From an uncultured Spirochaetaceae bacterium (GTDB lineage Bacteria > Spirochaetota > Spirochaetia > SZUA-6 > DRHE01), in NCBI GenBank assembly GCA_964389305.1, contig CAYMEK010000007.1, positions 12,911 through 76,910 of the forward strand: a stretch of 64,000 nucleotides of DNA, given 5' to 3'. Under the pieces are notes generated by a model. It worked only from the letters and a program-made list of their open reading frames with translations, did not search any database and was not told the DNA's origin. Every line of letters starts with the position of its first letter. Within the stretch, counting starts at the first letter, position 1. Positions 1 through 64,000 of the stretch are shown piece by piece. The translations under genes were made by a program, and so were the position numbers.

Positions 1-483
1 TATGGCCACCATCTGCTTCTCGCCGCCACCGATGGCCTGGGGGTACTTGTACAGATACTCCTCCGGCGGCAGATCCACTGTCCTGAGGAGCTCTCCGATC
101 CTTTCCAGCCGCTCGGTGTTGTTGCTGTGGATTCGATGTACTTTCAGTGGTAAGCTCAGGGTTTCCTTTATGCTCCAGCACGGGTTCAGAGAAGACCCGG
201 GGTCCTGGAACACGATGCGGATGTCCCGCTTCAGGCGTAGGGGCCGCCTGCTGGAAACCACCCCTATGTCTTGACCCCTGAAAAGGATCCTTCCCGAGGT
301 AGGCTTGTAGATGCCGACGAGCGTATGAGCTACGGTGGTCTTCCCCGAACCCGATTCGCCAACCAGACCGAGCGTCTCGCCCTGCCGGACCGAGAAGCTG
401 ACGGTGTCCACTGCCCGTACGGTCCCCGCTTTGGTGGGGAAGTACTTCTGAAGCCCTTCGACGGTCACGATATCCTGCGGCAA
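1..483 (-). CDS. Peptide/opine-type ABC transporter ATP-binding protein (DppF/OppF-like), 5' part only; gene runs past window start
   Basis: Not in the ORF track because there is no stop in the window. My minus-strand translation from TTG at 483 (preceded by GAGAGGAG) reads LPQDIVTVEGLQKYFPTKAGTVRAVDTVSFSVRQGETLGLVGESGSGKTT... (Walker A). It stays open to position 1 and follows the DppD-like gene directly. Confidence 0.85.
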   Translation of the reverse strand, partial: MPQDIVTVEGLQKYFPTKAGTVRAVDTVSFSVRQGETLGLVGESGSGKTTVAHTLVGIYKPTSGRILFRGQDIGVVSSRRPLRLKRDIRIVFQDPGSSLNPCWSIKETLSLPLKVHRIHSNNTERLERIGELLRTVDLPPEEYLYKYPQAIGGGEKQMVAI

Positions 484-502
484 CTCGGCTAGCTCCTCTC
501 GT

Positions 503-1489
503 CTATCTCCCCTCGTAAAGAAAACAGGCGACATTGTGGCTGTCCCCTATTTTGAAAAACGGGGGCCGTGTCTTTGTGCAGACAGGCAGAGCCCGGCTGC
601 AACGTGGGTGGAACCTGCATCCCGCCGGGGGATTGAGGTAGTTGGGGATCCTGCCAGGAATGCCCTTGCTTACACCCTCGCCGGTGAGCTTGGGCACGGT
701 CTTCAACAACGCCTGCGTGTAAGGATGCAGCGGTTGGGCAAAAAGCTCCTTTGTCCTGGCTTCCTCCACGATATTTCCGGCATACATGATGCACACCCGG
801 TCGGTCACGTTCCTTATCACGCCCAACGAGTGGCTTATCAGCAGAATCGAAGTGCCTTTTTTTTCTACCAGATCATCCAGACGCTTTAAGATCTGATCCT
901 GGATTGTGACATCTAGATTCGTTGTGGGCTCGTCGGCCAGCAGCAGTCTGGCTTCGGTACTGAAAGCCTCGCTGATACAGACCCTCTGTCTCATGCCTCC
1001 GCTCAGCTGAACAGGATAGTTGGTCAGTATCCTCTCCGGGTCGGGCATGCCGGTTTCCTTGAGCACGGCAACGGCCTGTTCACGGATTGCCTTCCGCGAC
1101 CGCTGATCCCGGGTCTTGCCTTTGGCCAATTGTTTCAAGATGTCCTCGAGCTGGTAGCCGACCGTAAAAACCGGGTTAAGGGCCGAGAGGGGGTCCTGAA
1201 AGATGGCGCTGATCTGTTCCTTGCGCAGCCCCCGAATCTCACGGGGCTTCATCTTGAGGATGTCCTTCCCCTTATATACGATTTCGCCGCCACGGATCTC
1301 CGCGGTAGGCTTGGGTAAAACTTGGAGGATCGACTTTATCGTGGTCGTCTTCCCGCAACCCGTTTCTCCCACTAGACTTACCTTCTCTCCCTCGGAGATG
1401 GCGAGCTCCACTCCGTTCAATACCTTCAGCATGCCCGCGAACGTCCTGTAGTGAACGTGCAGGTTTTTTATGATTAGAAGCGGTTTCAT
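503..1489 (-). CDS. Peptide/opine-type ABC transporter ATP-binding protein (DppD/OppD-like)
   Basis: ORF 503..1603 trimmed to the internal ATG (MKPLLIIKNLHVHY) just downstream of the permease stop. Walker A GETGCGKTT, signature LSGGMRQR, Walker B LLLADEPTT, C-terminal GCRFHPRC motif typical of oligopeptide-type ATPases. Confidence 0.9.
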   Translation of the reverse strand: MKPLLIIKNLHVHYRTFAGMLKVLNGVELAISEGEKVSLVGETGCGKTTTIKSILQVLPKPTAEIRGGEIVYKGKDILKMKPREIRGLRKEQISAIFQDPLSALNPVFTVGYQLEDILKQLAKGKTRDQRSRKAIREQAVAVLKETGMPDPERILTNYPVQLSGGMRQRVCISEAFSTEARLLLADEPTTNLDVTIQDQILKRLDDLVEKKGTSILLISHSLGVIRNVTDRVCIMYAGNIVEEARTKELFAQPLHPYTQALLKTVPKLTGEGVSKGIPGRIPNYLNPPAGCRFHPRCSRALPVCTKTRPPFFKIGDSHNVACFLYEGR

Positions 1490-1497
1490 CTTTGCTG

Positions 1498-2388
1498 CTA
1501 GACTTCCTCCACGGCAAACATGTCCCGCAGACCGTCGCCCACCAGATTGAAGGCCAGGATTATGGTCACGATTGCTAGTGCCGGGAATATGGTCATCCAC
1601 CATTCGGCTGGCAATCTCTTCGCCCCGTCGGCCACCATCGTTCCCAACCCGGGTTTGGGAGGCTGTACTCCCAGACCGATAAAGCTCAACGAAGCGCCCA
1701 GGGTGATAACGAATCCCATATCCAGCGTTATCTTCGTCAGCAGAGGCCCCACACAGTTCGGGAGGATCGATCGGCCGAGAATATGCGCTCTGCGGGCCCC
1801 GGTTAGCTCGGCCTCCACCACAAAGTATTCATTACGCAATGAAGCGGTGATGGAATACACCAGCCGGCAGTACCAGGGCCACCACATCAGTGATATGGCC
1901 ATCATTTGGTTGCGGATGTTGGGACTGAGCATGGCGGTTATCGCCAGCGCCAGAATCAGGGGAGGAACCGCAAGAAAGATATCCGTGATCCTCATGATCA
2001 CGGTCTCGAGCTTCGTCCTCTGGTAGTAGCCGGCGACCAGGCCCAGGACGACCCCTGGTGGTACGCTCAGGCTTATGACGACCACCGCCAACATCAGGGA
2101 AAAGCGATATCCGAAAATCACCCGGGTGAACACATCCCTGCCCACAGTGTCCGTCCCAAAGAGATGCTTGGCGCTTGGCGGCTGGCTGGATTCACTGAAG
2201 TTGGCGTAGGGGCCGGCATGCTCGGGATAAGGCGTGATCCACGGGGCGAGGATGGCGGCCAGGCTGATAAGAATGATGATCATCAGCCCAACGACGGAGA
2301 GGCCATTGCGGGTGAACTTGTACCACCCTTTGGACAGTCTTCGGCCTCTTCGCGACCAGGCCGTCAGGAGGAGCTCTCGCATCCGCAT
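1498..2388 (-). CDS. ABC transporter permease (DppC/OppC-like)
   Basis: 296-aa ORF with several hydrophobic spans and an EAA-loop-like ELTGARRAHILGRSILPN. Tightly packed between the permease and ATPase genes. Confidence 0.9.
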   Translation of the reverse strand: MRMRELLLTAWSRRGRRLSKGWYKFTRNGLSVVGLMIIILISLAAILAPWITPYPEHAGPYANFSESSQPPSAKHLFGTDTVGRDVFTRVIFGYRFSLMLAVVVISLSVPPGVVLGLVAGYYQRTKLETVIMRITDIFLAVPPLILALAITAMLSPNIRNQMMAISLMWWPWYCRLVYSITASLRNEYFVVEAELTGARRAHILGRSILPNCVGPLLTKITLDMGFVITLGASLSFIGLGVQPPKPGLGTMVADGAKRLPAEWWMTIFPALAIVTIILAFNLVGDGLRDMFAVEEV

Positions 2389-2391
2389 GAT

Positions 2392-3411
2392 CTATTCTCC
2401 CTTTCCTCGTAGACGTATCCTGGGATCGAGGAACGACACGACAATATCGACAAGAACATTCGCCACTGCAAAAGCGACCCCTATAACCAGGACCACCGCC
2501 ACGATGGCATTCAGGTCCTTGTTTAGCATCACGGTGACCGCGTAGCGGGCAAATCCCGGCCACATGAATACCAGCTCCACGAGAAAGGCATTGGCGATGA
2601 TGAAGGCGACGTCCAGACCCATGATCGAGACGGTCGGTATCAGGGAGGGTTTGAGCAGGTATTTGAAAATGATGGATCGCCTGGGAATACCGTACACGAT
2701 GTGCGCCGCCACGTAGTCCTTCTGCAGGTTGTCGACTATTGAGGAACGAGTGACCCGGCTCTCCTGAGCCAGGTTGGCTATCGCCAGGCTTACCGCCGGC
2801 AGAATAAGGTGGCTCAGAGCGTTCAGAGCAATACGGGGGTGACCTGTTATCAGGGCGTCGAAGATAAAGAAGCCTGTGATCCTGGGTGGAGGGCTCAAAG
2901 TCAGGCTGATTCGCCCGATAGCGGGCGCCAGGCCTAAGAGATGGCTGAATATGAACAGAAAAAAGATGGCCAGAGCAAACGGGGGAGTGGCAATTCCTCC
3001 GTAGGAGACCAGCCGCGACAGGCCGTCGAACCAGGAGTTTCTGAAGAAACCGGCGAGCACCCCGGTCACCTGCCCGACGACCAGGGAGATCAGAAAAGAG
3101 CAGAACACCAGCTCCAGGGTGGCCGGAAGATAGTCATTCAGGTCTTCCATGACCGGACGGTGCGTGTACAGCGACACTCCCGCGTCCCCGCGTACCATGC
3201 CTCGAAGCCAGAAGTAGTATTGCACCGGAAACGGTCTGTCCAGGTGGAGCTCTTCTCTGAGCTTCTGGACCTGCTCCTTGGTGGCCAGAGAGCCGAGCGC
3301 TACCCGCGCCGGGTCGCCCGGCACCACCCGGGCTATAAAGAAGATGAGCACGGAAAGGCCGAAGAGTACAACAATGGTCTGTACCAGCCGCTGCAGTATG
3401 TATTTAATCAT
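2392..3411 (-). CDS. ABC transporter permease (DppB/OppB-like)
   Basis: ORF 2392..3426 trimmed to MIKYILQRLVQTIVVLFG, a typical DppB/OppB N-terminus. Polytopic membrane protein. Confidence 0.9.
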   Translation of the reverse strand: MIKYILQRLVQTIVVLFGLSVLIFFIARVVPGDPARVALGSLATKEQVQKLREELHLDRPFPVQYYFWLRGMVRGDAGVSLYTHRPVMEDLNDYLPATLELVFCSFLISLVVGQVTGVLAGFFRNSWFDGLSRLVSYGGIATPPFALAIFFLFIFSHLLGLAPAIGRISLTLSPPPRITGFFIFDALITGHPRIALNALSHLILPAVSLAIANLAQESRVTRSSIVDNLQKDYVAAHIVYGIPRRSIIFKYLLKPSLIPTVSIMGLDVAFIIANAFLVELVFMWPGFARYAVTVMLNKDLNAIVAVVLVIGVAFAVANVLVDIVVSFLDPRIRLRGKGE

Positions 3412-3443
3412 GACAGTCTTACACACTCTCTGGCATGGAAACG

Positions 3444-3472
3444 GGGAGGATGAGATGCACGCTCATCCTCCC
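3444..3472 (-). terminator. Intercistronic stem-loop between the binding-protein and permease genes (partial terminator or mRNA stabiliser)
   Basis: Perfect 11-bp stem GGGAGGATGAG / CTCATCCTCCC with a 7-nt loop. On the transcribed strand it is followed by CGTTTCC, a weak U-tract. Confidence 0.5.
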
Positions 3473-3507
3473 GGATAAATCGCCCCAAGTATTACGCTCC
3501 TGTTAAG

Positions 3508-5163
3508 CTACTTTTTCGTAAGATCGATCCTCCAGTTGTGCAGGTTGGCGGTCGGACCTACGATAGGGAACTTCTCTTTCGGACCTATGATGTACGTCTG
3601 GCTGGTGAACTGTGCGGGAATCTCGTAGGGATAGAGCGCAAGAGCCACAGAAGATATTTTCTCCTGAAGCTGGCGGTAGATCGCTGTTCTGGCATCGAAA
3701 TCCAGGGTGTTTCGAGCCTTGTCGATCAACGTCCCGATCTCTGCGTCTTTGTACCAGTGCGCGCTGTAGATCCCTCCGACATTATCGGGGTGGTACATGT
3801 AGAAAAGGAAAGAATCCGGCGATGGATACACTACGGGGAAGATGAAAATCGTCATGTTGGGTGTCGTATCCGCGGCTCCACATTCCGCCGAGTACTGTGC
3901 CCAGGGAGGACCGGCGATTTCCATCTTTATTCCCAACTTGGCCAGGTCAGCCTGCAGTTGCAGTCCAATCTCCTCTTCCGCTTCCAGACCTGCACAATAG
4001 TGAAAGACAACCTTCACTTCTTCGGGCTTGTACTTCGACAGTGCCAGCTCCTCTCGTGCCTTTGCCAGGTCCTGCTTTCTCGGTTGCGGGGGGACCTTAA
4101 CATATCCGGGCAGCCCAGAGGAATAAATACCCGCTTCCCGGGCGCCGAAGGGCTTGTACTCGTTCGTTATTGCTTCGTAATCGAAAGCGTACTGCAGCGC
4201 CCTTCGGAAATGCAGGTCGTCGGTTGGCGGCTTGGCGGTGTTCAACCATATTGTCCAGTCCTGAGTCCACATCGGGTGCAGCTTCAGGCTCTTCGTATTC
4301 ATGATCTCCTGCAGCGTTTTCCGGCTGAAACCGCCGTTGATTTCCAGGTCAAGCTGCTTGCTGTTGAGCATCATCATCAGTGTTGCTGTTTCATAGTTCA
4401 TGATGAAAATGAGCTTCTCGATCGGTACCTGGTTTTCGCCCCAGTCTTCCCAGCCGAGGAAGTAGTCTTGGTAGCGTACTGCTTCCAGGCGTTCGCCCGG
4501 CTTGTGGCTGATCATCCTGTAAGGACCGCTGCCTGCGTCGTGGTCCGCAAGCCACTTCTGTCCGTAGTCGCCGAACTCCCCGTAGTCGCCAGCCGCTTTG
4601 TTCTCGAGCACGAGCTTCTTGCTCACGGGCCAGAACAGGGTAAGGGTGTTTGGGAAGATCGCGTTGGGCTTATCCAGGATGAAATCGACCACGTACCTGC
4701 TGACCACCCGGGCAGTCACTTTTCCCAGCGTACCCGAGTAGCCCTTTCCCATGGCCAGAAGTCTCTGCATGGAGAAGGCCACGTCCTCCGCCGTAAGCTC
4801 GCTGCCGTCATGGAACTTCACGCCTTGCCGCAGGGTGAAGCGCCAGTGGCCGACCTTGCCGTCCACGGCTTCCCATTTCTCGGCAAGATGGGGCCTCAGC
4901 TTGCCGTCGGGCGTCGGGTAGATCAATGGACTGTAAAGATTGTAGACCACCTGGGTATCGTACCAGTCCATGGCCAGGGCCGGGTCCGCGAGAATCACCG
5001 GCATGCCGTTGATGACGGCTACGTTCTCCGCCATCGGCGCGGCCGCTTTCTCTTCTGCCTTTGCCGGCTGTTTTGCCTCTTCCTGTTTGCCCCCACTGAA
5101 GAGCAAAACAGGCGAGACCAGAACACAAGCCAGCAGCAGAAGCACCACGATTTTCTTGGTCAT
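3508..5163 (-). CDS. ABC transporter substrate-binding protein, family 5 (peptide/opine/nickel type)
   Basis: 551 aa with N-terminal signal/lipoprotein-like MTKKIVVLLLLAC. Size and composition are typical of DppA/OppA-family SBPs. AGGAGG lies 8 nt upstream of the ATG. Confidence 0.85.
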   Translation of the reverse strand: MTKKIVVLLLLACVLVSPVLLFSGGKQEEAKQPAKAEEKAAAPMAENVAVINGMPVILADPALAMDWYDTQVVYNLYSPLIYPTPDGKLRPHLAEKWEAVDGKVGHWRFTLRQGVKFHDGSELTAEDVAFSMQRLLAMGKGYSGTLGKVTARVVSRYVVDFILDKPNAIFPNTLTLFWPVSKKLVLENKAAGDYGEFGDYGQKWLADHDAGSGPYRMISHKPGERLEAVRYQDYFLGWEDWGENQVPIEKLIFIMNYETATLMMMLNSKQLDLEINGGFSRKTLQEIMNTKSLKLHPMWTQDWTIWLNTAKPPTDDLHFRRALQYAFDYEAITNEYKPFGAREAGIYSSGLPGYVKVPPQPRKQDLAKAREELALSKYKPEEVKVVFHYCAGLEAEEEIGLQLQADLAKLGIKMEIAGPPWAQYSAECGAADTTPNMTIFIFPVVYPSPDSFLFYMYHPDNVGGIYSAHWYKDAEIGTLIDKARNTLDFDARTAIYRQLQEKISSVALALYPYEIPAQFTSQTYIIGPKEKFPIVGPTANLHNWRIDLTKK

Positions 5164-5299
5164 CTCTTTGCACCTCCTGTTATGAAATTACCGCGAGAAC
5201 GCGAGAACCACGGTCTCGCCTCCCGCGTTATAGCCGCTAAACGAATCGGGCTCATAACTAGCCGGCGAGCCCTCATGAAGACAAGGAGGCCGGATGTGC

Positions 5300-6193
5300 T
5301 CAAATGCGCTCCTTATCCGAGCCGCCAAGCAGCGCGTCGATTCTGGCCTTGTCCTCCTCTTGAAGGGGAAGTCTTGGACCCCGGCAAGAACCGCCGACCA
5401 GTTCTTTCTTGTCGAGCACGTATTTGAGAGTTTGCTGAGTCTTGCCTTCATATTCGAGATACCGAAGCATCGGCAGCATCTCCTTATAGAGCTCCCATCC
5501 GCGCTCCAAATCTCGATGGACCACAATAGAGTCGAAGAGAGCGACAGCCGGCTTCGGCATGATGTTTCCAATGACACACACCCATCCCTTTGCCCCCATC
5601 AGGAACGACTCGTACGCCAAGTCCTCCCAGCCGCAGAAAATCGTAATCCGATCGTCCGTCAGGGTTCGTATCTCCGTGATTCTCTTGATGTCCCCGGTGC
5701 TCTCCTTGATGCAGGCTACGTTCGGCAGCTCGGCAAGGCGGGCGACTGTTTCAGGCTTGATGTCCACCTTGGAGCTCCAGGGATTGTTGTAGACTATGAT
5801 CGGAATCTCGACGGATTCGGAAAGGCGCTGGTAATGAACATGGATTTCAGCCTGGTTTGGCGTGTAGTAATACGAAGGCAGCACCAGGACCCCCGCAGAA
5901 CCCATCTCTTTTGCCTGTCTGGCATAGCGAATGGCTTTGTCGGTCGTCTCCGCCGTGGCGCCGATAACTACAGGCACTCTTCCTCCCACCGTCTCCAGTG
6001 CCGCTTCAGCGACCTTTATCTTCTCCCGGTCTTCAAGACTGGCAAACTCGCCCGTACTGCCCAAAGCTACGATGCCGTGAACACCCTGAGCGACCAACCA
6101 CTCAACGTTCGTGCGGATTCCTGCGTAGTCTACCTCGCCGTCCGATCTGAAAGGTGTGACAATGACTACGTAAACACCTTCAAATGTGTTCAT
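5300..6193 (-). CDS. DapA/N-acetylneuraminate-lyase family class I aldolase-type enzyme (candidate pyrroline-4-hydroxy-2-carboxylate deaminase)
   Basis: 297 aa with a GSTGE motif, VYNNP and CIKEST (Schiff-base Lys region). Overlaps the upstream epimerase gene by 4 nt. Confidence 0.8.
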   Translation of the reverse strand: MNTFEGVYVVIVTPFRSDGEVDYAGIRTNVEWLVAQGVHGIVALGSTGEFASLEDREKIKVAEAALETVGGRVPVVIGATAETTDKAIRYARQAKEMGSAGVLVLPSYYYTPNQAEIHVHYQRLSESVEIPIIVYNNPWSSKVDIKPETVARLAELPNVACIKESTGDIKRITEIRTLTDDRITIFCGWEDLAYESFLMGAKGWVCVIGNIMPKPAVALFDSIVVHRDLERGWELYKEMLPMLRYLEYEGKTQQTLKYVLDKKELVGGSCRGPRLPLQEEDKARIDALLGGSDKERI

Positions 6194-7266
6194 GTTTCCT
6201 CTATCCTCCTGCCATCTTCGCCAATCTGCAACTTCGCACTTGTTGAATCCTCCAGCGTTACACCGAGCAGGAACCCCGCCTTCAGCGGATCGTCCGGGTC
6301 TACAACAGAATGGTTGATCCCGGTCACATAAGCGCTGCCGGTTATCTCCGGAATGACAGCCGGTAATCCCTCGATTTCCGTGCCTTCCACTACGCGAGAA
6401 CGGAAGAGCGTTCCTAAAATGCTCTCATGAATGAATACCTCACCCACCTCGATTTCGCCTTTTGCATAGAGAACCGCCAGCTTGGCCGACGTGCCGGTAC
6501 CGCAGGGAGATCGATCGACAGCTCCCGGGGGAATTATAACGGCATTCTTCAGGTGTGCTTCAGGGTGCTCGGCGGGACCGAAGAACTCGACGTGGGTCAG
6601 TCCACGGATAAAGGGCCTGGTAGGATGCTGCACATCCGTCTGGGCATTGACGGCCTCTCGAACTGCTATTCCTGCATTCACCAGAGTACGGGCATGCTCG
6701 GGTTTGATCGTCAATCCGAGCTGTCTTGCCTCCAGGATCGCATAAAAGTTCCCTCCATAGGCGATATCCAGGGTAATTCGCCCGTATCCGGGTACCTCCA
6801 CATCCATCTCCTTCTTGTAGAGAAAGGAAGGAATGTTCGTGAAGGTGACGCTTCTGGCCACCAGCCCCTCGACCGCGACCTTCGCCGTGACCAGACCGGC
6901 AGGGGTATCGAGCTTGATCACCGTCACGGGCTCCTTGACAGGCACGATCCCCGCTTCGACCATCGCCGTGCAGCACCCCACCGTATCGTGCCCGCACATG
7001 GGCAGGTATCCGCCGACTTCCATGAACACAACTCCTATGTCCGCCTCAGGCCTGCAGGGCTGGGTCAGAACGGCTCCAGACATGACCTCATTTCCTCTGG
7101 GCTCGTAGAGGAGCATAGTTCTCAGGTGATCCATATGCTTTTGCAGGTACAACATCTTCTCGCTCATCGTTTCCCCGGGTATGTAGGGAATGCCGCCGAT
7201 GACGGTTCGGGTTGGCTCACCTGCGGTATGCGTATCGATCGTGCTGATCATTCTGTCGAATCTCAT
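6190..7266 (-). CDS. Proline racemase family protein, Cys/Cys type (candidate 4-hydroxyproline 2-epimerase or proline racemase)
   Basis: 358 aa. Both catalytic positions carry Cys (LPMCGHDTVG and DRSPCGTGTSAK), the pattern of racemases/epimerases rather than the dehydratase subclass. Confidence 0.85.
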   Translation of the reverse strand: MRFDRMISTIDTHTAGEPTRTVIGGIPYIPGETMSEKMLYLQKHMDHLRTMLLYEPRGNEVMSGAVLTQPCRPEADIGVVFMEVGGYLPMCGHDTVGCCTAMVEAGIVPVKEPVTVIKLDTPAGLVTAKVAVEGLVARSVTFTNIPSFLYKKEMDVEVPGYGRITLDIAYGGNFYAILEARQLGLTIKPEHARTLVNAGIAVREAVNAQTDVQHPTRPFIRGLTHVEFFGPAEHPEAHLKNAVIIPPGAVDRSPCGTGTSAKLAVLYAKGEIEVGEVFIHESILGTLFRSRVVEGTEIEGLPAVIPEITGSAYVTGINHSVVDPDDPLKAGFLLGVTLEDSTSAKLQIGEDGRRIEET

Positions 7267-7314
7267 GCTGGTTCCTTTCTCTTGCGTTTACCGACCCTGC
7301 CGACCGAGTCGAGA

Positions 7315-9183
7315 TCACACGGTATCCAGTCCAAGTCGCATCAGCGTCTCTTTTGTCGGAGCGCCCGTCGCTAGGTCCCATCCGCGGGCCTCGTAGTACT
7401 CATCAAGCATTGCCTCGTAATCCGCTATCCCGCATTCTCTGATTTTCTGGTACTTGCCGAACAACGGAACGCTCTTTACTCGCTCCGGCAACCGATCGTC
7501 CTCGCGTGCAAGTCCCTCACGGATGTTGAACAGACGCTGCAGGTTGACAGTCCGTTCTCCCGCAGCCAGCAAATCCCGTGCTGTGTACTCGCGGCCCGTC
7601 AACGCCGAGAGCATTTCCGCATAATGATCCAAAGTCAGACCGGCGTACATGAAGAACTTGCACACACCAACGATATCCGGTACAACCAGTCCGTCCTGCA
7701 GCAGTTTTACCGCCTGTCCTTTTCCCGCCTCCCCCCACCGATCTACGCTCTCAGGATCGGGTAGTCCGTACTTCATCAATCCCCAGTCCATCTTCCCTCT
7801 ATCCCAAGCCATCGCCTCGACCGGATGAATGTGACACATCCCTCGATTGGCCGTACCGTAGGCGAGCGCCAGAGCTTTGCCTGACCGTGGATCGTGGGCG
7901 GGGCCCTCGAGGCCTTTAACGTGAATGGCAAACGCTGCGGCTTTCGCGCCGATTTTCTCAGCGGCTCTGCGCACCCCCTCCGCTAGAATGTCCCCCAACC
8001 CCTTGCGTTCGGCAATCAATCTCACCAGAACGGGCAATACCTCCCCGTTTCCCCATGCCAGGTCCAAGCCGCTCAGCTCGCCGCCGGAAATCAGTCCGGC
8101 CTGGCAGCATTCCACGGCAAAGGCGATCAGCGCCCCGGTACTGATCGTATCAAGGCCCAATTCATTGCAGAGGTAGGTGCTGTGCACCGCAGCGTCCAGA
8201 TCTTCGTTCAGAACATAGGCAGTGAAGCAGGAAATCGATTCGTATTCCGCTCCACCGTGCAGCGGCGTCTGGTACGCTCCTCCATCCACGCGAACCTTTC
8301 TTCCACAGGCGAGGGAGCATCCCCGGTAGCAGCCGTAGCTTCGCACCAGGTTTCCGCTCTGAAAAGCGTCAAACAGTTGAGCGCCCCTGCCCCACGAGTT
8401 GGACTGCCAGTTCTTGGTCGGCCAGTCTCCGCCTTCATCGTTGCCGGGCAGGTCCCCCATAGTGCCGGACTCCCGGAAAGCGGCGGACGCGGGGCTGCCT
8501 CTGAGAGCCGCAAACGCCTCTTTGAGAGCCCTTTTCAACCGCTGCGGGTCCGCCGCCTCCACTGAGTGCGAGCCTCCTACGGCAATGCCGAGCAGGCGCT
8601 TCGACCCCATTACGGCGCCCGCGCCGCCCCTGCCGGCGGCCCGGTCTTCGGACATCACGCTGGCGAATCTGACCCGGTTTTCACCGCCCGGCCCTATGCA
8701 CATGATCGAGGCTCTTTTATCCCCGAGCTCGCGGCGCATAAGATCTCTCTTTTCGCTGGTGGTTTTCCCCAGCAAGCGGCCTGCCGGTCTGATCTCCACT
8801 TCGCCGTCTCTCACCACCAGGTACACGGGCTGCTCCGAGCTGCCCTCTACGACTAAGGTGTCGAATCCCGCTCTCTTGAGGTCCGGTCCGAAGTCTCCTC
8901 CGCAGCGCGATTCCCCCCAGGCCCCGGTCAGCGGCGACTTGAAGCAGAGCTCTACGCTGCCTCCGCCAGGAATCCTGTTCAACGACAGCGGACCGGTGCA
9001 AAAGACCAGCTTGTTCTCTGCTCCCAAAGGGTCCGTTCCCTTGGACAGCTCTTCGTACAACAGCCTGGCCCCGCAGCCGACGCCCCCGACATACAGCCGG
9101 AGGGCCTCGGCATCAACTGGCTCTGCCCGGCTTCTTCCCGTGGTGAGATCTACTGTCAACCGGCGACTCGTGCCTCCGTTCAT
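7315..9183 (-). CDS. Aldehyde:ferredoxin oxidoreductase family (tungsto/molybdopterin, AOR)
   Basis: 622 aa with AOR-like N-terminus (RLTVDLTTG...LRLYVGGVGCGARLLYEE), a Cys cluster GCYRGCSLACG and GLDTISTG. Length and layout fit the AOR family. Confidence 0.85.
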   Translation of the reverse strand: MNGGTSRRLTVDLTTGRSRAEPVDAEALRLYVGGVGCGARLLYEELSKGTDPLGAENKLVFCTGPLSLNRIPGGGSVELCFKSPLTGAWGESRCGGDFGPDLKRAGFDTLVVEGSSEQPVYLVVRDGEVEIRPAGRLLGKTTSEKRDLMRRELGDKRASIMCIGPGGENRVRFASVMSEDRAAGRGGAGAVMGSKRLLGIAVGGSHSVEAADPQRLKRALKEAFAALRGSPASAAFRESGTMGDLPGNDEGGDWPTKNWQSNSWGRGAQLFDAFQSGNLVRSYGCYRGCSLACGRKVRVDGGAYQTPLHGGAEYESISCFTAYVLNEDLDAAVHSTYLCNELGLDTISTGALIAFAVECCQAGLISGGELSGLDLAWGNGEVLPVLVRLIAERKGLGDILAEGVRRAAEKIGAKAAAFAIHVKGLEGPAHDPRSGKALALAYGTANRGMCHIHPVEAMAWDRGKMDWGLMKYGLPDPESVDRWGEAGKGQAVKLLQDGLVVPDIVGVCKFFMYAGLTLDHYAEMLSALTGREYTARDLLAAGERTVNLQRLFNIREGLAREDDRLPERVKSVPLFGKYQKIRECGIADYEAMLDEYYEARGWDLATGAPTKETLMRLGLDTV

Positions 9184-9204
9184 CGGTCTGCTTCCAGCCC
9201 CCTT

Positions 9205-10380
9205 TCACCGCTCCAGAAACCTCGAGAACATCAGATGCTCAATTGGAATAGAGGTCTCCTTGCCCGTTATCATTTCTGTTATCAGCTTCCCCGTAATCGG
9301 AGCAAGCCCGACACCGTCTCCCTCATGACCGGCGGCAATGTAGAACCCCGGCACATCCTTCACTGCAGACACAATCGGAAAATGATCAGGACAATAGGGA
9401 CGCAGGCCGGCATAAGCACGAATCACGTTGATGTCTCTCAACACGGGGAAGAACCGCAGGGCTCTCCTCGCCAATCCCCTCATGACTTCTATTGAAACAT
9501 TCGTATCGTAGCCCACAAAGGCACGACTGCTTCCGACCAGAAAGTTGCCTGCTTGGGTAGGCTCGAAAACGAATGCGATTCCCATTCTTTCCAGATCTGG
9601 ACTGACATTCCGGCGGTAGCTCGAATCTCCAAACTTTGCCATCAAGTAGCCGAACTCGACGATCTTTCTGCTCCCGATTGTGAACGTTCGCTCCGCTACC
9701 AGAAGCTGACCCTGCCGCGGCCGGATAGGTATATCCACGCCCACCATTCTGCCTATGTCCCCTGCCCAAACCCCGGCGCAGTCGACAACGTATTTCGTCC
9801 TGTACTCTTCGTCCACGGTTTGCACCGAACGTACCGCCCCGTCCTTACTGCGGGTGATGCGCCGAACCGGACTGTAGCTGCTGATGACGGCACCCAATTT
9901 CTCGGCTTCGCGGCACAAGCCGAAAGTGAACGCCATGGGGTTGATGGCCGCATCGCAATCGATCTCCACGGCTCCGATGATATCCTCGGCCAGAAACGGT
10001 TCCTGCGCCTGGATCTCATCCTGGCTCAGCATCCTGATCGGATATCCGTCAGCGGCCTGCCGGGCGGCCAGCGCTTCGGCAGCCTTCCACTCCACCTCAC
10101 TCTCGATCAGCAGAACGCTTCCTCGCTCGACGTACTCAAAATCGTAGCTTAGTTCCGCGGCCAGTGTTTTGAAAAGTTTTTGGCTGGCATACGCCATCTG
10201 AGTGTCAATCCCCGGTTGTTTGTCGTGAATCAGAACGTTACCTTCACCGTGGCTCGAGGTCCCCGAAGCGATGTCCCCCCTCTCAAGAACAACGACCCGG
10301 AGGTTTTCCTTGGCGAGGTAGTAGGCGACACAGGCCCCGATCACTCCCGCCCCGATCACTGCCGCGTCAACAGTCCTCAT
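9205..10380 (-). CDS. FAD-dependent oxidoreductase, DAO family (beta-type subunit of heteromeric imino/amino-acid dehydrogenase)
   Basis: ORF 9205..10503 trimmed to MRTVDAAVIGAGVIGACVAYYLA (dinucleotide fold directly at the N-terminus). Overlaps the preceding small Fe-S ORF by 14 nt. Confidence 0.85.
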   Translation of the reverse strand: MRTVDAAVIGAGVIGACVAYYLAKENLRVVVLERGDIASGTSSHGEGNVLIHDKQPGIDTQMAYASQKLFKTLAAELSYDFEYVERGSVLLIESEVEWKAAEALAARQAADGYPIRMLSQDEIQAQEPFLAEDIIGAVEIDCDAAINPMAFTFGLCREAEKLGAVISSYSPVRRITRSKDGAVRSVQTVDEEYRTKYVVDCAGVWAGDIGRMVGVDIPIRPRQGQLLVAERTFTIGSRKIVEFGYLMAKFGDSSYRRNVSPDLERMGIAFVFEPTQAGNFLVGSSRAFVGYDTNVSIEVMRGLARRALRFFPVLRDINVIRAYAGLRPYCPDHFPIVSAVKDVPGFYIAAGHEGDGVGLAPITGKLITEMITGKETSIPIEHLMFSRFLER

Positions 10381-10648
10381 TCTCGACTTCACTAAGTGCT
10401 CCGAAGGTAATGGGTCGTACGGGAGGTCTTTTCGTTGCCGGCTCGATTTCCTCCGGTCTCTTACCCAATTGCCGGCACAGAATCTCTTCGACAAAACGTC
10501 CACAGGAGCGGCCCTGGCACAAACCCATGCCCGCCCTTGTCCTCCTCTTCACGCCGGTAACATCGCGAGCGCCCTCGATGATGGCCCGCTTTATTTCCCC
10601 GAGCGTGATCTCCTCGCACCGGCAGACGTACACCTCATCCTCATGCAT
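10367..10648 (-). CDS. Small (2Fe-2S)-binding protein, BFD-like
   Basis: Trimmed to MHEDEVYVCRCEEITLGEIKRAI...GMGLCQGRSCG. The CxC...CxxxxC pattern is typical of BFD-like [2Fe-2S] domains. Confidence 0.7.
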   Translation of the reverse strand: MHEDEVYVCRCEEITLGEIKRAIIEGARDVTGVKRRTRAGMGLCQGRSCGRFVEEILCRQLGKRPEEIEPATKRPPVRPITFGALSEVENEDC

Positions 10649-10649
10649 C

Positions 10650-11159
10650 TTACCAGCCCCTCTTGATCCCCCGCACACGATCGGCCAGGCCCTGGGGCAC
10701 AGCGATGGTGAGGACTGCTGTTCTATCGTTGCTCTTGGGATTCGAGACCCTCACGACCTTTGCCGGGCATACGGACGCCCCGGCTCTGTTTACGGCCCAG
10801 ACCTCCTGACCTTTTTTCGGCAGAGGTAGAAACTCATACGGGAAGCTGACAGCGGCAAACTCGTCGGAGTATGTCTTATCCACCAGGAAGATTGCCAGAC
10901 CGGGACAGCAGGGCAGGCAGCGACCGCAACCGACACAATCCTCTTCGATCAACACCGGAAGGTTCGTGATGGGCTCGCCCACCCTGATCGCCCCGAATGG
11001 GCACGCTGATTCACAAGGATCGCAAGGAATCTCCTGCGCACACTCTATGACCGCCACCGGCCCGAGCAGGAACCGCTCCTTTGAGGGATAGCCGCTCGAG
11101 CCAACCAGCTCTTCCGTAGTGAGTGAGCCGTTTTCTTCCAGTGACACCTGCACCTCCAC
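10650..11159 (-). CDS. 4Fe-4S dicluster domain protein
   Basis: 169 aa with CDPCESACP and CVGCGRCLPCCP motifs. Confidence 0.7.
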   Translation of the reverse strand: MEVQVSLEENGSLTTEELVGSSGYPSKERFLLGPVAVIECAQEIPCDPCESACPFGAIRVGEPITNLPVLIEEDCVGCGRCLPCCPGLAIFLVDKTYSDEFAAVSFPYEFLPLPKKGQEVWAVNRAGASVCPAKVVRVSNPKSNDRTAVLTIAVPQGLADRVRGIKRGW

Positions 11160-11163
11160 GACT

Positions 11164-12306
11164 CTAACCTGCGGCTTCCGAACCTCGCCTCCTTCTGGAT
11201 CGACGGGCTTGGCAGGACTCGACGATTGCCCGTTTCGCCAAAAGTCTATCCTCCCCGAATGGCCCCAGCCGTAGCCCTTTCAGGCGGCTCCAGAGCTCTT
11301 TTCTGGACTCCGAAGCCTTCTCGGCAGACACATACCCCAGCGAGGCTGCGATCGCCACTCCGGCTATCCTTCCCTCCTCCATGGCCGTGTTGGCTTCCTC
11401 GATTCCGCTGGCATCGCCCGCAACATAAATACCCGGATGTGTAGATTCCATATTCTCATCGTGCAACGGTACCCATCCCCCTAAAAGGGGATGATAAGCG
11501 CATTCACAACCACCCATGCGAGCAAGCTCGGTCAGAGGTTTCAAACCGGCGGCGATTGCGATGGTATCAACTTGAAACACTTTCTCCGATCCGCTAATGG
11601 GTCGCCATCTCTCATCAACGCGACAAACCACCGCTTCCTCCACTGCCTCATGACCTCTGGCTTCCAAGACTGCCTGAGAGGTGTGGATCGGCACCCCGAC
11701 CCTTCTGATCTTGGCGGCGTGGACTCCGTACCCCTTGACGTAAGGAGCCGCTTCGACAACGGCAGCCACTTCGGCTCCGGCCTGCAGAAGCTGATACGAG
11801 ACGATCAGTCCGACGTTTCCCGAGCCGATCATCAGAACCCTCTTCCCTGGCAGGACCCGGTGCACGTTGATCAGGGTTTGGACCGCACCTGCGCCCATCA
11901 CGCCGGGCAATGTCCAGCCTGCAAACCTGACGGCGTTCTCGGATCCACCGGCCGCGATAACCACCTTTTGCGCCTGTATTACCTCCACGGTCTGCTCATG
12001 GCCGGCCGTTTCCCGCTTGACGGCCACTTTCTTGTCTTTAAACAATCCTGTCGCCACGCTGCTCAGCCAGGTCTGTACTCCATATCTATCCGCCTCTGCG
12101 AGCAACTGCTCGGCGATATCGAATCCTCTGATTCCCGCCCGGTGCTGCTTGGAGCCGAAGAACTTGTGAATCTGTTTAAACAACTGGCCGCCGGCCTTTC
12201 TGTTCTCATCCACAACCAGGACTTGAGCCCCGCTTCTGCCGGCCTCAATGGCGGCACAGAGACCGGCAGGACCGCCTCCAATAACGAGAACCTCGCAGGA
12301 GGTCAT
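11164..12306 (-). CDS. NAD(P)/FAD-dependent oxidoreductase (alpha-type subunit; OoxA / PDH-alpha / LhpF-like)
   Basis: 380 aa with two Rossmann motifs, VIGGGPAGLCAAIEA and MIGSGNVGLIVSYQL. Confidence 0.85.
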   Translation of the reverse strand: MTSCEVLVIGGGPAGLCAAIEAGRSGAQVLVVDENRKAGGQLFKQIHKFFGSKQHRAGIRGFDIAEQLLAEADRYGVQTWLSSVATGLFKDKKVAVKRETAGHEQTVEVIQAQKVVIAAGGSENAVRFAGWTLPGVMGAGAVQTLINVHRVLPGKRVLMIGSGNVGLIVSYQLLQAGAEVAAVVEAAPYVKGYGVHAAKIRRVGVPIHTSQAVLEARGHEAVEEAVVCRVDERWRPISGSEKVFQVDTIAIAAGLKPLTELARMGGCECAYHPLLGGWVPLHDENMESTHPGIYVAGDASGIEEANTAMEEGRIAGVAIAASLGYVSAEKASESRKELWSRLKGLRLGPFGEDRLLAKRAIVESCQARRSRRRRGSEAAG

Positions 12307-12629
12307 TACCCCTCTCGCTTGCAGGAAGAGCCACGCTGGGTCTGTATGACCATTCCTTCCTCAACCTGCGTAACACAGGTCCGCACATTGGGAACCCCAT
12401 TCACGACCATGACGCAGTCCGTACATTGTCCAATCCCGCAGAATATCCCGCGAGGCTCTCGTCTGTTGGTCGTATAGCGATGGACTCGTATGCCGCCCGC
12501 CAGCAGCGCCGCGGCGATCATCTCTCCCTTCCTCGCCTGCAGTCGCCTTCCATCCACACTGATATTCACAAGCTCCACCGATCCTTCCGGTCCCAGAATC
12601 GGGTGATCGGTAATCCTGTTCCCCGACAT
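12306..12629 (-). CDS. Small (2Fe-2S)-binding subunit (HcnA / sarcosine-oxidase-alpha N-terminal type)
   Basis: ORF trimmed to MSGNRITDHPILG (GGAGAGAG upstream) and contains FCGIGQCTDCVMVVNG. First gene of the minus-strand cluster. Confidence 0.75.
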   Translation of the reverse strand: MSGNRITDHPILGPEGSVELVNISVDGRRLQARKGEMIAAALLAGGIRVHRYTTNRREPRGIFCGIGQCTDCVMVVNGVPNVRTCVTQVEEGMVIQTQRGSSCKREG

Positions 12630-12861
12630 GCCAGACTCTCTCCGCCTCGCCGTTTGCCCCGCAACTATTACCAGTGTACCACCGGCATATAGAATGAAAC
12701 TTAAGCTTCGACTCGGTTTTTGGCACAATCCCGTCTGAAATCAATCCGCCAGGCCCCGATCCCGGGCTGCACCTTTTGCGGTTTGCGCGATCAGGCCAGC
12801 CGCAAAAGCCTCTCTGGAGTCCATCCAGTTCGGCGAGACTCTCGGTGAGTCACAGCTCACC

Positions 12862-12890
12862 TTGCAATTGGGCCGCGATTGTCCTACCAT
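12862..12890 (+). promoter_or_regulatory. Candidate sigma70 promoter for the AraC/PAS regulator
   Basis: TTGCAA (12862-12867), 17-nt spacer, TACCAT (12885-12890). About 30 nt upstream of the GTG start. Confidence 0.3.
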
Positions 12891-12926
12891 GCTCACAAAG
12901 CATGAAAGCCTAATCGGGGCCTGGAC

Positions 12927-13718
12927 GTGGACACAACATCTTCACTGAAGTTACATGAGAGGGCGGTCGCAGGATTGACTTCAGAAGATATCGACGACAT
13001 TCGAGGCATATTCCTTCTGCCGGTGATCGAGGAGCTGTTCGATCCCGTCTCCGACATCGTTTTCTTTGTAAAGGACCGGAAGGCCAGATACATCGCCGTA
13101 AACAGGACCCTAGTCCAACGCTGCTCTCGCAATTCGAAATCCGAGCTCCTTGGGAAGACTACTTTGGAGGTTTTTCCCGCTCCAATGGCTGAAACCTACC
13201 ACGAGCAGGATAAACGCGTGCTGAAAAACGGTACTGAAGTACTGGATCGGCTCGAGCTCCATCTCTACATCAAAGGGAAACCCGGATGGTGTATCACCAC
13301 GAAGCAGCCGCTGCGCAGCAGCAGCGGGAATATTATCGGCCTGGTTGGGATCTCGAAGGACATTCACGTGCAAGACGTGCGCGAAGAAGATTTCAGAGAG
13401 CTGGCCAGAGCGGTGGAATACATCCAGACGCACTACGACAGGCACTTGAATATTCAATCCCTCGCCCGGATGTGCGGGCTGTCCGTCTACCAGTTGGAGC
13501 AGCGGATGAAACGGCTGTTCGGTCTGACGGCCGGCCAATTCATCATCAAGACGCGAATCCAGGTAGCGTGCGATGTTTTACGTTCTACCGACGCCTCGAT
13601 CGTTAAAGTCGCCCTGGACACCGGTTTTTCCGATCAAAGCGCCTTTACGCGCCAATTCAAGGTCACCACCGGTATGACGCCCACCCAGTACAGAGAAGAG
13701 CAACTCAGAGAGGGGTAG
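12927..13718 (+). CDS. AraC-family transcriptional regulator with N-terminal PAS-like sensor domain
   Basis: 263 aa with a GTG start. C-terminal double HTH (LARMCGLSVYQLEQRMKRLFG ... ALDTGFSDQSAFTRQFKVTTGMTPTQYR). Divergent from the catabolic cluster. Confidence 0.85.
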   Translation: MDTTSSLKLHERAVAGLTSEDIDDIRGIFLLPVIEELFDPVSDIVFFVKDRKARYIAVNRTLVQRCSRNSKSELLGKTTLEVFPAPMAETYHEQDKRVLKNGTEVLDRLELHLYIKGKPGWCITTKQPLRSSSGNIIGLVGISKDIHVQDVREEDFRELARAVEYIQTHYDRHLNIQSLARMCGLSVYQLEQRMKRLFGLTAGQFIIKTRIQVACDVLRSTDASIVKVALDTGFSDQSAFTRQFKVTTGMTPTQYREEQLREG

Positions 13719-13797
13719 AGGCTCGTACGACCACCGATCCCTGGCCGGACCGTAAGTATCTGGGCGGCCTCCAGGCCCCGTCCTTTTATTCCTGGCG

Positions 13798-14727
13798 TCA
13801 TTTTTCCGCCAGGGTGTCGATGATGTTGCGCACCGCCGCCACGGTGGCCCGCTCCACACTCTCCTCGGTGTAAGCTCCGATATGGGGCGTAGCAATAACC
13901 CGCTCGTGCCTGGCCAGGCTGTACTCCTCCGGCGGCTCTTTCTCCCACACGTCCGTGGCCACGCCGGCCAGGCGTCCCTCCTCCAGGGCCGCCAGCACCG
14001 CCCGGTCGTCGATCAGGCTGCCCCGGGCCGTATTAATCAACAGGACGCCGCTCTTCATTCGCGAAAGCACCTCCTCGGTGATGATCGCCGAGCCGTCGGG
14101 GCTGGCCGGTCGGTGCAGGCTGATCACGTCGGCCTCCCCGATTACCTCTTCCAAGGGGGCCCAGCGGAAGCGGTTGGATGGGGCGAAATCTTTATCCGGA
14201 TTTCTACGGTAGGCCAGGACGTTCATGCCGATTCCGAGGGCTCGCTTCGCCGTCTCCTCTCCTATCCGGCCGCACCCGATCAAGCCCAGCGTACGACCCT
14301 CCAGCTCGAAGCCCCGCCACCGTTCCCAGGCCTGTTCCTTGAGCCGGCGGTCGTGGAGGGCGATCGCCCTGGCCAAAGCGTACATCAGGGCGATGGTAAG
14401 CTCGGCCACACCCTTGGCGTTTGCTCCTTCGGCGGCGCAGACCGCAATTCCCCTGGCCCGGGCGGCCTGCAGATCGATGTTGTCGACGCCGCTGCCGTTC
14501 CTGGAGATCACCTTCAGGATGTCGGCTGCTTCCAAGGCTTTGGCGCTGACCTTCTCGACACCCGCCAGGTAACCGATACAGCCGGGCAGCAGCCCGACCA
14601 GCTCCTTTTCGGTAGGCTGGCGCCCGGGCGTGCAGAAGACCACCTCGTAGCCCGCCTGGCGCAGAAGATCCAGGGAGGGATGACCGCTTCTGGTCAGCGA
14701 TCTTGGTGTTACGAGAACCTTGACCAT
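13798..14727 (-). CDS. D-isomer-specific 2-hydroxyacid dehydrogenase family (PGDH/GyaR-like)
   Basis: 309 aa with NAD fold GLIGCGRIG, and the NTARG and TPHIG catalytic regions. AAAGGAG RBS upstream. Confidence 0.9.
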   Translation of the reverse strand: MVKVLVTPRSLTRSGHPSLDLLRQAGYEVVFCTPGRQPTEKELVGLLPGCIGYLAGVEKVSAKALEAADILKVISRNGSGVDNIDLQAARARGIAVCAAEGANAKGVAELTIALMYALARAIALHDRRLKEQAWERWRGFELEGRTLGLIGCGRIGEETAKRALGIGMNVLAYRRNPDKDFAPSNRFRWAPLEEVIGEADVISLHRPASPDGSAIITEEVLSRMKSGVLLINTARGSLIDDRAVLAALEEGRLAGVATDVWEKEPPEEYSLARHERVIATPHIGAYTEESVERATVAAVRNIIDTLAEK

Positions 14728-15019
14728 ACCCGACTCCTTTCGTTCGTGCCCTGCTGACGCTCCCCGCCCTGCGAGAGATCGCGACGTTAACGATCAAGGA
14801 CCGGGGAAGCTTCCAGTTCATCTTAAAAAAGATTTTCCCGTTGTCAATAGATCACGGTGCGTGCGTAGGGCCTCTAACCTATACGGCCTATTGACCTTTT
14901 ATTGATAAAGCTATTAGCTTTTTTAAAAGTCAAGGTAAATGCATTCGCAGGGATTTGCTCGCGCCAGGGAGCCATTTCTTCACTTCGCGTCTTGAAACCC
15001 GGCGGATCGTGATCACCCT

Positions 15020-16228
15020 ATGTTGAAGCGGATCGAGACGCTCAAAGCTTTTTACTCCTCGATGCAGGAAAGCAAAGCGATACGCGCCGCTTTAGCCGCC
15101 CAGGTCCTGGCCGGAAGCCCTCCGGAGGCGGCGGGCATCGGCAAGCTGCGCTCTCTGCTCGCCGCTCTGAACGATATACCGAAGGACAACGGCTGCTCCA
15201 TGCTGCGGGCCGGCGAAAAGATGCTGGCGCTGAAGCTGGACTACGAGATCGGCGAGCTGGAGAAGGACCTGCTGTTTCTCGAGAAGGGGGAGCAGGCCTT
15301 GCTCGCCTGCTTCGAGCGGTTGCACCCGGGCTTTTCCGAGCAGCTTCGCGCAGGGAGGGATTTTTTCGGGACCCAGGGGCGAGGCCGCCGTTTCCGAAAC
15401 TTCATCAGCGACCGCGACGGGACCGTCAATAACTACTGCGGCCGCTATCTCTCTTCGATCCAGTCGGTCTACAACGCTGTATTCCTGTCCCATCTCGCCC
15501 TGGGGGCGGCCGTCAATTCGGTCATCCTCACTTCGGCGCCGCTGGCCGATGGGGGCCTGTTGGATATCAGTGTGGCAGCGGATGGTCTGTTCGTCTATGC
15601 CGGCTCCAAGGGCCGGGAGTACCGGGACAGAACAGGTCGGATAGGCCGTTTCCCCATTGACGGGCCGAAGCAGGCCAAACTGGACGAGTTGAACCGCCGG
15701 CTCGGCGAGTTGCTGCAGGAACCGGACTACGAGCCGTTCGCCCTGATCGGCTCCGGCCTCCAGCACAAGTTCGGACAGACTACCGTAGCCCGTCAGGACA
15801 TCTACGGCTCCATCCCCGAAGCCGAGTCCCGGGATTTCATGCAGACGGTATCCGGGCTGATTCGGGAAATCGACCCGGAAGGGCTATATTTCAAAATAGA
15901 GGATACGGGAAAGGATATCGAGATCATCCTGACCGTCGAGGGAGAAGGTGGATTGAAGGACTTCGATAAGGGAGACGGCGTTTCCTTCCTGGACCATGAG
16001 CTCGATCTCGGTCTGAACCAGGGTCCGAACCTTATCTGCGGAGACACCTCTTCTGACCTGCCGATGGTCAGGGCGGCTGCGGTCGCGCCGGAAACCTGGA
16101 CGGTATTCGTAACCCGCGACGAAGGGCTGCGCCGATCGGTGCGGTCCCTCTGCCCGCACTCGCTGTTCGTGAGCGAGCCGGATATCCTGGTAGCCCTGCT
16201 GGACGATCTGGGAAAGGAGGGGCGATGA
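15020..16228 (+). CDS. HAD-superfamily phosphatase, trehalose-phosphatase-like core with a roughly 125-aa N-terminal extension
   Basis: 402 aa with motif I FISDRDGTV and motif IV-like CGDTSSDLPM. Its stop overlaps the next gene's start (ATGA). Confidence 0.6.
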   Translation: MLKRIETLKAFYSSMQESKAIRAALAAQVLAGSPPEAAGIGKLRSLLAALNDIPKDNGCSMLRAGEKMLALKLDYEIGELEKDLLFLEKGEQALLACFERLHPGFSEQLRAGRDFFGTQGRGRRFRNFISDRDGTVNNYCGRYLSSIQSVYNAVFLSHLALGAAVNSVILTSAPLADGGLLDISVAADGLFVYAGSKGREYRDRTGRIGRFPIDGPKQAKLDELNRRLGELLQEPDYEPFALIGSGLQHKFGQTTVARQDIYGSIPEAESRDFMQTVSGLIREIDPEGLYFKIEDTGKDIEIILTVEGEGGLKDFDKGDGVSFLDHELDLGLNQGPNLICGDTSSDLPMVRAAAVAPETWTVFVTRDEGLRRSVRSLCPHSLFVSEPDILVALLDDLGKEGR

Positions 16229-19200
16229 GCAACACAAGATTCTGCTGCGAGGGGGCGATCTTCGACCTGGATGGGGTCATCACCCAGACGGCCAAGGTCC
16301 ATTTCAAGGCCTGGAAGCAGACCTTCGACGAGTACCTTGCCGGCCGCAAAAAGAAAAAAAAGGAACAGCAGCGGGCCTTCGACTACGAGCGGGACTACAT
16401 CCCTTTCGTGGACGGCAAGCCGCGCTATCAGGGCGTCAAGTCCTTTCTCGAATCCCGGGACATCTTTATACCGTTCGGAGAGCCGGCGGATCCGGCGGAC
16501 AAGGAGACGGTGTGCGGGATCGGAAATCAAAAGAACCAGCTCTTCCGGGAGCTGGTCGCCTCCGACGGGGTGGAGATCTACGACTCCACGATCTCGTTCA
16601 TCAAGCAGCTCAAAGAGTCAAAGATAAAAGTCGGAGTGGCCTCATCGAGCATGAACTGCCGCTTCATCCTCGAAAAAACGGGACTGCTAGGCATGTTCGA
16701 TGCGATTATCGGCGGTACCGCCTCCAGAGAGCTGGATCTGAAAGGCAAGCCGGCCCCGGACATCTTCCTGGTGACGGCGGACAATATGGGGGTGCACCCC
16801 AGCTCCTGCCTGCTGGTTGAGGATGCGGTCTCGGGGGTGGAGGCCGGGCGGCGCGGCAACTTCGCCCTGGTCGTAGGCCTGGCCCGCTCGGAAGACGGAC
16901 AGGCCCTGAAAGCTTACGGCGCCGACATTGTGGTCCGCGACCTGAAGGAACTCGCCTTCCGGGACTTCGAGCGCTGGTTCGAAAAGGGATTGGAGCAGGA
17001 TAGCTGGATCCTGAGCTACCACGGCTTCGAGCCCCAGCAGGAGCGTCTGCGCGAGTCCCTGACTACGGTCGGCAACGGCTACTTCGCCACCCGGGGCTGC
17101 ATAGAGATGAATCGCGCCGACGAGGTGGTCCACTATCCAGGGACCTACATCGCCGGGGTGTACAACAAGCTGCCCAGCGTGGTCTATCGCAAGACAATCG
17201 AGAACAACGACCTGGTCAATTGCCCCAACTGGCTGCTCATCGAGGTCAAGATCAACAACGGCAAGTTTCGCAGTCCTCTGGACATGGAAATCTTGAGCTA
17301 CGAGCATACACTGAACATGCACCAAGCCGTGGTGAGCCGGCGCCTGACCTTCAAAGACAAGAAGGGAAGGATTACCACCATTGAGAGTAGCCGGTTCGCC
17401 AGCATGGCCGACGCGCATTTCTGCGCCCTGCGCTTCACGGTCCGGCCCGAGAACTGGAGCGGGAAAATCACTCTGCGTTCCGCGCTGGACGGCACGGTGA
17501 TCAACTACGGGGTCCCCCGCTACCGAGAGCTCAACTCCAGGCATCTGACTCCCATTTCCGTGGGCGAGCGGGAAGGGTGCATCTTTCTGCAGGTGCAGAC
17601 CGTCACCTCCAAGGTCAGGATCTACATGCAGGCCCGCCACAGCCTGCTCGTCGACGGGGAGAAGCTGAGCCGGTCGCGGGAGATCGTTCACGACGTGGGT
17701 CTGGTCTACGAGCAATTTACTTTCCAGGCCGAAGAGGGCAGGAGCTACACACTGGAGAAGATCGTCAGCCTGTTCACGGCCAGGGACCGCGATATCCTCG
17801 ATCCGCAGGCGGCCTCGCAGGACTCCCTGAGCCGGGCCGGCTCCTTTGCCGACCTGCTGGAGTCGCACAAACGGGCCTGGCGGGCCCTGTGGGACAAAGC
17901 CGATTTTCGCATCCAGGGCGACCGCTTCGCCCAGCAGATGCTGCGGCTGCACATCTATCATCTGCTCTGCACGGCCAGCCCCCACAACCGCCATATCGAT
18001 GCCGGGATGCCGGCCCGGGGGCTGCACGGGGAAGCGTACCGGGGGCACATCTTCTGGGACGAGCTGTTCATCTATCCCTTTTACAATCTCCACTTTCCCG
18101 AGATCTCCCGGGCCCTGCTCCTGTACCGCTACCGCCGCCTGGAGGGCGCCCGGGAGTACGCCCACCAGAACGGCTTTCGAGGCTCCATGTATCCCTGGCA
18201 GACCGCGGACAACGGGCAGGAGGAAACCCAAGTCATCCACTTCAACCCCGTTTCGGGCAAATGGGACCCGGACCTGAGCAGCCGCCAGCGTCATGTCTCC
18301 ATCGCCGTGGCCTACACTGTGTGGGAATACTTCTACTGCACCGGCGACCTGGAGTTTCTCAATGAGTACGGGGCGGAAATCCTGGTGCAGACCACCCGCT
18401 TCTGGGCCAGCATCGCCGAGTACGACGAGGCCGACGGGCGTTACCACATACGCGGGGTAATGGGGCCCGATGAGTTCCATGAGAAGCACCCAGATGCCGA
18501 CGAAGGCGGCCTGGCCGACAATGCCTATACCAACATCCTGGCCAGCTGGCTGATGCACAAGACCATCGAGACCCTCGAGTACCTGCCCAAGCAGGACATG
18601 AAAATCCTGGTGGAGAAAACCGGCTTCAAACCGGAGGAGAAGGAGCGCTGGAATGATATCGTGAGCAAGATGAACGTGGTCATCTCTAAGGAGGGGTTCA
18701 TCAGCCAGTTCGACGGCTTCCTCGAGCTCAAGGAGCTGGACTGGGAAGCCTACAGGAACAAGTACGGGAACATCGGCCGCCTGGACCGCATCCTCAAGTC
18801 CGAGGGAGACTCTCCGGACCGTTACCAGCTCTCCAAGCAGGCCGATGTCTTGATGAGCTACTACCTGCTGTCCCCGGGACAGGTCAAGCACATTCTGGAG
18901 CTGATGGGCTACCGGATCGGGAACGAGCTGGAACTGATGCGCAAGAACTACGATTACTACTGCCGGCGGACGAGTCACGGCTCCACCTTGAGCTTCATCG
19001 TTCACTCGGGGATTCTCAAATACCTCGAAGGTCACAAGAACGACATGTGGCAGTGGTTCCTTACCGCTTTGAGGAGCGACGTCGAGGACATCCAGGGCGG
19101 CACCACTCAGGAGGGCATCCACACCGGGGTGATGGGAGGCACGATCGACGTGGTAATGAAGGCCTTCGCCGGGATCAGCCTGTTCAAGGACGCGGTCCAG

Positions 19201-19410
19201 ATCGCACCCGAGCTGCCCGCCCACTGGCGGAGGCTGGCCTTCAAGATCGTGCACCGCCGGAACTGGTTCCACCTGGACATCACTCCGGGGCGGCTGGAAG
19301 TCAGGAAGCTCGCCGATAGTAAGAAAAACCCGGTGGATATTCTGGTCGCGGGCAAGCGCTACCCGTTGAAGGAAAAGGAATCCATAGAGATTCCGCTGGC
19401 GGCGGAGTAG
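16225..19410 (+). CDS. Fusion protein: beta-phosphoglucomutase-type HAD domain + GH65 disaccharide phosphorylase
   Basis: 1061 aa. N-terminal part has AIFDLDGVITQTA, VASSS, KGKPAPDIF and EDAVSGVEAG. C-terminal part has GH65 hallmarks including GVMGPDEFHE (catalytic Glu region). Confidence 0.85.
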   Translation: MSNTRFCCEGAIFDLDGVITQTAKVHFKAWKQTFDEYLAGRKKKKKEQQRAFDYERDYIPFVDGKPRYQGVKSFLESRDIFIPFGEPADPADKETVCGIGNQKNQLFRELVASDGVEIYDSTISFIKQLKESKIKVGVASSSMNCRFILEKTGLLGMFDAIIGGTASRELDLKGKPAPDIFLVTADNMGVHPSSCLLVEDAVSGVEAGRRGNFALVVGLARSEDGQALKAYGADIVVRDLKELAFRDFERWFEKGLEQDSWILSYHGFEPQQERLRESLTTVGNGYFATRGCIEMNRADEVVHYPGTYIAGVYNKLPSVVYRKTIENNDLVNCPNWLLIEVKINNGKFRSPLDMEILSYEHTLNMHQAVVSRRLTFKDKKGRITTIESSRFASMADAHFCALRFTVRPENWSGKITLRSALDGTVINYGVPRYRELNSRHLTPISVGEREGCIFLQVQTVTSKVRIYMQARHSLLVDGEKLSRSREIVHDVGLVYEQFTFQAEEGRSYTLEKIVSLFTARDRDILDPQAASQDSLSRAGSFADLLESHKRAWRALWDKADFRIQGDRFAQQMLRLHIYHLLCTASPHNRHIDAGMPARGLHGEAYRGHIFWDELFIYPFYNLHFPEISRALLLYRYRRLEGAREYAHQNGFRGSMYPWQTADNGQEETQVIHFNPVSGKWDPDLSSRQRHVSIAVAYTVWEYFYCTGDLEFLNEYGAEILVQTTRFWASIAEYDEADGRYHIRGVMGPDEFHEKHPDADEGGLADNAYTNILASWLMHKTIETLEYLPKQDMKILVEKTGFKPEEKERWNDIVSKMNVVISKEGFISQFDGFLELKELDWEAYRNKYGNIGRLDRILKSEGDSPDRYQLSKQADVLMSYYLLSPGQVKHILELMGYRIGNELELMRKNYDYYCRRTSHGSTLSFIVHSGILKYLEGHKNDMWQWFLTALRSDVEDIQGGTTQEGIHTGVMGGTIDVVMKAFAGISLFKDAVQIAPELPAHWRRLAFKIVHRRNWFHLDITPGRLEVRKLADSKKNPVDILVAGKRYPLKEKESIEIPLAAE

Positions 19411-19422
19411 CCCGGGCGTAGC

Positions 19423-20439
19423 ATGAAGGAGCGGATCGAGAGAACGCGGTTGCTGATCCTTAAGGTCCTGCGGGAAGCCAGGCAGCCGCTGGGAAGCCAG
19501 CAGATTGCCGAGCAGCTCTCCAGCCGCGGCATGCAGATCAGCGAGCGTACCGTGCGCCTGCACATGCAGGCCCTGGACGGGCAGGGGTTCACCGCGAACA
19601 TGGGTGTACGGGGCAGGCAGATCACCGAGCAGGGACGCGCCGAGCTGGCCCGGGCCAGGGCTTTCGAGAAGGTGGGATTCCTCAACGCCCAGATCGACCA
19701 GATGACTTACCGGATGAGCTTCGACCCGGCCACCCTGGACGGCACCGTGGTGGTCAATGTCAGCCTGCTGAAAACCGAGGTCTTGCTCGAGCACTTTTCG
19801 TTGATGCTGCGGGTCTTTGAAGCCGGCTACTCGATGGGGCGCCTGCTTACCGTCTTCGAACCGGGAGAGCAGGTGGGCGAGATTCTTGTTCCACCCGGCT
19901 TTTTAGGCGTCGGCACCGTATGCTCGATCTCCCTGAACGGCGTGCTCCTGGCCTGCGGAATTCCGACCTTTTCCAGGTTCGGAGGCTTGCTGGAGATGAA
20001 TAAGGGGAAACCGACCCGCTTCGTCGCCATTATCAACTACGACGGCACCACGCTCGATCCCCTGGAGATCTTCATCAAGAGCCGCATGACCAAGTACAGC
20101 GAGGCCGTGGCGAGCGGAAACGGCCTGATCGGTGCGGGATTCCGCGAGCTGCCGGCGGCCAGCAGGGAGCGGGTGGTGGAGCTGGCCTCCCGGCTGGATA
20201 GCATCGGCCTGGGAGGATTCATGGAGATCGGCTGGCCCGGCCAACCTCTTCTGGAAATACCCATCGACGAAGGCCGGATCGGAGCGATCGTGATCGGGGG
20301 CTTGAACCCGGTAGCCATACTGGAAGAAAAAGGAATAGAGGTAGCCTCCCGGGCCCTTTCGGGACTGGTGGACTACCGGAGACTGTTCCCGTACACCGAG
20401 CTGGGACGCCGCCTCAAGAGGATCTCCACATCACGCTAA
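19423..20439 (+). CDS. NrpR-like regulator (winged-helix + DUF128-type domain)
   Basis: 338 aa. N-terminus LLILKVLREARQPLGSQQIAEQLSSRGMQISERTVRLHMQALDGQGFT, then a region with GVGTVCSISLNGVLLACGIP as I recall for NrpR/DUF128 proteins. Only 12 nt after the GH65 gene. Confidence 0.65.
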   Translation: MKERIERTRLLILKVLREARQPLGSQQIAEQLSSRGMQISERTVRLHMQALDGQGFTANMGVRGRQITEQGRAELARARAFEKVGFLNAQIDQMTYRMSFDPATLDGTVVVNVSLLKTEVLLEHFSLMLRVFEAGYSMGRLLTVFEPGEQVGEILVPPGFLGVGTVCSISLNGVLLACGIPTFSRFGGLLEMNKGKPTRFVAIINYDGTTLDPLEIFIKSRMTKYSEAVASGNGLIGAGFRELPAASRERVVELASRLDSIGLGGFMEIGWPGQPLLEIPIDEGRIGAIVIGGLNPVAILEEKGIEVASRALSGLVDYRRLFPYTELGRRLKRISTSR

Positions 20440-20589
20440 CCGGCATAATTGCCGCTCTCAGTACCTAGGCCTCATACCTTAGAGCGGCCGGCAATACCGT
20501 GAACGGCGGCATTTTCAGATTTTTCCCGCAGCCGGACCTTTAAAGAAGGTATATTTTTACACAAAATCAATAAAAATCGGTTTTTTCTC

Positions 20590-20618
20590 TTGACGCTCAG
20601 GTGAAAGAATGCTAGGGT
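20590..20618 (+). promoter_or_regulatory. Candidate sigma70 promoter of the nuoE-like operon
   Basis: TTGACG (20590-20595), 17-nt spacer, TAGGGT (20613-20618), preceded by an AT-rich tract. Confidence 0.4.
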
Positions 20619-20630
20619 ACTGCTTCAAAC

Positions 20631-20646
20631 CGGCAATATATTGCCG
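20631..20646. promoter_or_regulatory. Perfect 16-bp palindrome CGGCAATATATTGCCG (candidate operator)
   Basis: Lies between the putative -10 and the ATG at 20663. Related half-site pairs occur at 20440-20454 and 20488-20499. Confidence 0.35.
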
Positions 20647-20662
20647 TTATCAGAGGCAGGCA

Positions 20663-21205
20663 ATGGAAACGGAAATCATGACGAAGTTCGCGAAAAAAAC
20701 GGGCGGCAACAACGGCCGTTCGTCCCTGGCGACGGCTTCAGGGCTGTCTACCCTTTCACCTGCAGGCGATAAACGCCCGGACCGGCGGCCGGCCGAGCTG
20801 ATCGAGCGGATGCAGGACCTGCAGGAAGCCCACGGCTTCCTCCCGGAAACGCTGCTGCGCGATCTGGCCTGTGAACTGGAAGTGGCGCCGATCGAAGTGT
20901 ATCGGGTCGCCAGCTTCTACAGGGCCTTCTCCCTGAAACCGAAAGGCCGCCACCTGATCACCCTCTGCAACGGCACCGCCTGTCACGTTCGCGGCTCCTC
21001 GACTCTCCTGGAGACTCTGCGAACCCAGGTCGGAATCGGTCCGGGAGAAACGAGTGAGGATGGCCGCTTCACTGTGCAGACGGTCAACTGCCTGGGGGCC
21101 TGCGCCCTGGGGCCTATAGCGGTTATCGACGGACGATATCACCATCACGTGAATCCGGCCAAGCTTCGCGCTCTGATCCGGGAGCTCAGCGAGAACGGGG
21201 AATAG
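20663..21205 (+). CDS. NuoE/HydC-like thioredoxin-fold [2Fe-2S] subunit
   Basis: ORF 20609..21205 trimmed to the ATG with GAGG upstream, since the track start would lie inside the predicted promoter. Cys ligand pairs LCNGTAC and NCLGAC. Confidence 0.85.
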   Translation: METEIMTKFAKKTGGNNGRSSLATASGLSTLSPAGDKRPDRRPAELIERMQDLQEAHGFLPETLLRDLACELEVAPIEVYRVASFYRAFSLKPKGRHLITLCNGTACHVRGSSTLLETLRTQVGIGPGETSEDGRFTVQTVNCLGACALGPIAVIDGRYHHHVNPAKLRALIRELSENGE

Positions 21206-21226
21206 AAAGTCTCTCGCGGGTATCCG

Positions 21227-23116
21227 ATGCACTGCCGGACCATCGGAGAGCTAACGAATCTGCGGAAAGCTCTCCAAGAGGACAGGGAAAAAGCGCGACA
21301 CACACTGATTCTCTCTTCAGGCACCTGCGGTCAGGCCTGCGGCTCCGGGCAGGTTGCCGAGGCTTTGGCGGAAGGGCTGCGCGGCAGCCGGCTGAACGGC
21401 GCGGTTCGCCTGCGGGTTACCGGCTGTCACGGCTTCTGTGAACAGGAGCCGCTTTTAATCGTGGAGCCCCAGGACCTCCTGTACTGCCGGATCAAGCCGG
21501 AGGATATCCCGGAAATCATTTCCGAGACCCTCGAGCAAGGCGTAGTCGTGGAGAGGCTGCTGTATTCGGATCCCTCCACAGGCCGAAAGATCTCCTGCGA
21601 GTCCGAGCTTCCCTTCTATCGCCACCAGGACCGGACCCTGATAGGCAGGAACAGGCTCGTCGATCCGCGGCAAATAACCGACTACATCGCCTCCGGCGGG
21701 TATGCCTCGCTGGCCACGGCATTGAGCCGCCTGGAACCCGAACAGGTGATCGAAGAGATCAAGCGTTCCGGCCTGCGCGGCCGGGGAGGAGGGGGATTCC
21801 CAACCGGCAGAAAATGGGAATCCTGCCGCCGCGCTACCGGCTCCCCCAAGTACGTGATCTGCAACGCCGACGAGGGTGATCCTGGGGCCTACATGGACCG
21901 CAGCCTGCTGGAGGGCAATCCCCACTCTATAATCGAGGGAATGCTGATCGGCGCCTATGCTATCGGGGCCGAGCAGGGCTACATCTATGTCCGCAACGAA
22001 TACCCGCTGGCCGTGGAGCACGCCCGGATCGCCATCGAGCAGGCCCGTTCGCTGGGTCTGCTGGGCGAGAACATTCTGGGAAGCTCTTTCTCCTTCGATC
22101 TACAGATAACCCGGGGAGCGGGGGCTTTCGTGTGTGGGGAATCCACGGCGCTGATGGCTTCCCTGGCCGGTGGCGTCGGCGAGCCTTCTCCCAAGGACGT
22201 TCATACCGTGGAGAAGGGATTTCTCGACCGGCCTACCAATCTCAACAACGTGGAGACCTGGGCGAATGTACCTCTGATCATCGAGCAGGGTGCCGATCGT
22301 TTCGCCGCCAAGGGCACGGCGGCCAGCAAAGGCACCAAGATATTCGCCCTCACCGGCAAGGTCCGCAACACCGGCCTGGTGGAGGTGCCCATGGGAACTC
22401 CTCTGGCGCGGATCGTCTACGATATCGGCGGGGGAGCGAGCGACGGAGCCGGCATCAAGGCGGTACAGATCGGAGGGCCCTCTGGCGGCTGCCTGCCCGC
22501 AGAGCTCCTCCACCTGCCGGTGGATTTCGAGGCCATGACTGAGGCGGGGACTATGGTCGGGTCGGGTGGGCTGGTGGTTATGGACAGCCGCACCTGCATG
22601 GTGGACGTAGCCCGTTATTTTCTCGACTTTCTCATCGAAGAATCCTGCGGCAAGTGTTTTCCCTGCCGGGTAGGGCTGCCGCGCATGCGGGAGATCGTCA
22701 CGGATATATGCAACGGCGAGGGCACGATGGAAAAGCTCGAGCTGCTGCAGGAGACCGCCGAGACCGTGTCCAAAGCCTCTCTGTGCGCGCTCGGCAAAAC
22801 CGCTGCCAATCCAGTATTCACCACCATCCGCTACTTCGAGGACGAATACCGGGCGCACATTCTGGAAAAGCGCTGTCCGGCAGGGGTCTGCAAGCCCCTG
22901 ATCCGCTACCGCATCGACCAGCAGCGCTGCAGGGCCTGCGGCGCCTGCGCAAAGATCTGCCCGCAGCAGGCCATCACGGTCCTTAGGAAAGGAGGGGAAA
23001 AAAGCTACCTCATCCAATCCGAGCTGTGCTCGAAATGCGGGACCTGCCGCCAGGCCTGTGCCTTCGAAGCGATTGAAGTTGTCCAGGAGGAGCGATGCCG
23101 GAATACGTTAGCCTGA
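21227..23116 (+). CDS. NuoF/HydB-like NADH-binding FMN/Fe-S subunit with N-terminal [2Fe-2S]-type and C-terminal 2x[4Fe-4S] extensions
   Basis: 629 aa with GLRGRGGGGFPTGRKW, ESCGKCFPCRVG, N-terminal GTCGQACGS...VTGCHGFC, and C-terminal CRACGACAKICP and CSKCGTCRQAC. Confidence 0.9.
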   Translation: MHCRTIGELTNLRKALQEDREKARHTLILSSGTCGQACGSGQVAEALAEGLRGSRLNGAVRLRVTGCHGFCEQEPLLIVEPQDLLYCRIKPEDIPEIISETLEQGVVVERLLYSDPSTGRKISCESELPFYRHQDRTLIGRNRLVDPRQITDYIASGGYASLATALSRLEPEQVIEEIKRSGLRGRGGGGFPTGRKWESCRRATGSPKYVICNADEGDPGAYMDRSLLEGNPHSIIEGMLIGAYAIGAEQGYIYVRNEYPLAVEHARIAIEQARSLGLLGENILGSSFSFDLQITRGAGAFVCGESTALMASLAGGVGEPSPKDVHTVEKGFLDRPTNLNNVETWANVPLIIEQGADRFAAKGTAASKGTKIFALTGKVRNTGLVEVPMGTPLARIVYDIGGGASDGAGIKAVQIGGPSGGCLPAELLHLPVDFEAMTEAGTMVGSGGLVVMDSRTCMVDVARYFLDFLIEESCGKCFPCRVGLPRMREIVTDICNGEGTMEKLELLQETAETVSKASLCALGKTAANPVFTTIRYFEDEYRAHILEKRCPAGVCKPLIRYRIDQQRCRACGACAKICPQQAITVLRKGGEKSYLIQSELCSKCGTCRQACAFEAIEVVQEERCRNTLA

Positions 23117-23793
23117 CCATCGACGGCTGCCTGGTGCGCGCTCCGCGGGGGACCTCCGTGCTGGACGCCGCCCTGGAGTACGGAATCTGCATTCCCCATC
23201 TATGTCATATGAGGGACTTGACGCCCCTCGGCGCCTGCAGGCTCTGCCTGGTCGAGGTGGTGGCTAACGGGCGCTCCAGGATCACCACCTCCTGCACCCT
23301 GGAGGTAAAGGAGGGCCTGGTCATAAAGGCCCATACCGAGCAGATCCGCCGCATCCGCAAGAACCTGGCCGAGATGCTGGTCGCCGAAGCGCCGAACTCC
23401 AGGGCCATCCAGGATATCGCCCTGCGCTGCGGCGTGAAAAGGGTGCGCTATCCCTTCCACCACGCCGATTGCGTGCTCTGCGGCCGTTGCGTACGGGTGT
23501 GCACCGAGGTCTGGCGGTCCGGCTCGCTGGGCTTCGTGGGCCGGGGACAGGAACGCCGGGTGGCCCTGCCCTTCGAGCAGCGTCCCGATACCTGCAAGCA
23601 CTGCAATAGCTGCATCACCGTATGTCCCATGACCATCCCGCCCTGCGACGGCCCGATGAAGAAGGGGGAGGAGTATTTCTGCGGGAAATGCGAGTCCCAA
23701 CTGCTGGCAGCGGAACAGTCCCCCGGAAGCTGCATCTGGTGCCGGCTGGGCGAAGGATTTCAATGCACCCGCCAGGTGGCTCGAAAGAAATAG
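23095..23793 (+). CDS. Fe-S relay protein resembling the NuoG/HydA N-terminus ([2Fe-2S] + 2x[4Fe-4S]); no catalytic domain
   Basis: 232 aa with IPHLCH...GACRLCLVEV, HHADCVLCGRCVRVC and CKHCNSCITVCP, plus a C-terminal CGKC...CIWC pair. Confidence 0.8.
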   Translation: MPEYVSLTIDGCLVRAPRGTSVLDAALEYGICIPHLCHMRDLTPLGACRLCLVEVVANGRSRITTSCTLEVKEGLVIKAHTEQIRRIRKNLAEMLVAEAPNSRAIQDIALRCGVKRVRYPFHHADCVLCGRCVRVCTEVWRSGSLGFVGRGQERRVALPFEQRPDTCKHCNSCITVCPMTIPPCDGPMKKGEEYFCGKCESQLLAAEQSPGSCIWCRLGEGFQCTRQVARKK

Positions 23794-23805
23794 GAGGAAC
23801 TCGAT

Positions 23806-25404
23806 ATGAACCTGCAGCGACCGAACGCCAACGACGTGACCCAGACGGTTAACCGCTCCCCGAACGTGGTGCCCGGATCAGGACTGTGCAGCCGCTGTAT
23901 CGACGGCTGCCGCGGCAACTGCGAGGTGTTCAAATCCGCTTTCCGCAGCCGGGAGGTGCTCTACCCCGGGCCCTATGGGGAAATCTCAGCGGGGGGTGAT
24001 AAGGACTACCCGGTGGACTACTCCCACCTGAACATCCAGGGCTACGCATCCGGCGCCAGGGGACTGCCGGAAGGGGTGGAGGCCGGCCCGGATACCGCCA
24101 TCTTTCCCGAAGTGAGCACCGAGACCGAGTATGGGTGGCAGTCCAAGGTGAAGATGAAGATTCCGGTCTTCTCCGGCGCCCTGGGCTCCACCGACATCGC
24201 CCGCAAGAACTGGGAGCACTTCGCCATCGGCGCCGCCATCTCCGGGGTCACCGTAGTCTGCGGCGAAAACGTCTGCGGGGTCGATCCGGGATTGGAGCTG
24301 GACTCCAGGGGCAAGATCTCCCTTTCTCCCGATCTGGACCGGCGCATCGAAATCTATAAGCGGTTCCACGAGGGCTACGGGGAGATTCTCGTACAGATGA
24401 ACGTGGAGGACACCCGCCTCGGGGTGGCCGAGTATGTGCGCAGCAAGCACGGGCTGGACACCATCGAGCTGAAGTGGGGACAGGGGGCCAAGTGCATCGG
24501 CGGTGAGATCAAGGTCAAGACCCTCGAGCGCGCTCTGGAGCTGAAGAAGCGGGGCTACCTGGTGACCCCCGATCCCGGTCTGGAAACGGTCCGGGCGGCG
24601 TTCAAGAACGGGGCGATACGGGAGTTCGAACGCCACTCCCGCCTGGGCTTCGTGAGCGAGGAGAGCTTCCACCGTGAGATCGAGCGCCTGCGGGCTCTGG
24701 GATTCTCCCGCATCACCCTGAAGACCGGCGCCTACTCCATGAAGGAGCTGGCCATGGCGATCAGGTATGCTTCGGATGCCAGGCTGGACCTGCTGACCAT
24801 CGACGGCGCTCCCGGCGGCACCGGCATGAGCCCCTGGCGCATGATGGAGGAATGGGGAATTCCCACCTTCTACCTGCAGTCCCTGGCCTACGAGTTCTGC
24901 GAGCGGCTGGCCGCCCGGGGACAAAGGGTGCCCGATCTGGCCGTTGCCGGGGGTTTTTCCAGCGAGGATCACCTGTTCAAGGTTCTGGCCGTGGGGGCCC
25001 CCTACGTAAAAGCGGTCTGCATGGGCCGGGCCTTCATCATTCCCGGCATGGTGGGCAAGAACATAGGCTACTGGATCGAAGGCAATGACCTGCCTAGCAC
25101 CGTCTCCCAGTACGGAAGGACCCCCCGGGAAATCTTCGTCTGCTACGACGAGCTGGCCGGCAGGTACGCGTCACTGAGCGAGGAGATACCACTCGGGGCG
25201 ATCGGGGTCTACAGCTTTCTCCTGAAGCTGAAGGTCGGGCTGCAGCAGCTAATGGCGGGAAGCAGGAACTTCAGGGTATCGAGTATCTCACGCAGCGACG
25301 TCATGGCCCTGACCGAGGAGGCGGCGAAGATCTCCGGCATTCCCTATATCATGGACGCCTACCGGGAAGAAGCGCAGTCGATCCTCGACGGCTCGAGTAC
25401 CTGA
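23806..25404 (+). CDS. FMN-binding glutamate-synthase-family protein (GltB central/FMN domain only)
   Basis: 532 aa with overall similarity to the GltS FMN domain as recalled (GAKCIGGEIK, IDGAPGGTGMSP, LAVAGGF). Extra N-terminal CSRCIDGCRGNC motif. Confidence 0.8.
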   Translation: MNLQRPNANDVTQTVNRSPNVVPGSGLCSRCIDGCRGNCEVFKSAFRSREVLYPGPYGEISAGGDKDYPVDYSHLNIQGYASGARGLPEGVEAGPDTAIFPEVSTETEYGWQSKVKMKIPVFSGALGSTDIARKNWEHFAIGAAISGVTVVCGENVCGVDPGLELDSRGKISLSPDLDRRIEIYKRFHEGYGEILVQMNVEDTRLGVAEYVRSKHGLDTIELKWGQGAKCIGGEIKVKTLERALELKKRGYLVTPDPGLETVRAAFKNGAIREFERHSRLGFVSEESFHREIERLRALGFSRITLKTGAYSMKELAMAIRYASDARLDLLTIDGAPGGTGMSPWRMMEEWGIPTFYLQSLAYEFCERLAARGQRVPDLAVAGGFSSEDHLFKVLAVGAPYVKAVCMGRAFIIPGMVGKNIGYWIEGNDLPSTVSQYGRTPREIFVCYDELAGRYASLSEEIPLGAIGVYSFLLKLKVGLQQLMAGSRNFRVSSISRSDVMALTEEAAKISGIPYIMDAYREEAQSILDGSST

Positions 25405-25572
25405 CGGCACGCAGCTTCGGGGGCGTCTGCGGTCGGCTTCAGCGGCGCAGGCGTTTCCGCAGGCCCGCGTCTGAAAGGACACATCTGAGACCCGGTAAAA
25501 AGCGGCAATCCATCTCTGCCCGCGGAAAATTGGTATAATTTTGCATTTTGCTTATTTTTTTTAAAATTAGAT

Positions 25573-25601
25573 TTGCTCTGCTGAATTTAATCTGCTAAAA
25601 T
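25573..25601 (+). promoter_or_regulatory. Candidate sigma70 promoter for the NCS1 permease (a second, extended -10 TGgTATAAT lies at 25531-25539)
   Basis: TTGCTC (25573-25578), 17-nt spacer, TAAAAT (25596-25601). AAGGAGGAG RBS before the ATG at 25637. Confidence 0.45.
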
Positions 25602-25636
25602 CACGGAAAACCTCAATTCACACTAAGGAGGAGTAT

Positions 25637-26971
25637 ATGGCTGATATTTCCAAGCCGTCCAAGCCTACGGTCCTTGAAGACTATGGAACGAAGCCCGTTC
25701 CCGCCTCCGAGGGTAAGAGCTGGTTCACCGTCGGCATCGTTTTCTGGGGGATTGCCTTCTGTCTGCCAGCCTTCCTCATCACCAGCCTGGTCGCCTCCGC
25801 CGTAACCCTCGGGACCGCACTCGGCGCGTTCCTCATCGGCGTGGCCATCCTCACCGCTATCACCACGGCCACCGGTCTGGTCGGCGCCCAAACACGGCAA
25901 TCCTTCGGCATGTCCGCGCGCTACACCTTCGGCAAGTGGGGCGCCCTGCTCATCCAGATTGCCATGTTCTTCGCCATGTGGGGTTGGTTCGGTGTACAGC
26001 TCGGCTTCTTTGTCGCCGGTCTCGGAGAGGGTGGGCTGATGTTCGCCTTCAACTCGGTAGGAGTCACCGGCGTGCCGGTCTGGCTGTTGATGGTCATCGG
26101 AGGAGCCTGTATGACCACCACGGCGGTGTTCGGCTTCAAGGCGATCGAGCGGCTTACTGTCGTGGCGATACCCCTATTGCTGATCATTGTTATATCCACC
26201 ACCGTCCGCGCCTACCAGGGAACCTCGTTTGCCGCGGCCGTAAGCAGGACTGCGGAAGGTGCGATGCCCTTCGGCGCAGCCATCTCCATTGTGGTCAGCT
26301 CATTCGTGGTCGGAGCCCTGGCAGGACCGGACATGTCCCGGTATGCTAAAAATAAGGGCCACGCTGCCGGCGGCATGATCTTCGGCATGGGCGTCGGCTT
26401 CTTCGCAGTGCTGGTGCTGGCGGCGATCATGATCAAGGGTGCCGGGGAGATGGACTTTTCCAAGGTCATGCTGAGCCAGCCCAACATCTTCTGGCTGGTC
26501 CTCGCCATCATTACGATCCTGCTGGCCGCCTGGACGACCAATGACAACAACCTGTACCAGGGCAGCCTGGCTCTCAACGCCGTGCTGACCTTCATTCCCA
26601 AGTGGCTGCTTACCCTCCTGGGCGGAATCGTCGGCACGATCTTCGCTCTGCTGGGCATCAACACCGCCGGTGGCTTCACCACTTTCCTCGGGATCATCGC
26701 AGTGGTCGTTCCTCCCGCCGGAGCGGTCATGGCCGTCGACTACCTGCTGTTCCGCGGCGGCGGCTACCGTAGCGAAGACTATGCCAAGGTACCGGCTGTG
26801 CGGATCGAATCGGTAATCTCATGGGTTCTGGGCTCCGCCATGGGGTTCCTGACCAACTTCAAAGTCTTCACCTTCACCGGAATCATTGTGCTGGACTCCT
26901 TCATCGTTGCCGCCGTGGTGCACTTCATCGTCTCTTTGATCCTGCGGCGGAAGCTGAAGTTCCAGTTCTGA
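25637..26971 (+). CDS. NCS1-family transporter (cytosine/purine/hydantoin permease type)
   Basis: 444 aa with about 12 hydrophobic spans and an N-terminal region typical of purine-cytosine permeases. Confidence 0.8.
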   Translation: MADISKPSKPTVLEDYGTKPVPASEGKSWFTVGIVFWGIAFCLPAFLITSLVASAVTLGTALGAFLIGVAILTAITTATGLVGAQTRQSFGMSARYTFGKWGALLIQIAMFFAMWGWFGVQLGFFVAGLGEGGLMFAFNSVGVTGVPVWLLMVIGGACMTTTAVFGFKAIERLTVVAIPLLLIIVISTTVRAYQGTSFAAAVSRTAEGAMPFGAAISIVVSSFVVGALAGPDMSRYAKNKGHAAGGMIFGMGVGFFAVLVLAAIMIKGAGEMDFSKVMLSQPNIFWLVLAIITILLAAWTTNDNNLYQGSLALNAVLTFIPKWLLTLLGGIVGTIFALLGINTAGGFTTFLGIIAVVVPPAGAVMAVDYLLFRGGGYRSEDYAKVPAVRIESVISWVLGSAMGFLTNFKVFTFTGIIVLDSFIVAAVVHFIVSLILRRKLKFQF

Positions 26972-26990
26972 GTCCTTCGAGCAGTCCGGC

Positions 26991-27020
26991 AACAGGCTGC
27001 CCCGGCGCGGGCAGCCTGTT
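26991..27020 (+). terminator. Strong hairpin between the permease and racemase genes (terminator or attenuator)
   Basis: 12-bp perfect stem AACAGGCTGCCC / GGGCAGCCTGTT with a 6-nt loop, followed by ATCCTTCTTTCC. Confidence 0.5.
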
Positions 27021-27053
27021 ATCCTTCTTTCCCTGCCGACAGGAAAGTAGACC

Positions 27054-27785
27054 ATGAAAAAAAACATCAGTATTCGTATCATCGTCCCTATTATCACTGA
27101 CCGCTTCAACCCTGAGGTACGCCGAGAGGCTTCATCTTTTGCCGCCCCTGACACTGCGATTGAGGTTGTCAACCTGGAAAAGGGCCCCGCCTCGATCGAG
27201 TCTTTTTACGACGAAAGCCTGGCCGCCCCCTTCATCGCCGAGCAGGCGGTTCGTGCCGAGCAGGAAGGCTGTGACGGGATCTTCGTAACCTGTTTCGGAG
27301 ATCCGGGAGTCGAGGCGGCCCGCGAGGTGGTCAGGGTCCCGGTGGTAGGAGGATTTCAGCCCGCGGTTCTCACCGCCTCTCTGATTGCAGACCGCTGGTC
27401 GGTCGTGACAGTGCTCGAAAGACTCGGTCCCATGGTGTATCAAAACGCCCGCAAGCTCGGCTTGAGCGAGAACCTGGCCTCGGTGCGGGCAGTAGACATC
27501 CCGGTGCTGTCACTGGCAGACCGCGGGCGGCTGGAAGAGAGACTGCTCCGCGAGGCGGAGCTGGCGGTCAGGGAAGACAAGGCGCAGGCGGTCGTTCTGG
27601 GCTGTACCGGCATGCTGGGCTTGGCCCGACAGCTACAGGCGACGCTGGCCGATCGCGGGGTCCCCGTTCCGGTGGTAGATCCCACCGCAGCCGCCATCGG
27701 CACTCTGCTGCTCCTCATTCGCAGCGGCACTGCCCACAGCAAGCTCACCTACCCCTTCCCGCCGGAAAAGCAGCGGCGCTTCTAA
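27054..27785 (+). CDS. Asp/Glu/hydantoin racemase family protein
   Basis: 243 aa with two catalytic-Cys regions, FVTCFGDPG and VVLGCTGM, spaced as in hydantoin racemases. Confidence 0.85.
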   Translation: MKKNISIRIIVPIITDRFNPEVRREASSFAAPDTAIEVVNLEKGPASIESFYDESLAAPFIAEQAVRAEQEGCDGIFVTCFGDPGVEAAREVVRVPVVGGFQPAVLTASLIADRWSVVTVLERLGPMVYQNARKLGLSENLASVRAVDIPVLSLADRGRLEERLLREAELAVREDKAQAVVLGCTGMLGLARQLQATLADRGVPVPVVDPTAAAIGTLLLLIRSGTAHSKLTYPFPPEKQRRF

Positions 27786-27836
27786 TCTCCGTTGTAGAAA
27801 TGTAGGCTGCGAGTCCCGGTTCGGGGACCCCTAGGC

Positions 27837-28160
27837 CTAGGAAGCTCTGTCTTGCTTCATTCTCCGGGTAAACGCCAGTACCGCCTGGTCGAGCATCCGG
27901 ATGAAGGCCTCCGGGTCGGTCATGAGACTGAACTTGCCTTCGTCGATGAGCTCCTTGAGATGGAGAAGAAAGTCCTGATAGCGGCTGCCGCTTCCTGCAG
28001 GGGCAGCAGCCAGGAGGGAGCACAGACGGGATACTCCTTCGGCCAGCCGAAAGGGTCCATACTCGGCGGGCTCGTCGAAGAGGCCACGGGCGGAGGAAAG
28101 CATATAACCGATGAGGTCGAACAGACCCCTGTCCAGCGATTCCGGAAGCCCTGGATTCAT
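27837..28160 (-). CDS. Small hypothetical protein
   Basis: ORF trimmed to MNPGLPESL with GGGAGGG 5 nt upstream. Starts 1 nt after the nitroreductase stop. No family recognised with confidence. Confidence 0.5.
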   Translation of the reverse strand: MNPGLPESLDRGLFDLIGYMLSSARGLFDEPAEYGPFRLAEGVSRLCSLLAAAPAGSGSRYQDFLLHLKELIDEGKFSLMTDPEAFIRMLDQAVLAFTRRMKQDRAS

Positions 28161-28161
28161 C

Positions 28162-28677
28162 CTAACCCTCCCTTGTTCCGAATTTTTCCCAGTGGATGGC
28201 CCCCTCATCCCGAGGGGGTGCCTGAGGGGCGACGGCGGGATAGCCGAACATGATCAGGAGCTCCGGCTGAAGGTTCTCCGGGGCCTGCAGGATCTCCCGC
28301 AGGGCCGCAAGGTTAGTGGAGCGCATCACGCAGCTTCCCATACCGAGATCGTAGGCCCGCAGCATCATGTTCTGTGCAGCCATGGCGCAATCGAACAGAG
28401 CCAGAACCGGTCCCAGACGGAACGCCGCTGCCTTGCGCTGATCCGAGCAGATGCAAACCAGAGCCTTGGGTTCCCAAAGCATCCCGGGGGAGACCACCCG
28501 GATCTGATGGATCGTGTCCCGATCCGTGATGCCGATAAAAGCCCAGGGCTGTTTGTTCCCTCCCGAGGGAGCCCAGATCCCGGCCTTCAGCACCTTCTGC
28601 AGCAGCTTTCGGTCCACCGTCTGGTCGGTGTACTGCCGGACACTCCGCCTTCCGAATATCGCTTTCTCTACTTCCAT
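28162..28677 (-). CDS. Nitroreductase family protein
   Basis: 171 aa with N-terminus AIFGRRSVRQYTDQ and SGGNKQPW, typical of the family. Confidence 0.85.
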   Translation of the reverse strand: MEVEKAIFGRRSVRQYTDQTVDRKLLQKVLKAGIWAPSGGNKQPWAFIGITDRDTIHQIRVVSPGMLWEPKALVCICSDQRKAAAFRLGPVLALFDCAMAAQNMMLRAYDLGMGSCVMRSTNLAALREILQAPENLQPELLIMFGYPAVAPQAPPRDEGAIHWEKFGTREG

Positions 28678-28678
28678 C

Positions 28679-30235
28679 TTAGCTGGCGAGGCGGCCCACG
28701 GCCTTCACTCTGAAGCGTACCGCGTTGCTGGGAAGGTAGGCCAAGGGGATCTCTTCCAGCTCCACGATTTCCAGACTCTCCTTCTCGGCCCCGGCCCTCA
28801 TCGCCTCTTGGCGGGCCTCCTCCTTGACCTGGGCGATCACCGCGTCCCGGCCCTTGGTGGCCACATCGTACACCCCGTCCACGCTACCGGAGACCTGGGC
28901 TATCGCCGCTCCAATGGCGTTGGCCACATCAAAGTGCTCGGGACGCACGACCCGGCTCGCCCCGGTCAGACGATTCGGCAGGAGAATGCTCCCCCCTCCG
29001 ACCAGAACGACCGGGATGTCTTCGGAGGTGGTTTTCACTTTGTCGACCACCTCTTCGACCATGGCCTGGATGCAGGCGGCGGCTGACTTTACCATGGCTT
29101 TGTCCAAGCTTTTCACTTTCTCGGCATCCCCTAAGGCAGCCAGTCCCGCGGCGACCGCAATATCGGTGGCGGTGAGAGTCTTGCCGCCGAACAGAAGCGC
29201 CTCCCGAGCGATACGGTAGCCGACCGAATCAGGCCCGACCGCGCAGCCGCCGTTCTTCCGGTGCACCAGGGAACCGCCCCCCAGGCCGATGGAGATCAGG
29301 TCGGGCATGCGGAAGTTGGTGCGCACTCCGCCGATCTGCACATCCACGGTAGACTCCCGGGGGAAGCCGCGGCGCAGGATCCCCACGTCTGTAGTCGTAC
29401 CTCCCACGTCCACCACGACGGCTTCGCTCAGACCGGACAGAAAGGCCGCCCCCCGCAGGGAGTTGGTGGGGCCGGAGGCTATGGTGAACACCGGGTAGCG
29501 GCGGGCGTAGTCCACGGACATGAGGGTGCCGTCGTTCTGGGTAATGAACAGATCCGCCTGGATCCCGTGGGTCAGCAGCACATCCTGAAAGGAACGATAA
29601 GCCGTATCCGCGATGCTACGAATGGCCGCATTCAGAATGGTGGCGTTCTCCCGCTCCAGGATGCCGATGGTACCGATCTCGCTGGATAGGGAAATCGGGA
29701 AATCTTCCCCAAACAGGGCTTGAGCCTTATCGCGCACCGTACGCTCCTGCTCTGCGTTGATCGGGGAAAAGACGCAGGAGACCGCCAGGGCCTGGATATC
29801 CGCTTCTTTGAGAGCCTGCAGAGTCTCTTCGATCTCCCGGTCGTCCGGGGCGGCCAGCAGCGCCCCGTTGTACTCATACCCCCCCTTCACGATATGGTAG
29901 TGCCTGCCCAGATGGGACAGGATATCCTGCGGCCATTCCAAATACGGCGGAACGGCCAATCCCGAAGGAGCGCTCAACCGGATGATCCCGACCCTGGACA
30001 AACCCCTGCGCTCCACGATCGCATTGGTACAGTGAGTCGTTCCCAACATGGCATGGACGATCTTTTTCGTATCGATCCTTCCACCCTCCAGCACTCCGTC
30101 CACAGCCTCTTTGATCCCCGTTGAGACGTCCTCCGTAGTCGGTCGCTTACACTTAGCCGCCACGCGGTCCTTCGGGTCCAGAATCACCGCGTCGGTGTTG
30201 GTGCCGCCCACGTCAATGCCCAATCTGTAGTTCAT
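28679..30235 (-). CDS. Hydantoinase/oxoprolinase family protein (HyuA-like, ATP-grasp/ASKHA type)
   Basis: 518 aa with N-terminus YRLGIDVGGTNTDAVIL and a second phosphate motif VVVDVGGTTTDVG. Confidence 0.85.
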   Translation of the reverse strand: MNYRLGIDVGGTNTDAVILDPKDRVAAKCKRPTTEDVSTGIKEAVDGVLEGGRIDTKKIVHAMLGTTHCTNAIVERRGLSRVGIIRLSAPSGLAVPPYLEWPQDILSHLGRHYHIVKGGYEYNGALLAAPDDREIEETLQALKEADIQALAVSCVFSPINAEQERTVRDKAQALFGEDFPISLSSEIGTIGILERENATILNAAIRSIADTAYRSFQDVLLTHGIQADLFITQNDGTLMSVDYARRYPVFTIASGPTNSLRGAAFLSGLSEAVVVDVGGTTTDVGILRRGFPRESTVDVQIGGVRTNFRMPDLISIGLGGGSLVHRKNGGCAVGPDSVGYRIAREALLFGGKTLTATDIAVAAGLAALGDAEKVKSLDKAMVKSAAACIQAMVEEVVDKVKTTSEDIPVVLVGGGSILLPNRLTGASRVVRPEHFDVANAIGAAIAQVSGSVDGVYDVATKGRDAVIAQVKEEARQEAMRAGAEKESLEIVELEEIPLAYLPSNAVRFRVKAVGRLAS

Positions 30236-31323
30236 GATGTCTTCCTTTTCGCCAGCTCTTCAATAGGAACGTAGTCCAGGTCATACTTGAAGTAGCGGGG
30301 GCCCACCAGAGCAATTCCGGCCTCCGATCTCCATATGGGAGAGCACGGCATACCGATGATCACTACCCGCTGGCCGTAGCGCAGGCGCTCGGTGGTTATG
30401 GGCCGGCCCGTCTCTCGATCCAATACGGTAATCAGGTCCGGAACGATGGCGCAGGGCTCCCCGTTGCGCAGCCCGACTAAATTCTCGTTTTGGAAGTGCA
30501 GCTCGAAAGCGATCCCTTTATCGCCGTCCATTCCCTCGAACAGGGCCTTACCCCGCACAAACCCGGTGGTCAGATCCCTGCGTACGTCCGTAACTTTGCC
30601 CTCGAACAGGCGATAGCCCCTGGTTACCTCCAGGATAGAGTCCACCGGGTTGAGCTTGTTGCGATTGGCTTCCACGATCCGCCGGCCGATCTCCATGGCC
30701 AGAGTGATCGTTCCCCGCACACACCACTGTTTCATCTTCTTTCCATCCACGACGTACAGCCCGATCATGGAGGCGAGACCCATGGCGATGGTTACAGTCC
30801 GGGAGAGGGTCTCCACCCAGGAGTTGCTGACCGCTTCGATCAGAACCTTGTTTCCCCTCTCGTCGCAGCAAACCATGGGCCAGGCTTTTGCGCCGCCGAT
30901 GGTCAAGGTGGTCATCGGGATCTCTGGGAAGGCCCTGCCCATTCCGTCGGCGTCAACCATAGGCAGCCGCAGGCGAGCCGCGGTATACACCGGAATACAG
31001 GAGTTGATACCCCCTGCTTCGATGGGAAGCACGGCGTAGGCCTTTCTGCCGAAGAATGACTCCATGGCCCTGAAGGCTGCTTCCGGCTCCTGTCCATTGG
31101 GCAGCTTTTCCAACATCACCGCGGGGGCGCCCATCATTGCCGAGGGGATGAGCAGGGCATCGTCCGGAACCTCCTCCGGGCTCAGGAGCTTCACCTCCCC
31201 TTTCTCGAGAAGGGCTTCCTTGGCCATCAGACGACCGAGGTAGGGGTCCCCTCCCCCTCCGGCGCCCAAAACGGCCGCGCCGATGGCCAGATAATCAATT
31301 GAACGGGCTGTCAACACATCCAC
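30232..31323 (-). CDS. DUF917-family protein
   Basis: 363 aa with a GTG start and GGAGGG RBS. N-terminus AIGAAVLGAGGGGDPYLG as I recall for DUF917. 4-nt overlap with the HyuA-like gene. Confidence 0.7.
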   Translation of the reverse strand: MDVLTARSIDYLAIGAAVLGAGGGGDPYLGRLMAKEALLEKGEVKLLSPEEVPDDALLIPSAMMGAPAVMLEKLPNGQEPEAAFRAMESFFGRKAYAVLPIEAGGINSCIPVYTAARLRLPMVDADGMGRAFPEIPMTTLTIGGAKAWPMVCCDERGNKVLIEAVSNSWVETLSRTVTIAMGLASMIGLYVVDGKKMKQWCVRGTITLAMEIGRRIVEANRNKLNPVDSILEVTRGYRLFEGKVTDVRRDLTTGFVRGKALFEGMDGDKGIAFELHFQNENLVGLRNGEPCAIVPDLITVLDRETGRPITTERLRYGQRVVIIGMPCSPIWRSEAGIALVGPRYFKYDLDYVPIEELAKRKTS

Positions 31324-31365
31324 CGTTTCCCTCCGTTGGTGCTTCGATCCATCGATCAGGTCTAT

Positions 31366-31394
31366 ATTAAAGAGGAAGCGGATTTAAAAGTCAA
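31366..31394 (-). promoter_or_regulatory. Candidate sigma70 promoter for the DUF917 operon
   Basis: Minus strand reads TTGACT (31394-31389), 17-nt spacer, TTTAAT (31371-31366), with an upstream A-tract. Confidence 0.5.
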
Positions 31395-31513
31395 ACTTTT
31401 TTCGAAAGCGAGTTAGGCCGCCGACCGGGCTGCCCAGGCGGACGCACGAGCCGCCGACCTCGGTGCTGAAGCCTCCGCCGGCGCAGCTGGCACCGCGGGC
31501 GCCGCCAGCGAGT

Positions 31514-32662
31514 TCAGCGGCGCAGGCGTTTCCGCCAGCGGCGAAAATAAAAGGTTCGCACGGCCTCGGCCAGGCGGTAGGCCTGGTAGAGCCCGGGCCG
31601 GAAGGGCACATCATAGCAGCCCAACCGGTTGAGAATGGTGCCTCCGAAGCCGGTCTTGAAGCGATACAGCCCGTGCATGGGCTGCGCGGGGTCGTCGTCG
31701 GCCGGAATTCCGAACAGGTCGTACTGCCTGCAGCCCCGTTGCTTGGCCAGGCGAATGGCCTGCCACTGCAGGGCGTAGGCGGGCATGAGGTTGCGCTTGC
31801 GGCTGGAGGAGGCGCCGTAGAGGTACCAGGAGCGCTCGCCCCTCAGGGCCACGATGATCCCGCCGAGCAGCTCCCCCTGGTGGCGGGCCACCAGCAGGTG
31901 CAGCTCCGGGCCGCCGGCTCCGTAGCCGGCGGCCAGATCGAACAACTTCCGGTAATAGCTCTCGCTGTGCAGGGTGATCCGGTCCCGGCGGGCCGTTTCC
32001 ACGTACAGCCGGTACCACTCCGCCACAGCCTGCCGGAGGGAGTCCGCCGAATCCATCCCCGGCGCGGAATCTCCGGCCGCCGAGACCTGCACGCCCTTCC
32101 TGGCCGCCAGACGAATGTTGTAGCGGGTCTTGCTCTTCATCCGCGCCAGGAGGTCCTGCTCGTCCCCTCCGAGATCGATCAGCACCGTGCTGGGCGGCTG
32201 AATGTCCATCGGGGCCTTGTACAGCCCCTTGGAGGCTTCAAGCCGCCCGGGCAGCTCTCCCGCCCCCTTCCTGCCCCAGGGCAGGTCGAAGCGCAGGAAC
32301 ACACAGCCGCGCAGGTGGGGCCGCAGAGCCCCGGCCAGATCGAGGAGCAGCTTTTCCCTGCCCTGCCGCGGATCCGGCACCTCGGGACCGTGGGGAACGT
32401 AGGCCAGGTTGAAGCCCGCGCCGAGCGGCCGCGCCAGCACCAGGAGGAGGAAAGCGGCATCCCGGTAGCGGCAGCGGAAAGCGTGCGGCCGCCAGCCGAG
32501 CTGCCGGCGGAAGGAAGCCCAGAAGCCGCTTTGCAGGAAGCTTTGGTTGCCGTCCAGCTCGCGCAGCTCCGCCGTTTCCACGCTCAGGCCTGCACGCTCG
32601 CCTCCTCCCTGCCGGCCTTCCGCGGAGCCGAATCCGGAGCTCATCGAACGGCTCTTGCCCAT
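31514..32662 (-). CDS. FemAB-family aminoacyl-tRNA-dependent peptidoglycan bridge transferase (family call)
   Basis: About 382 aa. ATG at 32662 lies 6 nt after the upstream stop, with GAGGG upstream. Contains SFLQSGFWASFRR and YLYGASSS, typical of FemX/FemAB-like proteins. Confidence 0.7.
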   Translation of the reverse strand: MGKSRSMSSGFGSAEGRQGGGERAGLSVETAELRELDGNQSFLQSGFWASFRRQLGWRPHAFRCRYRDAAFLLLVLARPLGAGFNLAYVPHGPEVPDPRQGREKLLLDLAGALRPHLRGCVFLRFDLPWGRKGAGELPGRLEASKGLYKAPMDIQPPSTVLIDLGGDEQDLLARMKSKTRYNIRLAARKGVQVSAAGDSAPGMDSADSLRQAVAEWYRLYVETARRDRITLHSESYYRKLFDLAAGYGAGGPELHLLVARHQGELLGGIIVALRGERSWYLYGASSSRKRNLMPAYALQWQAIRLAKQRGCRQYDLFGIPADDDPAQPMHGLYRFKTGFGGTILNRLGCYDVPFRPGLYQAYRLAEAVRTFYFRRWRKRLRR

Positions 32663-32668
32663 CAACCC

Positions 32669-34363
32669 TCAGTTCCCGGCTGCCGGGAAATGTCCTTCGA
32701 TCACCTCGGCTTCGACCGTCCCGGCTACTTGAAGCAAAGTCAGGCCCATCTGAGCCCAGGCCGGATCGGCCGGATCGATCGTTCCCAGCCTGATCTTCAG
32801 CCCGTAGGGTTCGCCCCGTGGGAAAGAGGGATCCAGCCAGCGCCAGCGACCCGCAACGAAGGCCTCGCTCCAGGCGTGTCCGATCAACCCTCCCTCGGTC
32901 AGGATCAACCCGTAGGCGAGGCGCGAGGGAATCTTCAGCTTACGCAGCAGCGCGACCAGCAGCAGGGCGTGCTCGGTACAGTCGCCCGCCTGTGACGAGA
33001 GGATCTCCTTGACGCCGGCAAAGCCGTAGGCCAGCGACTTGCTCCGTATGAACTGGTATACCAGCCGTTCCAGGCACTCCATACGCTCCTGATCGGCCTT
33101 GCTACGACCGTCTATCTCGGGCTCTTCCTGGCCCTGTTTCCCGGGCGGGCAGCGGGAAAGCAGCCCCTGCAACCTCGGATCGTCCAGGCTGAGATAGTAC
33201 CCGTCCCGGGTATATAGCTTCAAATTCTGGCTTTGCCCGCTGCCGTCCCCGGCACCCTCTTCGGAGTCTCCCCGGGCCTGGCTTTGCTCCGCAGGCCGGA
33301 AACCGGCTCTCTCGAGTCGAACGGTCAGGCCCCCGGTACGGGCTGCTGGATCTGCGGAAGGCTCCAGGATCTGCAGGGGCATTCCGTCCTGGGAATCCCC
33401 GCCGTCCCGCATGGATCCAACGCTCAGGTCGGCAACGGCGGAGCGGATCGACTCCTCCAGGAGCTCGAGCCCCGATTCCCGGCCGCGGAAAATCAAGGTG
33501 ACGGATTGCAGCCGTGAAAGCGGCCCCCGCAGCTCCTCGAGACCCCGCACTTCAACGGCCAGGGAGGCCACATCGAACACGGCTGCCTCGTCGGTCCGGC
33601 CGCCGGCCGGGACCCTAGAATCCCGGCCAGGTCGTTCTGGCGCCTGGCCCGGCGGGATCCGGACAACCTCCAAGGCCAGACCGGCCGGGGTCCTGCAATA
33701 GAGCAGCTCGCCCTGGTCGCCCAGCACTTCCTTGCTTACCACGCCGGGCAGGGCCGACGATTCTTCCTCCACCAGGACCCCCCGGTGCAGCCGGCCCCGG
33801 GAATCCTCGAGCTCCCCCGGGCCGAGGACTTGCAGCCGCACTTCCTCGATTTTCAACGTCTCCGGAGAAAACAGGCGGTAGTGAAGCTCGGAGTCCCGCA
33901 GCGCACCGGAAACGGCTCCGGCCGCCAGCCGGGTGGCTGCGTACAGTCCGAGAACCTCCTGCTCGGCCGGCAGGAACAGCCGCTTTCCGCCTCCGCCGCC
34001 GGCCAACCGGACTGTCAATCCCCCCTCCCCTGCCTCGACCGCGACGCTCTGTTTCTGGCCGTTCATGTCCAGCTCCGAGGAAAGGCTGATCAGGGCGCCA
34101 TCGCCCTCCTCTAGCCAGACGTCTTTCTGGTTGACGGTGAAAGGGACTTCGAAACGGCGGATGCGCATGGACTGCTCCAGCTCGCTTCGAAACCTCCCTT
34201 CCGGAGTACGCCAGGTGGTCTGATGCAGGTAGCCTACGGCCGTACCGTTCAGAAGCAAAGTGTACCAGTCCTCGGCTAGCTTTTGCTGGGCATGCGCCAG
34301 GCCCGGCCGGTGAAGCAGGAGGAACGCAGCAAGAAAAACAGCAGGAAGAAAAAGCCGTTTCAT
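32669..34363 (-). CDS. Exported transglutaminase-like (Cys-His-Asp core) protein
   Basis: Signal peptide MKRLFLPAVFLAAFLLLHRPGLAHA. C-terminal GDCTEHALLLVALLRKLKIPSRL...GHAWSEAF...WLDPS. The start could instead be the TTG at 34381. Confidence 0.75.
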   Translation of the reverse strand: MKRLFLPAVFLAAFLLLHRPGLAHAQQKLAEDWYTLLLNGTAVGYLHQTTWRTPEGRFRSELEQSMRIRRFEVPFTVNQKDVWLEEGDGALISLSSELDMNGQKQSVAVEAGEGGLTVRLAGGGGGKRLFLPAEQEVLGLYAATRLAAGAVSGALRDSELHYRLFSPETLKIEEVRLQVLGPGELEDSRGRLHRGVLVEEESSALPGVVSKEVLGDQGELLYCRTPAGLALEVVRIPPGQAPERPGRDSRVPAGGRTDEAAVFDVASLAVEVRGLEELRGPLSRLQSVTLIFRGRESGLELLEESIRSAVADLSVGSMRDGGDSQDGMPLQILEPSADPAARTGGLTVRLERAGFRPAEQSQARGDSEEGAGDGSGQSQNLKLYTRDGYYLSLDDPRLQGLLSRCPPGKQGQEEPEIDGRSKADQERMECLERLVYQFIRSKSLAYGFAGVKEILSSQAGDCTEHALLLVALLRKLKIPSRLAYGLILTEGGLIGHAWSEAFVAGRWRWLDPSFPRGEPYGLKIRLGTIDPADPAWAQMGLTLLQVAGTVEAEVIEGHFPAAGN

Positions 34364-34389
34364 GGGCCGGCGATACCGCAAGAGCCGCC

Positions 34390-36624
34390 CTAGCGCACCC
34401 GGCCCGTTTGCACCTTGTCAGTGCCGACCGGTTTCCCGGCGCATTCTAGCGGCGCTCCTTCGATCAGCACCCGGAAATCGTTCACCTCGATGGGAATGCT
34501 GAAAAACTCCTCGATATCGATCTCCGGCGCCGAAGCGGGTTGCTCCTCCCGGGAAACAGCCTGCGCCCCGGCCTGTCCCTCCCGGGAAGCCGCCTGCGTC
34601 CCCGCCAGCCGTACCGGCTCGCCCGGCTGGGCATGGTCGGCGAAGAGCACCTCCACGGTCTTGCCGTCCTGAGCGGCCAGGAGCATACCCTGGCTCTCCA
34701 CCCCCCGCAGGCGGGCGGTCTTGAGGTTGGTCACCATGATCACGTTGCGGTCGAGCAGCTCCTCGGGCCGGTAGTAGGGTACCAGCCCGGATACGATCCT
34801 GCGAGTCTCCCCGCCGAGATCGACGGTTTCCACGTACAGCTTATCCGCCCCGGGATGTTTCTCTACCTCGATTACTCTGGCAACTCTCAGCTCGACCCGA
34901 GAGCGGAACTTTTGCTTCAGCGCCGATTCCTCCGCCATATCAACTCCTCCGGAATACTTCCGTCTGAAATCCTCAATTACCTCATCCTCGAGCCGGTTGA
35001 ACAGCAGCTCGGGAGCCTTAACCTCAGAGATTCCCGTGCGCACTCTGAGCTTGTCGAAACCGGAGCGCCGGCAGCCGAGGAAGCCGTTGATCCTGTCCGC
35101 AGTCTCCGGGAGATAAGGGTGGATGAGGATCGCCAGGTCACGAATCAGATACACCAGATCCCGGAGCAGCCCCGCCGCCTTTAGAGGCTCCTCTCCGACT
35201 ACCTTCCAGGGCTCTTCATCCTGGAATCGCTTGTTGCCGATCGAGGACAGAGCGAGGATGCCCCGCAGGGCGTCTCGCAGTTCGATCCGCTCGAAGGCGG
35301 CGAGTATCTCGCCTTCCGATTGCTCGACTGCGCTCCAGAAACTCCGGGAGGCAACCTCGGCCTTGCCGGCTTCCGTTTCGGCGGCCGGCTGCTCCTCGAC
35401 CTCTGGAAGGACGCCGTGGAAGTAGCGGGCGAGGAAAGTGAGGGTTCGATTGACCAGGTTGGCCAGGTTGCCGATCAGCTCGCCATTGACCTTCTCCTGG
35501 AAATCTTTCCACGTGAACAGTGAGTCGGATTTCTCCGGACGGTTGTAGAAAAGATAAAAGCGCCAAACATCTGCCGGAATACCCGACTGCACCGCGTCGT
35601 TGCCGAACACGCCGATGCCCTTGCTCTTAGAGAACTTGCCGCTCTCGTAATTCAGGTACTCGCTGGAGGACATGGTGGTGAGCAGCGTCCAGGGCTCCCC
35701 AGAGCCGATCAGAGAGGAGGGAAAGATCACGGTGTGAAACGGGATGTTGTCCTTGCCGATGAACTGGACCAGCTTCACCTGCTCGGGATTCTGCCACCAT
35801 CGACGCCAATCCTCGGTCAGGTTGGCGGTTATCGAGATGTAGCCGATCGGGGCGTCAAACCAGACGTAGAATACCTTGTCTTCGAACGCCTCCTTGGGAA
35901 CCGGGATACCCCATTTCAAGTCGCGGGTGATGGCCCGCTCGTGCAGTCCGTCCCGGATCCAGGCCTGGGTCATCTGCACGGCATTGCGGGCCCAGGCACC
36001 CTCGACCGAAGCTCTGTCCAGCCAGGGCTTGAGCCGGGGCGCAATGGCCGGCAGATCTATGTACAGGTGACGCGTCTTCCTGACCACCGGGACGGCCCCG
36101 CACACGCCGCAGCGAGGATCCAGCAGATCCGTCGGATCGAGAAGCTTGCCGCAATTCTCGCACTGGTCGCCCCGGGCTTCCGGGTAGCCGCAGCTAGGGC
36201 ATCGTCCCCGCACGTAGCGGTCGGCCAGAAAACGCTGGTCGTTTTCACAATAGGTCTGCTCTACCGTTTTTTCCTTTATATAACCGTTCTTATCCAGACC
36301 GAGGAAGATCGACTGGGTAATCTCTGTGTGCTTGGGAGTGGAGGTCCGGCCGAAGCGGTCGAAGGATATGTTGAACCACTGGTAGACCTTGGCATGCACT
36401 TCGTAGTAGCGGTCGCAGAGCTCCTTGGGACTGATTCCTTCCTCCAGCGCCCGAGTCTCCGTAGCCGTGCCGTACTCGTCGGTTCCGCAGATATACAGAG
36501 TTTCATAGCCCCGCAGACGGCAGTAACGGGCATAGACGTCTGCCGAAAGCACCTGGATGAGATTTCCCAGATGCGGAATGTTGTTCACGTAGGGCAGAGC
36601 GGAGGTGATAAGGATCTTTTCCAT
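34390..36624 (-). CDS. metG: Methionyl-tRNA synthetase with C-terminal tRNA-binding (Trbp111/EMAPII-like) domain
   Basis: Trimmed to MEKILITSALPYVNNIPHLGNL (HIGH region). Zinc knuckles CPSCG...CENCG, KFSKS (KMSKS) and a C-terminal OB region KHPGADKLYVETVDLGGE. Confidence 0.95.
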   Translation of the reverse strand: MEKILITSALPYVNNIPHLGNLIQVLSADVYARYCRLRGYETLYICGTDEYGTATETRALEEGISPKELCDRYYEVHAKVYQWFNISFDRFGRTSTPKHTEITQSIFLGLDKNGYIKEKTVEQTYCENDQRFLADRYVRGRCPSCGYPEARGDQCENCGKLLDPTDLLDPRCGVCGAVPVVRKTRHLYIDLPAIAPRLKPWLDRASVEGAWARNAVQMTQAWIRDGLHERAITRDLKWGIPVPKEAFEDKVFYVWFDAPIGYISITANLTEDWRRWWQNPEQVKLVQFIGKDNIPFHTVIFPSSLIGSGEPWTLLTTMSSSEYLNYESGKFSKSKGIGVFGNDAVQSGIPADVWRFYLFYNRPEKSDSLFTWKDFQEKVNGELIGNLANLVNRTLTFLARYFHGVLPEVEEQPAAETEAGKAEVASRSFWSAVEQSEGEILAAFERIELRDALRGILALSSIGNKRFQDEEPWKVVGEEPLKAAGLLRDLVYLIRDLAILIHPYLPETADRINGFLGCRRSGFDKLRVRTGISEVKAPELLFNRLEDEVIEDFRRKYSGGVDMAEESALKQKFRSRVELRVARVIEVEKHPGADKLYVETVDLGGETRRIVSGLVPYYRPEELLDRNVIMVTNLKTARLRGVESQGMLLAAQDGKTVEVLFADHAQPGEPVRLAGTQAASREGQAGAQAVSREEQPASAPEIDIEEFFSIPIEVNDFRVLIEGAPLECAGKPVGTDKVQTGRVR

Positions 36625-36634
36625 ACGTAGGGCT

Positions 36635-36664
36635 ACTATACGGGTATGCTCCACCGGGCGTCAA
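36635..36664 (-). promoter_or_regulatory. Candidate sigma70 promoter abutting the metG start
   Basis: Minus strand reads TTGACG (36664-36659), 18-nt spacer, TATAGT (36640-36635), then 10 nt with no Shine-Dalgarno before the ATG at 36624. Confidence 0.5.
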
Positions 36665-36787
36665 GCGCGCTGCGGTTCCCCGGATGGGGGCGGCGCCGTA
36701 TTGGCGGAGTGAGGAATGGGGATGAGCCTGAGAGGGTGGTAGCGTACAGAAAGGCCTCGGCTGCAGGGTACCGCCGGATCGAGCCTG

Positions 36788-37756
36788 TCAGCTTTCCCCC
36801 CGGCGCCTCAGCAGCACCGCATAGATGGACACCGAGACCATGATGATCAACCCGTAGATGACCTGGATCCAGAAGCCGCTCAGGCCGATGGCCACAATGC
36901 CGGCCTCCAGGCTGCCGATGATCAATGCGCCGGCGAAGGTTCCTATGATCGTGCCCATGCCGCCGAAAACCGAGGTGCCGCCGATAAAGACCGCCGCCAG
37001 CGTGGTCAGCAGATATCCCTGGCCCTGGCTGGGCCAAAAATAGGTAACCTCCAGAGTGGACAGCACGCCGGCAAAGGCGGAGAAAACGCCCATCTGCATG
37101 AAAACGATCGACTTGACCCTCTTGACATTGATCCCCATCATGAGGGCGCTCGCCTCGTTGTCCCCGACGAACAGCGCGTGGGAGCCGAATTTGTGCCGTT
37201 TCAGCAACAGCCAGAAAACGACCGCGAGGCCGATGAACCACAGAAACTGCGCCGGGATAACGCCTCCCAGCCTGCCCACACAGATATGGTAAAAAACGGT
37301 CTCTTTGGCTTCCACCAGGGGAATACCCTTGCCCTGGGCGCAGACATTGACCAGCCCGCGGAAGAAAAACATGGTGCCGATCGTGGCTACCAGGGAGGGG
37401 ATCCGTACCTGGACGATCAGGAAGGCGTTGAGAGCGCCGGCGAGCAGCCCGACAACCAGGCAGGCCAGCAGCGCCAGCAGGATGTCGCCGGTCCACACGA
37501 ATACTTTGCCGAAGATCCAGGCCGAGAAGGCCAGCACGGACGGAAAAGACAGATCCATCTGACCGAGCACCACCACCAGGGTTATGGACAGGGCCATGAT
37601 CCCGAAGAAGGGGATGGTGGACATGAAGGATGAGTAGATGTCGAATCTGAAGAACACGCTCGGATTGCCGATGATGAAGATCGTGTAGACAATGACCAGA
37701 ACGGCCAGAATGCTCAACTCGAGTCGCAGCTCACGGATTTTGGCGGATTTGAACAT
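36788..37756 (-). CDS. Sugar-type (ribose/CUT2-like) ABC transporter permease
   Basis: 322 aa polytopic protein, downstream of the ATPase and SBP genes. Confidence 0.85.
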   Translation of the reverse strand: MFKSAKIRELRLELSILAVLVIVYTIFIIGNPSVFFRFDIYSSFMSTIPFFGIMALSITLVVVLGQMDLSFPSVLAFSAWIFGKVFVWTGDILLALLACLVVGLLAGALNAFLIVQVRIPSLVATIGTMFFFRGLVNVCAQGKGIPLVEAKETVFYHICVGRLGGVIPAQFLWFIGLAVVFWLLLKRHKFGSHALFVGDNEASALMMGINVKRVKSIVFMQMGVFSAFAGVLSTLEVTYFWPSQGQGYLLTTLAAVFIGGTSVFGGMGTIIGTFAGALIIGSLEAGIVAIGLSGFWIQVIYGLIIMVSVSIYAVLLRRRGES

Positions 37757-37827
37757 AATGAATCCTCACAATAGAACGGACTCCCCGCGCCGTTATCGGG
37801 GCGGGGAGTCCGGAGATGACTCGGGTA

Positions 37828-38625
37828 TCAAGTCAGCCTGCCGGTCCTGGCGAGCTGAATCATCTTTTCGACCAGATCGTCCTGGGAGATGTCCTTTTTC
37901 AGGAGCTCTCCGGCGATCTGTCCCCGATCCAGGATGACGAACCGGTCTGCTACCGGATACACGTAGTAGATGTTGTGGCTGATGAAGACGGCCGATTTCC
38001 CCTGCTTCTTGATGTCCAGCACGAAGTCCAGCACTTTGCGCGTTTCCGACAGGGACAGCCCCATGGTGGGCTCGTCCAGGATGATCAGATCGGCGTCGAA
38101 GTACAGAGCGCGGCCGATGGCCACTCCCTGCTTTTCTCCTCCCGACAGCGCCATCACCACCGATTCGGTGGTGATGGCCTTGGAAGTAAAGCCTATCTGC
38201 TCCCGCAGCATCGTCTGCGTCTGGTGCTTCTGATCCTTGACTTTCAGGAAGCCCATAGGATAAACGAGCTCCCGTCCGGCGAACATATTCCGCCACAGGG
38301 TCTGCTGATCGCCCAGGGCCCGCTCTTGATATACGGTCTCGATGCCGAGCTGCCGGGAGCGCCTGACCGAATGCAGGGTGATTTTGTATCCCTTGTAGTA
38401 GATGTCGCCGCTGTCGGGCCGGTGCACCCCGGTGATGAGCTTGATCAGGGTGGACTTGCCGGCGCCGTTGTCGCCGACCAGGCCCACGATCTCATTGTTA
38501 CCGATTTCGAAATCGATGCCGTGAAGGGCAGTGACTTCGCCGAAGGACTTGCTGATCCCCTTCATGGACAGCAGGGCTGCTTCTGCCCGGCTCTTTTCTC
38601 GGGAAACCGCCGGATCCTCAGCCAT
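37828..38625 (-). CDS. ABC transporter ATP-binding protein, single-cassette sugar type
   Basis: ORF 37828..38859 trimmed to MAEDPAV (25 nt after the SBP stop). Walker A GDNGAGKST, signature LSGGEKQG, Walker B LIILDEPT. Confidence 0.9.
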   Translation of the reverse strand: MAEDPAVSREKSRAEAALLSMKGISKSFGEVTALHGIDFEIGNNEIVGLVGDNGAGKSTLIKLITGVHRPDSGDIYYKGYKITLHSVRRSRQLGIETVYQERALGDQQTLWRNMFAGRELVYPMGFLKVKDQKHQTQTMLREQIGFTSKAITTESVVMALSGGEKQGVAIGRALYFDADLIILDEPTMGLSLSETRKVLDFVLDIKKQGKSAVFISHNIYYVYPVADRFVILDRGQIAGELLKKDISQDDLVEKMIQLARTGRLT

Positions 38626-38650
38626 CTCCTTTTCCTCTCTCTTTCTCGCT

Positions 38651-39667
38651 TTAGCGTATACCCTGCTCGGCCAGAGGGGCGACAAAATCGATGTTGCTGG
38701 CATCGATGATGGCCGCTCCGGTGTCGATGTGCAGGCCGGCAAAGCCGTACTTGACCGTAAGGCAGGCCTGCACGATGGGTAGATAGCCCTGCAGATAGGG
38801 CTGCTGATCGAGAACCGCTCCCACGTAGCCCTCCTTGATGGCCTCGGCCGTGGCTGCACTGAGGTCGAAGCCGGCTCCGAAGATCTCGCCCGGCTTCTTT
38901 CCGGCCGCGCGCATGTAAGTGCCCATGGTGGCGGTGAGCGCGCCGTGGTCGGTGATAATCATCTTTACGTCCGGGTTGGCCGCGATGTAACTGGCGACGA
39001 CCGGTGTGCCCAGGGTGGCGTCGCTGTTGACCGCGTCGCTGATCTCCAGGTAGTCCACCTTGACCCCCAACTCCTTCAGGGCGTCGATGCAGCCCTTGGT
39101 GCGCAGCCCGCGGGTCTCCTGGCCGAGCAGGCCCCAAACCAGGGCTTTGTCGCCGGCCTTCAGCTTGGCCCTGGCGGCGGCTCCTTTGGCCAGCATGTAG
39201 CCGGAGGGGTAAAGCTCCTGTCCCACGTAGCCGAAGCCCTTGTCTTTGTACTTCTCCTCGATGGCCGGCAGGGTGGTGTTCTGGCTGGTGACCACGATTC
39301 CTTTGGCCTCGGCTTCATCCACCAGCGGGGCGAAAGCGGCCACGCCGGGATGGCCCATGATGCAGATGGCGTCCGGCCTCTGGGCTACGGCATCCTTGAA
39401 CTGAGCCACCATCCGGTCGGGCAGCCAGCCGGACCACACGTAGTCCACCTGGCAGCCAAGATCGTACTGGGCGGCCCGGGCGCCGTTATAGACTACCGAG
39501 GCGAAGGGTCCTCCTTCGCTTCCGCCGGGAAAGAAGACGATATGCACATCCGCGAAGTGCTTCTGCCCGGCCTTCATGGCCTCCCCTTCCGGGGTGCCTT
39601 CGGCGAATAGGCCCACCGAGAGTCCCAGAAGGGCCAACAACGATACTAGCACGACAAGCTTTTTCAT
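38651..39667 (-). CDS. Sugar ABC transporter substrate-binding protein (PBP type I)
   Basis: 338 aa with signal peptide MKKLVVLVSLLALLGLSVGLFA and AAGGAGGAG RBS. Confidence 0.85.
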   Translation of the reverse strand: MKKLVVLVSLLALLGLSVGLFAEGTPEGEAMKAGQKHFADVHIVFFPGGSEGGPFASVVYNGARAAQYDLGCQVDYVWSGWLPDRMVAQFKDAVAQRPDAICIMGHPGVAAFAPLVDEAEAKGIVVTSQNTTLPAIEEKYKDKGFGYVGQELYPSGYMLAKGAAARAKLKAGDKALVWGLLGQETRGLRTKGCIDALKELGVKVDYLEISDAVNSDATLGTPVVASYIAANPDVKMIITDHGALTATMGTYMRAAGKKPGEIFGAGFDLSAATAEAIKEGYVGAVLDQQPYLQGYLPIVQACLTVKYGFAGLHIDTGAAIIDASNIDFVAPLAEQGIR

Positions 39668-39751
39668 TTTCTCCTCCTTACTTTAGCTTGTTTCAACGGG
39701 ATAATAAAGAGAAAAATTTACCTGTAAGCCTCACCTCCTTCCAGCACAACT

Positions 39752-40711
39752 CTATTGCTTCTTCGTAACCAGCTTTCTCATCTGCTCGGAATAGCTGTTC
39801 ACATTGTGCTGATCCACGAAGACGATACCCGTATCGATGTTCTCGGGGATCGGCTCTCCTCGGACCGCCTTCAGAAGCAGCTCCAGGGCCAGCCAGCCTA
39901 TGGTGTAGGTACGCTGCACGATGCAGAACCGGATATAGCCTTCCCGGATTCCCTTCAGCGTGTCTTTGAGATCGTCGAATCCGCCCACGATCACGTCGTT
40001 GTTGCCCATCCCTTTGACCACGATTCCAGCCGCCGGAGCTCCGTAAGCGGAAACACCACAGATGCCTTTCAAGGCCGGGTATTGCTCGAACAGGGACTCG
40101 GTCTTGTTCACCGCCAGCGCGTAGTCACCCCGTATATCCTCCACGGCCACCAGTGAGATCCCGGTGGAGGTGTCGGCGATCGCTTGGCGGATCCCTGCGG
40201 TTCTGAGGTTAAGGTTGAGCGTTTCCAGCCCGCCCTGCAGCACGGCGATTTCCCCCTCGTAGTCCATCAACTCCGCCATCCGCTTTCCGGCTTCGTATCC
40301 AGCCTGGAAGTTGTTGGTACCCACGTAGGCCAGGGCCTTGGTGGAGGGAGCGGGGGCGTCGAACGTGATCACCTTGATGCCTGCCTCTATTGCCTTGTCT
40401 ATGATCGAAACCAGACCGGCGTCGTCGAGAGCCGAGATGGCGATGCCGTCTACCTTCTGGGCGATCAGGTCTTCGATGATCTTCACCTGCAGGGACAGCT
40501 CGAATTTGGGCGGGCTGATCATCTCCACGTAAACGTCATACTCGGCGGCTGCGTCTTTGAACCCCTCATAGCAGGGGTCGTAGTAGGGATGAACCCCCTT
40601 GGGCACCATGATGAATATCGGCTTGGAGCGTGTCTCCACCTGGCCGTTGGCCCCTGTTTCGGCGACGGCCAACAGGGACAGACCGAAAATGAGTACTGCG
40701 GCGCGTTTCAT
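39752..40711 (-). CDS. Second periplasmic sugar-binding protein (PBP type I / LacI-like fold)
   Basis: 319 aa with signal peptide MKRAAVLIFGLSLLAVA. Lies directly downstream of the candidate sigma54 promoter. Confidence 0.8.
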   Translation of the reverse strand: MKRAAVLIFGLSLLAVAETGANGQVETRSKPIFIMVPKGVHPYYDPCYEGFKDAAAEYDVYVEMISPPKFELSLQVKIIEDLIAQKVDGIAISALDDAGLVSIIDKAIEAGIKVITFDAPAPSTKALAYVGTNNFQAGYEAGKRMAELMDYEGEIAVLQGGLETLNLNLRTAGIRQAIADTSTGISLVAVEDIRGDYALAVNKTESLFEQYPALKGICGVSAYGAPAAGIVVKGMGNNDVIVGGFDDLKDTLKGIREGYIRFCIVQRTYTIGWLALELLLKAVRGEPIPENIDTGIVFVDQHNVNSYSEQMRKLVTKKQ

Positions 40712-40732
40712 CGAGAGATCCGCCGATCATGT

Positions 40733-40748
40733 TGCAAGATATGGACCA
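40733..40748 (-). promoter_or_regulatory. Candidate sigma54 (-24/-12) promoter
   Basis: Minus strand reads TGGTCCATATCTTGCA, with GG and GC separated by exactly 10 nt as in TGGCACG-N4-TTGCW. The GC lies about 23 nt upstream of the ATG at 40711. A sigma54-dependent activator is encoded immediately upstream. Confidence 0.5.
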
Positions 40749-40847
40749 GCCGCTCAGGCGGACGGCAATTTCTGCTATGTGCTTATGGTGCGGTCAGTTA
40801 GGAGAGCACGAAGGGCATCAGGACACGAAGGCCGGCACTGCCCGGGA

Positions 40848-40882
40848 TTACCCATTTACCCAAAACGTAAACATCTGGGTAA
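40848..40882. promoter_or_regulatory. Candidate enhancer/UAS: TTACCCA x2 direct plus inverted TGGGTAA
   Basis: TTACCCA at 40848-40854 and 40856-40862, and TGGGTAA at 40876-40882 (inverted repeat with a 13-nt spacer). About 110-150 bp upstream of the sigma54 motif. Confidence 0.35.
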
Positions 40883-40901
40883 AAATGTATAAACTCAAAA
40901 G

Positions 40902-42215
40902 TCAGCCGATCGAATATTTCTTCATCTTGTTGTACAGCGTTTTCCGGCTGATTTTCAACGCTTTTGCCGCCAGGGACCTGTTGAAGGAGTTGCGGGACAG
41001 CGCTTCCAATATCGCCTTGCGCTCCACCTCGCCGACCATCGATAGGCTCCCGACGGCGTCGCGGTCCAGGCCCAAATCTCCCGGCAGCAGTACCTTCTTG
41101 GCTCCGCACAGGACGAGTGCCGATTCGATGACGTGCTTCAGCTCGCGAACATTGCCCGGCCAGGAGTAGCTCTTGAGATAGCGAATCGTTTCCGAGGGAA
41201 GCTCGACTCTCTCCCTCTTGTAGAGCCTGGTGTAGAGGTCCTTGAAGTGCTGGGCCAGAGGCTCGATATCTTCCAGCCGTTGACGCAGCGGAGGGAGTTC
41301 TATCTTGATACCGTTCAGGCGATAGTACAGGTCTTCCCGAAAGTCGTTGTGCCTGATCTTCTCCTTCAGATCTTGATTGGTGGAGGCAACGACTCTGGCC
41401 TTGAGCGGGATCGAAGTAATGCCGCCTAGGCGCTCGAAGCTCTTCTCCTCCAGCACCCGGAGCAGTTTCGCCTGTAGCTGCAGTCCCATGTCTCCTATCT
41501 CGTCGAGAAATACGAATCCGCTGCCCGCAATCTCGAACTTGCCCGGCTTGGCCTGGACGGCGCCCGAGAAAGAACCCTTCTCGAAACCGAACAGCTCGCT
41601 CTCCAGCAGCTCGCAGGGGATCGCGGCGCAGTTGATGCCGACGTAAGGGCTGCCGCTGCGTACTCCCCGGCTGTGAATCATACGGGCCACCAGCTCCTTG
41701 CCGGTCCCGCTTTCGCCAACGATGAGCACGGGTATATCCTTGTCCTTGATTTTATCGATGACGCTCACCACCTCGGCCATCTTGCGGTCCCGATACACGA
41801 GCTGCAGCTCTCCCGCCTCGCTGGCCCGATCGCCGCCGGCGGTGGTTGTCCGGCCGAAGAAGCGGTCGGCGATCTCCACGATGTCCTTGTTGTCGAAGGG
41901 CTTCCTGATGTAGTCCGCCGCGCCCATCTTCATAGCGCACACGGCGGTTTCGATCGTGGCATAGGCGGTGATGATCACCACCTTGACGCGGCTGGTATCG
42001 ATTCTTTTTACAATCTCCACGCCGTCCAGATCCGGCAGCCTTAGATCGACGAAGGCGAGCCTGAAGTGGCCCGAGCGGAGCTTCTCGACCGCCTTCAGGC
42101 CGCACTCCTCGATATCGACCGGATATCCCTTGAGGGATAAAGCCTTGGCAATGCCCTCGCGCATCCCCTGCTCGTCGTCGGCGACCAGGATGTTAAAGCT
42201 GTCTTTGGAGACCAA
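40902..42215 (-). CDS. Sigma54-dependent response regulator (NtrC family: REC + AAA+ + Fis-type HTH)
   Basis: 437 aa with a TTG start and AGGAGG RBS. REC NILVADDE...DLRLPDLDG, Walker A GESGTGKE, GAFTGA-like variant GSFSGA, ESELFG, C-terminal HTH. Confidence 0.9.
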   Translation of the reverse strand: MVSKDSFNILVADDEQGMREGIAKALSLKGYPVDIEECGLKAVEKLRSGHFRLAFVDLRLPDLDGVEIVKRIDTSRVKVVIITAYATIETAVCAMKMGAADYIRKPFDNKDIVEIADRFFGRTTTAGGDRASEAGELQLVYRDRKMAEVVSVIDKIKDKDIPVLIVGESGTGKELVARMIHSRGVRSGSPYVGINCAAIPCELLESELFGFEKGSFSGAVQAKPGKFEIAGSGFVFLDEIGDMGLQLQAKLLRVLEEKSFERLGGITSIPLKARVVASTNQDLKEKIRHNDFREDLYYRLNGIKIELPPLRQRLEDIEPLAQHFKDLYTRLYKRERVELPSETIRYLKSYSWPGNVRELKHVIESALVLCGAKKVLLPGDLGLDRDAVGSLSMVGEVERKAILEALSRNSFNRSLAAKALKISRKTLYNKMKKYSIG

Positions 42216-44334
42216 TTTCCCCTCCTTTGGGAAACTCCAGGGTCACGACCGTGCCGTTGCGCCGGCCCGCGCTCACACTGATCGTGCCGCCGTGCCTTTT
42301 CATAATCTTGGAGCTCAGGAACAGTCCCAGTCCAGTGCTGTTCTTGTTGGTTACGAACGGATCGAAGAGCCGCTCTATTATGGCTTTTTCCATTCCCTTT
42401 CCGTTGTCCTCGACGTCGATACGAACCCGATCCTCGGCGGAGTCTATCGACAGCCGAATGCGGCCATGGTCGTGGTCTATCGACTGGATGGCGTTGTTGA
42501 GAACATTGAAGAAAACCTGCTTCAGGGAATCGGGATTGCCCGTAACCCGGGTGTCTTCCCCTTTTAAACGAATCCGAGCCTCGATCCTGCGCTGCTTCAG
42601 CTTGGGGCTGAACAGCTCCACGATCTCCTCGGCCAGAGCGGCCAGGGCGACCTCCCGCATTTCGGCGCTCTCGTCACGGGAGATATGCAGCAGCTTCTCG
42701 ACCAGGGAATTGATTCTCCTGACCTCGGACTCGATGCGCGTGATGTATTCCCGTTGCTCTTGCGCTGACAGCTGCCCGGTGGCGATCAACTGTACATGGT
42801 TGAGAATGACGCCCATGGGATTACCGATCTCATGGGCGATCCCCGCCGCCAGCTTGCCGATTTCCGCCAGCTTTTCCGACTGGACCACCGCCCGTTCCAT
42901 GTTAAGGTGCTCGGTGATATCGACAATCACTACTACGGTCCCGGTGATATCCTTGCTGCCATCCCCCACCGGAAAGAAATCTAAAGAATAGCTCTTGCAT
43001 CCGGTCTCCAGCCTGGCTATGTGTTCGGGCTGTCCGTCCCGGAACACATCCTCGAGCTTGGCGGTAATCTGGTCACGATGCTCGGAGAAGAAAGGGATGG
43101 AAAAAAAGGCGAGGCCCCCCGCCGGCTCGGGCAGATTGAGGCTGCTCTGGGCACTCTGGTTGGCCAGGACCAGGTTGTACTGGCGATCGATGACCAGGGT
43201 GGTGAGAAGCAGGCTCTGGAACACGGCGTCGATGTAGCTGTTCAGCAGAGTCAGCTCCCGGTTACTCGTCTCGAGCCGCTCATGGTTCTCCTTCAAGGTC
43301 AGGGTCATCGAGTTGAAGGCCGAGGCGAGACTGCCCAATTCGTCGCTGCGCCCGACGCCGATCTGGTGGCCGTAGTCCCCTCCGGATACGGCCCTGGTGG
43401 CGCTCACCAGCTGCCTGATCCCCCCGATCAGGTCGATGCCCCAAAGATAGAAGGTGAGAACAGGGATGAGAATGCAGAACATCGTGATAATGGATAAAAG
43501 CACGGTAAGCTGCCGGTTGCGGAAGAAGGAGCTTTTCGGCGCGCCGACCACAAGCGTACCGGTGACGCCGTTTCCTATATCGAAGTTGGACAGCACAATG
43601 TTGTACTCCTGTCCCTGGGAGCGGTAGGAGCTGTGGGTCAGTGTATCGGGTTCACTGGAATTCCTGGCGGGCAGCTCCTGGATATCGGGTAGGGAGGAGA
43701 ACAGAAAGCGCCCCCTGGTATACAGGGCGAAGCGCACTCCGTACTGGAGAGACAGCATGGAAAAGAAATTGGTGTCGAAACTTTTTTGCAGCAGAACGAG
43801 CCCTATCTCGTTGTTGGACACGTAAACCGGCGCAATGGCGTTCAGATAGATCCCATCGGAGTACAGGTAGAAGTAGGTTTGATTGAGGTATTTACTGACC
43901 GATTCGAAATAGATTACATCGGGAATGTTCGTCGAGCGGCCCACGACCGCAACCTCCACGTACTTGTCGTAGCCTCTCCTGTACACGGCTACGCTCTCCA
44001 ACTGCCTGGTAAGGGAAAACTTCTCGATTTCATTCTTCAGGGGGATGATGTCTATCTGGAGGGTCGAGGAATCGATCTGGTCCCAGTATTTGCTGTACAC
44101 GTACAACTTGCTGCGTACATAGTCTTCAACGGCCAGACGTGAAAGCGCCCTGGAATAACGTTCCTGTATTTCCATCACGTTGTTGCTGATCTCCAGGGCT
44201 ACCTCCTCCAACATCTCGCGCTCCGAGATGACGCCGCTGCGGTAGACAAAGACGCCGGCGAACAGGGCGATACCCATAATGGGGACGATGATGGCCACAA
44301 GTGCGAAAAGAAGAAGTTTCGGGCGCAGTTTCAC
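42193..44334 (-). CDS. Sensor histidine kinase (periplasmic domain, HAMP, PAS, HisKA, HATPase_c)
   Basis: 713 aa with a GTG start overlapping the upstream stop (GTGA). H-box AAGIAHEIGNPM, plus N and G boxes DNGKGM and GLGLFLS. Confidence 0.85.
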   Translation of the reverse strand: MKLRPKLLLFALVAIIVPIMGIALFAGVFVYRSGVISEREMLEEVALEISNNVMEIQERYSRALSRLAVEDYVRSKLYVYSKYWDQIDSSTLQIDIIPLKNEIEKFSLTRQLESVAVYRRGYDKYVEVAVVGRSTNIPDVIYFESVSKYLNQTYFYLYSDGIYLNAIAPVYVSNNEIGLVLLQKSFDTNFFSMLSLQYGVRFALYTRGRFLFSSLPDIQELPARNSSEPDTLTHSSYRSQGQEYNIVLSNFDIGNGVTGTLVVGAPKSSFFRNRQLTVLLSIITMFCILIPVLTFYLWGIDLIGGIRQLVSATRAVSGGDYGHQIGVGRSDELGSLASAFNSMTLTLKENHERLETSNRELTLLNSYIDAVFQSLLLTTLVIDRQYNLVLANQSAQSSLNLPEPAGGLAFFSIPFFSEHRDQITAKLEDVFRDGQPEHIARLETGCKSYSLDFFPVGDGSKDITGTVVVIVDITEHLNMERAVVQSEKLAEIGKLAAGIAHEIGNPMGVILNHVQLIATGQLSAQEQREYITRIESEVRRINSLVEKLLHISRDESAEMREVALAALAEEIVELFSPKLKQRRIEARIRLKGEDTRVTGNPDSLKQVFFNVLNNAIQSIDHDHGRIRLSIDSAEDRVRIDVEDNGKGMEKAIIERLFDPFVTNKNSTGLGLFLSSKIMKRHGGTISVSAGRRNGTVVTLEFPKGGEIGLQRQL

Positions 44335-45545
44335 GGATTCTTTTGGGCCTCCTCGTACATGGCGGCGATATTCTCCGGCGGAATGTCGGGCTGTAGATTG
44401 TGTATCGGAGCGAATACGAAACCTCCGCCCGGCTGCATGACCTCGATCCGGTGCCGAACATCCCTCGCAACTTCCTCCGCAGTGCCAAGGGGTAAAACCG
44501 CCTGCACATCCGCTCCGCCGCCCCAGAATACGATGCGCTGCCCGAACTCCCTCTTGAGCAGCTCGGGCTCCATGCCGGCCGCCGAGGTCTGGACCGGGTT
44601 GAGGATGTCCACGCCGATCTCGATGAAATCTTCGATAAACTCATACACGGAGCCGCAGGAGTGCAGGAACACCTTGGCCGGGCTCAAGGCGTGGGCCTGC
44701 TCATAGATCCTGGCCAACAGGGGCTTGACCAGCGACCGGAACAGCTCGGGGGATATCTGAGGTCCGTTCTGAAAGCCGAGATCATCGGCAAATCCGAGAA
44801 CCTGGATGTAGCTTCCCACCGCCTGCAGGTACAGCTTCAGGTCTGCGATCGCCGCCTCGGTGAGCTTCTCCAGAAGCCGGCGGGAAAACTCCGGTTCCAG
44901 GGCCAGGCGCATGAAGAAGATGTCGTACCCGCTCAGGAACTGGGCCTGCTCGAATATGCTCCCGCCCAGCCAGCCGAAAAGCGCCTTGTCCGTGTTCTCG
45001 TACAGGTACCTGGCGGTACGGTGCAGGTACTCCAGCTCCTCGTCGCTGATGCGCTGGGGGGAGAAGGCTTCCAGCTCCTCGGCCTGCGCCTCGGCCAGGG
45101 GGAAGTGGGTCGGAACGAACGATCCGCTTCCCGGGCTCAACAGGCTGCTCTGCACTCCCGCCTCGAAAAGCCTCCAGACACCGTCCTCGTCGATTACCGG
45201 GTCGAACCTTTCGGGAAAGAGGGCCGGGCTTCCGTCCGGAAGCGGATGGGAGATCCAGCCGCCGCCGAGAGAGATCCCCGGGGCGGCATAGTAGCGATTC
45301 AGAGGCAGTACGTCGATGCCCCAGCTCTGCATCAATTCCTGCTCCACCTCGGCCAGCAGCAGGATAATGTTGGTTACCCGCGGTGGATCACCTGCTGCTA
45401 TTATGCCCTTGGCGCTCAGGTGAGCCTTGAGCCTGGAGTAGGCCATGGCGTTGATACCCGTTACGATGGAGCCCCCCAGATCGATCGGAAGGCGGTCGGG
45501 GCGCCGGTGATTGACGGCGGCGAGCACCCGCTCGCGGGAAGTCAT
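44331..45545 (-). CDS. Uroporphyrinogen-decarboxylase (URO-D)-like family protein, function unknown
   Basis: Only the C-terminal 404 codons of the 826-aa ORF are used, starting MTSRERVLAAVNHRRPDRLPIDLGG (typical URO-D-like N-terminus). The upstream part of the ORF is antisense to hflK. Confidence 0.7.
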   Translation of the reverse strand: MTSRERVLAAVNHRRPDRLPIDLGGSIVTGINAMAYSRLKAHLSAKGIIAAGDPPRVTNIILLLAEVEQELMQSWGIDVLPLNRYYAAPGISLGGGWISHPLPDGSPALFPERFDPVIDEDGVWRLFEAGVQSSLLSPGSGSFVPTHFPLAEAQAEELEAFSPQRISDEELEYLHRTARYLYENTDKALFGWLGGSIFEQAQFLSGYDIFFMRLALEPEFSRRLLEKLTEAAIADLKLYLQAVGSYIQVLGFADDLGFQNGPQISPELFRSLVKPLLARIYEQAHALSPAKVFLHSCGSVYEFIEDFIEIGVDILNPVQTSAAGMEPELLKREFGQRIVFWGGGADVQAVLPLGTAEEVARDVRHRIEVMQPGGGFVFAPIHNLQPDIPPENIAAMYEEAQKNP

Positions 45546-45608
45546 GGCCGTGGTTCCGGCGGACCGGCCCAAGGATCGGGCGGCGCCTGAAGCCGGAAAC
45601 GCTCCAGC

Positions 45609-45637
45609 TTGACGGCCGCAATGCAGAGCAGTAGTAT
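45609..45637 (+). promoter_or_regulatory. Candidate sigma70 promoter for hflKC
   Basis: TTGACG (45609-45614), 17-nt spacer, TAGTAT (45632-45637). Implies a 5' UTR of about 160 nt. Confidence 0.4.
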
Positions 45638-45803
45638 ATAGGTAGCTGCCAAAGGAATCACATTTGCAGTCTATCCGATGAGAAGCCCGGGTGGCAATGC
45701 ACTGCGAAAGCCAAAAGCCCATGAGCCGCCGGGCGGAGATCAAACCGATCCAGCCGCAGAATAAAGCTTTGCGCTGGAAAAGCAGAACCAACAAGGAGGG
45801 TTT

Positions 45804-46814
45804 ATGTCTGAACGTGACGTGACACCTGGACGAATGCCCAAGCGGCTGACACCGAAAGCGGTCGTCATCGTGGTCGTGGTGATACTGCTCCTGATCACGG
45901 CATTCTCCAGTTTCTTCGTAGTTGATCAGAAGGAGCAGGCCGTGGTGCTGCTGTTCGGCCGCCTCAACAGGATGGCCGAGCCGGGTCTGCACTTCAAGCT
46001 TCCCTACGGGATCGAGAAAAATTACAACGTGCCCACCCAGGTCGTGCTCAAAGACGAGTTCGGCTTCCGCAGCGAGCGTCCCGGGATCACCACCATCCGC
46101 TCTGCCCAGGATTTTCCCGGGGAGTCGATCATGCTCACCGGGGACCTGAACATCGTGGACGTGGAGTGGATCATCCAGTACCGGATCGTGAACGCTTACA
46201 ACTGGCTGTTCAAGGTCCAGGAGAAGGAGAAGACCATCCGGGACATCAGCCAGTCGATTATCAACCAGCTCGTCGGCGACCGGGCCATCTTCGACGTCAT
46301 AGGAGCCGAGCGGGCCAACATCGAGAACCAGGGCCAGGAGCAGATGAACCAACTGTTCGACAAGTACGAGCTGGGCATCCGGATCACCACCGTGAAGCTG
46401 CAGAACATCGTGCCCCCGGCCGGGCCGGTACAGCAGGCCTTCGAAGACGTGAACAAGGCCATCCAGGACCGCAGCCGCCTGATCAACGAAGGCCAGGAGG
46501 CCTACAACCAGGCCATCCCCAAGGCCAAGGGCGAGGCGGAACAGCTCATCCAGGAAGCCGAAGGGTACCGCATTCAGCGGGTCAACAACGCCGAGGGGGA
46601 CGTGGCCCGGTTCGCCAGGGTCTTGAGCGAATACAACCGCAACCCCGGCGTCACCCGCACGCGTCTGTACTACGAGATGTTCGAGGACGTGTTCGCCGAC
46701 GCAGAGAACGTGGACCTGATCGACCGGTCGCTGCGCAACTTCATCCCCTTCAAGTCGCTCGGCGGAGAGGCGGCCAGCCCGGGAGGAGCCACCGGTACGG
46801 GAGGTGCCCAATGA
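45804..46814 (+). CDS. hflK: HflK (SPFH/band-7 protease modulator)
   Basis: 336 aa with an N-terminal TM and an SPFH domain. AAGGAGG RBS. ATGA overlap with hflC. Confidence 0.9.
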   Translation: MSERDVTPGRMPKRLTPKAVVIVVVVILLLITAFSSFFVVDQKEQAVVLLFGRLNRMAEPGLHFKLPYGIEKNYNVPTQVVLKDEFGFRSERPGITTIRSAQDFPGESIMLTGDLNIVDVEWIIQYRIVNAYNWLFKVQEKEKTIRDISQSIINQLVGDRAIFDVIGAERANIENQGQEQMNQLFDKYELGIRITTVKLQNIVPPAGPVQQAFEDVNKAIQDRSRLINEGQEAYNQAIPKAKGEAEQLIQEAEGYRIQRVNNAEGDVARFARVLSEYNRNPGVTRTRLYYEMFEDVFADAENVDLIDRSLRNFIPFKSLGGEAASPGGATGTGGAQ

Positions 46815-47794
46815 AAAAGACCATCACGGTATTAGTCGTCATCGCGGTCATTTTCATCCTCTTCCTGATCACCGGGCCGTTCTACACCATCGAGGAGGGA
46901 GAGCAGGCCGTGGTAATCCGCTTCGGCCGCATCATCGCCGTGGAACGGGACGCCGGTCTGAAGATCAAGGTGCCCTTCGTGGACAACGTGCACGTGTTTC
47001 CCAAGAAGATCCTGGCCTGGGACGGAGAATCCCAGAGGATACCCACCCAGGAGAACCAGTTCATCTGGGTCGACACCACCGCGCGCTGGAAGATCACCGA
47101 TCCCAAGCTCTTCTACGAGTCCGTGGGTAACATTACAGCCGCCCAATCCCGCCTGGACGACGTGATCGACTCGGCGGTGCGCAAGATCATTTCCCGCAAC
47201 TCCCTGGTAGAGGCGGTACGCAACTCCAACCTGATCAACCAGATCGAACGCCCGAGCGTGTACCAGGCGGGAACGGAGATCGAGGGCGAGGAGGCGCAGG
47301 CCCTGGGAATCGATACATCCATCGTCTACGAAGAGATCAAGAAGGGCCGGGCAGAGCTCTCCGAAGAGATGTTCCAGGAGTCCAGCAGCATAACGCCGCA
47401 GTACGGAATCCAGTTGATCGACATCATCATCCGCCAGATCAAGTACTCCGACGAGCTGACCGAGAGCGTGTACCGGCGCATGATCGCCGAGCGCAACCAG
47501 ATCGCCCAGGCCTTCCGCTCCGACGGAGAAGGTAAGAAGGCGGCGATCCTTGGCGAAATGGAGCGGGAGCTGCGCTCGATCAGATCGACCGCCTACAGGC
47601 AGTCGGAACAGATCAAGGGCGAGGCGGACGCCAGGGCGGCGGCGATCTACGCCAATGTCTACAACCGCAACCCGGATTTCTACGAGTTCTGGAAAGCGAT
47701 CGAGTCCTACCGGAAGCTGCTGCCCAAGTTTCGCAAGACCCTGACCACCGATCCGGAGTACTTCAAGTATCTCTACGATCAGCGGGGCCGCTAG
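46811..47794 (+). CDS. hflC: HflC (SPFH/band-7 protease modulator)
   Basis: ORF 46166..47794 trimmed to MKKTITVLVVIAVIFILFL. SPFH domain, paired with hflK. Confidence 0.9.
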   Translation: MKKTITVLVVIAVIFILFLITGPFYTIEEGEQAVVIRFGRIIAVERDAGLKIKVPFVDNVHVFPKKILAWDGESQRIPTQENQFIWVDTTARWKITDPKLFYESVGNITAAQSRLDDVIDSAVRKIISRNSLVEAVRNSNLINQIERPSVYQAGTEIEGEEAQALGIDTSIVYEEIKKGRAELSEEMFQESSSITPQYGIQLIDIIIRQIKYSDELTESVYRRMIAERNQIAQAFRSDGEGKKAAILGEMERELRSIRSTAYRQSEQIKGEADARAAAIYANVYNRNPDFYEFWKAIESYRKLLPKFRKTLTTDPEYFKYLYDQRGR

Positions 47795-47855
47795 GCTGCG
47801 CCCGGAATCCGGATCTCTGGTGCCGAATCGAATGCAGTCCGAACGGCAACGGCGG

Positions 47856-47886
47856 AAAGGCCCGCGCAAGCGGGTCTTTCTGTTTT
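47856..47886 (+). terminator. Rho-independent terminator after hflC
   Basis: 10-bp stem (AAAGGCCCGC / GCGGGTCTTT, one G-U pair) with a GCAA loop, followed by CTGTTTT. Confidence 0.6.
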
Positions 47887-47918
47887 CCCCTTGAGCCGGA
47901 CAGAGAAGGAGGGCGACC

Positions 47919-48959
47919 ATGGAGCTGCGACGTGAACCGTACGGGACCACGCCGGAGGGTGGGGAAGTCGAGCGGTTTACCTTGATCAACGCCAACGGGT
48001 TGGAGGTTTCGGTGATCACCTACGGCTGCATCCTCACCTCCCTCCGCCTGCCGGACCGGGAGGGACGGCCGGGAGAGATCACCCTGGGCTTCGACAGCCT
48101 GGAGCGGTATCTACAAGGCCATCCCTACTTCGGGGCGCTGGTGGGACGGTTCGCCAACCGGATCGCCGGGGGTCGCTTCGAGCTGGACGGCCGACATTAC
48201 TCGCTGGCCTGCAACGAGAACGGAAAGCACCATCTCCATGGAGGCCGCTCGGGCTTCGACAAGAAAATCTGGTCGGCCGAGGAGATTCGCGAGGGGCGCA
48301 GGATGGGAGTGCGGTTTCACCGCGCCAGTCCCGACGGGGAGGAAGGGTACCCCGGGACGCTGGAGGTCAGCGCCGCCTGTACGCTGAACGACGAAAACGA
48401 GCTGGGCTTCGAATACCGGGCGGAGGCCGACCGCCCCACCCCGGTCAACCTGACCAACCACGCCTACTGGAACCTGGCCGGCGCCGCAGCCGGCGAGGTC
48501 TATGATCACCTGCTCACCCTTCACTGCTCCCGCTACCTGGCCGTAGACGAGGAGTTGATCCCGACCGGAGAGATCCTGTCCGTAGAGGGGACCGCCCTGG
48601 ATTTCCGGCGGGCCAAGCCCCTGGGCCGCGATATCGGCCGCACCTCCATAGGCTACGATAACTGCTTGCTGATCGACAGGCAGGAGGGCGCCCTGGCCCC
48701 GGCTGCCCGGCTCTATGATCCTTCGACCGGTAGAGGCATGGAGATATCCACCACCAAGCCGGCGATCCAGCTCTATACGGGCAACTACCTGGACGGGATT
48801 CCCGGGGCGGGAGGCGCGGTTTTCCGGCGGCACGAGGCCGTCTGCCTGGAAACGGAGCTTTACCCCGACGCGGTGAACCACCCCGGCTTCCCCACGGCGA
48901 TCCTGCGGCCCGGAGAGGTGTACCATCACGTGACCCGGCAGCGCTTCTTTGTGGAATGA
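47919..48959 (+). CDS. galM: Aldose 1-epimerase (galactose mutarotase)
   Basis: 346 aa with HLHGG, NLTNHAYWNL and ETELYPDA motifs typical of the family. GAAGGAGGG RBS. Confidence 0.9.
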   Translation: MELRREPYGTTPEGGEVERFTLINANGLEVSVITYGCILTSLRLPDREGRPGEITLGFDSLERYLQGHPYFGALVGRFANRIAGGRFELDGRHYSLACNENGKHHLHGGRSGFDKKIWSAEEIREGRRMGVRFHRASPDGEEGYPGTLEVSAACTLNDENELGFEYRAEADRPTPVNLTNHAYWNLAGAAAGEVYDHLLTLHCSRYLAVDEELIPTGEILSVEGTALDFRRAKPLGRDIGRTSIGYDNCLLIDRQEGALAPAARLYDPSTGRGMEISTTKPAIQLYTGNYLDGIPGAGGAVFRRHEAVCLETELYPDAVNHPGFPTAILRPGEVYHHVTRQRFFVE

Positions 48960-49067
48960 GTGCCTGGGCTCCGGTGGGTGCCTGCACTCTGGTGAGTGCC
49001 TGCACTCTGGTGGGTGCCTGCACTCCGGTGAGTGCCTGCACTCCGGTGAGTGCCTGGGCTCTGGTGA
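48960..49067. repeat. Tandem repeat, 6 copies of an 18-bp unit GTGCCTG(C/G)(A/G)CTC(C/T)GGTG(A/G)
   Basis: Counted directly. Units start at 48960, 48978, 48996, 49014, 49032 and 49050. Begins 1 nt after the galM stop, in the convergent intergenic region. Confidence 0.95.
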
Positions 49068-49084
49068 GCCCGGCAGCTGACTTT

Positions 49085-49480
49085 TTATCTGCCCGCTTGG
49101 CGCCTGATCTCGGCCTGGATGCTGGAGCCTAAGGACTTCAGCCCCTCCACGCCGCCGCTGAACCTTCCCAGCGGCAGTACGGGCGAGGCGGCCCGGGGAC
49201 GCTCGTCGCTGCTGGCCGGCGTGGGCCCGAAGAAAAAACATAGGGCGCGGCCTGCGGGCCAGAAGGCGATTTCGCCCACCTTCATCAGCTCCCGGGCGCT
49301 CGAATCGAGCTTCATGTCCAGACCGCAGCTCCCGTAGTATTCCTCCCCCCAACGGGACATGCGCAGCTCCAACGGTAGTAGTTGCAGCAGCTCGGCGGCG
49401 GCGGGCGAATCGTTCAACTCGGCAGGAAACATCTGTCCCTGGATTGCGATCGTTATTGCTGTACCCATGGCACTATCCAT
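49085..49480 (-). CDS. Cyclophilin-like-fold small protein (uncharacterised family)
   Basis: 131 aa. The pattern FPAELNDSPAAAELLQLLPLEL...GEIAFWPAGRALCFFFG matches what I recall of cyclophilin-like domain proteins. 58 nt downstream of the methyltransferase gene. Confidence 0.55.
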   Translation of the reverse strand: MDSAMGTAITIAIQGQMFPAELNDSPAAAELLQLLPLELRMSRWGEEYYGSCGLDMKLDSSARELMKVGEIAFWPAGRALCFFFGPTPASSDERPRAASPVLPLGRFSGGVEGLKSLGSSIQAEIRRQAGR

Positions 49481-49538
49481 AATAATGGACTCTCAGGATT
49501 TCTCAAAGCCTCCGGCGGCCTTGAGCCTCCCGGCCGGA

Positions 49539-51419
49539 TCAGCCATGGAAGCGGGCCCGCGCCAGAGCCTCCACCTCGCCGAGTCCCGCAGATAGGATGG
49601 GAAAGCGAGCCGGAACGCGCCCGACCACAGCCCTGAGCTCGGCTGCGGTCCGTTCGAACTGCTCTCTGTACTTGCGGTGGGCGAATTTGCGCAACAGCCA
49701 GAGGACCCGCCGCTCGAGCCCGGTGCGCGCCCCGGCGCTCAGGGTCGCGGCCGGGTCAGCCTCGGCGCCGGAAGCTACTTTCCCCGCGCCTGACTCGCAG
49801 GCGTCGCCCCTCTTCCCGGCGGCAGGGGCCTGGCCGGTAGGACTCGCCCGGCCATCGATCCCCAGAATCCCGAGCAGGACCACAATCTCCTCCTGCCTGT
49901 CCCGGCATTCGCAGGCGGCCAGCCCCTCCGCCGCCTTCCGCAGCTGCTCGCCGGTAGCCGCCTGCAGCAGGCCGTCGGAGGACAGCAGCAGGGGCGCTTC
50001 GGCGGCGAAGCGGTACAGGTACGGCATGGGCAGATGATGAACACGCTCGCCCAGCATGAGCGGCAGGGAAGCCGTGACGGAAGGCTCCAAGGAAAAATTA
50101 CGACGGATGCTGGCCGGATTGAAGGAGCGCTTCAGCATCATCATAAGCCGGTTGCCCAGAACCGCCCGCTCGATGCGGGCGCGATCTGCCCGGGAAGCTC
50201 GCCTGGATCGATCCAGAACCAGCACGATCTCCAGGTTGTGCACCTGCCTGGCGATGCTCTGCCTGCCCCCCCTGTATTTCACGTACTCGTTGCTGAACAG
50301 CTCTACCCGGCCCTGGGAGGCGAGCAGGTCCACCAGCTCTTCGAAGGGAATGATCCCTTCGGTGTTATAGCTCAAGACCACGTGGCGGGCGTCGATCGCC
50401 TCCAGAAGCCGGCGGAAGGCGCTGGAAGCAGAATGTCTGTAGCAGTAAGCCGAACGGGTATCGACCCAATCCCTTCGTATGCCCGCCTTGTGCCTGAGCC
50501 GTCCGTCCGGGCCAAGGGCGCCATCCACGGCGGGTTTGTCCCAGAGGACGATGCTGTTGAGCAGATGATAGTTCGAACCGTACTGGTGCTGGTTATACGG
50601 CGGGTCGAGGTAGCAGATCTCCGCCGGCCGGGAGCGTACGAAATCCGCCGCGTCCAAACGGTATACCTCCGCTTCCAGGGCGGCGTCGATCAGAACGGGC
50701 ACCTCGAGGCGTATCGGGGCCAAAATGCGGCCGAGCGCATCCCGGTTGTGCCCGCCGAAGCCCTTGTGGCAGGCCTTGAACACCCCTGAGGTGTTGGTGT
50801 GAGTGGCGCTCTGATACAGCAGGGAGGCGAGCAGCAGCAGCTTCTCCTTTCTCCCCAGCCCATGCCACCGCCGCTCGCCTCGGTCCGGCTCGCCGGCAGG
50901 ACTGGCGCTGCGGGGCTCGGGGTACAGCTCCTCGATCCGGGAACGGACGGCGTCGATGCGCAGCGCGTTCTCCCGGGTGTAGAACAGCCGTTCGCAGCGG
51001 TAGTCCGCCTTTTTCGTGCTGGCCGGTGCATAGTAACGGGCGATGTACTGCAGACGGTCGGGTGGATCGGGGAGGCGGTTCAGCTCTTCGATGATCCCTT
51101 GGACACCGCCCCGGGAGGGGAAAAGGCCCGCAGCCTCCGAACGTCCCACGCACAGGTGGGCATAGTTGAGAACGTAGGCATAGTGCTCCCAATCATTGGC
51201 CAGCACCCGAAAGCCCATCATCCGGGCCAGACGCGCCACGCTCCCCGAGCCGGCGAAGGGATCGAGAAAAGTCCCGGCGCCGGGGCCTGAACCGCCCGCT
51301 CGAATCCCGCAGAACACCCGGTACAGCAGCGGCTGCAGGGCTCGCTTGTTGCCGATGTAGGCGATGAGCTGTTTCTTCAGATAGGGATGATTCAGGTCGA
51401 AAGCAAAGCTTACCTGCAT
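49539..51419 (-). CDS. N6-adenine DNA methyltransferase, D12/Dam-like class, with a roughly 225-aa C-terminal extension
   Basis: 626 aa with N-terminal YIGNKRAL, motif I FLDPFAGSGSV and motif IV YLDPPYNQHQY. The region after about residue 400 matches nothing I recognise. Confidence 0.8.
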   Translation of the reverse strand: MQVSFAFDLNHPYLKKQLIAYIGNKRALQPLLYRVFCGIRAGGSGPGAGTFLDPFAGSGSVARLARMMGFRVLANDWEHYAYVLNYAHLCVGRSEAAGLFPSRGGVQGIIEELNRLPDPPDRLQYIARYYAPASTKKADYRCERLFYTRENALRIDAVRSRIEELYPEPRSASPAGEPDRGERRWHGLGRKEKLLLLASLLYQSATHTNTSGVFKACHKGFGGHNRDALGRILAPIRLEVPVLIDAALEAEVYRLDAADFVRSRPAEICYLDPPYNQHQYGSNYHLLNSIVLWDKPAVDGALGPDGRLRHKAGIRRDWVDTRSAYCYRHSASSAFRRLLEAIDARHVVLSYNTEGIIPFEELVDLLASQGRVELFSNEYVKYRGGRQSIARQVHNLEIVLVLDRSRRASRADRARIERAVLGNRLMMMLKRSFNPASIRRNFSLEPSVTASLPLMLGERVHHLPMPYLYRFAAEAPLLLSSDGLLQAATGEQLRKAAEGLAACECRDRQEEIVVLLGILGIDGRASPTGQAPAAGKRGDACESGAGKVASGAEADPAATLSAGARTGLERRVLWLLRKFAHRKYREQFERTAAELRAVVGRVPARFPILSAGLGEVEALARARFHG

Positions 51420-51428
51420 GGTCTTGTA

Positions 51429-51457
51429 TTGACTTTACCCGGCAATTTCTCTATGTT
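51429..51457 (+). promoter_or_regulatory. Candidate sigma70 promoter for moxR (near-leaderless)
   Basis: TTGACT (51429-51434), 17-nt spacer, TATGTT (51452-51457), then 9 nt to the ATG at 51467 with no Shine-Dalgarno. Confidence 0.45.
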
Positions 51458-51460
51458 CAA
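51432..51460 (-). promoter_or_regulatory. Candidate sigma70 promoter for the methyltransferase gene (near-leaderless)
   Basis: Minus strand reads TTGAAC (51460-51455), 17-nt spacer, TAAAGT (51437-51432), then 12 nt to the ATG at 51419. Confidence 0.45.
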
Positions 51461-51466
51461 TGCTAC

Positions 51467-52486
51467 ATGGCGAAGAACAGCGCTGCCGATGTCAAATCGG
51501 ATGTACCTGGTCTGGGCGCAGGATTCGCCCTGCAGGTCTGCCAGGGTGCGGCCCGGCTCATTCAGAACGTCAAATCCGTTATCTACATAGATACCCGCAA
51601 GTTGGAGTACATCATTGCCGCCCAGATCGCCGGCGGGCACGTGATGCTGGCCGACGCCCACGGAGTGGGCAAGACCTCTCTGGCTAGGGCCCTGGCAGGA
51701 TCGATTCAGTGGATCGAAGGGGATGCCTCGCGAGACAGTCGGAAGATGAAGCACTTCAGCCGCATCCAGTGCACCGTGGATCTCCTGCCTCAGGATATTC
51801 TGGGATTCAGCCGCTTCCTGGGCAATTCGAGCCGGCTGGTGTTCATTCGCGGTCCGATCTTCGCGCACTATGTGCTCTGCGACGAGATCAACCTGCTCAC
51901 GCCCAAGACTCAAGGGTCCTTTTTCCAGGCCATGGAAGAGCAGACGGTGACCGTAGAGGGCAAGACCTACCAGCTGACCGATCCCTTCTTCATCATAGCC
52001 ACGATGAACCTCAAGGGAGCGCATCTGTTCCCCCTGCCGGCGCCCCAGTTAGACCGCTTCATGGTGCAGCTCTCCATGGGCTACCCTGATTCGACGGATG
52101 AGGCGTCGATCATCAAGCAGCACGGCCGGGACGACGCCTGGCGAGATTTCACTCCGGTGGTTTCTTCGCGGGAAATGCTTGCCTGGCAGGGCCTGGTGGA
52201 CGAGGTGAGCATCCATCAGGACATTGTGGATTATATCGTGGCCTGCGTGCGTCAGACCCGGCATCATCCCGACGTGCTGATGGGAGCGAGCCCGCGTACG
52301 GGAGTAAAGGTCTCCCGTCTGGCCCGGGCCCTGGCCTTGCTGCGGGGAAGAGACTACGTGACCGTCGACCTGGTCAAGGAGATTTTCCTGCCTTCCGTGT
52401 CTCACCGCCTGGTGATGCAGGACGCTTCCCAATCTTCCATACCCCTGCTCGAGGAGATCCTCAAAACAGTTCCCGTCACGGCATGA
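51467..52486 (+). CDS. MoxR-like AAA+ ATPase
   Basis: 339 aa with Walker A variant ADAHGVGKTS, Walker B VLCDEINLLTPKTQGSFFQAMEE, and ATMNL and GASPR regions. Confidence 0.9.
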   Translation: MAKNSAADVKSDVPGLGAGFALQVCQGAARLIQNVKSVIYIDTRKLEYIIAAQIAGGHVMLADAHGVGKTSLARALAGSIQWIEGDASRDSRKMKHFSRIQCTVDLLPQDILGFSRFLGNSSRLVFIRGPIFAHYVLCDEINLLTPKTQGSFFQAMEEQTVTVEGKTYQLTDPFFIIATMNLKGAHLFPLPAPQLDRFMVQLSMGYPDSTDEASIIKQHGRDDAWRDFTPVVSSREMLAWQGLVDEVSIHQDIVDYIVACVRQTRHHPDVLMGASPRTGVKVSRLARALALLRGRDYVTVDLVKEIFLPSVSHRLVMQDASQSSIPLLEEILKTVPVTA

Positions 52487-53805
52487 ACGAACCTCCGGCC
52501 GCAGCTCCCAGTATACCATCGAGGAAGGCGGTACCTCGCTGGCTCCAGAGCTTCTTTTTCTACTACCCCTTCACCCTGGCCGGCACGCTCCTGCTCGCCG
52601 CGGCGGCGTATCTGCTCGGCCGCGGCTTGGCCCAGGACAACCCCTACGGGGTTCTGCTGGCCCTGCTGGCCCTGCTCGTGCTCGCCGTTCTGTCCGTGGC
52701 CGGGAGGCTGCAGGCCAGGGGCCTACGGGTCCGACAACCTCACTGGCACTGGGATGCCTCGATTCCCATGTATGCCCGCCGGGCAGGTTTGCAGCAGGCC
52801 CTGATCACGGACCGGGTGCGCATCCTGCCCTTCTTCCGCGCCCACTTCGGCATCCGGGGAAATCTGAAGGTGGGCAGGAACGCCGGCCTGCGCTTCAGCC
52901 GGGAAATATCCTTCACCCAGGGCACCCGACACCCGATCCGGCTTTACTTTCCTCTCTGCGGTCTGTTCTCCGGAAGCGGGCGGTTTTCCGTGCAGGACAT
53001 CTTCGGCCTGACCCGTTCCCGCTTCGGGGGGCAGCCCCGCAGGACGCTGCGGGTTCAGCCCGCCTCCTTCACTCAAAGCGACGTTCCCATCGTCCAACCC
53101 GCGGTAGGCTTCGAGGAGACAAGCCGCAAGCGCAGCTCGGATGAGGAGAAATATTACATGCGGGAGTATCTGCCCGGCGATCGCTTCCGGGACATCAACT
53201 GGAAGGTTTCCAGCCGGCTGGCCGAGCTGATTACCCGCATCTCGCCGGTTACCCAGGAGAAGACCACCATCCTGCCGGTGTATCTGCGCAACTTCAGCAG
53301 CTCGGAGCGGGAGAACCTGGAATCGATCATGCACTTGAACGTCATGAAAAGCTGGCTGCTGGCCTTCCTGAGGGCCATGAAGCAGGAGTACCCGGAAATG
53401 CAGTTCCAGGTCGCAAGCGGCTCCGGGAACTGGCTGCTCGCCAGCGATGAGGATATCGATCGCTTCAGCCGCGAGCTGGCCGGCCTGTTCTACCAGCGCG
53501 AGTCCGGCGCCTCCCTGCCGACGGTCCCGGAGGAAGAGCTGTTCGTCTTCTCTACCGGCTTTGATCGTGGACTGCCCGCCTTTCTGTCCTCTCAAGCCCG
53601 GGCCAACCTGTACATCTTCCGAACGGTGTTCCCCCGATCCGGCGCCGATGAGGAGGCCAATCCGCTGGTGCTTTTTCAGCCTCCCTGCGCCTGCCTTCCC
53701 GGGCCGTGGCTGCTGCGCCGGGAGCCGCATCGCCGGGCTCCGCGTCTCTCCGCCCCTGCTTCAGGCAGGCTGGAGGAGCAGGCGCTGTCAGTGAGGGTAC
53801 TATGA
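52483..53805 (+). CDS. DUF58-domain protein (MoxR partner, vWA-like)
   Basis: 440 aa with N-terminal TM segments and the core REYLPGDRFRDINWKVSSR, typical of DUF58. ATGA overlaps on both sides. Confidence 0.8.
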   Translation: MNEPPAAAPSIPSRKAVPRWLQSFFFYYPFTLAGTLLLAAAAYLLGRGLAQDNPYGVLLALLALLVLAVLSVAGRLQARGLRVRQPHWHWDASIPMYARRAGLQQALITDRVRILPFFRAHFGIRGNLKVGRNAGLRFSREISFTQGTRHPIRLYFPLCGLFSGSGRFSVQDIFGLTRSRFGGQPRRTLRVQPASFTQSDVPIVQPAVGFEETSRKRSSDEEKYYMREYLPGDRFRDINWKVSSRLAELITRISPVTQEKTTILPVYLRNFSSSERENLESIMHLNVMKSWLLAFLRAMKQEYPEMQFQVASGSGNWLLASDEDIDRFSRELAGLFYQRESGASLPTVPEEELFVFSTGFDRGLPAFLSSQARANLYIFRTVFPRSGADEEANPLVLFQPPCACLPGPWLLRREPHRRAPRLSAPASGRLEEQALSVRVL

Positions 53806-56021
53806 TGAAGCACTTTCTCTTCTATACGCGATTGGCTCTATACCTGATCATCCTGGCCCTGCCCTTCCTGCATCCGGCCATTGTGGTTCCTTATGACCGG
53901 GTGGGGCTGATATTCTGGTTTTTCCTGATTCCGGTCGAGATGCTGACGGCCTTCTACCTCTCTCCGCCCCGCTTCCGGCTGCGCACCTGGCTGATGTCCG
54001 GGGCGGCCCCAATTGCGATTTTCATCCTGGCCGTTTCCGGCTTCGAGCTCGTCTCGCTCCTGTACCTGCTGGGCGCGGCAGCCGCTTTCCTGCTGACCGT
54101 CCTGGTGTTCAAGACAGACGGCTTCGGCCGTCCCCTGGCCGTGCTCGAGCCGTTTCTGCTGGCCGTAGTGGCCTTCAGGATCCTGAGCTTTTCCCGGGCG
54201 TCCGAGGCCCTGGCCCGGCAGGCCAGCGGCATCACTCAGGCGATCCTGGTTCTCATTCCCCTGGCCTTTCTGCTGCACGGCCTGGTGCTCTATCTGAGCG
54301 CTTTTCATAGACCCGGAGCCCGCCGCGGTCTGCGCGAGGTGATGGTTTTCCTCATCGTCGCCGTTCCCCTGTTTCTCGTGTTTTCCTTCATCCTGCCTCC
54401 GGATTTCGTCAGCCACTCGATCGTGCTGAACCGCATCGATCGGGATATCAAGCCCCGACCCGTACCCCTGAATGAGCGGGGACCGGGCTGGCCGGGGGGA
54501 AATCTGCTCTCCGAAGACGGGCAGTGGAGGGGGATGCGAGAGGGGGAGGGAGAGTCCGATCAAGGCGAGAACGGCCAAAACGGCAATGCCCTCGAGGGCA
54601 TTCCCTCGGATCAGTGGGGCGAAGCGGGTCTGGAGCAGGGAGCGGAGAGCAAGCAGTACGCCGTGATGGTGGTAGCCAGTCCGGTCCAGCCGCTGTATGC
54701 TGCGGACGCCTATTTCGGAGACTTCGATCCCGAGGCGGGCTTCCTCCTGTCCCGCGATGAGCCGCTGAACGAACTGACCTACCTGCGCTTCCTGGAGACC
54801 TGGACCGATCACGAATCGCCGGCGGACCGCTTGCGGCAGGAGGTCGAGATCGCCTACGTCTCTACGCTGCCGGAACGGTATCTGCCGTACAGACCCCGGA
54901 GTATCGAGCCGACGGTTCTCAAGCGGGAGTACAATCCCTTTCAGTACTCTTACCGGGCCGTGGCCGGCATAAGCCGCTCCACCCCTCGGGATTGGAAAGC
55001 GATTCAGGGCTTGAGCCCCGAAGAACGGGCCGCCTTGAGTCCGTTCCTCCGCATTCCGCTGTCCGAGCCCCGCCGGCAGGCCTTCGCCTCCTATCTGGCC
55101 GAGGCGGTGGGCGAGGAAAGCGGCTACTACGGAAGGGTCGAAGCGATCCTGAAAAGCTTCGATGACTATCAGTATGATATAGGCTTCGACGACGACACCT
55201 CGGTAGCCAAGATGGAAAGCTTTCTATTTAAGAGCAAACGGGGCGACTGCACCGAGTTCTCCAACACGGTGGCAATCCTCCTGCGCCTGGCCGGGATCCC
55301 CTCTCGGGTGGTAACCGGTTACCTGGCCTCGCGGGAGCTGCAGAGCTTCGCGCATCTGCGCGGGCTTCTCATGCTGCGCGAGGCGATTCCGGAGCTGCAG
55401 GAGTTTCCCTTCGGGGAGCTGTACCTGGTGACCACTGCTCAACGTCACTCCTGGGTCCAGGCTTACCTGCCATCCTACGGTTGGGTGGATTTCGAATCCA
55501 CGGCCTACGCCCTGCCGCCGCCCCCGGGGCGCAATCCCAACTCGATGAACGTGGTAATTCCTCTGATCCAGGGGGAGGCTCCGAACCGCCGGGTCTTTCA
55601 GTTCCCCTGGCTGCTGGCCCTCCAGTTCCTCGCCGCCCTGGCCGTCCTGACCCTGGTGGGGATGTACGCCTTTCGCTTCGGCCGGGAGAGCTACCTGGGG
55701 CTGCTGGTCCGCCGGGAGAACCTGCGCGGTCTGAAGGCGTTGTACACCCTGCTGCTGATCAAGCTGTCCGCCCGGGGCTTCGAGGTGAAAAAACCCTATC
55801 TGACGCCGATGGAGTACGCCGGACAGCATCCCGAGCTGACCCGTTTCGCCGCTATCTACACCATGCTGCGCTACCGGGAGACGATGTCCGAGACCGAGCG
55901 CCTGCAGGCCTGGCAGGAGCTGCGGGCCAGCTATCGGGAAATCCTCGAGCGCAGCCTCCGCCCGGGATTCTGGCCGGCCTTGCAGCGGCTGTTCAGCCTC
56001 AAAGGCCTGCACTACTCGTGA
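53802..56021 (+). CDS. Polytopic membrane transglutaminase-like protein (TgpA-like)
   Basis: ORF 53706.. trimmed to MMKHFLFYTRLALYLI. Multiple TM spans, then GDCTEFSNTVAILLRLAGIPSRVVTGY...HSWVQAY...WVDFEST. Confidence 0.8.
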   Translation: MMKHFLFYTRLALYLIILALPFLHPAIVVPYDRVGLIFWFFLIPVEMLTAFYLSPPRFRLRTWLMSGAAPIAIFILAVSGFELVSLLYLLGAAAAFLLTVLVFKTDGFGRPLAVLEPFLLAVVAFRILSFSRASEALARQASGITQAILVLIPLAFLLHGLVLYLSAFHRPGARRGLREVMVFLIVAVPLFLVFSFILPPDFVSHSIVLNRIDRDIKPRPVPLNERGPGWPGGNLLSEDGQWRGMREGEGESDQGENGQNGNALEGIPSDQWGEAGLEQGAESKQYAVMVVASPVQPLYAADAYFGDFDPEAGFLLSRDEPLNELTYLRFLETWTDHESPADRLRQEVEIAYVSTLPERYLPYRPRSIEPTVLKREYNPFQYSYRAVAGISRSTPRDWKAIQGLSPEERAALSPFLRIPLSEPRRQAFASYLAEAVGEESGYYGRVEAILKSFDDYQYDIGFDDDTSVAKMESFLFKSKRGDCTEFSNTVAILLRLAGIPSRVVTGYLASRELQSFAHLRGLLMLREAIPELQEFPFGELYLVTTAQRHSWVQAYLPSYGWVDFESTAYALPPPPGRNPNSMNVVIPLIQGEAPNRRVFQFPWLLALQFLAALAVLTLVGMYAFRFGRESYLGLLVRRENLRGLKALYTLLLIKLSARGFEVKKPYLTPMEYAGQHPELTRFAAIYTMLRYRETMSETERLQAWQELRASYREILERSLRPGFWPALQRLFSLKGLHYS

Positions 56022-57289
56022 TGTCTTCGTTCAATCGCTCCCGCCTGGCGAAGACCGCTCTCGCCGCCGTGCTGATGGTGCTCGCTCTGACCTCCTGCCG
56101 GAAGCGCTCCGACTGGGTCATGTTCAGAGGACAGCAGGGCCGGGGCTTCACGGCCAATGCCCTGCGCCCTCCTCTGGCGGCCAAGTGGGAGCTGCGCCTG
56201 CAGATGGAGGCCGAGCCTACCTACGCCTTCAATAACCCGGTAGTGCTGGGAGATACGATTTACTTCGGCTCCACCGATGGGAACTTCTACGCCCTGGACA
56301 TCGAGAGCGGCTATATGAACTGGGTCTTCAAGACCCGCGGGGCGATCAACTCCATTCCTTACGCCGACGACCACAACGTCTACTTCGGCAACAACGTGGG
56401 CATGGTCTACGCCGTGTCCCAGAAGGAGGGCACGAAGGTCTGGTCGTTCCGTACCGATTCCACGGTCCAGTCCTCGATCGTGGGATACAAGGATTTCATC
56501 ATTTTCTCCAGTGACGGCGGTACAGCCTATTTTCTCTCGCCCTCAGGCGAAGAGCGCTTCACCCTGCCCAACCCGGTGTGGCACTACAACACCTTCCAGG
56601 TGTACGAGGACGTGCTGTACTTCGCTCCGGGCCCGCCAAGCCGCCCTCATGCCTTCGGCGCGTTCGACCTGAACGAGCGGGCCTATCTCTGGATCCTGGA
56701 TACCTCGCTGTTCCAGGCCATCTGGTACTCCTTTCCGGCCCTGAGAGGGGAGCTGCTGTACTTCGCCACGGCCACCTACCGGGGGGAGCTGTGGAGCTTC
56801 GACTACTACGCCTTCAGGCGGAAGACCGGAGAGCTGGTGTGGAGGTATTCTGACTTCTCGGACTGGGGCGGCATGTTCGCCATAGACTCCCGGGAGATGT
56901 TCTCCCAGAAGATGAAGCTCCTCGACTACCTGGCGCCGGCGATCTGGAAGAACCTGGTCATCTATTCAAGCGGCGATACCGTCGTGCGGGCGTTCCAGGC
57001 CGGCAGCGGCACCCTGGCCTGGACCCGCAGCTTCGATTTGCCCACCTCCAGCGCCCCCACTGTAGCAGGGAACCGGGTCTACTTCGGGATCCTGGGCGAT
57101 GAGGCTTACCAGGCCGGAGTTCCCGGAGGCCGCCCGCCCCGCCTGGTCTGTCTGTCGGCCAAGAACGGCCGCCTGCTCTGGGAGATGGAGCTGGAGGGCG
57201 CTCTGCTCAGTGCTCCGGTTATAGCCGGCAAGTGGATGGTCTTCGGCACGGACCGCAACTACTTCTACGTGCTCGAAGAGGTATACTGA
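56021..57289 (+). CDS. PQQ-like/BamB-like beta-propeller repeat lipoprotein
   Basis: ORF 55481.. trimmed to MSSFNRSRLAKTALAAVLMVLALTSC (lipobox). Repeated motifs (YFGSTDGNFYALD, VYFGNNVGMVYAV, MVFGTDRNYFYVL). Its start overlaps the upstream stop by 1 nt. Confidence 0.75.
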   Translation: MSSFNRSRLAKTALAAVLMVLALTSCRKRSDWVMFRGQQGRGFTANALRPPLAAKWELRLQMEAEPTYAFNNPVVLGDTIYFGSTDGNFYALDIESGYMNWVFKTRGAINSIPYADDHNVYFGNNVGMVYAVSQKEGTKVWSFRTDSTVQSSIVGYKDFIIFSSDGGTAYFLSPSGEERFTLPNPVWHYNTFQVYEDVLYFAPGPPSRPHAFGAFDLNERAYLWILDTSLFQAIWYSFPALRGELLYFATATYRGELWSFDYYAFRRKTGELVWRYSDFSDWGGMFAIDSREMFSQKMKLLDYLAPAIWKNLVIYSSGDTVVRAFQAGSGTLAWTRSFDLPTSSAPTVAGNRVYFGILGDEAYQAGVPGGRPPRLVCLSAKNGRLLWEMELEGALLSAPVIAGKWMVFGTDRNYFYVLEEVY

Positions 57290-57365
57290 GCTCAGGCCCG
57301 GAGCTGTTTGTCTTTCAGGCTCGCTCGCTCCTAAAGAGCCGGCCGCCGAAAAAGCCGGCAAGCGA

Positions 57366-58289
57366 TTATCTGCGGGGCAGCACGGAATAGGCGGTCTTGC
57401 CCTCGAACACCTGCTTTCCGCCGAAAATGGTCTTCATCGCGTCTGGTAGCCGGGTATAGATGTCGCCGGTGATGCTCAAGACCCCCGGGTCGGTAGCCTG
57501 CTTTTCCAGGTGAGCGGCGTAGTTGATCACATCAGAAATGATCCTACCGGTGTCTTCTAAGAACTTCACCGGACCGAAGTCCATACCGATGCGCAGGCAG
57601 ATCTCGTCCTTGAACGGCTTGTAGGGCTGGAGGTTGAACACCGGCATGGTATAGAGAATCTCCAGGGCGCAGCTCACAGCATCGGGGATGCTCTTCTCGC
57701 CCCTGAAGGCGAGAATTCCGCCGTCCCCGGCCCAGGACCAGATCCTGCCCTCGTACAGGTCGAGCTTGTTCTTCAGGAACCCCCAGAGCTGGTAGTAGAC
57801 CTTCTCCATGGTGCCAGGCTTGTACTTGCGCACCAGCTCGCTGTTCTGGCAGATATCCACCGAGGCGATGACCGTCGGATATTCCTTGCCGTTGCGCAGC
57901 GCTCCCCAGTTGAGCAGGCTCTGCCTGTCTACCTTGACATCGATGAGTTTGCGCTTGGCGTAGTCGAAGTACACCCCGGTACGGGACAGCCGGTACAGGA
58001 TGTTTTCCAGCCCTTCCAGACTGACGTTCCTGCCGTTCAGGGGTACGCCTTCCAGCTCGAAAGCGAAGGCAAAGAGCTCCTTGATCTTGTTTTTCTTCTC
58101 GCACTCCTGGACCAGGGTCTTGGCTGCGTTCAAGGGCGAGATGCTGACGCCCTTGTCTATGCCGGCGACGCAGTGCGTGCTGTACTCGTGGTCTTTAAAG
58201 ATATAACCCCCGATGGCATCGATGTCCTTAAAGGTCAGGCTCTTACCCAGCATCTCGGTAAGATCTTTTACCAGGGAGGTATCAAACAT
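57366..58289 (-). CDS. Class III nucleotidyl-cyclase-homology-domain protein with uncharacterised N-terminal domain
   Basis: 307 aa. The C-terminal half has VIASVDI (metal Asp), WAGDGGILAF, RIGMDFGPVKF and DVINYAAHLEKQA (Asn kept; His where the transition-state Arg is expected). Confidence 0.6.
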   Translation of the reverse strand: MFDTSLVKDLTEMLGKSLTFKDIDAIGGYIFKDHEYSTHCVAGIDKGVSISPLNAAKTLVQECEKKNKIKELFAFAFELEGVPLNGRNVSLEGLENILYRLSRTGVYFDYAKRKLIDVKVDRQSLLNWGALRNGKEYPTVIASVDICQNSELVRKYKPGTMEKVYYQLWGFLKNKLDLYEGRIWSWAGDGGILAFRGEKSIPDAVSCALEILYTMPVFNLQPYKPFKDEICLRIGMDFGPVKFLEDTGRIISDVINYAAHLEKQATDPGVLSITGDIYTRLPDAMKTIFGGKQVFEGKTAYSVLPRR

Positions 58290-58295
58290 GGTAAA

Positions 58296-58324
58296 ATCCT
58301 AGCCGATGGAGGTTGCCCTGTCAA
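58296..58324 (-). promoter_or_regulatory. Near-consensus sigma70 promoter abutting the cyclase-domain gene (leaderless configuration)
   Basis: Minus strand reads TTGACA (58324-58319), 17-nt spacer, TAGGAT (58301-58296), then TTTACC and the ATG at 58289. Confidence 0.55.
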
Positions 58325-58395
58325 CAGGACTGTTGAAACACAGCCGGGAGCCTCGGTAGCAGCCGGTGGAACGGCGCCGCGGACCTGCCGGGCCT

Positions 58396-59061
58396 TCAAT
58401 CGCCCCGCGAGCCCCCGGTCTTCTCCGGATAGGGGCACAGGCGGGCGATCTTGCACTCCGGGCAGCGGGGCTTGCGGGCGACGCAGATCCGGCGGCCGTG
58501 CTCGTTGACGGCCAGGGAAAAGCGGGTCCTGTTCTCTTCGGGCACGATCTCGGCCACGGCACGCTCGATCTTATCCGGGTTGGTCTCGTCGCTCAAGCCC
58601 AGGCGGCCGATCACCCGCTTGAAGTGGGTGTCCACGATGATCGCCGGCAGGCCAAAGCAGTTGCCGGCCACCACGTTGGCGGTTTTGCGCCCCACCCCGG
58701 GAAGCTCGATCATCTGCTCGACGCTTTGCGGCAGCCTGCCTTCGAAGCGATCCCTGACCGCCCCGGCCATGTTCAGCAGACTCCTGGCCTTGTTCCTGTA
58801 GAAACCGGTGCTCTTGATCATCCGTTCCAGCGTCTGCGGATCCGCGGCGGCCAGGCCGGCCGGGTCGGGATAGCGGCGAAAAAGCTCCGGAGTGACCTTG
58901 TTGACCGCCTCGTCGGTGCACTGGGCAGCCAGTATAGTGGCGGTCAACAGCTCGAAGGGATTGCGGTAGTCAAGGTGCGGACGGGCTTCGGGGTATTCAC
59001 GGTCCAGGATCCTGAAGATTTCAAGCGCCCGCTCTGGCCTTCCTTGCTTGGAAAAATCCAT
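58396..59061 (-). CDS. nth: Endonuclease III (DNA glycosylase/AP lyase)
   Basis: 221 aa with HhH-GPD LPGVGRKTANVV, VDTHFKRV and Fe-S loop CVARKPRCPECKIARLC. Confidence 0.95.
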   Translation of the reverse strand: MDFSKQGRPERALEIFRILDREYPEARPHLDYRNPFELLTATILAAQCTDEAVNKVTPELFRRYPDPAGLAAADPQTLERMIKSTGFYRNKARSLLNMAGAVRDRFEGRLPQSVEQMIELPGVGRKTANVVAGNCFGLPAIIVDTHFKRVIGRLGLSDETNPDKIERAVAEIVPEENRTRFSLAVNEHGRRICVARKPRCPECKIARLCPYPEKTGGSRGD

Positions 59062-59192
59062 CGATCTCCTCCAACGGCAAACAATTCAGGATATTATCGG
59101 GGCCCAATCAGGTCTTGCGGGCCATCAGCACCATCGCTTTCAGTGTAGCCGAAAACCGAAGGCAAATCAAAGCTCGACGCTGCGAAGCCGAA

Positions 59193-59211
59193 GCGCCGCA
59201 GCAGGCGGCGC
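59193..59211 (-). terminator. GC hairpin downstream of polB (weak terminator candidate)
   Basis: GCGCCGC / GCGGCGC 7-bp stem with a 5-nt loop. On the minus strand it is followed by TTCGGCTTCG, so there is no clean U-tract. Confidence 0.3.
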
Positions 59212-59236
59212 AGTCACGCGACAGCCGTTCGAACGG

Positions 59237-61744
59237 CTAAAACAGCCATAGCTGGCCGCCGTGTCCGAACAGGGTGTCCAGGTCCGTTTTCAGCGCGTCG
59301 GTAAAGGCGGAGGCAATGGGCTTGAGCTGGTGCTCCACGTAGTGGGGGTAATCGATCGGGGCGCCCACCCTGCCCTCTGGCTGGGGACCCTCCCTGGTGA
59401 CCAGGTAGCGAACCAGCCCTCGCCGCTCGGAGGGAGGCAGCAGGGAAGCGGCCTTCACGTGGGGAGGCGTACTGCGGGTGTAGGCAGAGATCGGCTTGCG
59501 CAGCGCCTTGCGGTACACGAGCTTGCCGTCGAGGCGGCCGGCGTTCAGCTCCTCGATCACTTCCTTTATATAGCTCTGAAAGTTCTGAAGCGGGGCCTTG
59601 AGAAACAGAAGCTCCAGAAGCCGGGTCTGGAACTCATGGGCCAGGTCGGTCCAGTCCCGGCGCACCGCCTCCATGCCCCGGATCTCGATCCTGCCCGCCA
59701 GACCGCCCTGCCCGGGCGCCGGAGGATCCCCGGCCAGCAAGCCGGCGTATCCCTTGGCCCTGCCCTTCTGGGTCCGCTCGTTTGAACCCCTTAAAGGAGG
59801 AAGAAAGAATCGACTGTATTTTTTTTCGAATCTCAGGGTGAGCCGGGGTCGAACCCGGTACTCCGCGGCCAGTCGCTGCTCCAGGGCCGCATTGACCAGG
59901 CGGCAAATCTGCTCCCCATCCTGAGTAACCGTCCGGTCTGCGGCGCTTGGCGCGGAACTGGAAGCGGCCGCCCGCCGGGGCACGGTAACGAACAGGGAAT
60001 CGGTGTCGCCGTACAGAACCGTGTAGCCCCGTTCCTCCAGGAACGACCTGCACCAGCTCACGATGCGCTGCCCGAAGCTGGTGATGGCTCCGGCCAGCTC
60101 CGCGCCGGCGAAGCGGCATCCCCGTGCGCCCAGCACCCCGTAGAAGGAATTCATGATGATCTTGTAGACGAAGGAGGCTATCGAGTCCCCGCGGCTCTGG
60201 GCCTCGCTCCGACGGGTGAAGAAGCGGTCCAGCAGCTCGGGCAGGATGCCCGGTTCCCGCCTGAAGCGGGCCCCGTTGGGGGCCCGGATCGGATCTCGGC
60301 GCTGGCCGGCGCCGGTGCGCCTGGACGGCTTGCCCTCGTTATCCTCGCTTTCCAAAGGCAGGCGGCTCACCGGGTCGATGTTGAAGGTACGGATAATCGA
60401 CGGGTACAGGCTTTGAAAGTCGAAGACCAGCACCTCGTCGAACACTCCTGGCCGGGGGGTGAGAATGATGCCTCCGGGAGCGCCTTCCACAGGCAGGGAG
60501 TCGACCCCGAAGGTAGGGGCGACCAGGCCGCGCCGGTGGAGCGCCTCGGTATACAGGTGCTCGAAGGCGGGAATGCTGGTCCAGGCCAGGCCGGGAGCCA
60601 CGCCGATAAGCAGGCAGCGCCTCAAGGTAAGCTCGAACAGCCCGGTGCGGGCAAAGATCTGGTGTACCAGGCGGGCGTCCTGCAGGCAGTAGGCGCAAAA
60701 CTCCTCCGGGTTGTTCCGATACAGCCGCTCGATGGCCTGCAGCCGGCTTTCGCCTTCGACGAGCTCGATCCGCTTTCCGTAGCCGAGAATCGACTCGGCC
60801 ACCGTCTCCAGGCTGTAGTCCTCGAAGGCCTCGGGCGAAGCCCGGACGATGCGCACTCCGTCCCATACCTGCCTTCCGGGAACGATCACCCGGCTCCCCC
60901 GGTTGCCGCTCTGCGGCAGGTAGACCGCCGGCTCTCGGGACCGTCCCAGCCGGAAGGGGATGCGGTGGCGCTCGAAACGCGCCGCCAGCACCGGAAAATC
61001 GAAATCCACCACGTTCCAGCCGGTCAATATATCCGGATCCAGCGCCGCCACCCGCTCGGCCAGGGCCAGGAGCAGGCTCTTCTCGTCGCTGAAGCACTCG
61101 ATCCCCGGCGCGGCAAGCCGGGGGCCGAGGAACAGCACCTGTTCTTCCCGGCTCCCGCCGTCCGGGTTCCTGTAGGGATCCTGATGGGAGAGACCCACCG
61201 CCAGCACCGTCTGGGTGCTGATGTCGGTCTCTATGTCCAAAGAGAGCACGGACAGCCGGGGCAGCCAGCGGCCCGGTTCCAGCTCGGGGTCCAGGAACAC
61301 TTTGCTCACCAGTCTGCCGGCCCGCCCCTCGCCGCGGATGCGCACCGGACCGTGGATCCGCCGCTCCAACCGGTACTGGTCGGCCGCCCTGAGATCGGCC
61401 TCGTAGGTCCTGATTCCCGCGGCGCCGAGGGCATCCCTCAGCGCTCGCTTGAACTCAGGCGTCGCGCAGGAGGCCTGCAGACAGGGCTCGCCGTCCATGG
61501 TGCGCAAGCTTATATCCCGCAGCTCGACCCGGCCGTCCCCGCTGCCGCCGGCGGCCAGCGCCGCCTCCACCCTCCTCAGCCCGGCGGCGTCGGATTCCCG
61601 AACGTAGAAATTAGGGCGGTAGCGGCTCTCCCGTACGGCAAAGGTGGAGCCGTCGGCCAGACGTCCGCTGAAGTACAGGAAGGTCCTTCCACCTTGGGAG
61701 CGGGCGTAGGAATGGACGATGAATCCCTCGACCCCGGTCGCCAT
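59237..61744 (-). CDS. polB: Family B DNA polymerase (Pol II type)
   Basis: Exo I LSLDIETD, motif A DFQSLYPSII, motif B KIIMNSFYGVLG, motif C YGDTDS. I placed the start at the ATG at 61744 (MATGVEGFIV) because the GTG at 61756 lies inside a TGgTATAGT extended -10 (61755-61763). Confidence 0.9.
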   Translation of the reverse strand: MATGVEGFIVHSYARSQGGRTFLYFSGRLADGSTFAVRESRYRPNFYVRESDAAGLRRVEAALAAGGSGDGRVELRDISLRTMDGEPCLQASCATPEFKRALRDALGAAGIRTYEADLRAADQYRLERRIHGPVRIRGEGRAGRLVSKVFLDPELEPGRWLPRLSVLSLDIETDISTQTVLAVGLSHQDPYRNPDGGSREEQVLFLGPRLAAPGIECFSDEKSLLLALAERVAALDPDILTGWNVVDFDFPVLAARFERHRIPFRLGRSREPAVYLPQSGNRGSRVIVPGRQVWDGVRIVRASPEAFEDYSLETVAESILGYGKRIELVEGESRLQAIERLYRNNPEEFCAYCLQDARLVHQIFARTGLFELTLRRCLLIGVAPGLAWTSIPAFEHLYTEALHRRGLVAPTFGVDSLPVEGAPGGIILTPRPGVFDEVLVFDFQSLYPSIIRTFNIDPVSRLPLESEDNEGKPSRRTGAGQRRDPIRAPNGARFRREPGILPELLDRFFTRRSEAQSRGDSIASFVYKIIMNSFYGVLGARGCRFAGAELAGAITSFGQRIVSWCRSFLEERGYTVLYGDTDSLFVTVPRRAAASSSAPSAADRTVTQDGEQICRLVNAALEQRLAAEYRVRPRLTLRFEKKYSRFFLPPLRGSNERTQKGRAKGYAGLLAGDPPAPGQGGLAGRIEIRGMEAVRRDWTDLAHEFQTRLLELLFLKAPLQNFQSYIKEVIEELNAGRLDGKLVYRKALRKPISAYTRSTPPHVKAASLLPPSERRGLVRYLVTREGPQPEGRVGAPIDYPHYVEHQLKPIASAFTDALKTDLDTLFGHGGQLWLF

Positions 61745-61879
61745 GATCAGGCCCACTATACCACGGCTGACGGGTGGGGAACAGCTCCAGCCTTTTCGCC
61801 GGTCGCAGGGAGCGGCAAGCGAGGCATAGTTGGGGACGAGGGTGGGTGAGGCTGCGCCCAGCGCGCCCCCGGGCTCCTA

Positions 61880-63478
61880 TTGATCAAGGGCAAGCGGGAA
61901 GGTACCATCAGCGTGAGGAAACGGGTGGGCGAGCAAGCGGTACCAGGCAAGACAATAGAGGAGCTGATCACCGCAGCGAACCGCACGGCGCAGCTGCGGG
62001 GCAGTCCGGAAGTGAAGGTCAAAGGAATGTCCTATGACTCCCGGCGTGTTCGGCCCGGAGATCTCTTCGTGGCTATGAAAGGAATGCATGTCGACGGGCA
62101 CCTCTTCGTAGAGCAGGCGATCGAGCGGGGAGCAGCGGCGGTGCTCCACGAGAACTCGCTTCCCTCCTACCGGGCCCCGATCGCTTACCTGCAGGTCCCG
62201 GACGCGCGGCGGGCCATGTCGGTGCTGGCCCCGATCCTCTACGGCCATCCTTCGCGCGAGCTGACTACGATAGGCGTGACAGGGACCGACGGTAAGAGCA
62301 CCACGGTGTGGCTGATCCACCAGCTGCTCGAGGCGCTTGGCCGGTCCTCCGGCTTCTTGTCCACAGTGCGCCGCAAAATCGGCTCGAAAGTGGAGAAGAA
62401 TCCCCTCCGCCAGTCGACCCCCGAAGCGCCGGATATACAGGCACTGCTGAGGCAGATGGTCCGGACGGGCAAGAGCTACGCCGTCCTGGAGGCAACCTCC
62501 CACGGTCTTTCCGGTAGGACGGGACGCCTGGCCGGGGTGGAGTTCGACGTCGCCGTCTGCACCAACATCAGCCACGAACACCTGGAGTTCCACGGGAGCC
62601 TGGAGCAGTATCGCTCGGACAAGGCCAACCTGTTCCGCGTCCTCACGGCGGATGCCGGCGTGAAGCGCTTCGAGAGATTCGGGGTGTTGAACCTCGACGA
62701 TCCCAGTCACGAGTACCTCGCCTGCCAAACGGCCTCTCCCCTGTTCCGCTACAGCCTGGGAAACAGCCAGGCGGACCTGTTTGCCACCGACATCCGGACC
62801 GGCTCGACCGGCTCGACCTTTACCCTAGAGTATCGGGGCCGGCGGCGGCCGGTTAGGCTGAACCTGGTCGGGACCGTCAATATCGAGAATCTGCTGGCGG
62901 CCGGGCTTACCGTGCTCCGCCTGCTGTCCCTGTCCCTGGACGAGCTGGCTCCCCTGCTCCCCACCCTCAAGGGGTTGCCGGGAAGGATGCAGGCCGTCAG
63001 CGCCGGCCAGCCCTTCCGGGTCATCGTGGACTACGCCCACACCCCGCGCGCCTTTTCCCGGCTATTTCCCCTGGTTCGCTCCTATACGAGGGGGCGGCTG
63101 ATCGTCCTGTTCGGCTCGGCCGGAGAGCGCGACCTGGAGAAGCGCCCGCTTCAGGGAGAGATCGCCTCCCGCTACTGCGATATAGTGATCCTCGCCGATG
63201 AAGATCCCCGTACAGAGGATCCGGCGGCCATTCTCGAGGAGATCGCCGCCGGATGCCGCAGGGAGAATCCGGCCCGGAAAACGGGCCGGGAGCTGTTTCT
63301 CATCCAGGATCGGCGCACAGCCATGCGTCGCGCCTTCACCCTGGCCCGCAAGGAGGATACGGTGCTGCTCCTGGGTAAAGGCCATGAGGACAGCATCCTC
63401 TACTCAGACGGACCGCTACCTTGGGATGAGGCCGGGATTGCCCGGGAGCTGCTCGGCGAGCTGGGCTACGGGCGATGA
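61880..63478 (+). CDS. murE: UDP-MurNAc-L-Ala-D-Glu:diamino-acid ligase (MurE)
   Basis: YDSRRVRPGDLFVA, GVTGTDGKSTT and DYAHTP, with DEDPRTEDP where E. coli has DDNPRTEEP. Start is uncertain: TTG at 61880 or in-frame GTG at 61913 with GGGAAGG upstream. Confidence 0.9.
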   Translation: MIKGKREGTISVRKRVGEQAVPGKTIEELITAANRTAQLRGSPEVKVKGMSYDSRRVRPGDLFVAMKGMHVDGHLFVEQAIERGAAAVLHENSLPSYRAPIAYLQVPDARRAMSVLAPILYGHPSRELTTIGVTGTDGKSTTVWLIHQLLEALGRSSGFLSTVRRKIGSKVEKNPLRQSTPEAPDIQALLRQMVRTGKSYAVLEATSHGLSGRTGRLAGVEFDVAVCTNISHEHLEFHGSLEQYRSDKANLFRVLTADAGVKRFERFGVLNLDDPSHEYLACQTASPLFRYSLGNSQADLFATDIRTGSTGSTFTLEYRGRRRPVRLNLVGTVNIENLLAAGLTVLRLLSLSLDELAPLLPTLKGLPGRMQAVSAGQPFRVIVDYAHTPRAFSRLFPLVRSYTRGRLIVLFGSAGERDLEKRPLQGEIASRYCDIVILADEDPRTEDPAAILEEIAAGCRRENPARKTGRELFLIQDRRTAMRRAFTLARKEDTVLLLGKGHEDSILYSDGPLPWDEAGIARELLGELGYGR

Positions 63479-63489
63479 GAGCGCGTGTG

Positions 63490-64000
63490 ATGCCCCGGGC
63501 TTTCCTCCTGGGGATTTGCCTTCTTGCCGGGCCTCTCGCCGCTCAGACGCCCGCAGAGGAGGATCTGCGTCTACGCCACCCTCCCCGCCTGTCCGGAATC
63601 GTTCGTTTGGACTCCCTATCACTGTTTGACGGCTCCTTCGACCGGGACCAAAAAGGCCGACCCGAAGCCGTGGATATCGCCGCCACCGCCTCGGGGCCGA
63701 TCGTTCTTTTCGCCGACCGCTTCCTGTCGTTGGGCCTTCATCTGGAAGTGACGGAGCGTACGGCTCGCGAGCTGGCCCACGCACCCTCCCTTCCGGCCGG
63801 CTTTGCCGCCTCCCGGCTGTTTCTCAATCCCCTGCAGGAGCCGCTGTTGTACAGCACGGTCAGCGGGACGGCTCTGCTCTTCCACTGCGCGGAGGCCTTC
63901 CCGGAACGCTTCGAAACCGGGGTCCGGCAACCCCTGAGCATCGCCGCCCTCCCGCAGGGAGGAATTATCCTGGTTCAAGAGCAGGACATCCTGCTGTTCC
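63490..64000 (+). CDS. Exported hypothetical protein, 5' part only (open to window end)
   Basis: Not in the ORF track because there is no stop. My translation from the ATG at 63490 reads MPRAFLLGICLLAGPLAAQTPAEEDLRLRHPPRLSGIVRLDSLSLFDG..., stays open for 170 codons, and has a signal-peptide-like N-terminus and GC3-rich codons. Confidence 0.5.
   Translation, partial: MPRAFLLGICLLAGPLAAQTPAEEDLRLRHPPRLSGIVRLDSLSLFDGSFDRDQKGRPEAVDIAATASGPIVLFADRFLSLGLHLEVTERTARELAHAPSLPAGFAASRLFLNPLQEPLLYSTVSGTALLFHCAEAFPERFETGVRQPLSIAALPQGGIILVQEQDILLF

Follow-up and report, generated by a model that had tools for sequence, protein, structure and literature searches.

A predicted operon for oxidative 4-hydroxyproline catabolism with an embedded aldehyde:ferredoxin oxidoreductase in a spirochaete

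The stretch of DNA analysed here (the window, 64 kb) carries a predicted operon in which the gene of a tungsten-type aldehyde:ferredoxin oxidoreductase (AOR) lies among genes of hydroxyproline (Hyp) type. With roughly even confidence, we assign the operon to the oxidative catabolism of trans-4-hydroxy-L-proline (t4Hyp) with AOR in a fermentative anaerobic spirochaete. In the proposed pathway, an Opp/Dpp-type ABC importer would bring in the imino acid or a Hyp-containing peptide, and the proline-racemase-family enzyme, as its pocket residues and subfamily membership suggest, would produce cis-4-hydroxy-D-proline. A five-subunit FAD/Fe–S dehydrogenase (DAO beta, Pyr_redox alpha, two 2Fe–2S proteins and a 4Fe–4S ferredoxin-like subunit), to judge from its homologue in t4Hyp-induced clusters, would then form pyrroline-4-hydroxy-2-carboxylate. 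The DHDPS-family enzyme, acting through a lysine Schiff base, would turn the imine into an aldehyde, most likely 2-oxoglutarate semialdehyde with release of ammonia; from it AOR would form the corresponding acid, 2-oxoglutarate, with reduction of ferredoxin. AOR would thereby do the work that an NAD(P)+ semialdehyde dehydrogenase does in aerobes, a role suggested by conserved gene linkage and by the absence of aldehyde dehydrogenase (ALDH) genes, and a divergently encoded AraC/PAS protein is the probable regulator. What can be read directly from the sequence is which genes are present, their order and tight spacing, the catalytic residues, the conserved synteny and the linkage across phyla.

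Organization of the operon

ORF calls and Pfam/NCBIfam scans of the 64-kb window delineate a minus-strand gene run from position 12629 to the window start, a predicted operon comprising a five-subunit FAD/Fe–S amine dehydrogenase, AOR, a Cys/Cys proline-racemase-family enzyme, a DHDPS-family enzyme and a peptide-type ABC importer (Table 1). The dehydrogenase genes overlap or lie 1–4 nt apart, the AOR gene is separated by 21 nt from the DAO gene and by 48 nt from that of the racemase homologue, and the latter overlaps the DHDPS gene by 4 nt. The run, gene order, spacers and divergent AraC/PAS gene described in the earlier note are all confirmed. The regulator gene, 297 nt from the operon, has a counterpart at the same position in L047 (85% identity). 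The start of the Fer2_BFD/SO_alpha_A3 gene was set at an internal Met after its counterparts in L047 and L049 had been compared for length; the product then has 93 aa, like that of L049. Promoter and terminator scans gave no signal above chance.

Two metagenome relatives carry syntenic operons, with AORs 95% (L049) and 82% (L047) identical to that of the window. The arrangement is not due to chance, given this synteny and the adjacency of AOR to a DHDPS-like gene or the dehydrogenase across phyla.

Table 1 Predicted genes of the operon and its divergent regulator
Feature	Positions	Strand	Basis
AraC-family regulator, N-terminal PAS_4 sensor domain	12927-13718	+	Pfam PAS_4 + HTH_18/HTH_AraC
2Fe-2S subunit of heteromeric amine dehydrogenase	12306-12629	-	Pfam Fer2_4 PF13510, 101 bits
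Pyr_redox_2 flavoprotein subunit (alpha-like)	11164-12306	-	Pfam Pyr_redox_2
4Fe-4S ferredoxin-like subunit (Fer4)	10650-11159	-	Pfam Fer4_7/LdpA_Fe-S-bd
BFD-like 2Fe-2S / sarcosine-oxidase A3-domain subunit	10367-10648	-	Pfam Fer2_BFD + SO_alpha_A3
DAO-family FAD subunit (beta-like)	9205-10392	-	Pfam DAO, 239 bits; ORF reaches 10503
AOR, tungstopterin WOR family, single large subunit	7315-9183	-	Pfam AFOR_N + AFOR_C
Pro_racemase superfamily Cys/Cys enzyme	6190-7266	-	Pfam/NCBIfam, pocket residues
DHDPS/NAL-family Schiff-base enzyme	5300-6193	-	Pfam DHDPS, 224 bits
Family-5 (Opp/Dpp/Nik-type) ABC substrate-binding lipoprotein	3508-5163	-	Pfam SBP_bac_5, 213 bits; syntenic in L047, L049
ABC permease (BPD_transp_1)	2392-3426	-	Syntenic in L047/L049 (92-98% identity), Pfam matches there BPD_transp_1_N/BPD_transp_1
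ABC permease (OppC_N/BPD_transp_1)	1498-2388	-	Comparison with L047, L049
ABC ATPase 1 (ABC_tran + oligo_HPY)	503-1489	-	ORF reaches 1603; comparison with L047, L049
ABC ATPase 2, cut by window start (first 178 of 338 aa)	1-534	-	tblastn with L049 gene, 96% identity

Racemase homologue, dehydrogenase and substrate

Both catalytic Cys residues are present in the racemase homologue, in the motifs MCGHD and DRSPCGTG. At the ligand-pocket sites defined for the superfamily (PMC4364671), corresponding to TlProR F62/C88/L221/W241/C251, the window enzyme has S-C-H-I-C, and Ser62, His221 and Ile241 (TlProR numbering) are of the 4-hydroxyproline 2-epimerase type. True proline racemases (ProRs) have F-C-L/C-F-C at these five positions, whereas a Sinorhizobium meliloti pSymB homologue (probably HypRE) has S-C-H-Y-C. 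The pattern S-C-H-[I/V/Y]-C occurs in 79 of 80 loci whose proteins are 47–74% identical to the window enzyme, and nearly all 80 cluster with DAO, Fer2_4, Pyr_redox, BFD and DHDPS-like genes. This subfamily includes the t4Hyp-induced clusters of Bacillus cereus and Streptomyces; its B. cereus-group members are 54–57% and its Streptomyces members ~51% identical to the window enzyme. Growth on t4Hyp is seen in B. cereus ATCC 14579 and Streptomyces lividans; the compound induces the PRS genes of both species, along with the adjacent DAAO, DHDPS and ALDH genes, and in vitro the Streptomyces-type PRS proteins act as 4-Hyp epimerases (PMC4113996). As to whether the enzyme is an epimerase, as the earlier note had it, or a proline racemase, pocket and subfamily favour the epimerase, although true ProR is nearly as close overall (~50% identity, against 51–57% for the 4HypE groups) and is told apart solely by pocket residues and gene context. 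The pocket supports a candidate 4-hydroxyproline 2-epimerase.

The DAO subunit is 45–50% identical to the DAO gene product of Bacillales Hyp-type clusters and matches glycine oxidase (120 bits) and PDH beta (1y56_B, 106 bits) in the PDB; it is a candidate for the catalytic subunit of a cis-4-hydroxy-D-proline dehydrogenase. The Pyr_redox_2 subunit has two dinucleotide-binding GxGxxG motifs (residues 10 and 161) and matches the sarcosine-oxidase-alpha region of NCBIfam soxA (148 bits), as well as PDB 2gag_A (77 bits) and PH1363 (53 bits). Homologues of the Fer2_4 subunit are present in all related clusters. The 4Fe–4S ferredoxin-like subunit is restricted to anaerobe versions of the dehydrogenase: tblastn detects its gene in L011, L018, L020, L143 and L144, and gives no match in the 76 Bacillales, Actinomycete and other loci L147–L222. 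Pocket, subfamily and the homology of the heteromeric dehydrogenase to that of t4Hyp-induced clusters uphold the earlier description of the cluster as being of hydroxyproline type.

It is quite unlikely that the substrate is instead a related imino or amino acid (3-hydroxyproline, D-proline, an N-methylated or betaine derivative, a Hyp-glycoside or Hyp-peptide product, or an opine-like compound), with AOR oxidising whatever aldehyde the DHDPS-like enzyme frees. Enzymes of the racemase superfamily frequently accept both 4-Hyp and 3-Hyp (PMC4113996; PMC4364671), the transporter is of peptide/opine type, and the heteromeric dehydrogenase family covers opine, sarcosine and L-proline dehydrogenases; moreover, related loci encode AcnX, non-Pyl MTTB methyltransferases (L020, L132) or enolase-superfamily enzymes scoring on the cis-3-Hyp dehydratase model. 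However, the pocket signature is common to the t4Hyp-induced and in-vitro 4HypE groups, no Pyr2C reductase, OCD, AcnX or MTTB genes are present in the 64-kb window, and a DHDPS-family step requires a 4-hydroxy-2-oxo or imino acid, which 4-Hyp supplies and Pro and 3-Hyp do not.

The DHDPS-family enzyme and its aldehyde product

With 4-hydroxyproline as the preferred substrate, the DHDPS-family enzyme is a candidate for the pyrroline-4-hydroxy-2-carboxylate step. A true DapA was ruled out, the position of Arg138 being occupied by Ser. The enzyme scores 214.9 with the NCBIfam dapA model (cut-off 206.15) and retains the canonical aldolase/DHDPS residues Ser/Thr44-Thr45, Tyr106-Tyr107, Tyr133 and Lys161 (the S-T/Y-Y/Y/K set), missing only Arg138. 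The S-L-x-x-Y-D-K-F signature, found where DHDPS genes adjoin those of GucD-type 2-oxoglutarate-semialdehyde dehydrogenases (Actinomycetes, Paenibacillus and Brevibacillus), is absent from it and, judged by its residues, the enzyme is not of the LhpC-like type. In a neighbour-joining tree it groups with the Bacillaceae Hyp-cluster type and apart from E. coli DapA, NanA and the YagE/YjhH aldolases. Its closest aerobic relatives adjoin a BADH/aminoaldehyde-DH-like ALDH, and the best models for the B. cereus ALDH are phenylacetaldehyde (602 bits), betaine-aldehyde (590 bits) and aminobutyraldehyde dehydrogenase (530 bits), with GucD at 430 bits. The two types co-vary in aerobic clusters: canonical DHDPS accompanies the BADH/aminoaldehyde-DH-like ALDH in nine of nine Bacillaceae loci, and LhpC-like DHDPS accompanies a GucD-like KGSADH in ~18 loci. 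The earlier interpretation stands as regards the hydroxyproline type and an AOR in the ALDH slot; the type of the DHDPS-like enzyme and the ALDH partner of its relatives do not match LhpC/KGSADH.

In an alternative that we consider unlikely, the upper pathway is unchanged and the DHDPS-like enzyme is an aldolase running the DHDPS reaction in reverse, cleaving the open form of pyrroline-4-hydroxy-2-carboxylate, 5-amino-4-hydroxy-2-oxopentanoate, to pyruvate and aminoacetaldehyde. AOR would oxidise aminoacetaldehyde to glycine, and hydroxyproline would yield pyruvate and glycine rather than 2-oxoglutarate. With its five-membered ring, pyrroline-4-hydroxy-2-carboxylate is an analogue of 4-hydroxy-tetrahydrodipicolinate; Arg138 of DapA binds a carboxylate that aminoacetaldehyde does not have, and this is the one canonical residue gone. 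The dapA score above cut-off, the co-variation with ALDH type and the absence of the Glu that replaces Tyr133 in KdaD dehydratases also speak for cleavage, but KdgD dehydratases too keep the Tyr, and the co-variation may be mere operon co-inheritance. On clustering with sugar-acid aldolases, a point the earlier note had raised against its own reading, the tree (deep nodes below 50% support) places the window type nearer other Hyp-cluster DHDPS genes than YagE/YjhH. This step is known to be carried out by a deaminase that belongs to the same superfamily, and a literature search found no report of aldolase cleavage of this substrate. Verified Pyr4H2C deaminases were reportedly found to be polyphyletic by Watanabe in 2012, as were KGSADHs, so that another lineage need not mean another chemistry. 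We favour 2-oxoglutarate semialdehyde as the aldehyde.

AOR and its place among related loci

The window AOR matches PfAOR (1aor, 373 bits) and keeps Thr243, Glu313, His448 and the four 4Fe–4S Cys residues, with Tyr427 replaced by His; by these residues it looks catalytically competent. Its clade (~60% identity) is spread over many anaerobe phyla, with a DHDPS-family gene at most 1.5 kb from AOR in 15 of 36 loci. Searches by tblastn with two ALDH-superfamily proteins detected no ALDH in the 64-kb window or in any AOR-clade locus (L001–L049 and L132–L137), in agreement with the earlier note, which had also known of no characterised pathway of this kind; our literature search found no description linking AOR to hydroxyproline or 2-oxoglutarate semialdehyde.

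The neighbourhood survey that the note proposed reveals AOR beside dehydrogenase or DHDPS-like genes across phyla. In Anaerolineae, a DHDPS-like gene and then AOR follow a full dehydrogenase (L011, L020), or the two occur with DAO (L005, L012); in Actinomycetota (L018), AOR lies directly after a dehydrogenase 64–68% identical to that of the window. The Bipolaricaulota locus (L144) comprises PRS (74%), dehydrogenase, DHDPS-like gene (62%) and AOR, the last belonging to a different clade (37% identical) and evidently recruited independently to the same place. The window and the loci of these three phyla all have AOR and lack ALDH. AcnX, of the cis-3-Hyp dehydratase family, is encoded in L005, L011, L012 and L144, and L136 contains a HypD-like glycyl-radical enzyme, a PRS gene and PepX.

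That AOR stands outside the pathway, as a generalist aldehyde detoxifier or redox valve travelling with catabolic operons while a conventional ALDH elsewhere oxidises the semialdehyde, is very unlikely. Such a role fits the characterised AORs of a WOR review, which are broad-range detoxifiers (PMC13328260). The clade also occurs in unrelated contexts (L132, MTTB/OYE/cyclase; L044 and L136, SDH-like dehydratase; L010 and L134, ROK/Zn-ADH/Fe-ADH), about half of its informative loci have no DHDPS gene adjoining AOR, and a Thermotogae cluster (L143) has no AOR on its 11.5-kb contig. Six loci (L004, L006, L010, L016, L134, L136) combine a same-clade AOR and DHDPS (60–64% identical to the window's) with no amine dehydrogenase nearby, so AOR is not Hyp-specific. 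Against a bystander role, AOR is embedded between closely spaced pathway genes, as it also is in L047 and L049; in four phyla its gene immediately follows that of the dehydrogenase or of the DHDPS-like enzyme, with a second-clade AOR in the same slot; and ALDH is frequent, though not universal, in AOR-less aerobic loci and consistently missing from AOR-bearing ones.

AOR as a pathway enzyme would make this a variant of the known oxidative hydroxyproline pathway, predicted in several anaerobic phyla, in which a ferredoxin-linked AOR stands in for the NAD(P)-dependent ALDH. ALDH holds that slot, as the note had supposed for aerobes, in a Paenibacillus locus (L138: Xaa-Pro peptidase, DAO (50%), PRS (56%), DHDPS-like gene and ALDH, with two 2Fe–2S proteins and an FAD/NAD oxidoreductase) and is adjacent in nine Bacillaceae and ~18 Actinomycete loci. 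The aerobic clusters share the dehydrogenase and the DHDPS-like gene with the window and often have an adjacent ALDH, but never AOR, whereas the window has AOR and no ALDH.

Organization of the operon

The gene arrangement set out in the earlier note is real: ORF calls with Pfam and NCBIfam scans match it almost base for base, including the 21- and 48-nt spacers flanking the gene of the aldehyde:ferredoxin oxidoreductase (AOR) and the AraC/PAS_4 regulator divergent from the operon. The remaining junctions overlap or measure 1–4 nt. Beyond position 5300, after a 136-nt gap, the operon extends into transporter genes: one for a family-5 substrate-binding protein, a pair for permeases and a pair for oligopeptide-type ATPases, the latter ATPase gene being truncated at the window start. 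Co-transcription is read from the spacing alone, because scans of the operon for consensus promoters and terminators gave no signal above chance. The cluster is best read, as had been proposed, as the hydroxyproline (Hyp) catabolic operon of an anaerobe in which AOR would have displaced the NAD(P)+ semialdehyde dehydrogenase.

Genes of the operon and other features of the window
Coordinates	Strand	Product	Basis or remarks
5300–6193	-	DHDPS-family protein	ORF calls, Pfam/NCBIfam
6190–7266	-	Proline-racemase-superfamily (PRS) protein	ORF calls, Pfam/NCBIfam
7315–9183	-	AOR	ORF calls, Pfam/NCBIfam
9205–10392	-	DAO-family flavoprotein	ORF calls, Pfam/NCBIfam
10367–10648	-	BFD-type 2Fe-2S / sarcosine-oxidase-A3 protein	ORF calls, Pfam/NCBIfam
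10650–11159	-	4Fe-4S ferredoxin-like protein	ORF calls, Pfam/NCBIfam
11164–12306	-	Pyr_redox_2 flavoprotein	ORF calls, Pfam/NCBIfam; two dinucleotide-binding motifs
12306–12629	-	Fer2_4 2Fe-2S protein	ORF calls, Pfam/NCBIfam
12927–13718		AraC/PAS_4 regulator	Divergent from the operon
15020–19410		Trehalose-6-phosphate-phosphatase-like protein, then HAD–GH65 phosphorylase fusion	Fusion of 1061 aa; HAD part beta-phosphoglucomutase-like
19423–25404		NrpR-type nitrogen regulator, then NuoF-like FMN/Fe-S protein and glutamate-synthase-domain protein	Regulator with HTH_12 + NRD1_2, here in a spirochaete
28679–31323	-	Hydantoinase_A-like protein paired with S-Me-THD-like protein	518 aa and 363 aa
44331–46811		826-aa protein with C-terminal URO-D as sole domain	Beside histidine kinase and sigma-54 response regulator
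49539–61756		D12-class adenine methyltransferase and family-B DNA polymerase	Methyltransferase of 626 aa; region possibly a mobile element

The window also encodes a methionyl-tRNA synthetase that shares 76% identity with homologues from uncultured Spirochaetaceae MAGs and has best matches only from Spirochaetota. Genes for a glycyl-radical enzyme, a glycyl-radical activase, AcnX, a MoaD-like protein or an MR_MLE enzyme are absent throughout the window. Among the database loci compared with the window (numbered with the prefix L), the metagenome contigs L049 and L047 carry an operon identical to that of the window, with AOR 95% and 82% identical, respectively. Directly 3′ of their ABC transporter lie hydantoinase/oxoprolinase A and B genes (L047 15106–17261; L049 11960–14095), which would fall beyond the left end of the window and may represent a further step, such as lactam opening, or unrelated neighbours.

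The racemase homologue and the dehydrogenase

The PRS protein scores highest on the NCBIfam proline racemase model (466 bits, under the cut-off of 556) and next on the 4-Hyp epimerase model (355 bits, under the cut-off of 376). True proline racemases (ProR) are its best matches in the PDB. Pairwise identities are 50% with AsProR, 48.5% with the Trypanosoma cruzi enzyme, 46.8% with TlProR, the bifunctional enzyme of Thermococcus litoralis, and 45.4% with a probable HypRE encoded on Sinorhizobium pSymB. Identities reach 54–57% with Bacillales members, about 51% with Streptomyces members and 74% with proteins of Thermotogae and Bipolaricaulota MAGs. Overall similarity leaves the function of the protein undecided, and at the sequence level it is the ligand sites that are informative. 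Phe at site 1 is restricted to ProR-like enzymes, Hyp-type enzymes have Ser or Val at site 1 and His at site 4, and at site 5 ProR carries Phe, TlProR Trp, and HypE either Cys or Tyr (Watanabe et al., PMC4364671).

The window protein keeps both catalytic Cys residues and has Ser, His and Ile at these sites, compared with Phe, Leu/Cys and Phe in true ProRs and Ser, His and Tyr in the pSymB protein. Its PRS fold, Cys/Cys dyad and S-C-H-I-C pattern are those expected of a 4-hydroxyproline 2-epimerase, and Ser and Ile, not Phe, at sites 1 and 5 argue against a true proline racemase of the Stickland type, to which identity is still 47–50%. No Prd genes (PrdAB D-proline reductase) appear in the annotated cluster or among the main ORFs scanned with Pfam. 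The earlier candidate assignment as a Hyp epimerase is favoured by the pocket residues and the subfamily, while the nearly equal overall similarity to ProR counts against it.

When one genome per species was searched with a profile, 80 loci of this subfamily were recovered, with proteins 47–74% identical to the window PRS protein. The S-C-H-[I/V/Y]-C pattern occurs in 79 of them, and nearly all are clustered with DAO, Fer2_4, Pyr_redox and BFD homologues and a DHDPS-family gene. In Sporomusa aerivorans DSM 13326, by contrast, the epimerase gene was the sole member of the cluster seen within 10 kb. The subfamily takes in the B. cereus group and Streptomyces. Growth on trans-4-hydroxy-L-proline (t4Hyp) is reported for B. 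cereus ATCC 14579 and Streptomyces lividans; in both, t4Hyp induces the PRS genes together with neighbouring DAAO, DHDPS and ALDH genes, and Streptomyces-type PRS proteins act as 4-Hyp epimerases in vitro (Zhao et al. 2014, PMC4113996). The surveyed B. cereus loci are equated with the clusters of that study by cluster content.

The dehydrogenase genes encode DAO, Fer2_4, Pyr_redox_2 and BFD domains, a family-level match that predicts a heteromeric cis-4-hydroxy-D-proline dehydrogenase. The DAO protein is 45–50% identical to its counterparts in Bacillales Hyp-type clusters, and the 4Fe-4S ferredoxin-like subunit is confined to anaerobe versions of the cluster. Similarity to Thermococcales PDH is distant (106 bits with 1y56_B and 53 bits with PH1363).

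AOR and the proposed release and oxidation of the aldehyde

The alignment of the window AOR with that of P. furiosus (PfAOR; PDB 1aor, 373 bits) is full-length. The window protein has AFOR_N and AFOR_C domains and four 4Fe-4S Cys residues, and keeps Thr243, Glu313 and His448 (PfAOR numbering), with Tyr427 replaced by His. It is a candidate tungstopterin enzyme, putatively with ferredoxin as acceptor. More than 6,000 database proteins match it at E <= 1e-50, and a large group at about 60% identity includes members from Anaerolineae, Spirochaetota, Atribacterota, Desulfobacterota, Halanaerobiales and others. A DHDPS-family gene lies within 1.5 kb of AOR in 15 of 36 clade loci (species representatives), and in 9 of the 20 that have at least 1.5 kb of flank on each side. 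We read the clade AOR as a generalist aldehyde oxidiser, repeatedly placed in catabolic operons beside an aldehyde-forming DHDPS-family enzyme.

The neighbourhood survey suggested in the earlier note links AOR to the Hyp-type cluster in several anaerobe lineages. Among Anaerolineae, L011 and L020 contain the full dehydrogenase, a DHDPS-like gene and AOR, and L005 and L012 contain DAO, DHDPS-like and AOR genes; in an Actinomycetota MAG (L018), dehydrogenase genes 64–68% identical to those of the window are followed directly by AOR. A Bipolaricaulota MAG (L144) has PRS (74%), the five-subunit dehydrogenase, DHDPS-like (62%) and Creatinase_N genes and then an AOR only 37% identical to that of the window; here a different AOR clade was recruited independently into the same slot. 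The exception is L143 (Thermotogae), a cluster with a 59%-identical DHDPS-like gene and no AOR on its 11.5-kb contig. The predicted AOR-bearing version of the pathway draws its support from gene linkage that is conserved across four or more phyla.

L144 also encodes an ILVD/EDD-family dehydratase beside a second DHDPS-like protein that groups with E. coli YagE/YjhH (3369–6032). E. coli yagEF and yjhGH show this pairing too, and the one AOR of L144 may also serve a pentonate branch. AcnX (cis-3-Hyp dehydratase family) genes occur in L005, L011, L012 and L144. Pairs of MTTB-family (non-pyrrolysine) methyltransferases adjoin the dehydrogenase/DHDPS/AOR set in L020 (931–3847) and AOR alone in L132 (5019–7949), where OYE, cyclases and an E2 component are also encoded; they could serve anaerobic demethylation of proline or hydroxyproline betaines.

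Elsewhere in the clade, L010 and L134 combine ROK, Zn-ADH, Fe-ADH, MoaD-like, AOR, DHDPS-like, MR_MLE and lactonase genes with a peptide-type ABC transporter encoded divergently. An interpretation of these loci in terms of sugar acids alone was rejected: the top models of the MR_MLE protein are muconate cycloisomerase, cis-3-Hyp dehydratase and dipeptide epimerase, the Zn-ADH scores on threonine dehydrogenase models, and the context is ambiguous. In L043, MR_MLE, MoaD-like and AOR genes lie near a DAO/Fer2_4/Pyr_redox-BFD set; in L016, selected neighbouring ORFs have no Pfam match. The MoaD/ThiS-like ORF immediately 5′ of AOR encodes 92–93 aa with a Gly-Gly end (L043 9675–9953, L044 9692–9973, L134 7682–7960, L136 7710–7991), has no Pfam hit on record and has no homologue in the window.

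L136 contains GntR, serine-dehydratase-like Fe-S enzyme, MoaD-like, AOR and DHDPS-like genes. In L136 (6145–7713) and L044 (8124–9695), the first gene of the MoaD-like/AOR operon encodes a fused beta-alpha L-serine-ammonia-lyase-like Fe-S protein (about 522 aa) and adjoins a Liv-type amino-acid ABC transporter and a GntR regulator; in L136 the DHDPS-like gene belongs to this operon as well. Convergent with the AOR/DHDPS module of L136 (10778–17414) are genes for a Ser/Cys-type PRS protein, a radical-SAM activase, an 801-aa HypD-like glycyl-radical enzyme (741 bits on the HypD model, under the cut-off of 1100) and the X-Pro dipeptidyl peptidase PepX. Two hydroxyproline strategies may be neighbours in this locus.

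No homologue of NAD(P)+-type aldehyde dehydrogenases (ALDH) was detected by tblastn with two ALDH queries in the whole 64-kb window or in 55 AOR-clade loci (L001–L049, L132–L137). The lack of an aldehyde dehydrogenase noted earlier therefore holds for the window and extends to the syntenic contigs L047 and L049. In aerobes, an ALDH gene often lies 3′ of the DHDPS gene (9 Bacillaceae loci and about 18 from Actinomycetes, Paenibacillus or Brevibacillus), and the surveyed Bacillales and Actinomycete Hyp-type loci contain no AOR. A complete aerobic example, on a Paenibacillus cellulositrophicus megaplasmid (L138, 3442–17597), encodes DAO and PRS proteins 50% and 56% identical to those of the window, a second PRS protein, a DHDPS-like protein, an ALDH, two 2Fe-2S proteins, a FAD/NAD oxidoreductase, a sugar ABC transporter, a Xaa-Pro peptidase and a beta-L-arabinofuranosidase-domain protein. 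The last suggests Hyp-arabinosides as substrate, and the locus looks like one for degradation of plant (extensin-type) Hyp-arabinosides.

The DHDPS-like enzyme of the window, the candidate for the step on pyrroline-4-hydroxy-2-carboxylate (Pyr4H2C), has the Schiff-base Lys and Tyr133. Aligned with E. coli DapA, it has Ser in place of Arg138, the DapA residue that binds aspartate semialdehyde, and is not a true DapA, although its NCBIfam dapA score is just over the cut-off (214.9 versus 206.15). In KdaD (L-2-keto-3-deoxyarabinonate dehydratase), a catalytic Glu replaces the conserved Tyr133 (PMC13398020); the window enzyme keeps Tyr133 and is therefore not of the KdaD type. At the signature positions (E. 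coli DapA 44, 45, 106, 107, 133, 138, 161 and 163), the DHDPS proteins of Hyp-type clusters fall into a canonical type, S-T-Y-Y-Y-[S/T]-K-S, and a type that we label LhpC-like, S-L-x-x-Y-D-K-F. The canonical type is found in the window, in all AOR-linked genes and in Bacillaceae (S-T-Y-Y-Y-T-K-S), and the LhpC-like type in Actinomycetes, Paenibacillus and Brevibacillus, with the pSymB HypD-like protein similar to it. In a neighbour-joining tree with deep nodes below 50% bootstrap, the window type and the Bacillaceae Hyp-cluster type are sister groups, with the LhpC-like clade as the next branch; E. coli DapA, NanA and the YagE/YjhH aldolases lie outside this grouping. The candidate DapA-like enzyme of the Hyp pathway groups with the Bacillaceae type and lacks the LhpC-like signature. 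Its best PDB match, 3NA8, was set aside as a guide to specificity, as it is PA0223, a protein of no known function and not LhpC; the PDB-based comparison yielded no solved Pyr4H2C deaminase. The Azospirillum plasmid loci L130 and L142 were likewise discarded as a source of characterised LhpC and LhpA, as they are not the lhp cluster.

Among the aerobic Hyp-type clusters (L147–L222), the DHDPS type co-varies with that of the adjacent ALDH. The canonical DHDPS of Bacillaceae is paired with an ALDH resembling betaine-aldehyde (BADH), StyD or aminoaldehyde dehydrogenases (in B. cereus, scores of 602, 590 and 530 on the phenylacetaldehyde, betaine-aldehyde and aminobutyraldehyde dehydrogenase models and only 430 on GucD), and the LhpC-like DHDPS with a GucD-like 2-oxoglutarate-semialdehyde dehydrogenase (KGSADH; top models GucD and 2,5-dioxovalerate dehydrogenase, 595 and 436 bits). 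A rule placing the canonical DHDPS with AOR and the LhpC-like type with ALDH was rejected, as Bacillaceae clusters pair the canonical type with ALDH. The co-variation may reflect two lower-pathway chemistries even among aerobes, and the canonical type could release a different aldehyde.

One candidate for such a reaction is a ‘reverse DHDPS’ aldolase cleaving Pyr4H2C into pyruvate and aminoacetaldehyde, which would then be oxidised to glycine by AOR in anaerobes or by the BADH-like ALDH in the B. cereus group. Such a cleavage is chemically natural because Pyr4H2C is the five-membered analogue of the DHDPS product, and the pairing of the canonical type with a BADH-like and not a GucD-type ALDH is consistent with it. 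However, KGSADHs and Pyr4H2C deaminases are each said to be polyphyletic in work by Watanabe from 2007 and 2012, and the tree places the window type near the Hyp-cluster types and the YagE/YjhH aldolases outside. KdgD dehydratases retain the same Tyr (PMC13398020), and a literature search found no paper on such a cleavage. Because of these points we regard the aldolase as unlikely, though a serious rival, and keep the classical product, 2-oxoglutarate semialdehyde, as the likelier one. That AOR catalyses the aldehyde-oxidising step of the pathway, in its classical or its aldolase version, is probable from the conserved gene context; for a route specifically through 2-oxoglutarate semialdehyde to 2-oxoglutarate, the predicted chances are about even.

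Speculatively, by reducing ferredoxin AOR would preserve the very low potential of the aldehyde/acid couple, and the dehydrogenase, with its Fer4 and NAD(P) sites, might draw on this ferredoxin to pull the uphill oxidation of the D-imino acid by electron confurcation in an organism that lacks a respiratory chain. Such confurcation could also be compatible with the aldolase reaction.

Hydroxyproline from collagen and plant cell-wall glycoproteins is a major source of carbon and nitrogen, and to our knowledge the anaerobic routes for its use all employ glycyl-radical enzymes. The AOR route, if real, would add a second anaerobic strategy, oxidative and ferredoxin-coupled, in Spirochaetota, Chloroflexota, Actinomycetota and Bipolaricaulota. 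It would also establish what a large clade of tungsten oxidoreductases does physiologically, and would be a clear case of AOR displacing ALDH, with the low potential of the aldehyde/acid couple retained in reduced ferredoxin. The two DHDPS/ALDH pairs raise a question about the lower-pathway chemistry of B. cereus; the aldolase route, if true, would be an undescribed path from hydroxyproline to pyruvate and glycine in anaerobes and common aerobes.

Comparison with known systems

The oxidative t4Hyp pathway comprises LhpA–G in Pseudomonas and Azospirillum and HypRE/O/D/H in Sinorhizobium; its LhpBEF-type dehydrogenase is heteromeric, of the DAO family with 2Fe-2S and Pyr_redox subunits, and LhpR is an AraC-type regulator. 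The window cluster likewise combines a PRS epimerase homologue whose pocket is of the Hyp type, a dehydrogenase of the DAO family partnered by 2Fe-2S and Pyr_redox subunits, a DHDPS-family enzyme and an AraC-type regulator, and its PRS and DAO proteins are 51–57% and 45–50% identical to those of Bacillales and Actinomycete clusters. At family level, three of the four defining features of the pathway are present and the fourth, the ALDH, is absent: a putative tungstopterin AOR stands where an ALDH-superfamily semialdehyde dehydrogenase is expected. The window cluster further differs in the extra 4Fe-4S ferredoxin-like subunit of its dehydrogenase, in its canonical and not LhpC-like DHDPS and in its anaerobic-type spirochaete host.

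Anaerobic hydroxyproline use would be shared with the glycyl-radical routes, which employ the HypD dehydratase and the C-N lyase HplG, and a HypD-like enzyme adjoins the AOR/DHDPS module in L136; the chemistry proposed for the window is oxidative, unlike radical dehydration. With Thermococcales PDH (T. profundus pdhA/F/X/B) the cluster shares a heteromeric DAO-beta and Pyr_redox-alpha arrangement with ferredoxin-like and small subunits, although its subunits are only distantly related in sequence to the four-subunit (alpha-beta-gamma-delta) L-proline dehydrogenase. The T. litoralis Pro/Hyp cluster similarly joins a ProR-superfamily Cys/Cys enzyme to a dehydrogenase in an anaerobe, but the specificity sites of TlProR are Phe, Leu and Trp, as against Ser, His and Ile in the window enzyme, and its description includes neither a DHDPS-like nor an AOR gene (PMC4364671).

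Full-text literature searches turned up no paper that connects hydroxyproline or 2-oxoglutarate semialdehyde to either AOR or tungsten enzymes. In a 2026 classification that divides the WOR family into 92 clades, the physiological role is defined for only five, and proline and semialdehydes receive no mention (PMC13328260). The window AOR shares the two-domain architecture of the P. furiosus AOR/WOR family and consists of one large subunit, with no gene for a WorS-type polyferredoxin next to its own. It differs in being firmly built into an operon dedicated to catabolism and in carrying the Tyr427-to-His replacement.

Follow-up and report, generated by a model that had tools for sequence, protein, structure and literature searches.

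The locus raises the question of which enzyme would be made when NuoE- and NuoF-like proteins are encoded together with a relative of the FMN domain of glutamate synthase (GltS), downstream of an NrpR-like regulator. The window (the whole stretch of DNA analysed, 64,000 nucleotides) carries on its + strand an NrpR-like gene (nt 19423–20439, 338 aa in the ORF listing), which begins 12 nt 3' of a GH65/HAD gene and is followed by a four-gene operon on the same strand. The operon specifies a NuoE-like protein (ORF 20609, start 20663, end 21205; 180 aa), a NuoF-like protein (nt 21227–23116; 629 aa), a short Fe-S protein (nt 23095–23793; 232 aa) and a GltS-FMN-domain-like barrel protein (nt 23806–25404; 532 aa). 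The first two genes are separated by 21 nt (21206–21226), the second and third overlap by 22 nt (23095–23116), and 12 nt (23794–23805) lie between the third and fourth. The gene order and the 180-aa NuoE start are repeated on L247, a separate metagenome contig whose protein is 99% identical. The ORFs, spacings and motifs quoted in an earlier, sequence-only reading all matched the ORF listing and translations, and the GATase, GXGXG and GltD genes which it had reported as missing were not found among the window ORFs scanned. Genes for an NCS1 permease, a hydantoin racemase, a hydantoinase-like protein and an S-Me-THD protein lie 3' of the operon.

The NuoE-like, NuoF-like and short Fe-S subunits

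The NuoE-like protein contains a 2Fe-2S_thioredx domain (Pfam PF01257, 1.2e-45) with the motifs CNGTAC and NCLGAC; its matches to the HoxE/NuoE NCBIfam models fall below the model cut-offs. It is assigned as BfuC, the thioredoxin-like [2Fe-2S] subunit. The NuoF-like protein matches the Pfam domains Complex1_51K, NADH_4Fe-4S and Fer4_7 and, weakly at its N-terminus, 2Fe-2S_thioredx. Its motifs (GRGGGGFPTGRKW, ESCGKCFPCR, CRACGACAKIC and CSKCGTCRQAC) accompany an N-terminal thioredoxin-like [2Fe-2S] part, an FMN/NADH site, a [4Fe-4S] part and a C-terminal 2x[4Fe-4S] ferredoxin-like domain. The best PDB matches were 7t2r_B, 9mqx_B, 9n5u_B and 8a6t_B (E 1e-226 to 1e-202), the first aligning over residues 25–616 (E 2.3e-226), and the sequence DPGAYMD retains the A and M residues reported as Bfu-specific. 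These matches agree with the previous description of a HydB-type NuoF, and the protein is classed as BfuB/HydB, nearest to HydB, NfnB and WorB of bifurcating enzymes.

The 232-aa protein carries the Pfam domains Fer2_4 and Fer4_7, with one [2Fe-2S] motif, two CxxCxxCxxxC motifs and a C-terminal CxxC-x13-CxxC tail; it lacks the motif for a His-ligated cluster. Its top PDB match was WorA (9mqx_A, 247 aa; E 5.2e-30, residues 4–184), and it is placed among the BfuA subunits as a short, WorA-like member. WorA brings the catalytic module to WorABCSL, the tungsten aldehyde oxidoreductase-Bfu complex of Acetomicrobium mobile (PDB 9mqx, PMC12318220). WorABCSL resembles the window operon in having a BfuBC core, its chain 9mqx_B being the second-best PDB match of the window NuoF-like subunit (E 2e-216), and in having a BfuA of ~240 aa, lacking the A3 cluster and a large C-terminal domain, that recruits a separate catalytic module. 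The modules differ, however, as WorABCSL uses the tungstopterin protein WorL and the polyferredoxin WorS where the window has a GltS-type FMN/Fe-S barrel, and the tail of the window subunit past residue 184 is unaligned with WorA. The BfuBC core is also common to the Bfu-type transhydrogenase NfnABC/Stn and to HydB with a GltA/GltD domain (PMC12018979, PMC11829005, PMC11216029). NfnABC carries its GltD-like domain on BfuA, has NADPH as third substrate and has no GltB-type subunit, whereas a GltD-like domain is missing altogether from the window.

The barrel protein

The 532-aa protein had been read as consisting only of the GltB FMN domain. Homology to this domain was recovered, but it is remote, and the protein is better placed in a separate, compact and highly conserved family; close counterparts of the window protein in bacteria and archaea are 70–85% identical to it. 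The match to Pfam Glu_synthase (PF01645; 48 bits, cut-off 20.4 bits; residues 282–402) spans only about one-third of the model, and BLAST similarity to classical glutamate synthases is confined to ~85 residues. Profile alignment (hhalign) to genuine GltS FMN domains gave 90.8% probability and an E-value of 1.2e-6 over 324 columns. In this alignment the three GltS [3Fe-4S] cysteines are absent from the barrel protein, while the synthase-site motifs are aligned (the QGAK lysine K229, R249 and GGTGxSP); the lysine and arginine presumably correspond to the 2-oxoglutarate-binding residues K972 and R992 of GltS. The extra motif CSRCIDGCRGNC is present in the translation. An N-terminal CxxCxxxCxxxC motif (C28, C31, C35, C39) is invariant in both subtypes of the family, type A, to which the window protein belongs, and type B, a ~50% paralog.

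In an AF2 model the protein folds as a (beta/alpha)8 barrel; its N-terminal 100 residues, including the Cys motif, are of low confidence. The nearest folds found by Foldseek were FMN barrels (alpha-hydroxy-acid oxidases, IDI-2, DHODH and Dus), GltS was missing from the top 50, and the PDB gave no match by sequence or profile. The protein is regarded as the putative catalytic subunit. Classical glutamate synthases (GltBD NADPH-GltS and Fd-GltS) and the split archaeal MJ1351-like enzymes share with it a homologous FMN (beta/alpha)8 synthase domain and, like the window operon, occur in nitrogen-assimilation gene contexts. In contrast to the classical enzymes, it is without amidotransferase, central and GXGXG domains, has the N-terminal Cys4 motif instead of the [3Fe-4S] cysteines, and would be served by BfuABC rather than by GltD or free ferredoxin.

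Recurrence of the gene set and its regulator

The first three operon genes (the trio) and a barrel gene recur together in many anaerobic phyla, in line with the co-conservation proposed in the sequence-only reading. Among 64 type-B loci with enough upstream DNA to be informative, 63 carry the NuoF and Fe-S genes upstream on the same strand, in more than 15 phyla; the Fe-S gene lies directly upstream in 76 of 80 loci, and L163–L166 are Pfam-annotated examples. A GltD-like module (GltD is the classical partner of GltS) is fused to NuoF in 45 of 67 type-B operons, much as a GltD/NfnL-like module with FAD and 2x[4Fe-4S] is joined to the Bfu subunits of NfnABC/Stn. Type A is found immediately 3' of the trio in ~10 genomes (L003, L027, L083, L084, L086, L087, L089, L115, L160 and the P0002 contig) and within 7 kb of it in ~18 of 80 trio loci; ~60 of the 80 have no GltB-like gene within that distance, and in 52 the trio stands as a complete unit of three genes accompanied by a LuxR-type regulator of its own. 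Conversely, more than 100 of 157 type-A locus entries, e.g., in Methanolobus, have no NuoEF in the flanks, so the barrel protein has no strict need of the NuoEF module. Fe-S subunits are 63–75% identical beside type A versus 33–45% beside type B, and co-diverge with the subtype of their barrel partner.

The recurrent neighbours are GDH, GAF-ANTAR, NrpR, GlnA, Amt/GlnK, CarAB, PyrG and canonical or split GOGAT. Many organisms with a barrel gene also carry canonical or split GOGAT, or GDH nearby; the barrel enzyme would thus not be the sole glutamate synthase in many hosts, and the need for a further glutamate-forming enzyme is not obvious.

The window regulator combines an N-terminal winged helix with NRD1_2 (Pfam PF01995, 1.8e-77; PF08461, 2.2e-19), and its orthologs adjoin the type-A gene in 12 of 80 and 35 of 77 other loci (47 of 157 entries in total). 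The order NrpR-NuoE-NuoF-FeS-GltB is also present on the P0002 contig, where the flanks differ and the GltB-like protein is 85% identical. In the control region, sequence reading and a regex scan revealed an imperfect palindrome, CGGCATAATTGCCG (nt 20442–20455, unstranded), a candidate operator that would be one half of a pair. A weak promoter-like element on the + strand (TTGACG-17 nt-TAGGGT, nt 20590–20618) was recognised by eye, and a consensus promoter scan returned no + strand promoter there. The perfect 16-nt palindrome CGGCAATATATTGCCG (nt 20631–20646, unstranded) lies 16 nt 5' of the nuoE-like ATG, is the sole exact match within the window and is a candidate NrpR operator; the regex scan also located the pattern CGGCAA-N2-4-TTGCCG between genes at the NrpR-linked loci L009, L110, L139 and L160. 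With the adjacency counts and the P0002 gene order, this recurrence makes the NrpR-type nitrogen control suggested earlier plausible. NrpR of methanogens responds to 2-oxoglutarate. The window protein is like NrpR of Methanococcus and Methanosarcina in its winged helix and NRD architecture and in adjoining nitrogen-assimilation genes, but it belongs to a bacterial host, and the operon control region contains the different palindrome and no copy of the methanogen operator GGAA-N6-TTCC; a 2-oxoglutarate response is presumed by analogy.

Proposed function and alternatives

No characterised enzyme with this subunit composition was known to the sequence-only reading, and neither the Bfu survey nor the other literature searched yielded a description of one. 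We consider it about an even chance that the operon encodes a nitrogen-regulated, four-subunit oxidoreductase: an NrpR-controlled, NADH/ferredoxin-fed 2-oxoglutarate reductive aminase that uses ammonia. NrpR, presumably 2-oxoglutarate-responsive as in methanogens, would probably bind at the CGGCAA-N2-4-TTGCCG palindromes that surround the promoter, and would free the operon when nitrogen is limiting. In the complex, electron path and donor stoichiometry that we infer, the BfuC/BfuB core would have its NADH site at the FMN and its ferredoxin site at the C-terminal 2x[4Fe-4S] domain, and the short WorA-type BfuA would act as Fe-S wire and adaptor. Electrons would leave the core via the BfuA clusters and enter the barrel protein at its N-terminal Cys4 cluster, which would take the place of the classical GltS [3Fe-4S] cluster, and would move on to FMN, where the imine formed from 2-oxoglutarate and free ammonia would be reduced to L-glutamate. 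The operon may represent an unrecognised route from ammonia to glutamate and, if NADH and reduced ferredoxin both donate, would offer energy-limited anaerobes a way to assimilate ammonium with a strong driving force and without ATP. The potential of the 2-oxoglutarate/glutamate couple lies above that of NAD+/NADH, which makes this couple atypical as the mid-potential third substrate of a Bfu enzyme; the third substrate would be reduced above the potential of NAD, whereas that of WorABCSL is oxidised at mid potential.

The same Bfu-type complex may instead reduce another 2-oxo or imino acid, an N-heterocycle or another nitrogen-scavenging intermediate, a possibility that we regard as unlikely, though as the likeliest of the alternatives. 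The remote relationship to GltS, the Foldseek neighbours, the NCS1 permease and hydantoin-related genes 3' of the window operon, and the GOGAT and GDH already possessed by the hosts are in its favour. However, these downstream N-heterocycle genes were near the barrel gene in 0 of 160 other loci tested, and the recurrent neighbours (GDH, GlnA, GOGAT, Amt/GlnK, NrpR) centre on 2-oxoglutarate, glutamate and glutamine; conservation of the aligned QGAK lysine and arginine and the GltD-like fusions of type-B operons also argue against it.

Rather less probable is that the barrel protein contributes the synthase part to a glutamate synthase that depends on glutamine, with ammonia supplied by a separately encoded glutaminase. 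Candidates for the latter are a HisH/HisF-like pair, a class-II GATase-like protein and the amidotransferase of a co-resident GOGAT. In ~37 locus entries, Methanothrix among them, HisF-like and/or HisH-like genes occur within 1.5 kb of type A. Some loci, of Nitrospirota and others, have a class-II GATase-like gene next to the barrel gene, and in L003 and L084 the operon is closely preceded by a canonical gltB. Since genes of the first two kinds flank the barrel gene in other lineages, the term 'glutaminase-less' is tentative. Against this arrangement, no glutaminase-type gene was found among the window ORFs scanned, the type-B operons, a strictly conserved set of four genes, have none either, and the HisF/HisH genes may be housekeeping histidine genes.

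That the trio and the GltB-like protein are mere neighbours, with the trio working as a general-purpose oxidoreductase of the NADH:ferredoxin or another type and ferredoxin feeding the barrel directly, would fit the stand-alone trios and mostly solitary type-A genes but is improbable given the type-B conservation, the overlapping or tightly spaced window genes, the co-divergence of the Fe-S subunit, the WorA precedent and a trio encoded without any other plausible third-substrate module.

The proposed reductive aminase shares its concept with FGltS, a bioinformatic prediction in which a stand-alone glutamate-synthase-type subunit is served by a swapped-in electron-input module, there an F420H2 dehydrogenase rather than NuoEF/Bfu. 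A relative of the barrel protein (P0377, 34% identity) joins Fer4, FrhB and the barrel in a natural fusion, which shows that one electron-input module can be exchanged for another on the barrel protein.

The operon and its electron-input module

Five consecutive genes are carried on the forward strand, and the ORF table together with Pfam identified them as encoding an NrpR-like regulator (nt 19423-20439; 338 aa), a NuoE-like protein (nt 20663-21205; 180 aa, with a longer start possible at nt 20609), a NuoF-like protein (nt 21227-23116; 629 aa), an Fe-S protein (nt 23095-23793; 232 aa) and a Glu_synthase-type barrel protein (nt 23806-25404; 532 aa). The NuoE-like gene ends 21 nt before the start of the NuoF-like gene, which overlaps the Fe-S gene by 22 nt, and a gap of 12 nt precedes the barrel gene. 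These ORFs, their spacings and the motifs quoted in an earlier, sequence-only reading were all reproduced in the ORF table and translations, and the domain identities it had given for the regulator and for the NuoE-like, NuoF-like and Fe-S proteins were confirmed by Pfam. A metagenome contig with 99% identity (L247) repeats this gene order, and the NuoE start called on it is identical. In the contig comparison, the barrel protein was represented by P0001, a protein 99% identical to it. The gene arrangement is real and not a product of chance. A consensus scan of the operon found no strong promoter or terminator, but gave the NCS1 permease gene that lies 3' of the operon its own promoter-like site and a strong terminator. 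Rfam detected no riboswitch or other RNA family, either across the whole window or in the leader region scanned separately.

The NuoE-like protein (BfuC in the nomenclature of the electron-bifurcating Bfu family) consists of a thioredoxin-like [2Fe-2S] domain (PF01257, 1.2e-45). Pfam assigned Complex1_51K, NADH_4Fe-4S and C-terminal 4Fe-4S dicluster domains to the NuoF-like protein (BfuB), covering the FMN/NADH domain (PF01512, 1.3e-43) and the [4Fe-4S] (B1) site (PF10589, 1.4e-31). Its N-terminus has a weak match to PF01257 (residues 20-100) with cysteines in GTCGQAC and GCHGFC (thioredoxin-like [2Fe-2S], B5), and its C-terminus carries two CxxCxxCxxxC motifs (PF12838 at 567-615; 2x[4Fe-4S], B3/B4). 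The proposal that this is a HydB-type NuoF holds, as the best PDB alignments were end-to-end matches to B subunits from solved bifurcating enzymes of the Bfu type: 7t2r_B (NiFe-HydB; E 2.3e-226, full-length), WorB (9mqx_B; 2e-216), NfnB (9n5u_B; 5e-204) and HydB (8a6t_B; 2e-202), while NuoF of complex I scored much more weakly (about 1e-100). Residues reported to be specific to bifurcating BfuB proteins are F182, A202 and M204 in the numbering of the A. mobile enzyme (PMC9304861). The last two lie in DPGAFMD of 7t2r_B and are both kept in the window protein (DPGAYMD); the position of F182 is ambiguous in the alignment, the nearest Phe of 7t2r_B being opposite a Ser.

The Fe-S protein, in which Pfam recognised Fer2_4 and a dicluster domain, has as its closest PDB match WorA (9mqx_A, 247 aa; E 5e-30, aligned over residues 4-184), from the tungsten aldehyde oxidoreductase complex WorABCSL. 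It has an N-terminal [2Fe-2S] motif and two [4Fe-4S] motifs (A1, A2, A4), and lacks a large C-terminal alpha/beta domain. WorA is a short BfuA with clusters A1, A2 and A4 and without A3 or the large C-terminal domain, and it recruits its catalytic module via a C-terminal Cys4 zinc finger and helix (PMC12318220). The window protein likewise lacks the motif for the His-ligated A3 cluster: the region corresponding to HxxxCxxCxxxxxC of HydA reads LVAEAPNSRAIQD, and WorA agrees with it in this. It ends in CxxC-x13-CxxC, a tail that is conserved in its orthologs but not alignable to WorA. Given the Bfu-type BfuB matches and the WorA-like Fe-S protein, the three genes that follow nrpR (the trio) encode a complete BfuC-BfuB-short BfuA 'plug' that requires a separate catalytic partner. 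The predicted activity would be coupled bifurcation or confurcation with three substrates (NAD, ferredoxin and a third one).

The barrel protein, a relative of glutamate synthase

The barrel protein matches Pfam PF01645 with 48 bits (cut-off 20.4), but only over residues 282-402 and model positions 185-302 of 369. No NCBIfam model exists for this protein, and PDB sequence and profile searches returned nothing meaningful, only noise (OmpLA and S19). Compared by BLAST with canonical GltB or with archaeal MJ1351-type GltB, similarity is confined to about 85 residues around DGxxGGTGxSP. It belongs to a compact and very conserved family, with orthologs that are 70-85% identical in Omnitrophota, Planctomycetota, Dehalococcoidia, Thermodesulfobacteriota, Nitrospirota and Clostridia and, among the archaea, in Methanosarcinales, Methanoperedens, Methanothrix, Bathyarchaeia and Altiarchaeales. 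When 1.84 billion representatives were scanned exhaustively with HMMER, only 1120 relatives passed E<=1e-3, and 181 of them passed E<=1e-30. A paralogous subfamily (type B) is about 50% identical to that of the window (type A).

The AlphaFold2 model (pLDDT 74, pTM 0.79) shows a confident (beta/alpha)8 barrel at residues ~105-485, preceded by 100 N-terminal residues of low confidence. Foldseek matched the model to FMN barrels in the PDB (alpha-hydroxy-acid oxidases, IDI-2, DHODH and Dus; E~1e-6, TM about 0.5), and the glutamate synthase GltS was absent from the top 50. As these matches were only generic, the fold comparison could not settle the family, and it was a profile-profile comparison (hhalign) with 11 bona fide GltS FMN domains drawn from the retrieved loci (alignment A2) that settled the relationship, giving a probability of 90.8% and an E of 1.2e-6, with 324 columns aligned along the entire barrel. 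In the synthase site, KWGQGAKCIGGE with K229 lies opposite IKIxQGAKPGxGG, KKRGY with R249 opposite AKTRY of GltS, and the FMN-phosphate motif DGxxGGTGxSP reads DGAPGGTGMSP opposite xGGDGGTGASP. In an alignment of types A and B (A1) these residues are either invariant, as is K229, or conserved to at least 90%, as is R249. In GltS, the corresponding Lys and Arg bind 2-oxoglutarate.

The cysteines of the GltS [3Fe-4S] cluster (Cx5Cx4C; C357, C363 and C368, invariant in A2) align to a Cys-free stretch, MVGKNIGYWIEG. An N-terminal CxxCxxxCxxxC motif (C28, C31, C35, C39) is invariant in both types and is most simply read as a [4Fe-4S] site that would take over the role of electron entry. Amidotransferase (Ntn-type), central and GXGXG domains were found neither in the 532-aa protein nor in the scanned window ORFs or the type-B operons, and the window has no GltD-like match; the absence of such partners, already noted from sequence, extends over the ~45 other window ORFs scanned. 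Since amidotransferase and GXGXG domains, the [3Fe-4S] cysteines and GltD were all looked for and not found, the protein is a homolog of the GltS synthase domain and not a classical GOGAT. The earlier description of it as simply a GltB FMN domain has to be corrected: it belongs to a separate family that is only remotely homologous to that domain.

Conservation of the trio with the barrel gene

Three sets of 80 listed loci each were compared, seeded on the type-A gene, the Fe-S subunit and the type-B paralog. For type B, the Fe-S gene is immediately upstream in 76 of the 80 listed loci, the remaining four having less than 350 nt of upstream sequence, and NuoF and Fe-S genes precede the paralog on the same strand in 63 of the 64 loci with at least 3.3 kb of upstream sequence. 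Such operons occur in Aminicenantes, Zixibacteria, Ignavibacteria, Bacteroidota, Planctomycetota, Acidobacteriota, Firmicutes, KSB1, Latescibacterota, Acetothermia, Thermoplasmatota, Methanoperedens and ANME-1 (L163-L166 are examples with Pfam annotation). In the 80 listed type-A loci, the trio directly precedes the gene in L003 and L027 and lies close by in L059 and L072; Methanoperedens and Altiarchaeales have it at the head of a neighbouring operon whose last gene is the type-B paralog. The trio itself is conserved in nearly all of the 80 listed Fe-S-seeded loci with enough sequence. About 18 of the 80 have a type-A gene within 7 kb, and in L083, L084, L086, L087, L089, L115 and L160 this gene lies directly 3' of the trio. 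A contig with an 85% identical barrel protein repeats the order NrpR-NuoE-NuoF-FeS-GltB amid different flanking genes. The expectation that these genes would be co-conserved across genomes is therefore borne out for type B and for several type-A loci, but most type-A genes (e.g. in Methanolobus) are solitary, and type A is not obligately bound to the trio. At least seven assemblies carry a stand-alone trio and a type-A gene together.

The Fe-S subunit diverges with its neighbour, being 63-75% identical to the window protein beside type A and 33-45% beside type B. Fusions provide a further connection. In 45 of 67 type-B operons (L167, nt 3061-6222, and 44 further loci within L167-L246) NuoF is fused to GltD (~1050 aa), the C-terminal ferredoxin-like 2x[4Fe-4S] domain being replaced by GltD/NfnL-type Fer4_20 and Pyr_redox_2 domains; the other 22 have a window-like C-terminus. 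The fused operons read NuoE, NuoF::GltD, short BfuA and GltB-like, with two nicotinamide-binding flavin sites. HydB subunits with a similar 'GltA' domain are known from archaeal hybrid hydrogenases. P0377 is a natural fusion of Fer4, FrhB and the barrel, which indicates that the barrel protein accepts interchangeable input modules and echoes the swapped input module of FGltS, a predicted F420-dependent glutamate synthase. Taken together, co-conservation, co-divergence and fusions make a physical and functional link between trio and barrel protein very likely, and the four proteins probably form a Bfu-type complex.

Two other genes recur at these loci. The trio stands alone behind a divergent regulator in 52 of the 80 listed loci (L083-L162; example L161, nt 3520-4494, reverse strand), mainly from Dehalococcoidia and Desulfobacterota; the regulator has 324 aa, an uncharacterised N-terminal part and a C-terminal LuxR/GerE helix-turn-helix. 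A gene for a KaiC/RecA-like ATPase, of about 370-420 aa or in a longer version of 899 aa, is found beside type-A genes in Nitrospirota (L288, L292, L296, L301, L302 and L305) and also at L067, L147 and L289, and adjoins the trio in some Desulfobacterota. It may specify another regulator.

Nitrogen context and the proposed reaction

The window NrpR has a winged helix (PF08461, 2.2e-19) and an NRD domain (PF01995, 1.8e-77). Genes of nitrogen metabolism are frequent within a few kb of type-A genes: glutamate dehydrogenase (14 of 80 loci), NrpR (12 of 80, and 35 of 77 in a second set), GlnA (8-9 loci), canonical gltB and split archaeal-type gltB (9 loci each), GlnK and Amt (8 and 4 loci) and, in several loci each, CarAB and PyrG. 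Near type-B operons GDH was found in 13 and GlnA in 10 of 80 loci, and in L165 glnA and an AsnC-type regulator gene lie directly upstream. Immediately upstream of the type-A gene in 14 of 80 loci there is a GAF-ANTAR regulator of the RNA-binding antiterminator type (L021, nt 5524-6261; L081, nt 9249-9974; and 12 further Omnitrophota-type loci), often with GDH just downstream; this is a second, different nitrogen-type control of the type-A gene.

The methanogen operator GGAA-N6-TTCC was rejected for this locus: the window has four matches, a count not above chance, and none lies within nt 20440-20662. This 223-nt region between nrpR and the operon carries a perfect palindrome, CGGCAATATATTGCCG (nt 20631-20646), and an imperfect copy (nt 20442-20455). 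The pattern CGGCAA-N2-4-TTGCCG is also present in NrpR-linked intergenic regions of L009, L110, L139 and L160, the loci with the closest NrpR orthologs, so that in five loci it sits between nrpR and the GltB-like or NuoE genes; by our estimate the 12-base motif is expected by chance roughly 1e-4 times per 320-nt region. It was not seen in the Dehalococcoidia loci, where NrpR is only ~40% identical. The palindrome is a candidate operator of bacterial NrpR, unlike the methanogen GGAA-N6-TTCC, and would be the first proposed for a bacterial NrpR. The complex is probably under nitrogen control through NrpR. Upstream, nrpR begins 12 nt past a gene for a GH65 phosphorylase::HAD phosphatase (1061 aa), which overlaps a trehalose-6-phosphate phosphatase gene by 4 nt (nt 15020-20439), and with this spacing nrpR appears to be co-transcribed with genes for trehalose and compatible solutes; the order is the same in L247.

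Beyond the parts, the operon structure, the co-conservation and the nitrogen-gene context, which are shown, we infer the following scheme. NrpR would repress the operon via the palindromes until 2-oxoglutarate accumulates. The BfuBC core would take hydride from NADH and electrons from reduced ferredoxin, the latter through the B3/B4-type C-terminal domain, and pass them via the clusters of the short BfuA to the barrel protein, first to its N-terminal Cys4 cluster and then to its FMN, where 2-iminoglutarate (from 2-oxoglutarate and ammonia) would be reduced to glutamate. As the 2-oxoglutarate+NH4+/glutamate couple is more positive than NAD+/NADH, the reaction would run only in the reductive direction. 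It would resemble that proposed in the Bfu survey for menaquinone- or peroxide-reducing enzymes, in that NADH and ferredoxin are both oxidised; alternatively, NADH oxidation could be bifurcated to the high-potential substrate and to ferredoxin. We place the chance that the reaction is glutamate formation from 2-oxoglutarate at about even. A different substrate for the barrel subunit is still a live alternative: the homology to GltS is only remote, and the hosts also carry GOGAT and GDH. Among the points in favour of glutamate is the alignment of K229 and R249 with GltS. A separate glutaminase could also serve the barrel protein, given that about 37 locus entries, Methanothrix among them, have HisF-like and/or HisH-like genes no more than 1.5 kb from a type-A gene, and that class-II GATase-like genes adjoin the type-A gene in some Nitrospirota, but neither the window nor the type-B operons have such a gene. 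The HisF-/HisH-like loci (L072, nt 7206-7976; L252; L300, nt 4636-5295; L077; L080; and ~30 more) are from Dehalococcoidia and Methanothrix in several arrangements, and the genes may either serve ordinary histidine housekeeping or encode a dedicated partner that acts as glutaminase and ammonia channel. That trio and barrel protein form no complex is made less probable by the 63/64 conservation of type B with the trio, the overlapping genes, the co-divergence and the WorA precedent.

The sequence-only reading, a NuoEF-type complex with a GltB-type module, possibly a glutaminase-less glutamate synthase under NrpR control, is supported in every testable respect, with corrections. It knew of no characterised enzyme of this composition, and full-text searches of open-access papers and preprints, which also covered ammonia-dependent GltS and Dehalococcoides nitrogen limitation with NrpR, found no account of a NuoEF/Bfu module joined to a GltB-type subunit. 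The partners listed in the Bfu survey are hydrogenase, formate dehydrogenase, Nfn, F420, Wor, Bam, Por, CODH, Mbh, Nuo and rubrerythrin, and the words glutamate and GltB are both absent from its text and supplement. In later papers on Bfu structures, glutamate synthase is named only as the enzyme from which the NfnL-like domain evolved. The nearest concept is FGltS, itself a prediction and with a different input module. A GltS-type catalytic partner appears to be new for the Bfu family, as do the cluster arrangement and subunit composition for GltS-type synthases; the parts are of known kinds, and the system is not categorically new. We tentatively propose, with limited confidence, an unrecognised class of glutamate synthase, widespread in more than 15 phyla of anaerobic bacteria and archaea, in which a stand-alone, glutaminase-less GltS-type FMN/[4Fe-4S] synthase is mounted on BfuABC and NADH plus reduced ferredoxin drive the reductive amination of 2-oxoglutarate with free ammonia.

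Ammonium assimilation is usually described as proceeding by GDH, which is cheap and of low affinity, or by GS-GOGAT, which costs one ATP and has high affinity. If the proposal is true, ferredoxin/NADH-driven, ammonia-dependent glutamate formation would be a third option, which spends low-potential reducing power in place of ATP and would allow ATP-independent, strongly driven assimilation under nitrogen limitation. With NrpR control it would offer energy-limited anaerobes an alternative to the GS-GOGAT cycle, and it would matter for how energy is budgeted in methanogens, ANME archaea, Dehalococcoidia, Omnitrophota, Aminicenantes, sulfate reducers and gut Clostridia. The Bfu family would gain a new third substrate and extend to a biosynthetic, nitrogen-regulated reaction, and a function would be given to a family named only 'FMN-binding glutamate synthase family protein'. 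Since there are just four subunits, all soluble, and hosts are available in culture or enrichment, the system can be tested directly.

The remaining window genes include, 3' of the operon (nt 25637-31323), those for an NCS1 permease, an Asp/Glu/hydantoin racemase, a nitroreductase, a hydantoinase/oxoprolinase-like protein and an S-Me-THD (DUF917) protein, which suggest N-heterocycle or hydantoin utilisation. The permease, racemase, hydantoinase and DUF917 genes were ruled out as members of the system, as none recurs in 160 related loci, and in no other locus examined does the cluster adjoin the GltB-like gene. The region at nt 49539-61756 encodes a 626-aa protein in which a D12-class adenine methyltransferase is fused to a large extra region, a MoxR-type AAA ATPase, a protein with a transglutaminase domain and an 839-aa family-B DNA polymerase; the ORFs at nt 52483-53805 and 57366-58289 have no Pfam match. 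At the left end (nt 503-14727), a peptide ABC transporter, a proline-racemase-family protein, a tungsten-type aldehyde:ferredoxin oxidoreductase, DAO-type and Pyr_redox_2 flavoproteins, an AraC/PAS regulator and a D-2-hydroxyacid dehydrogenase make up what looks like an amino-acid (hydroxyproline or opine-type) catabolic island.
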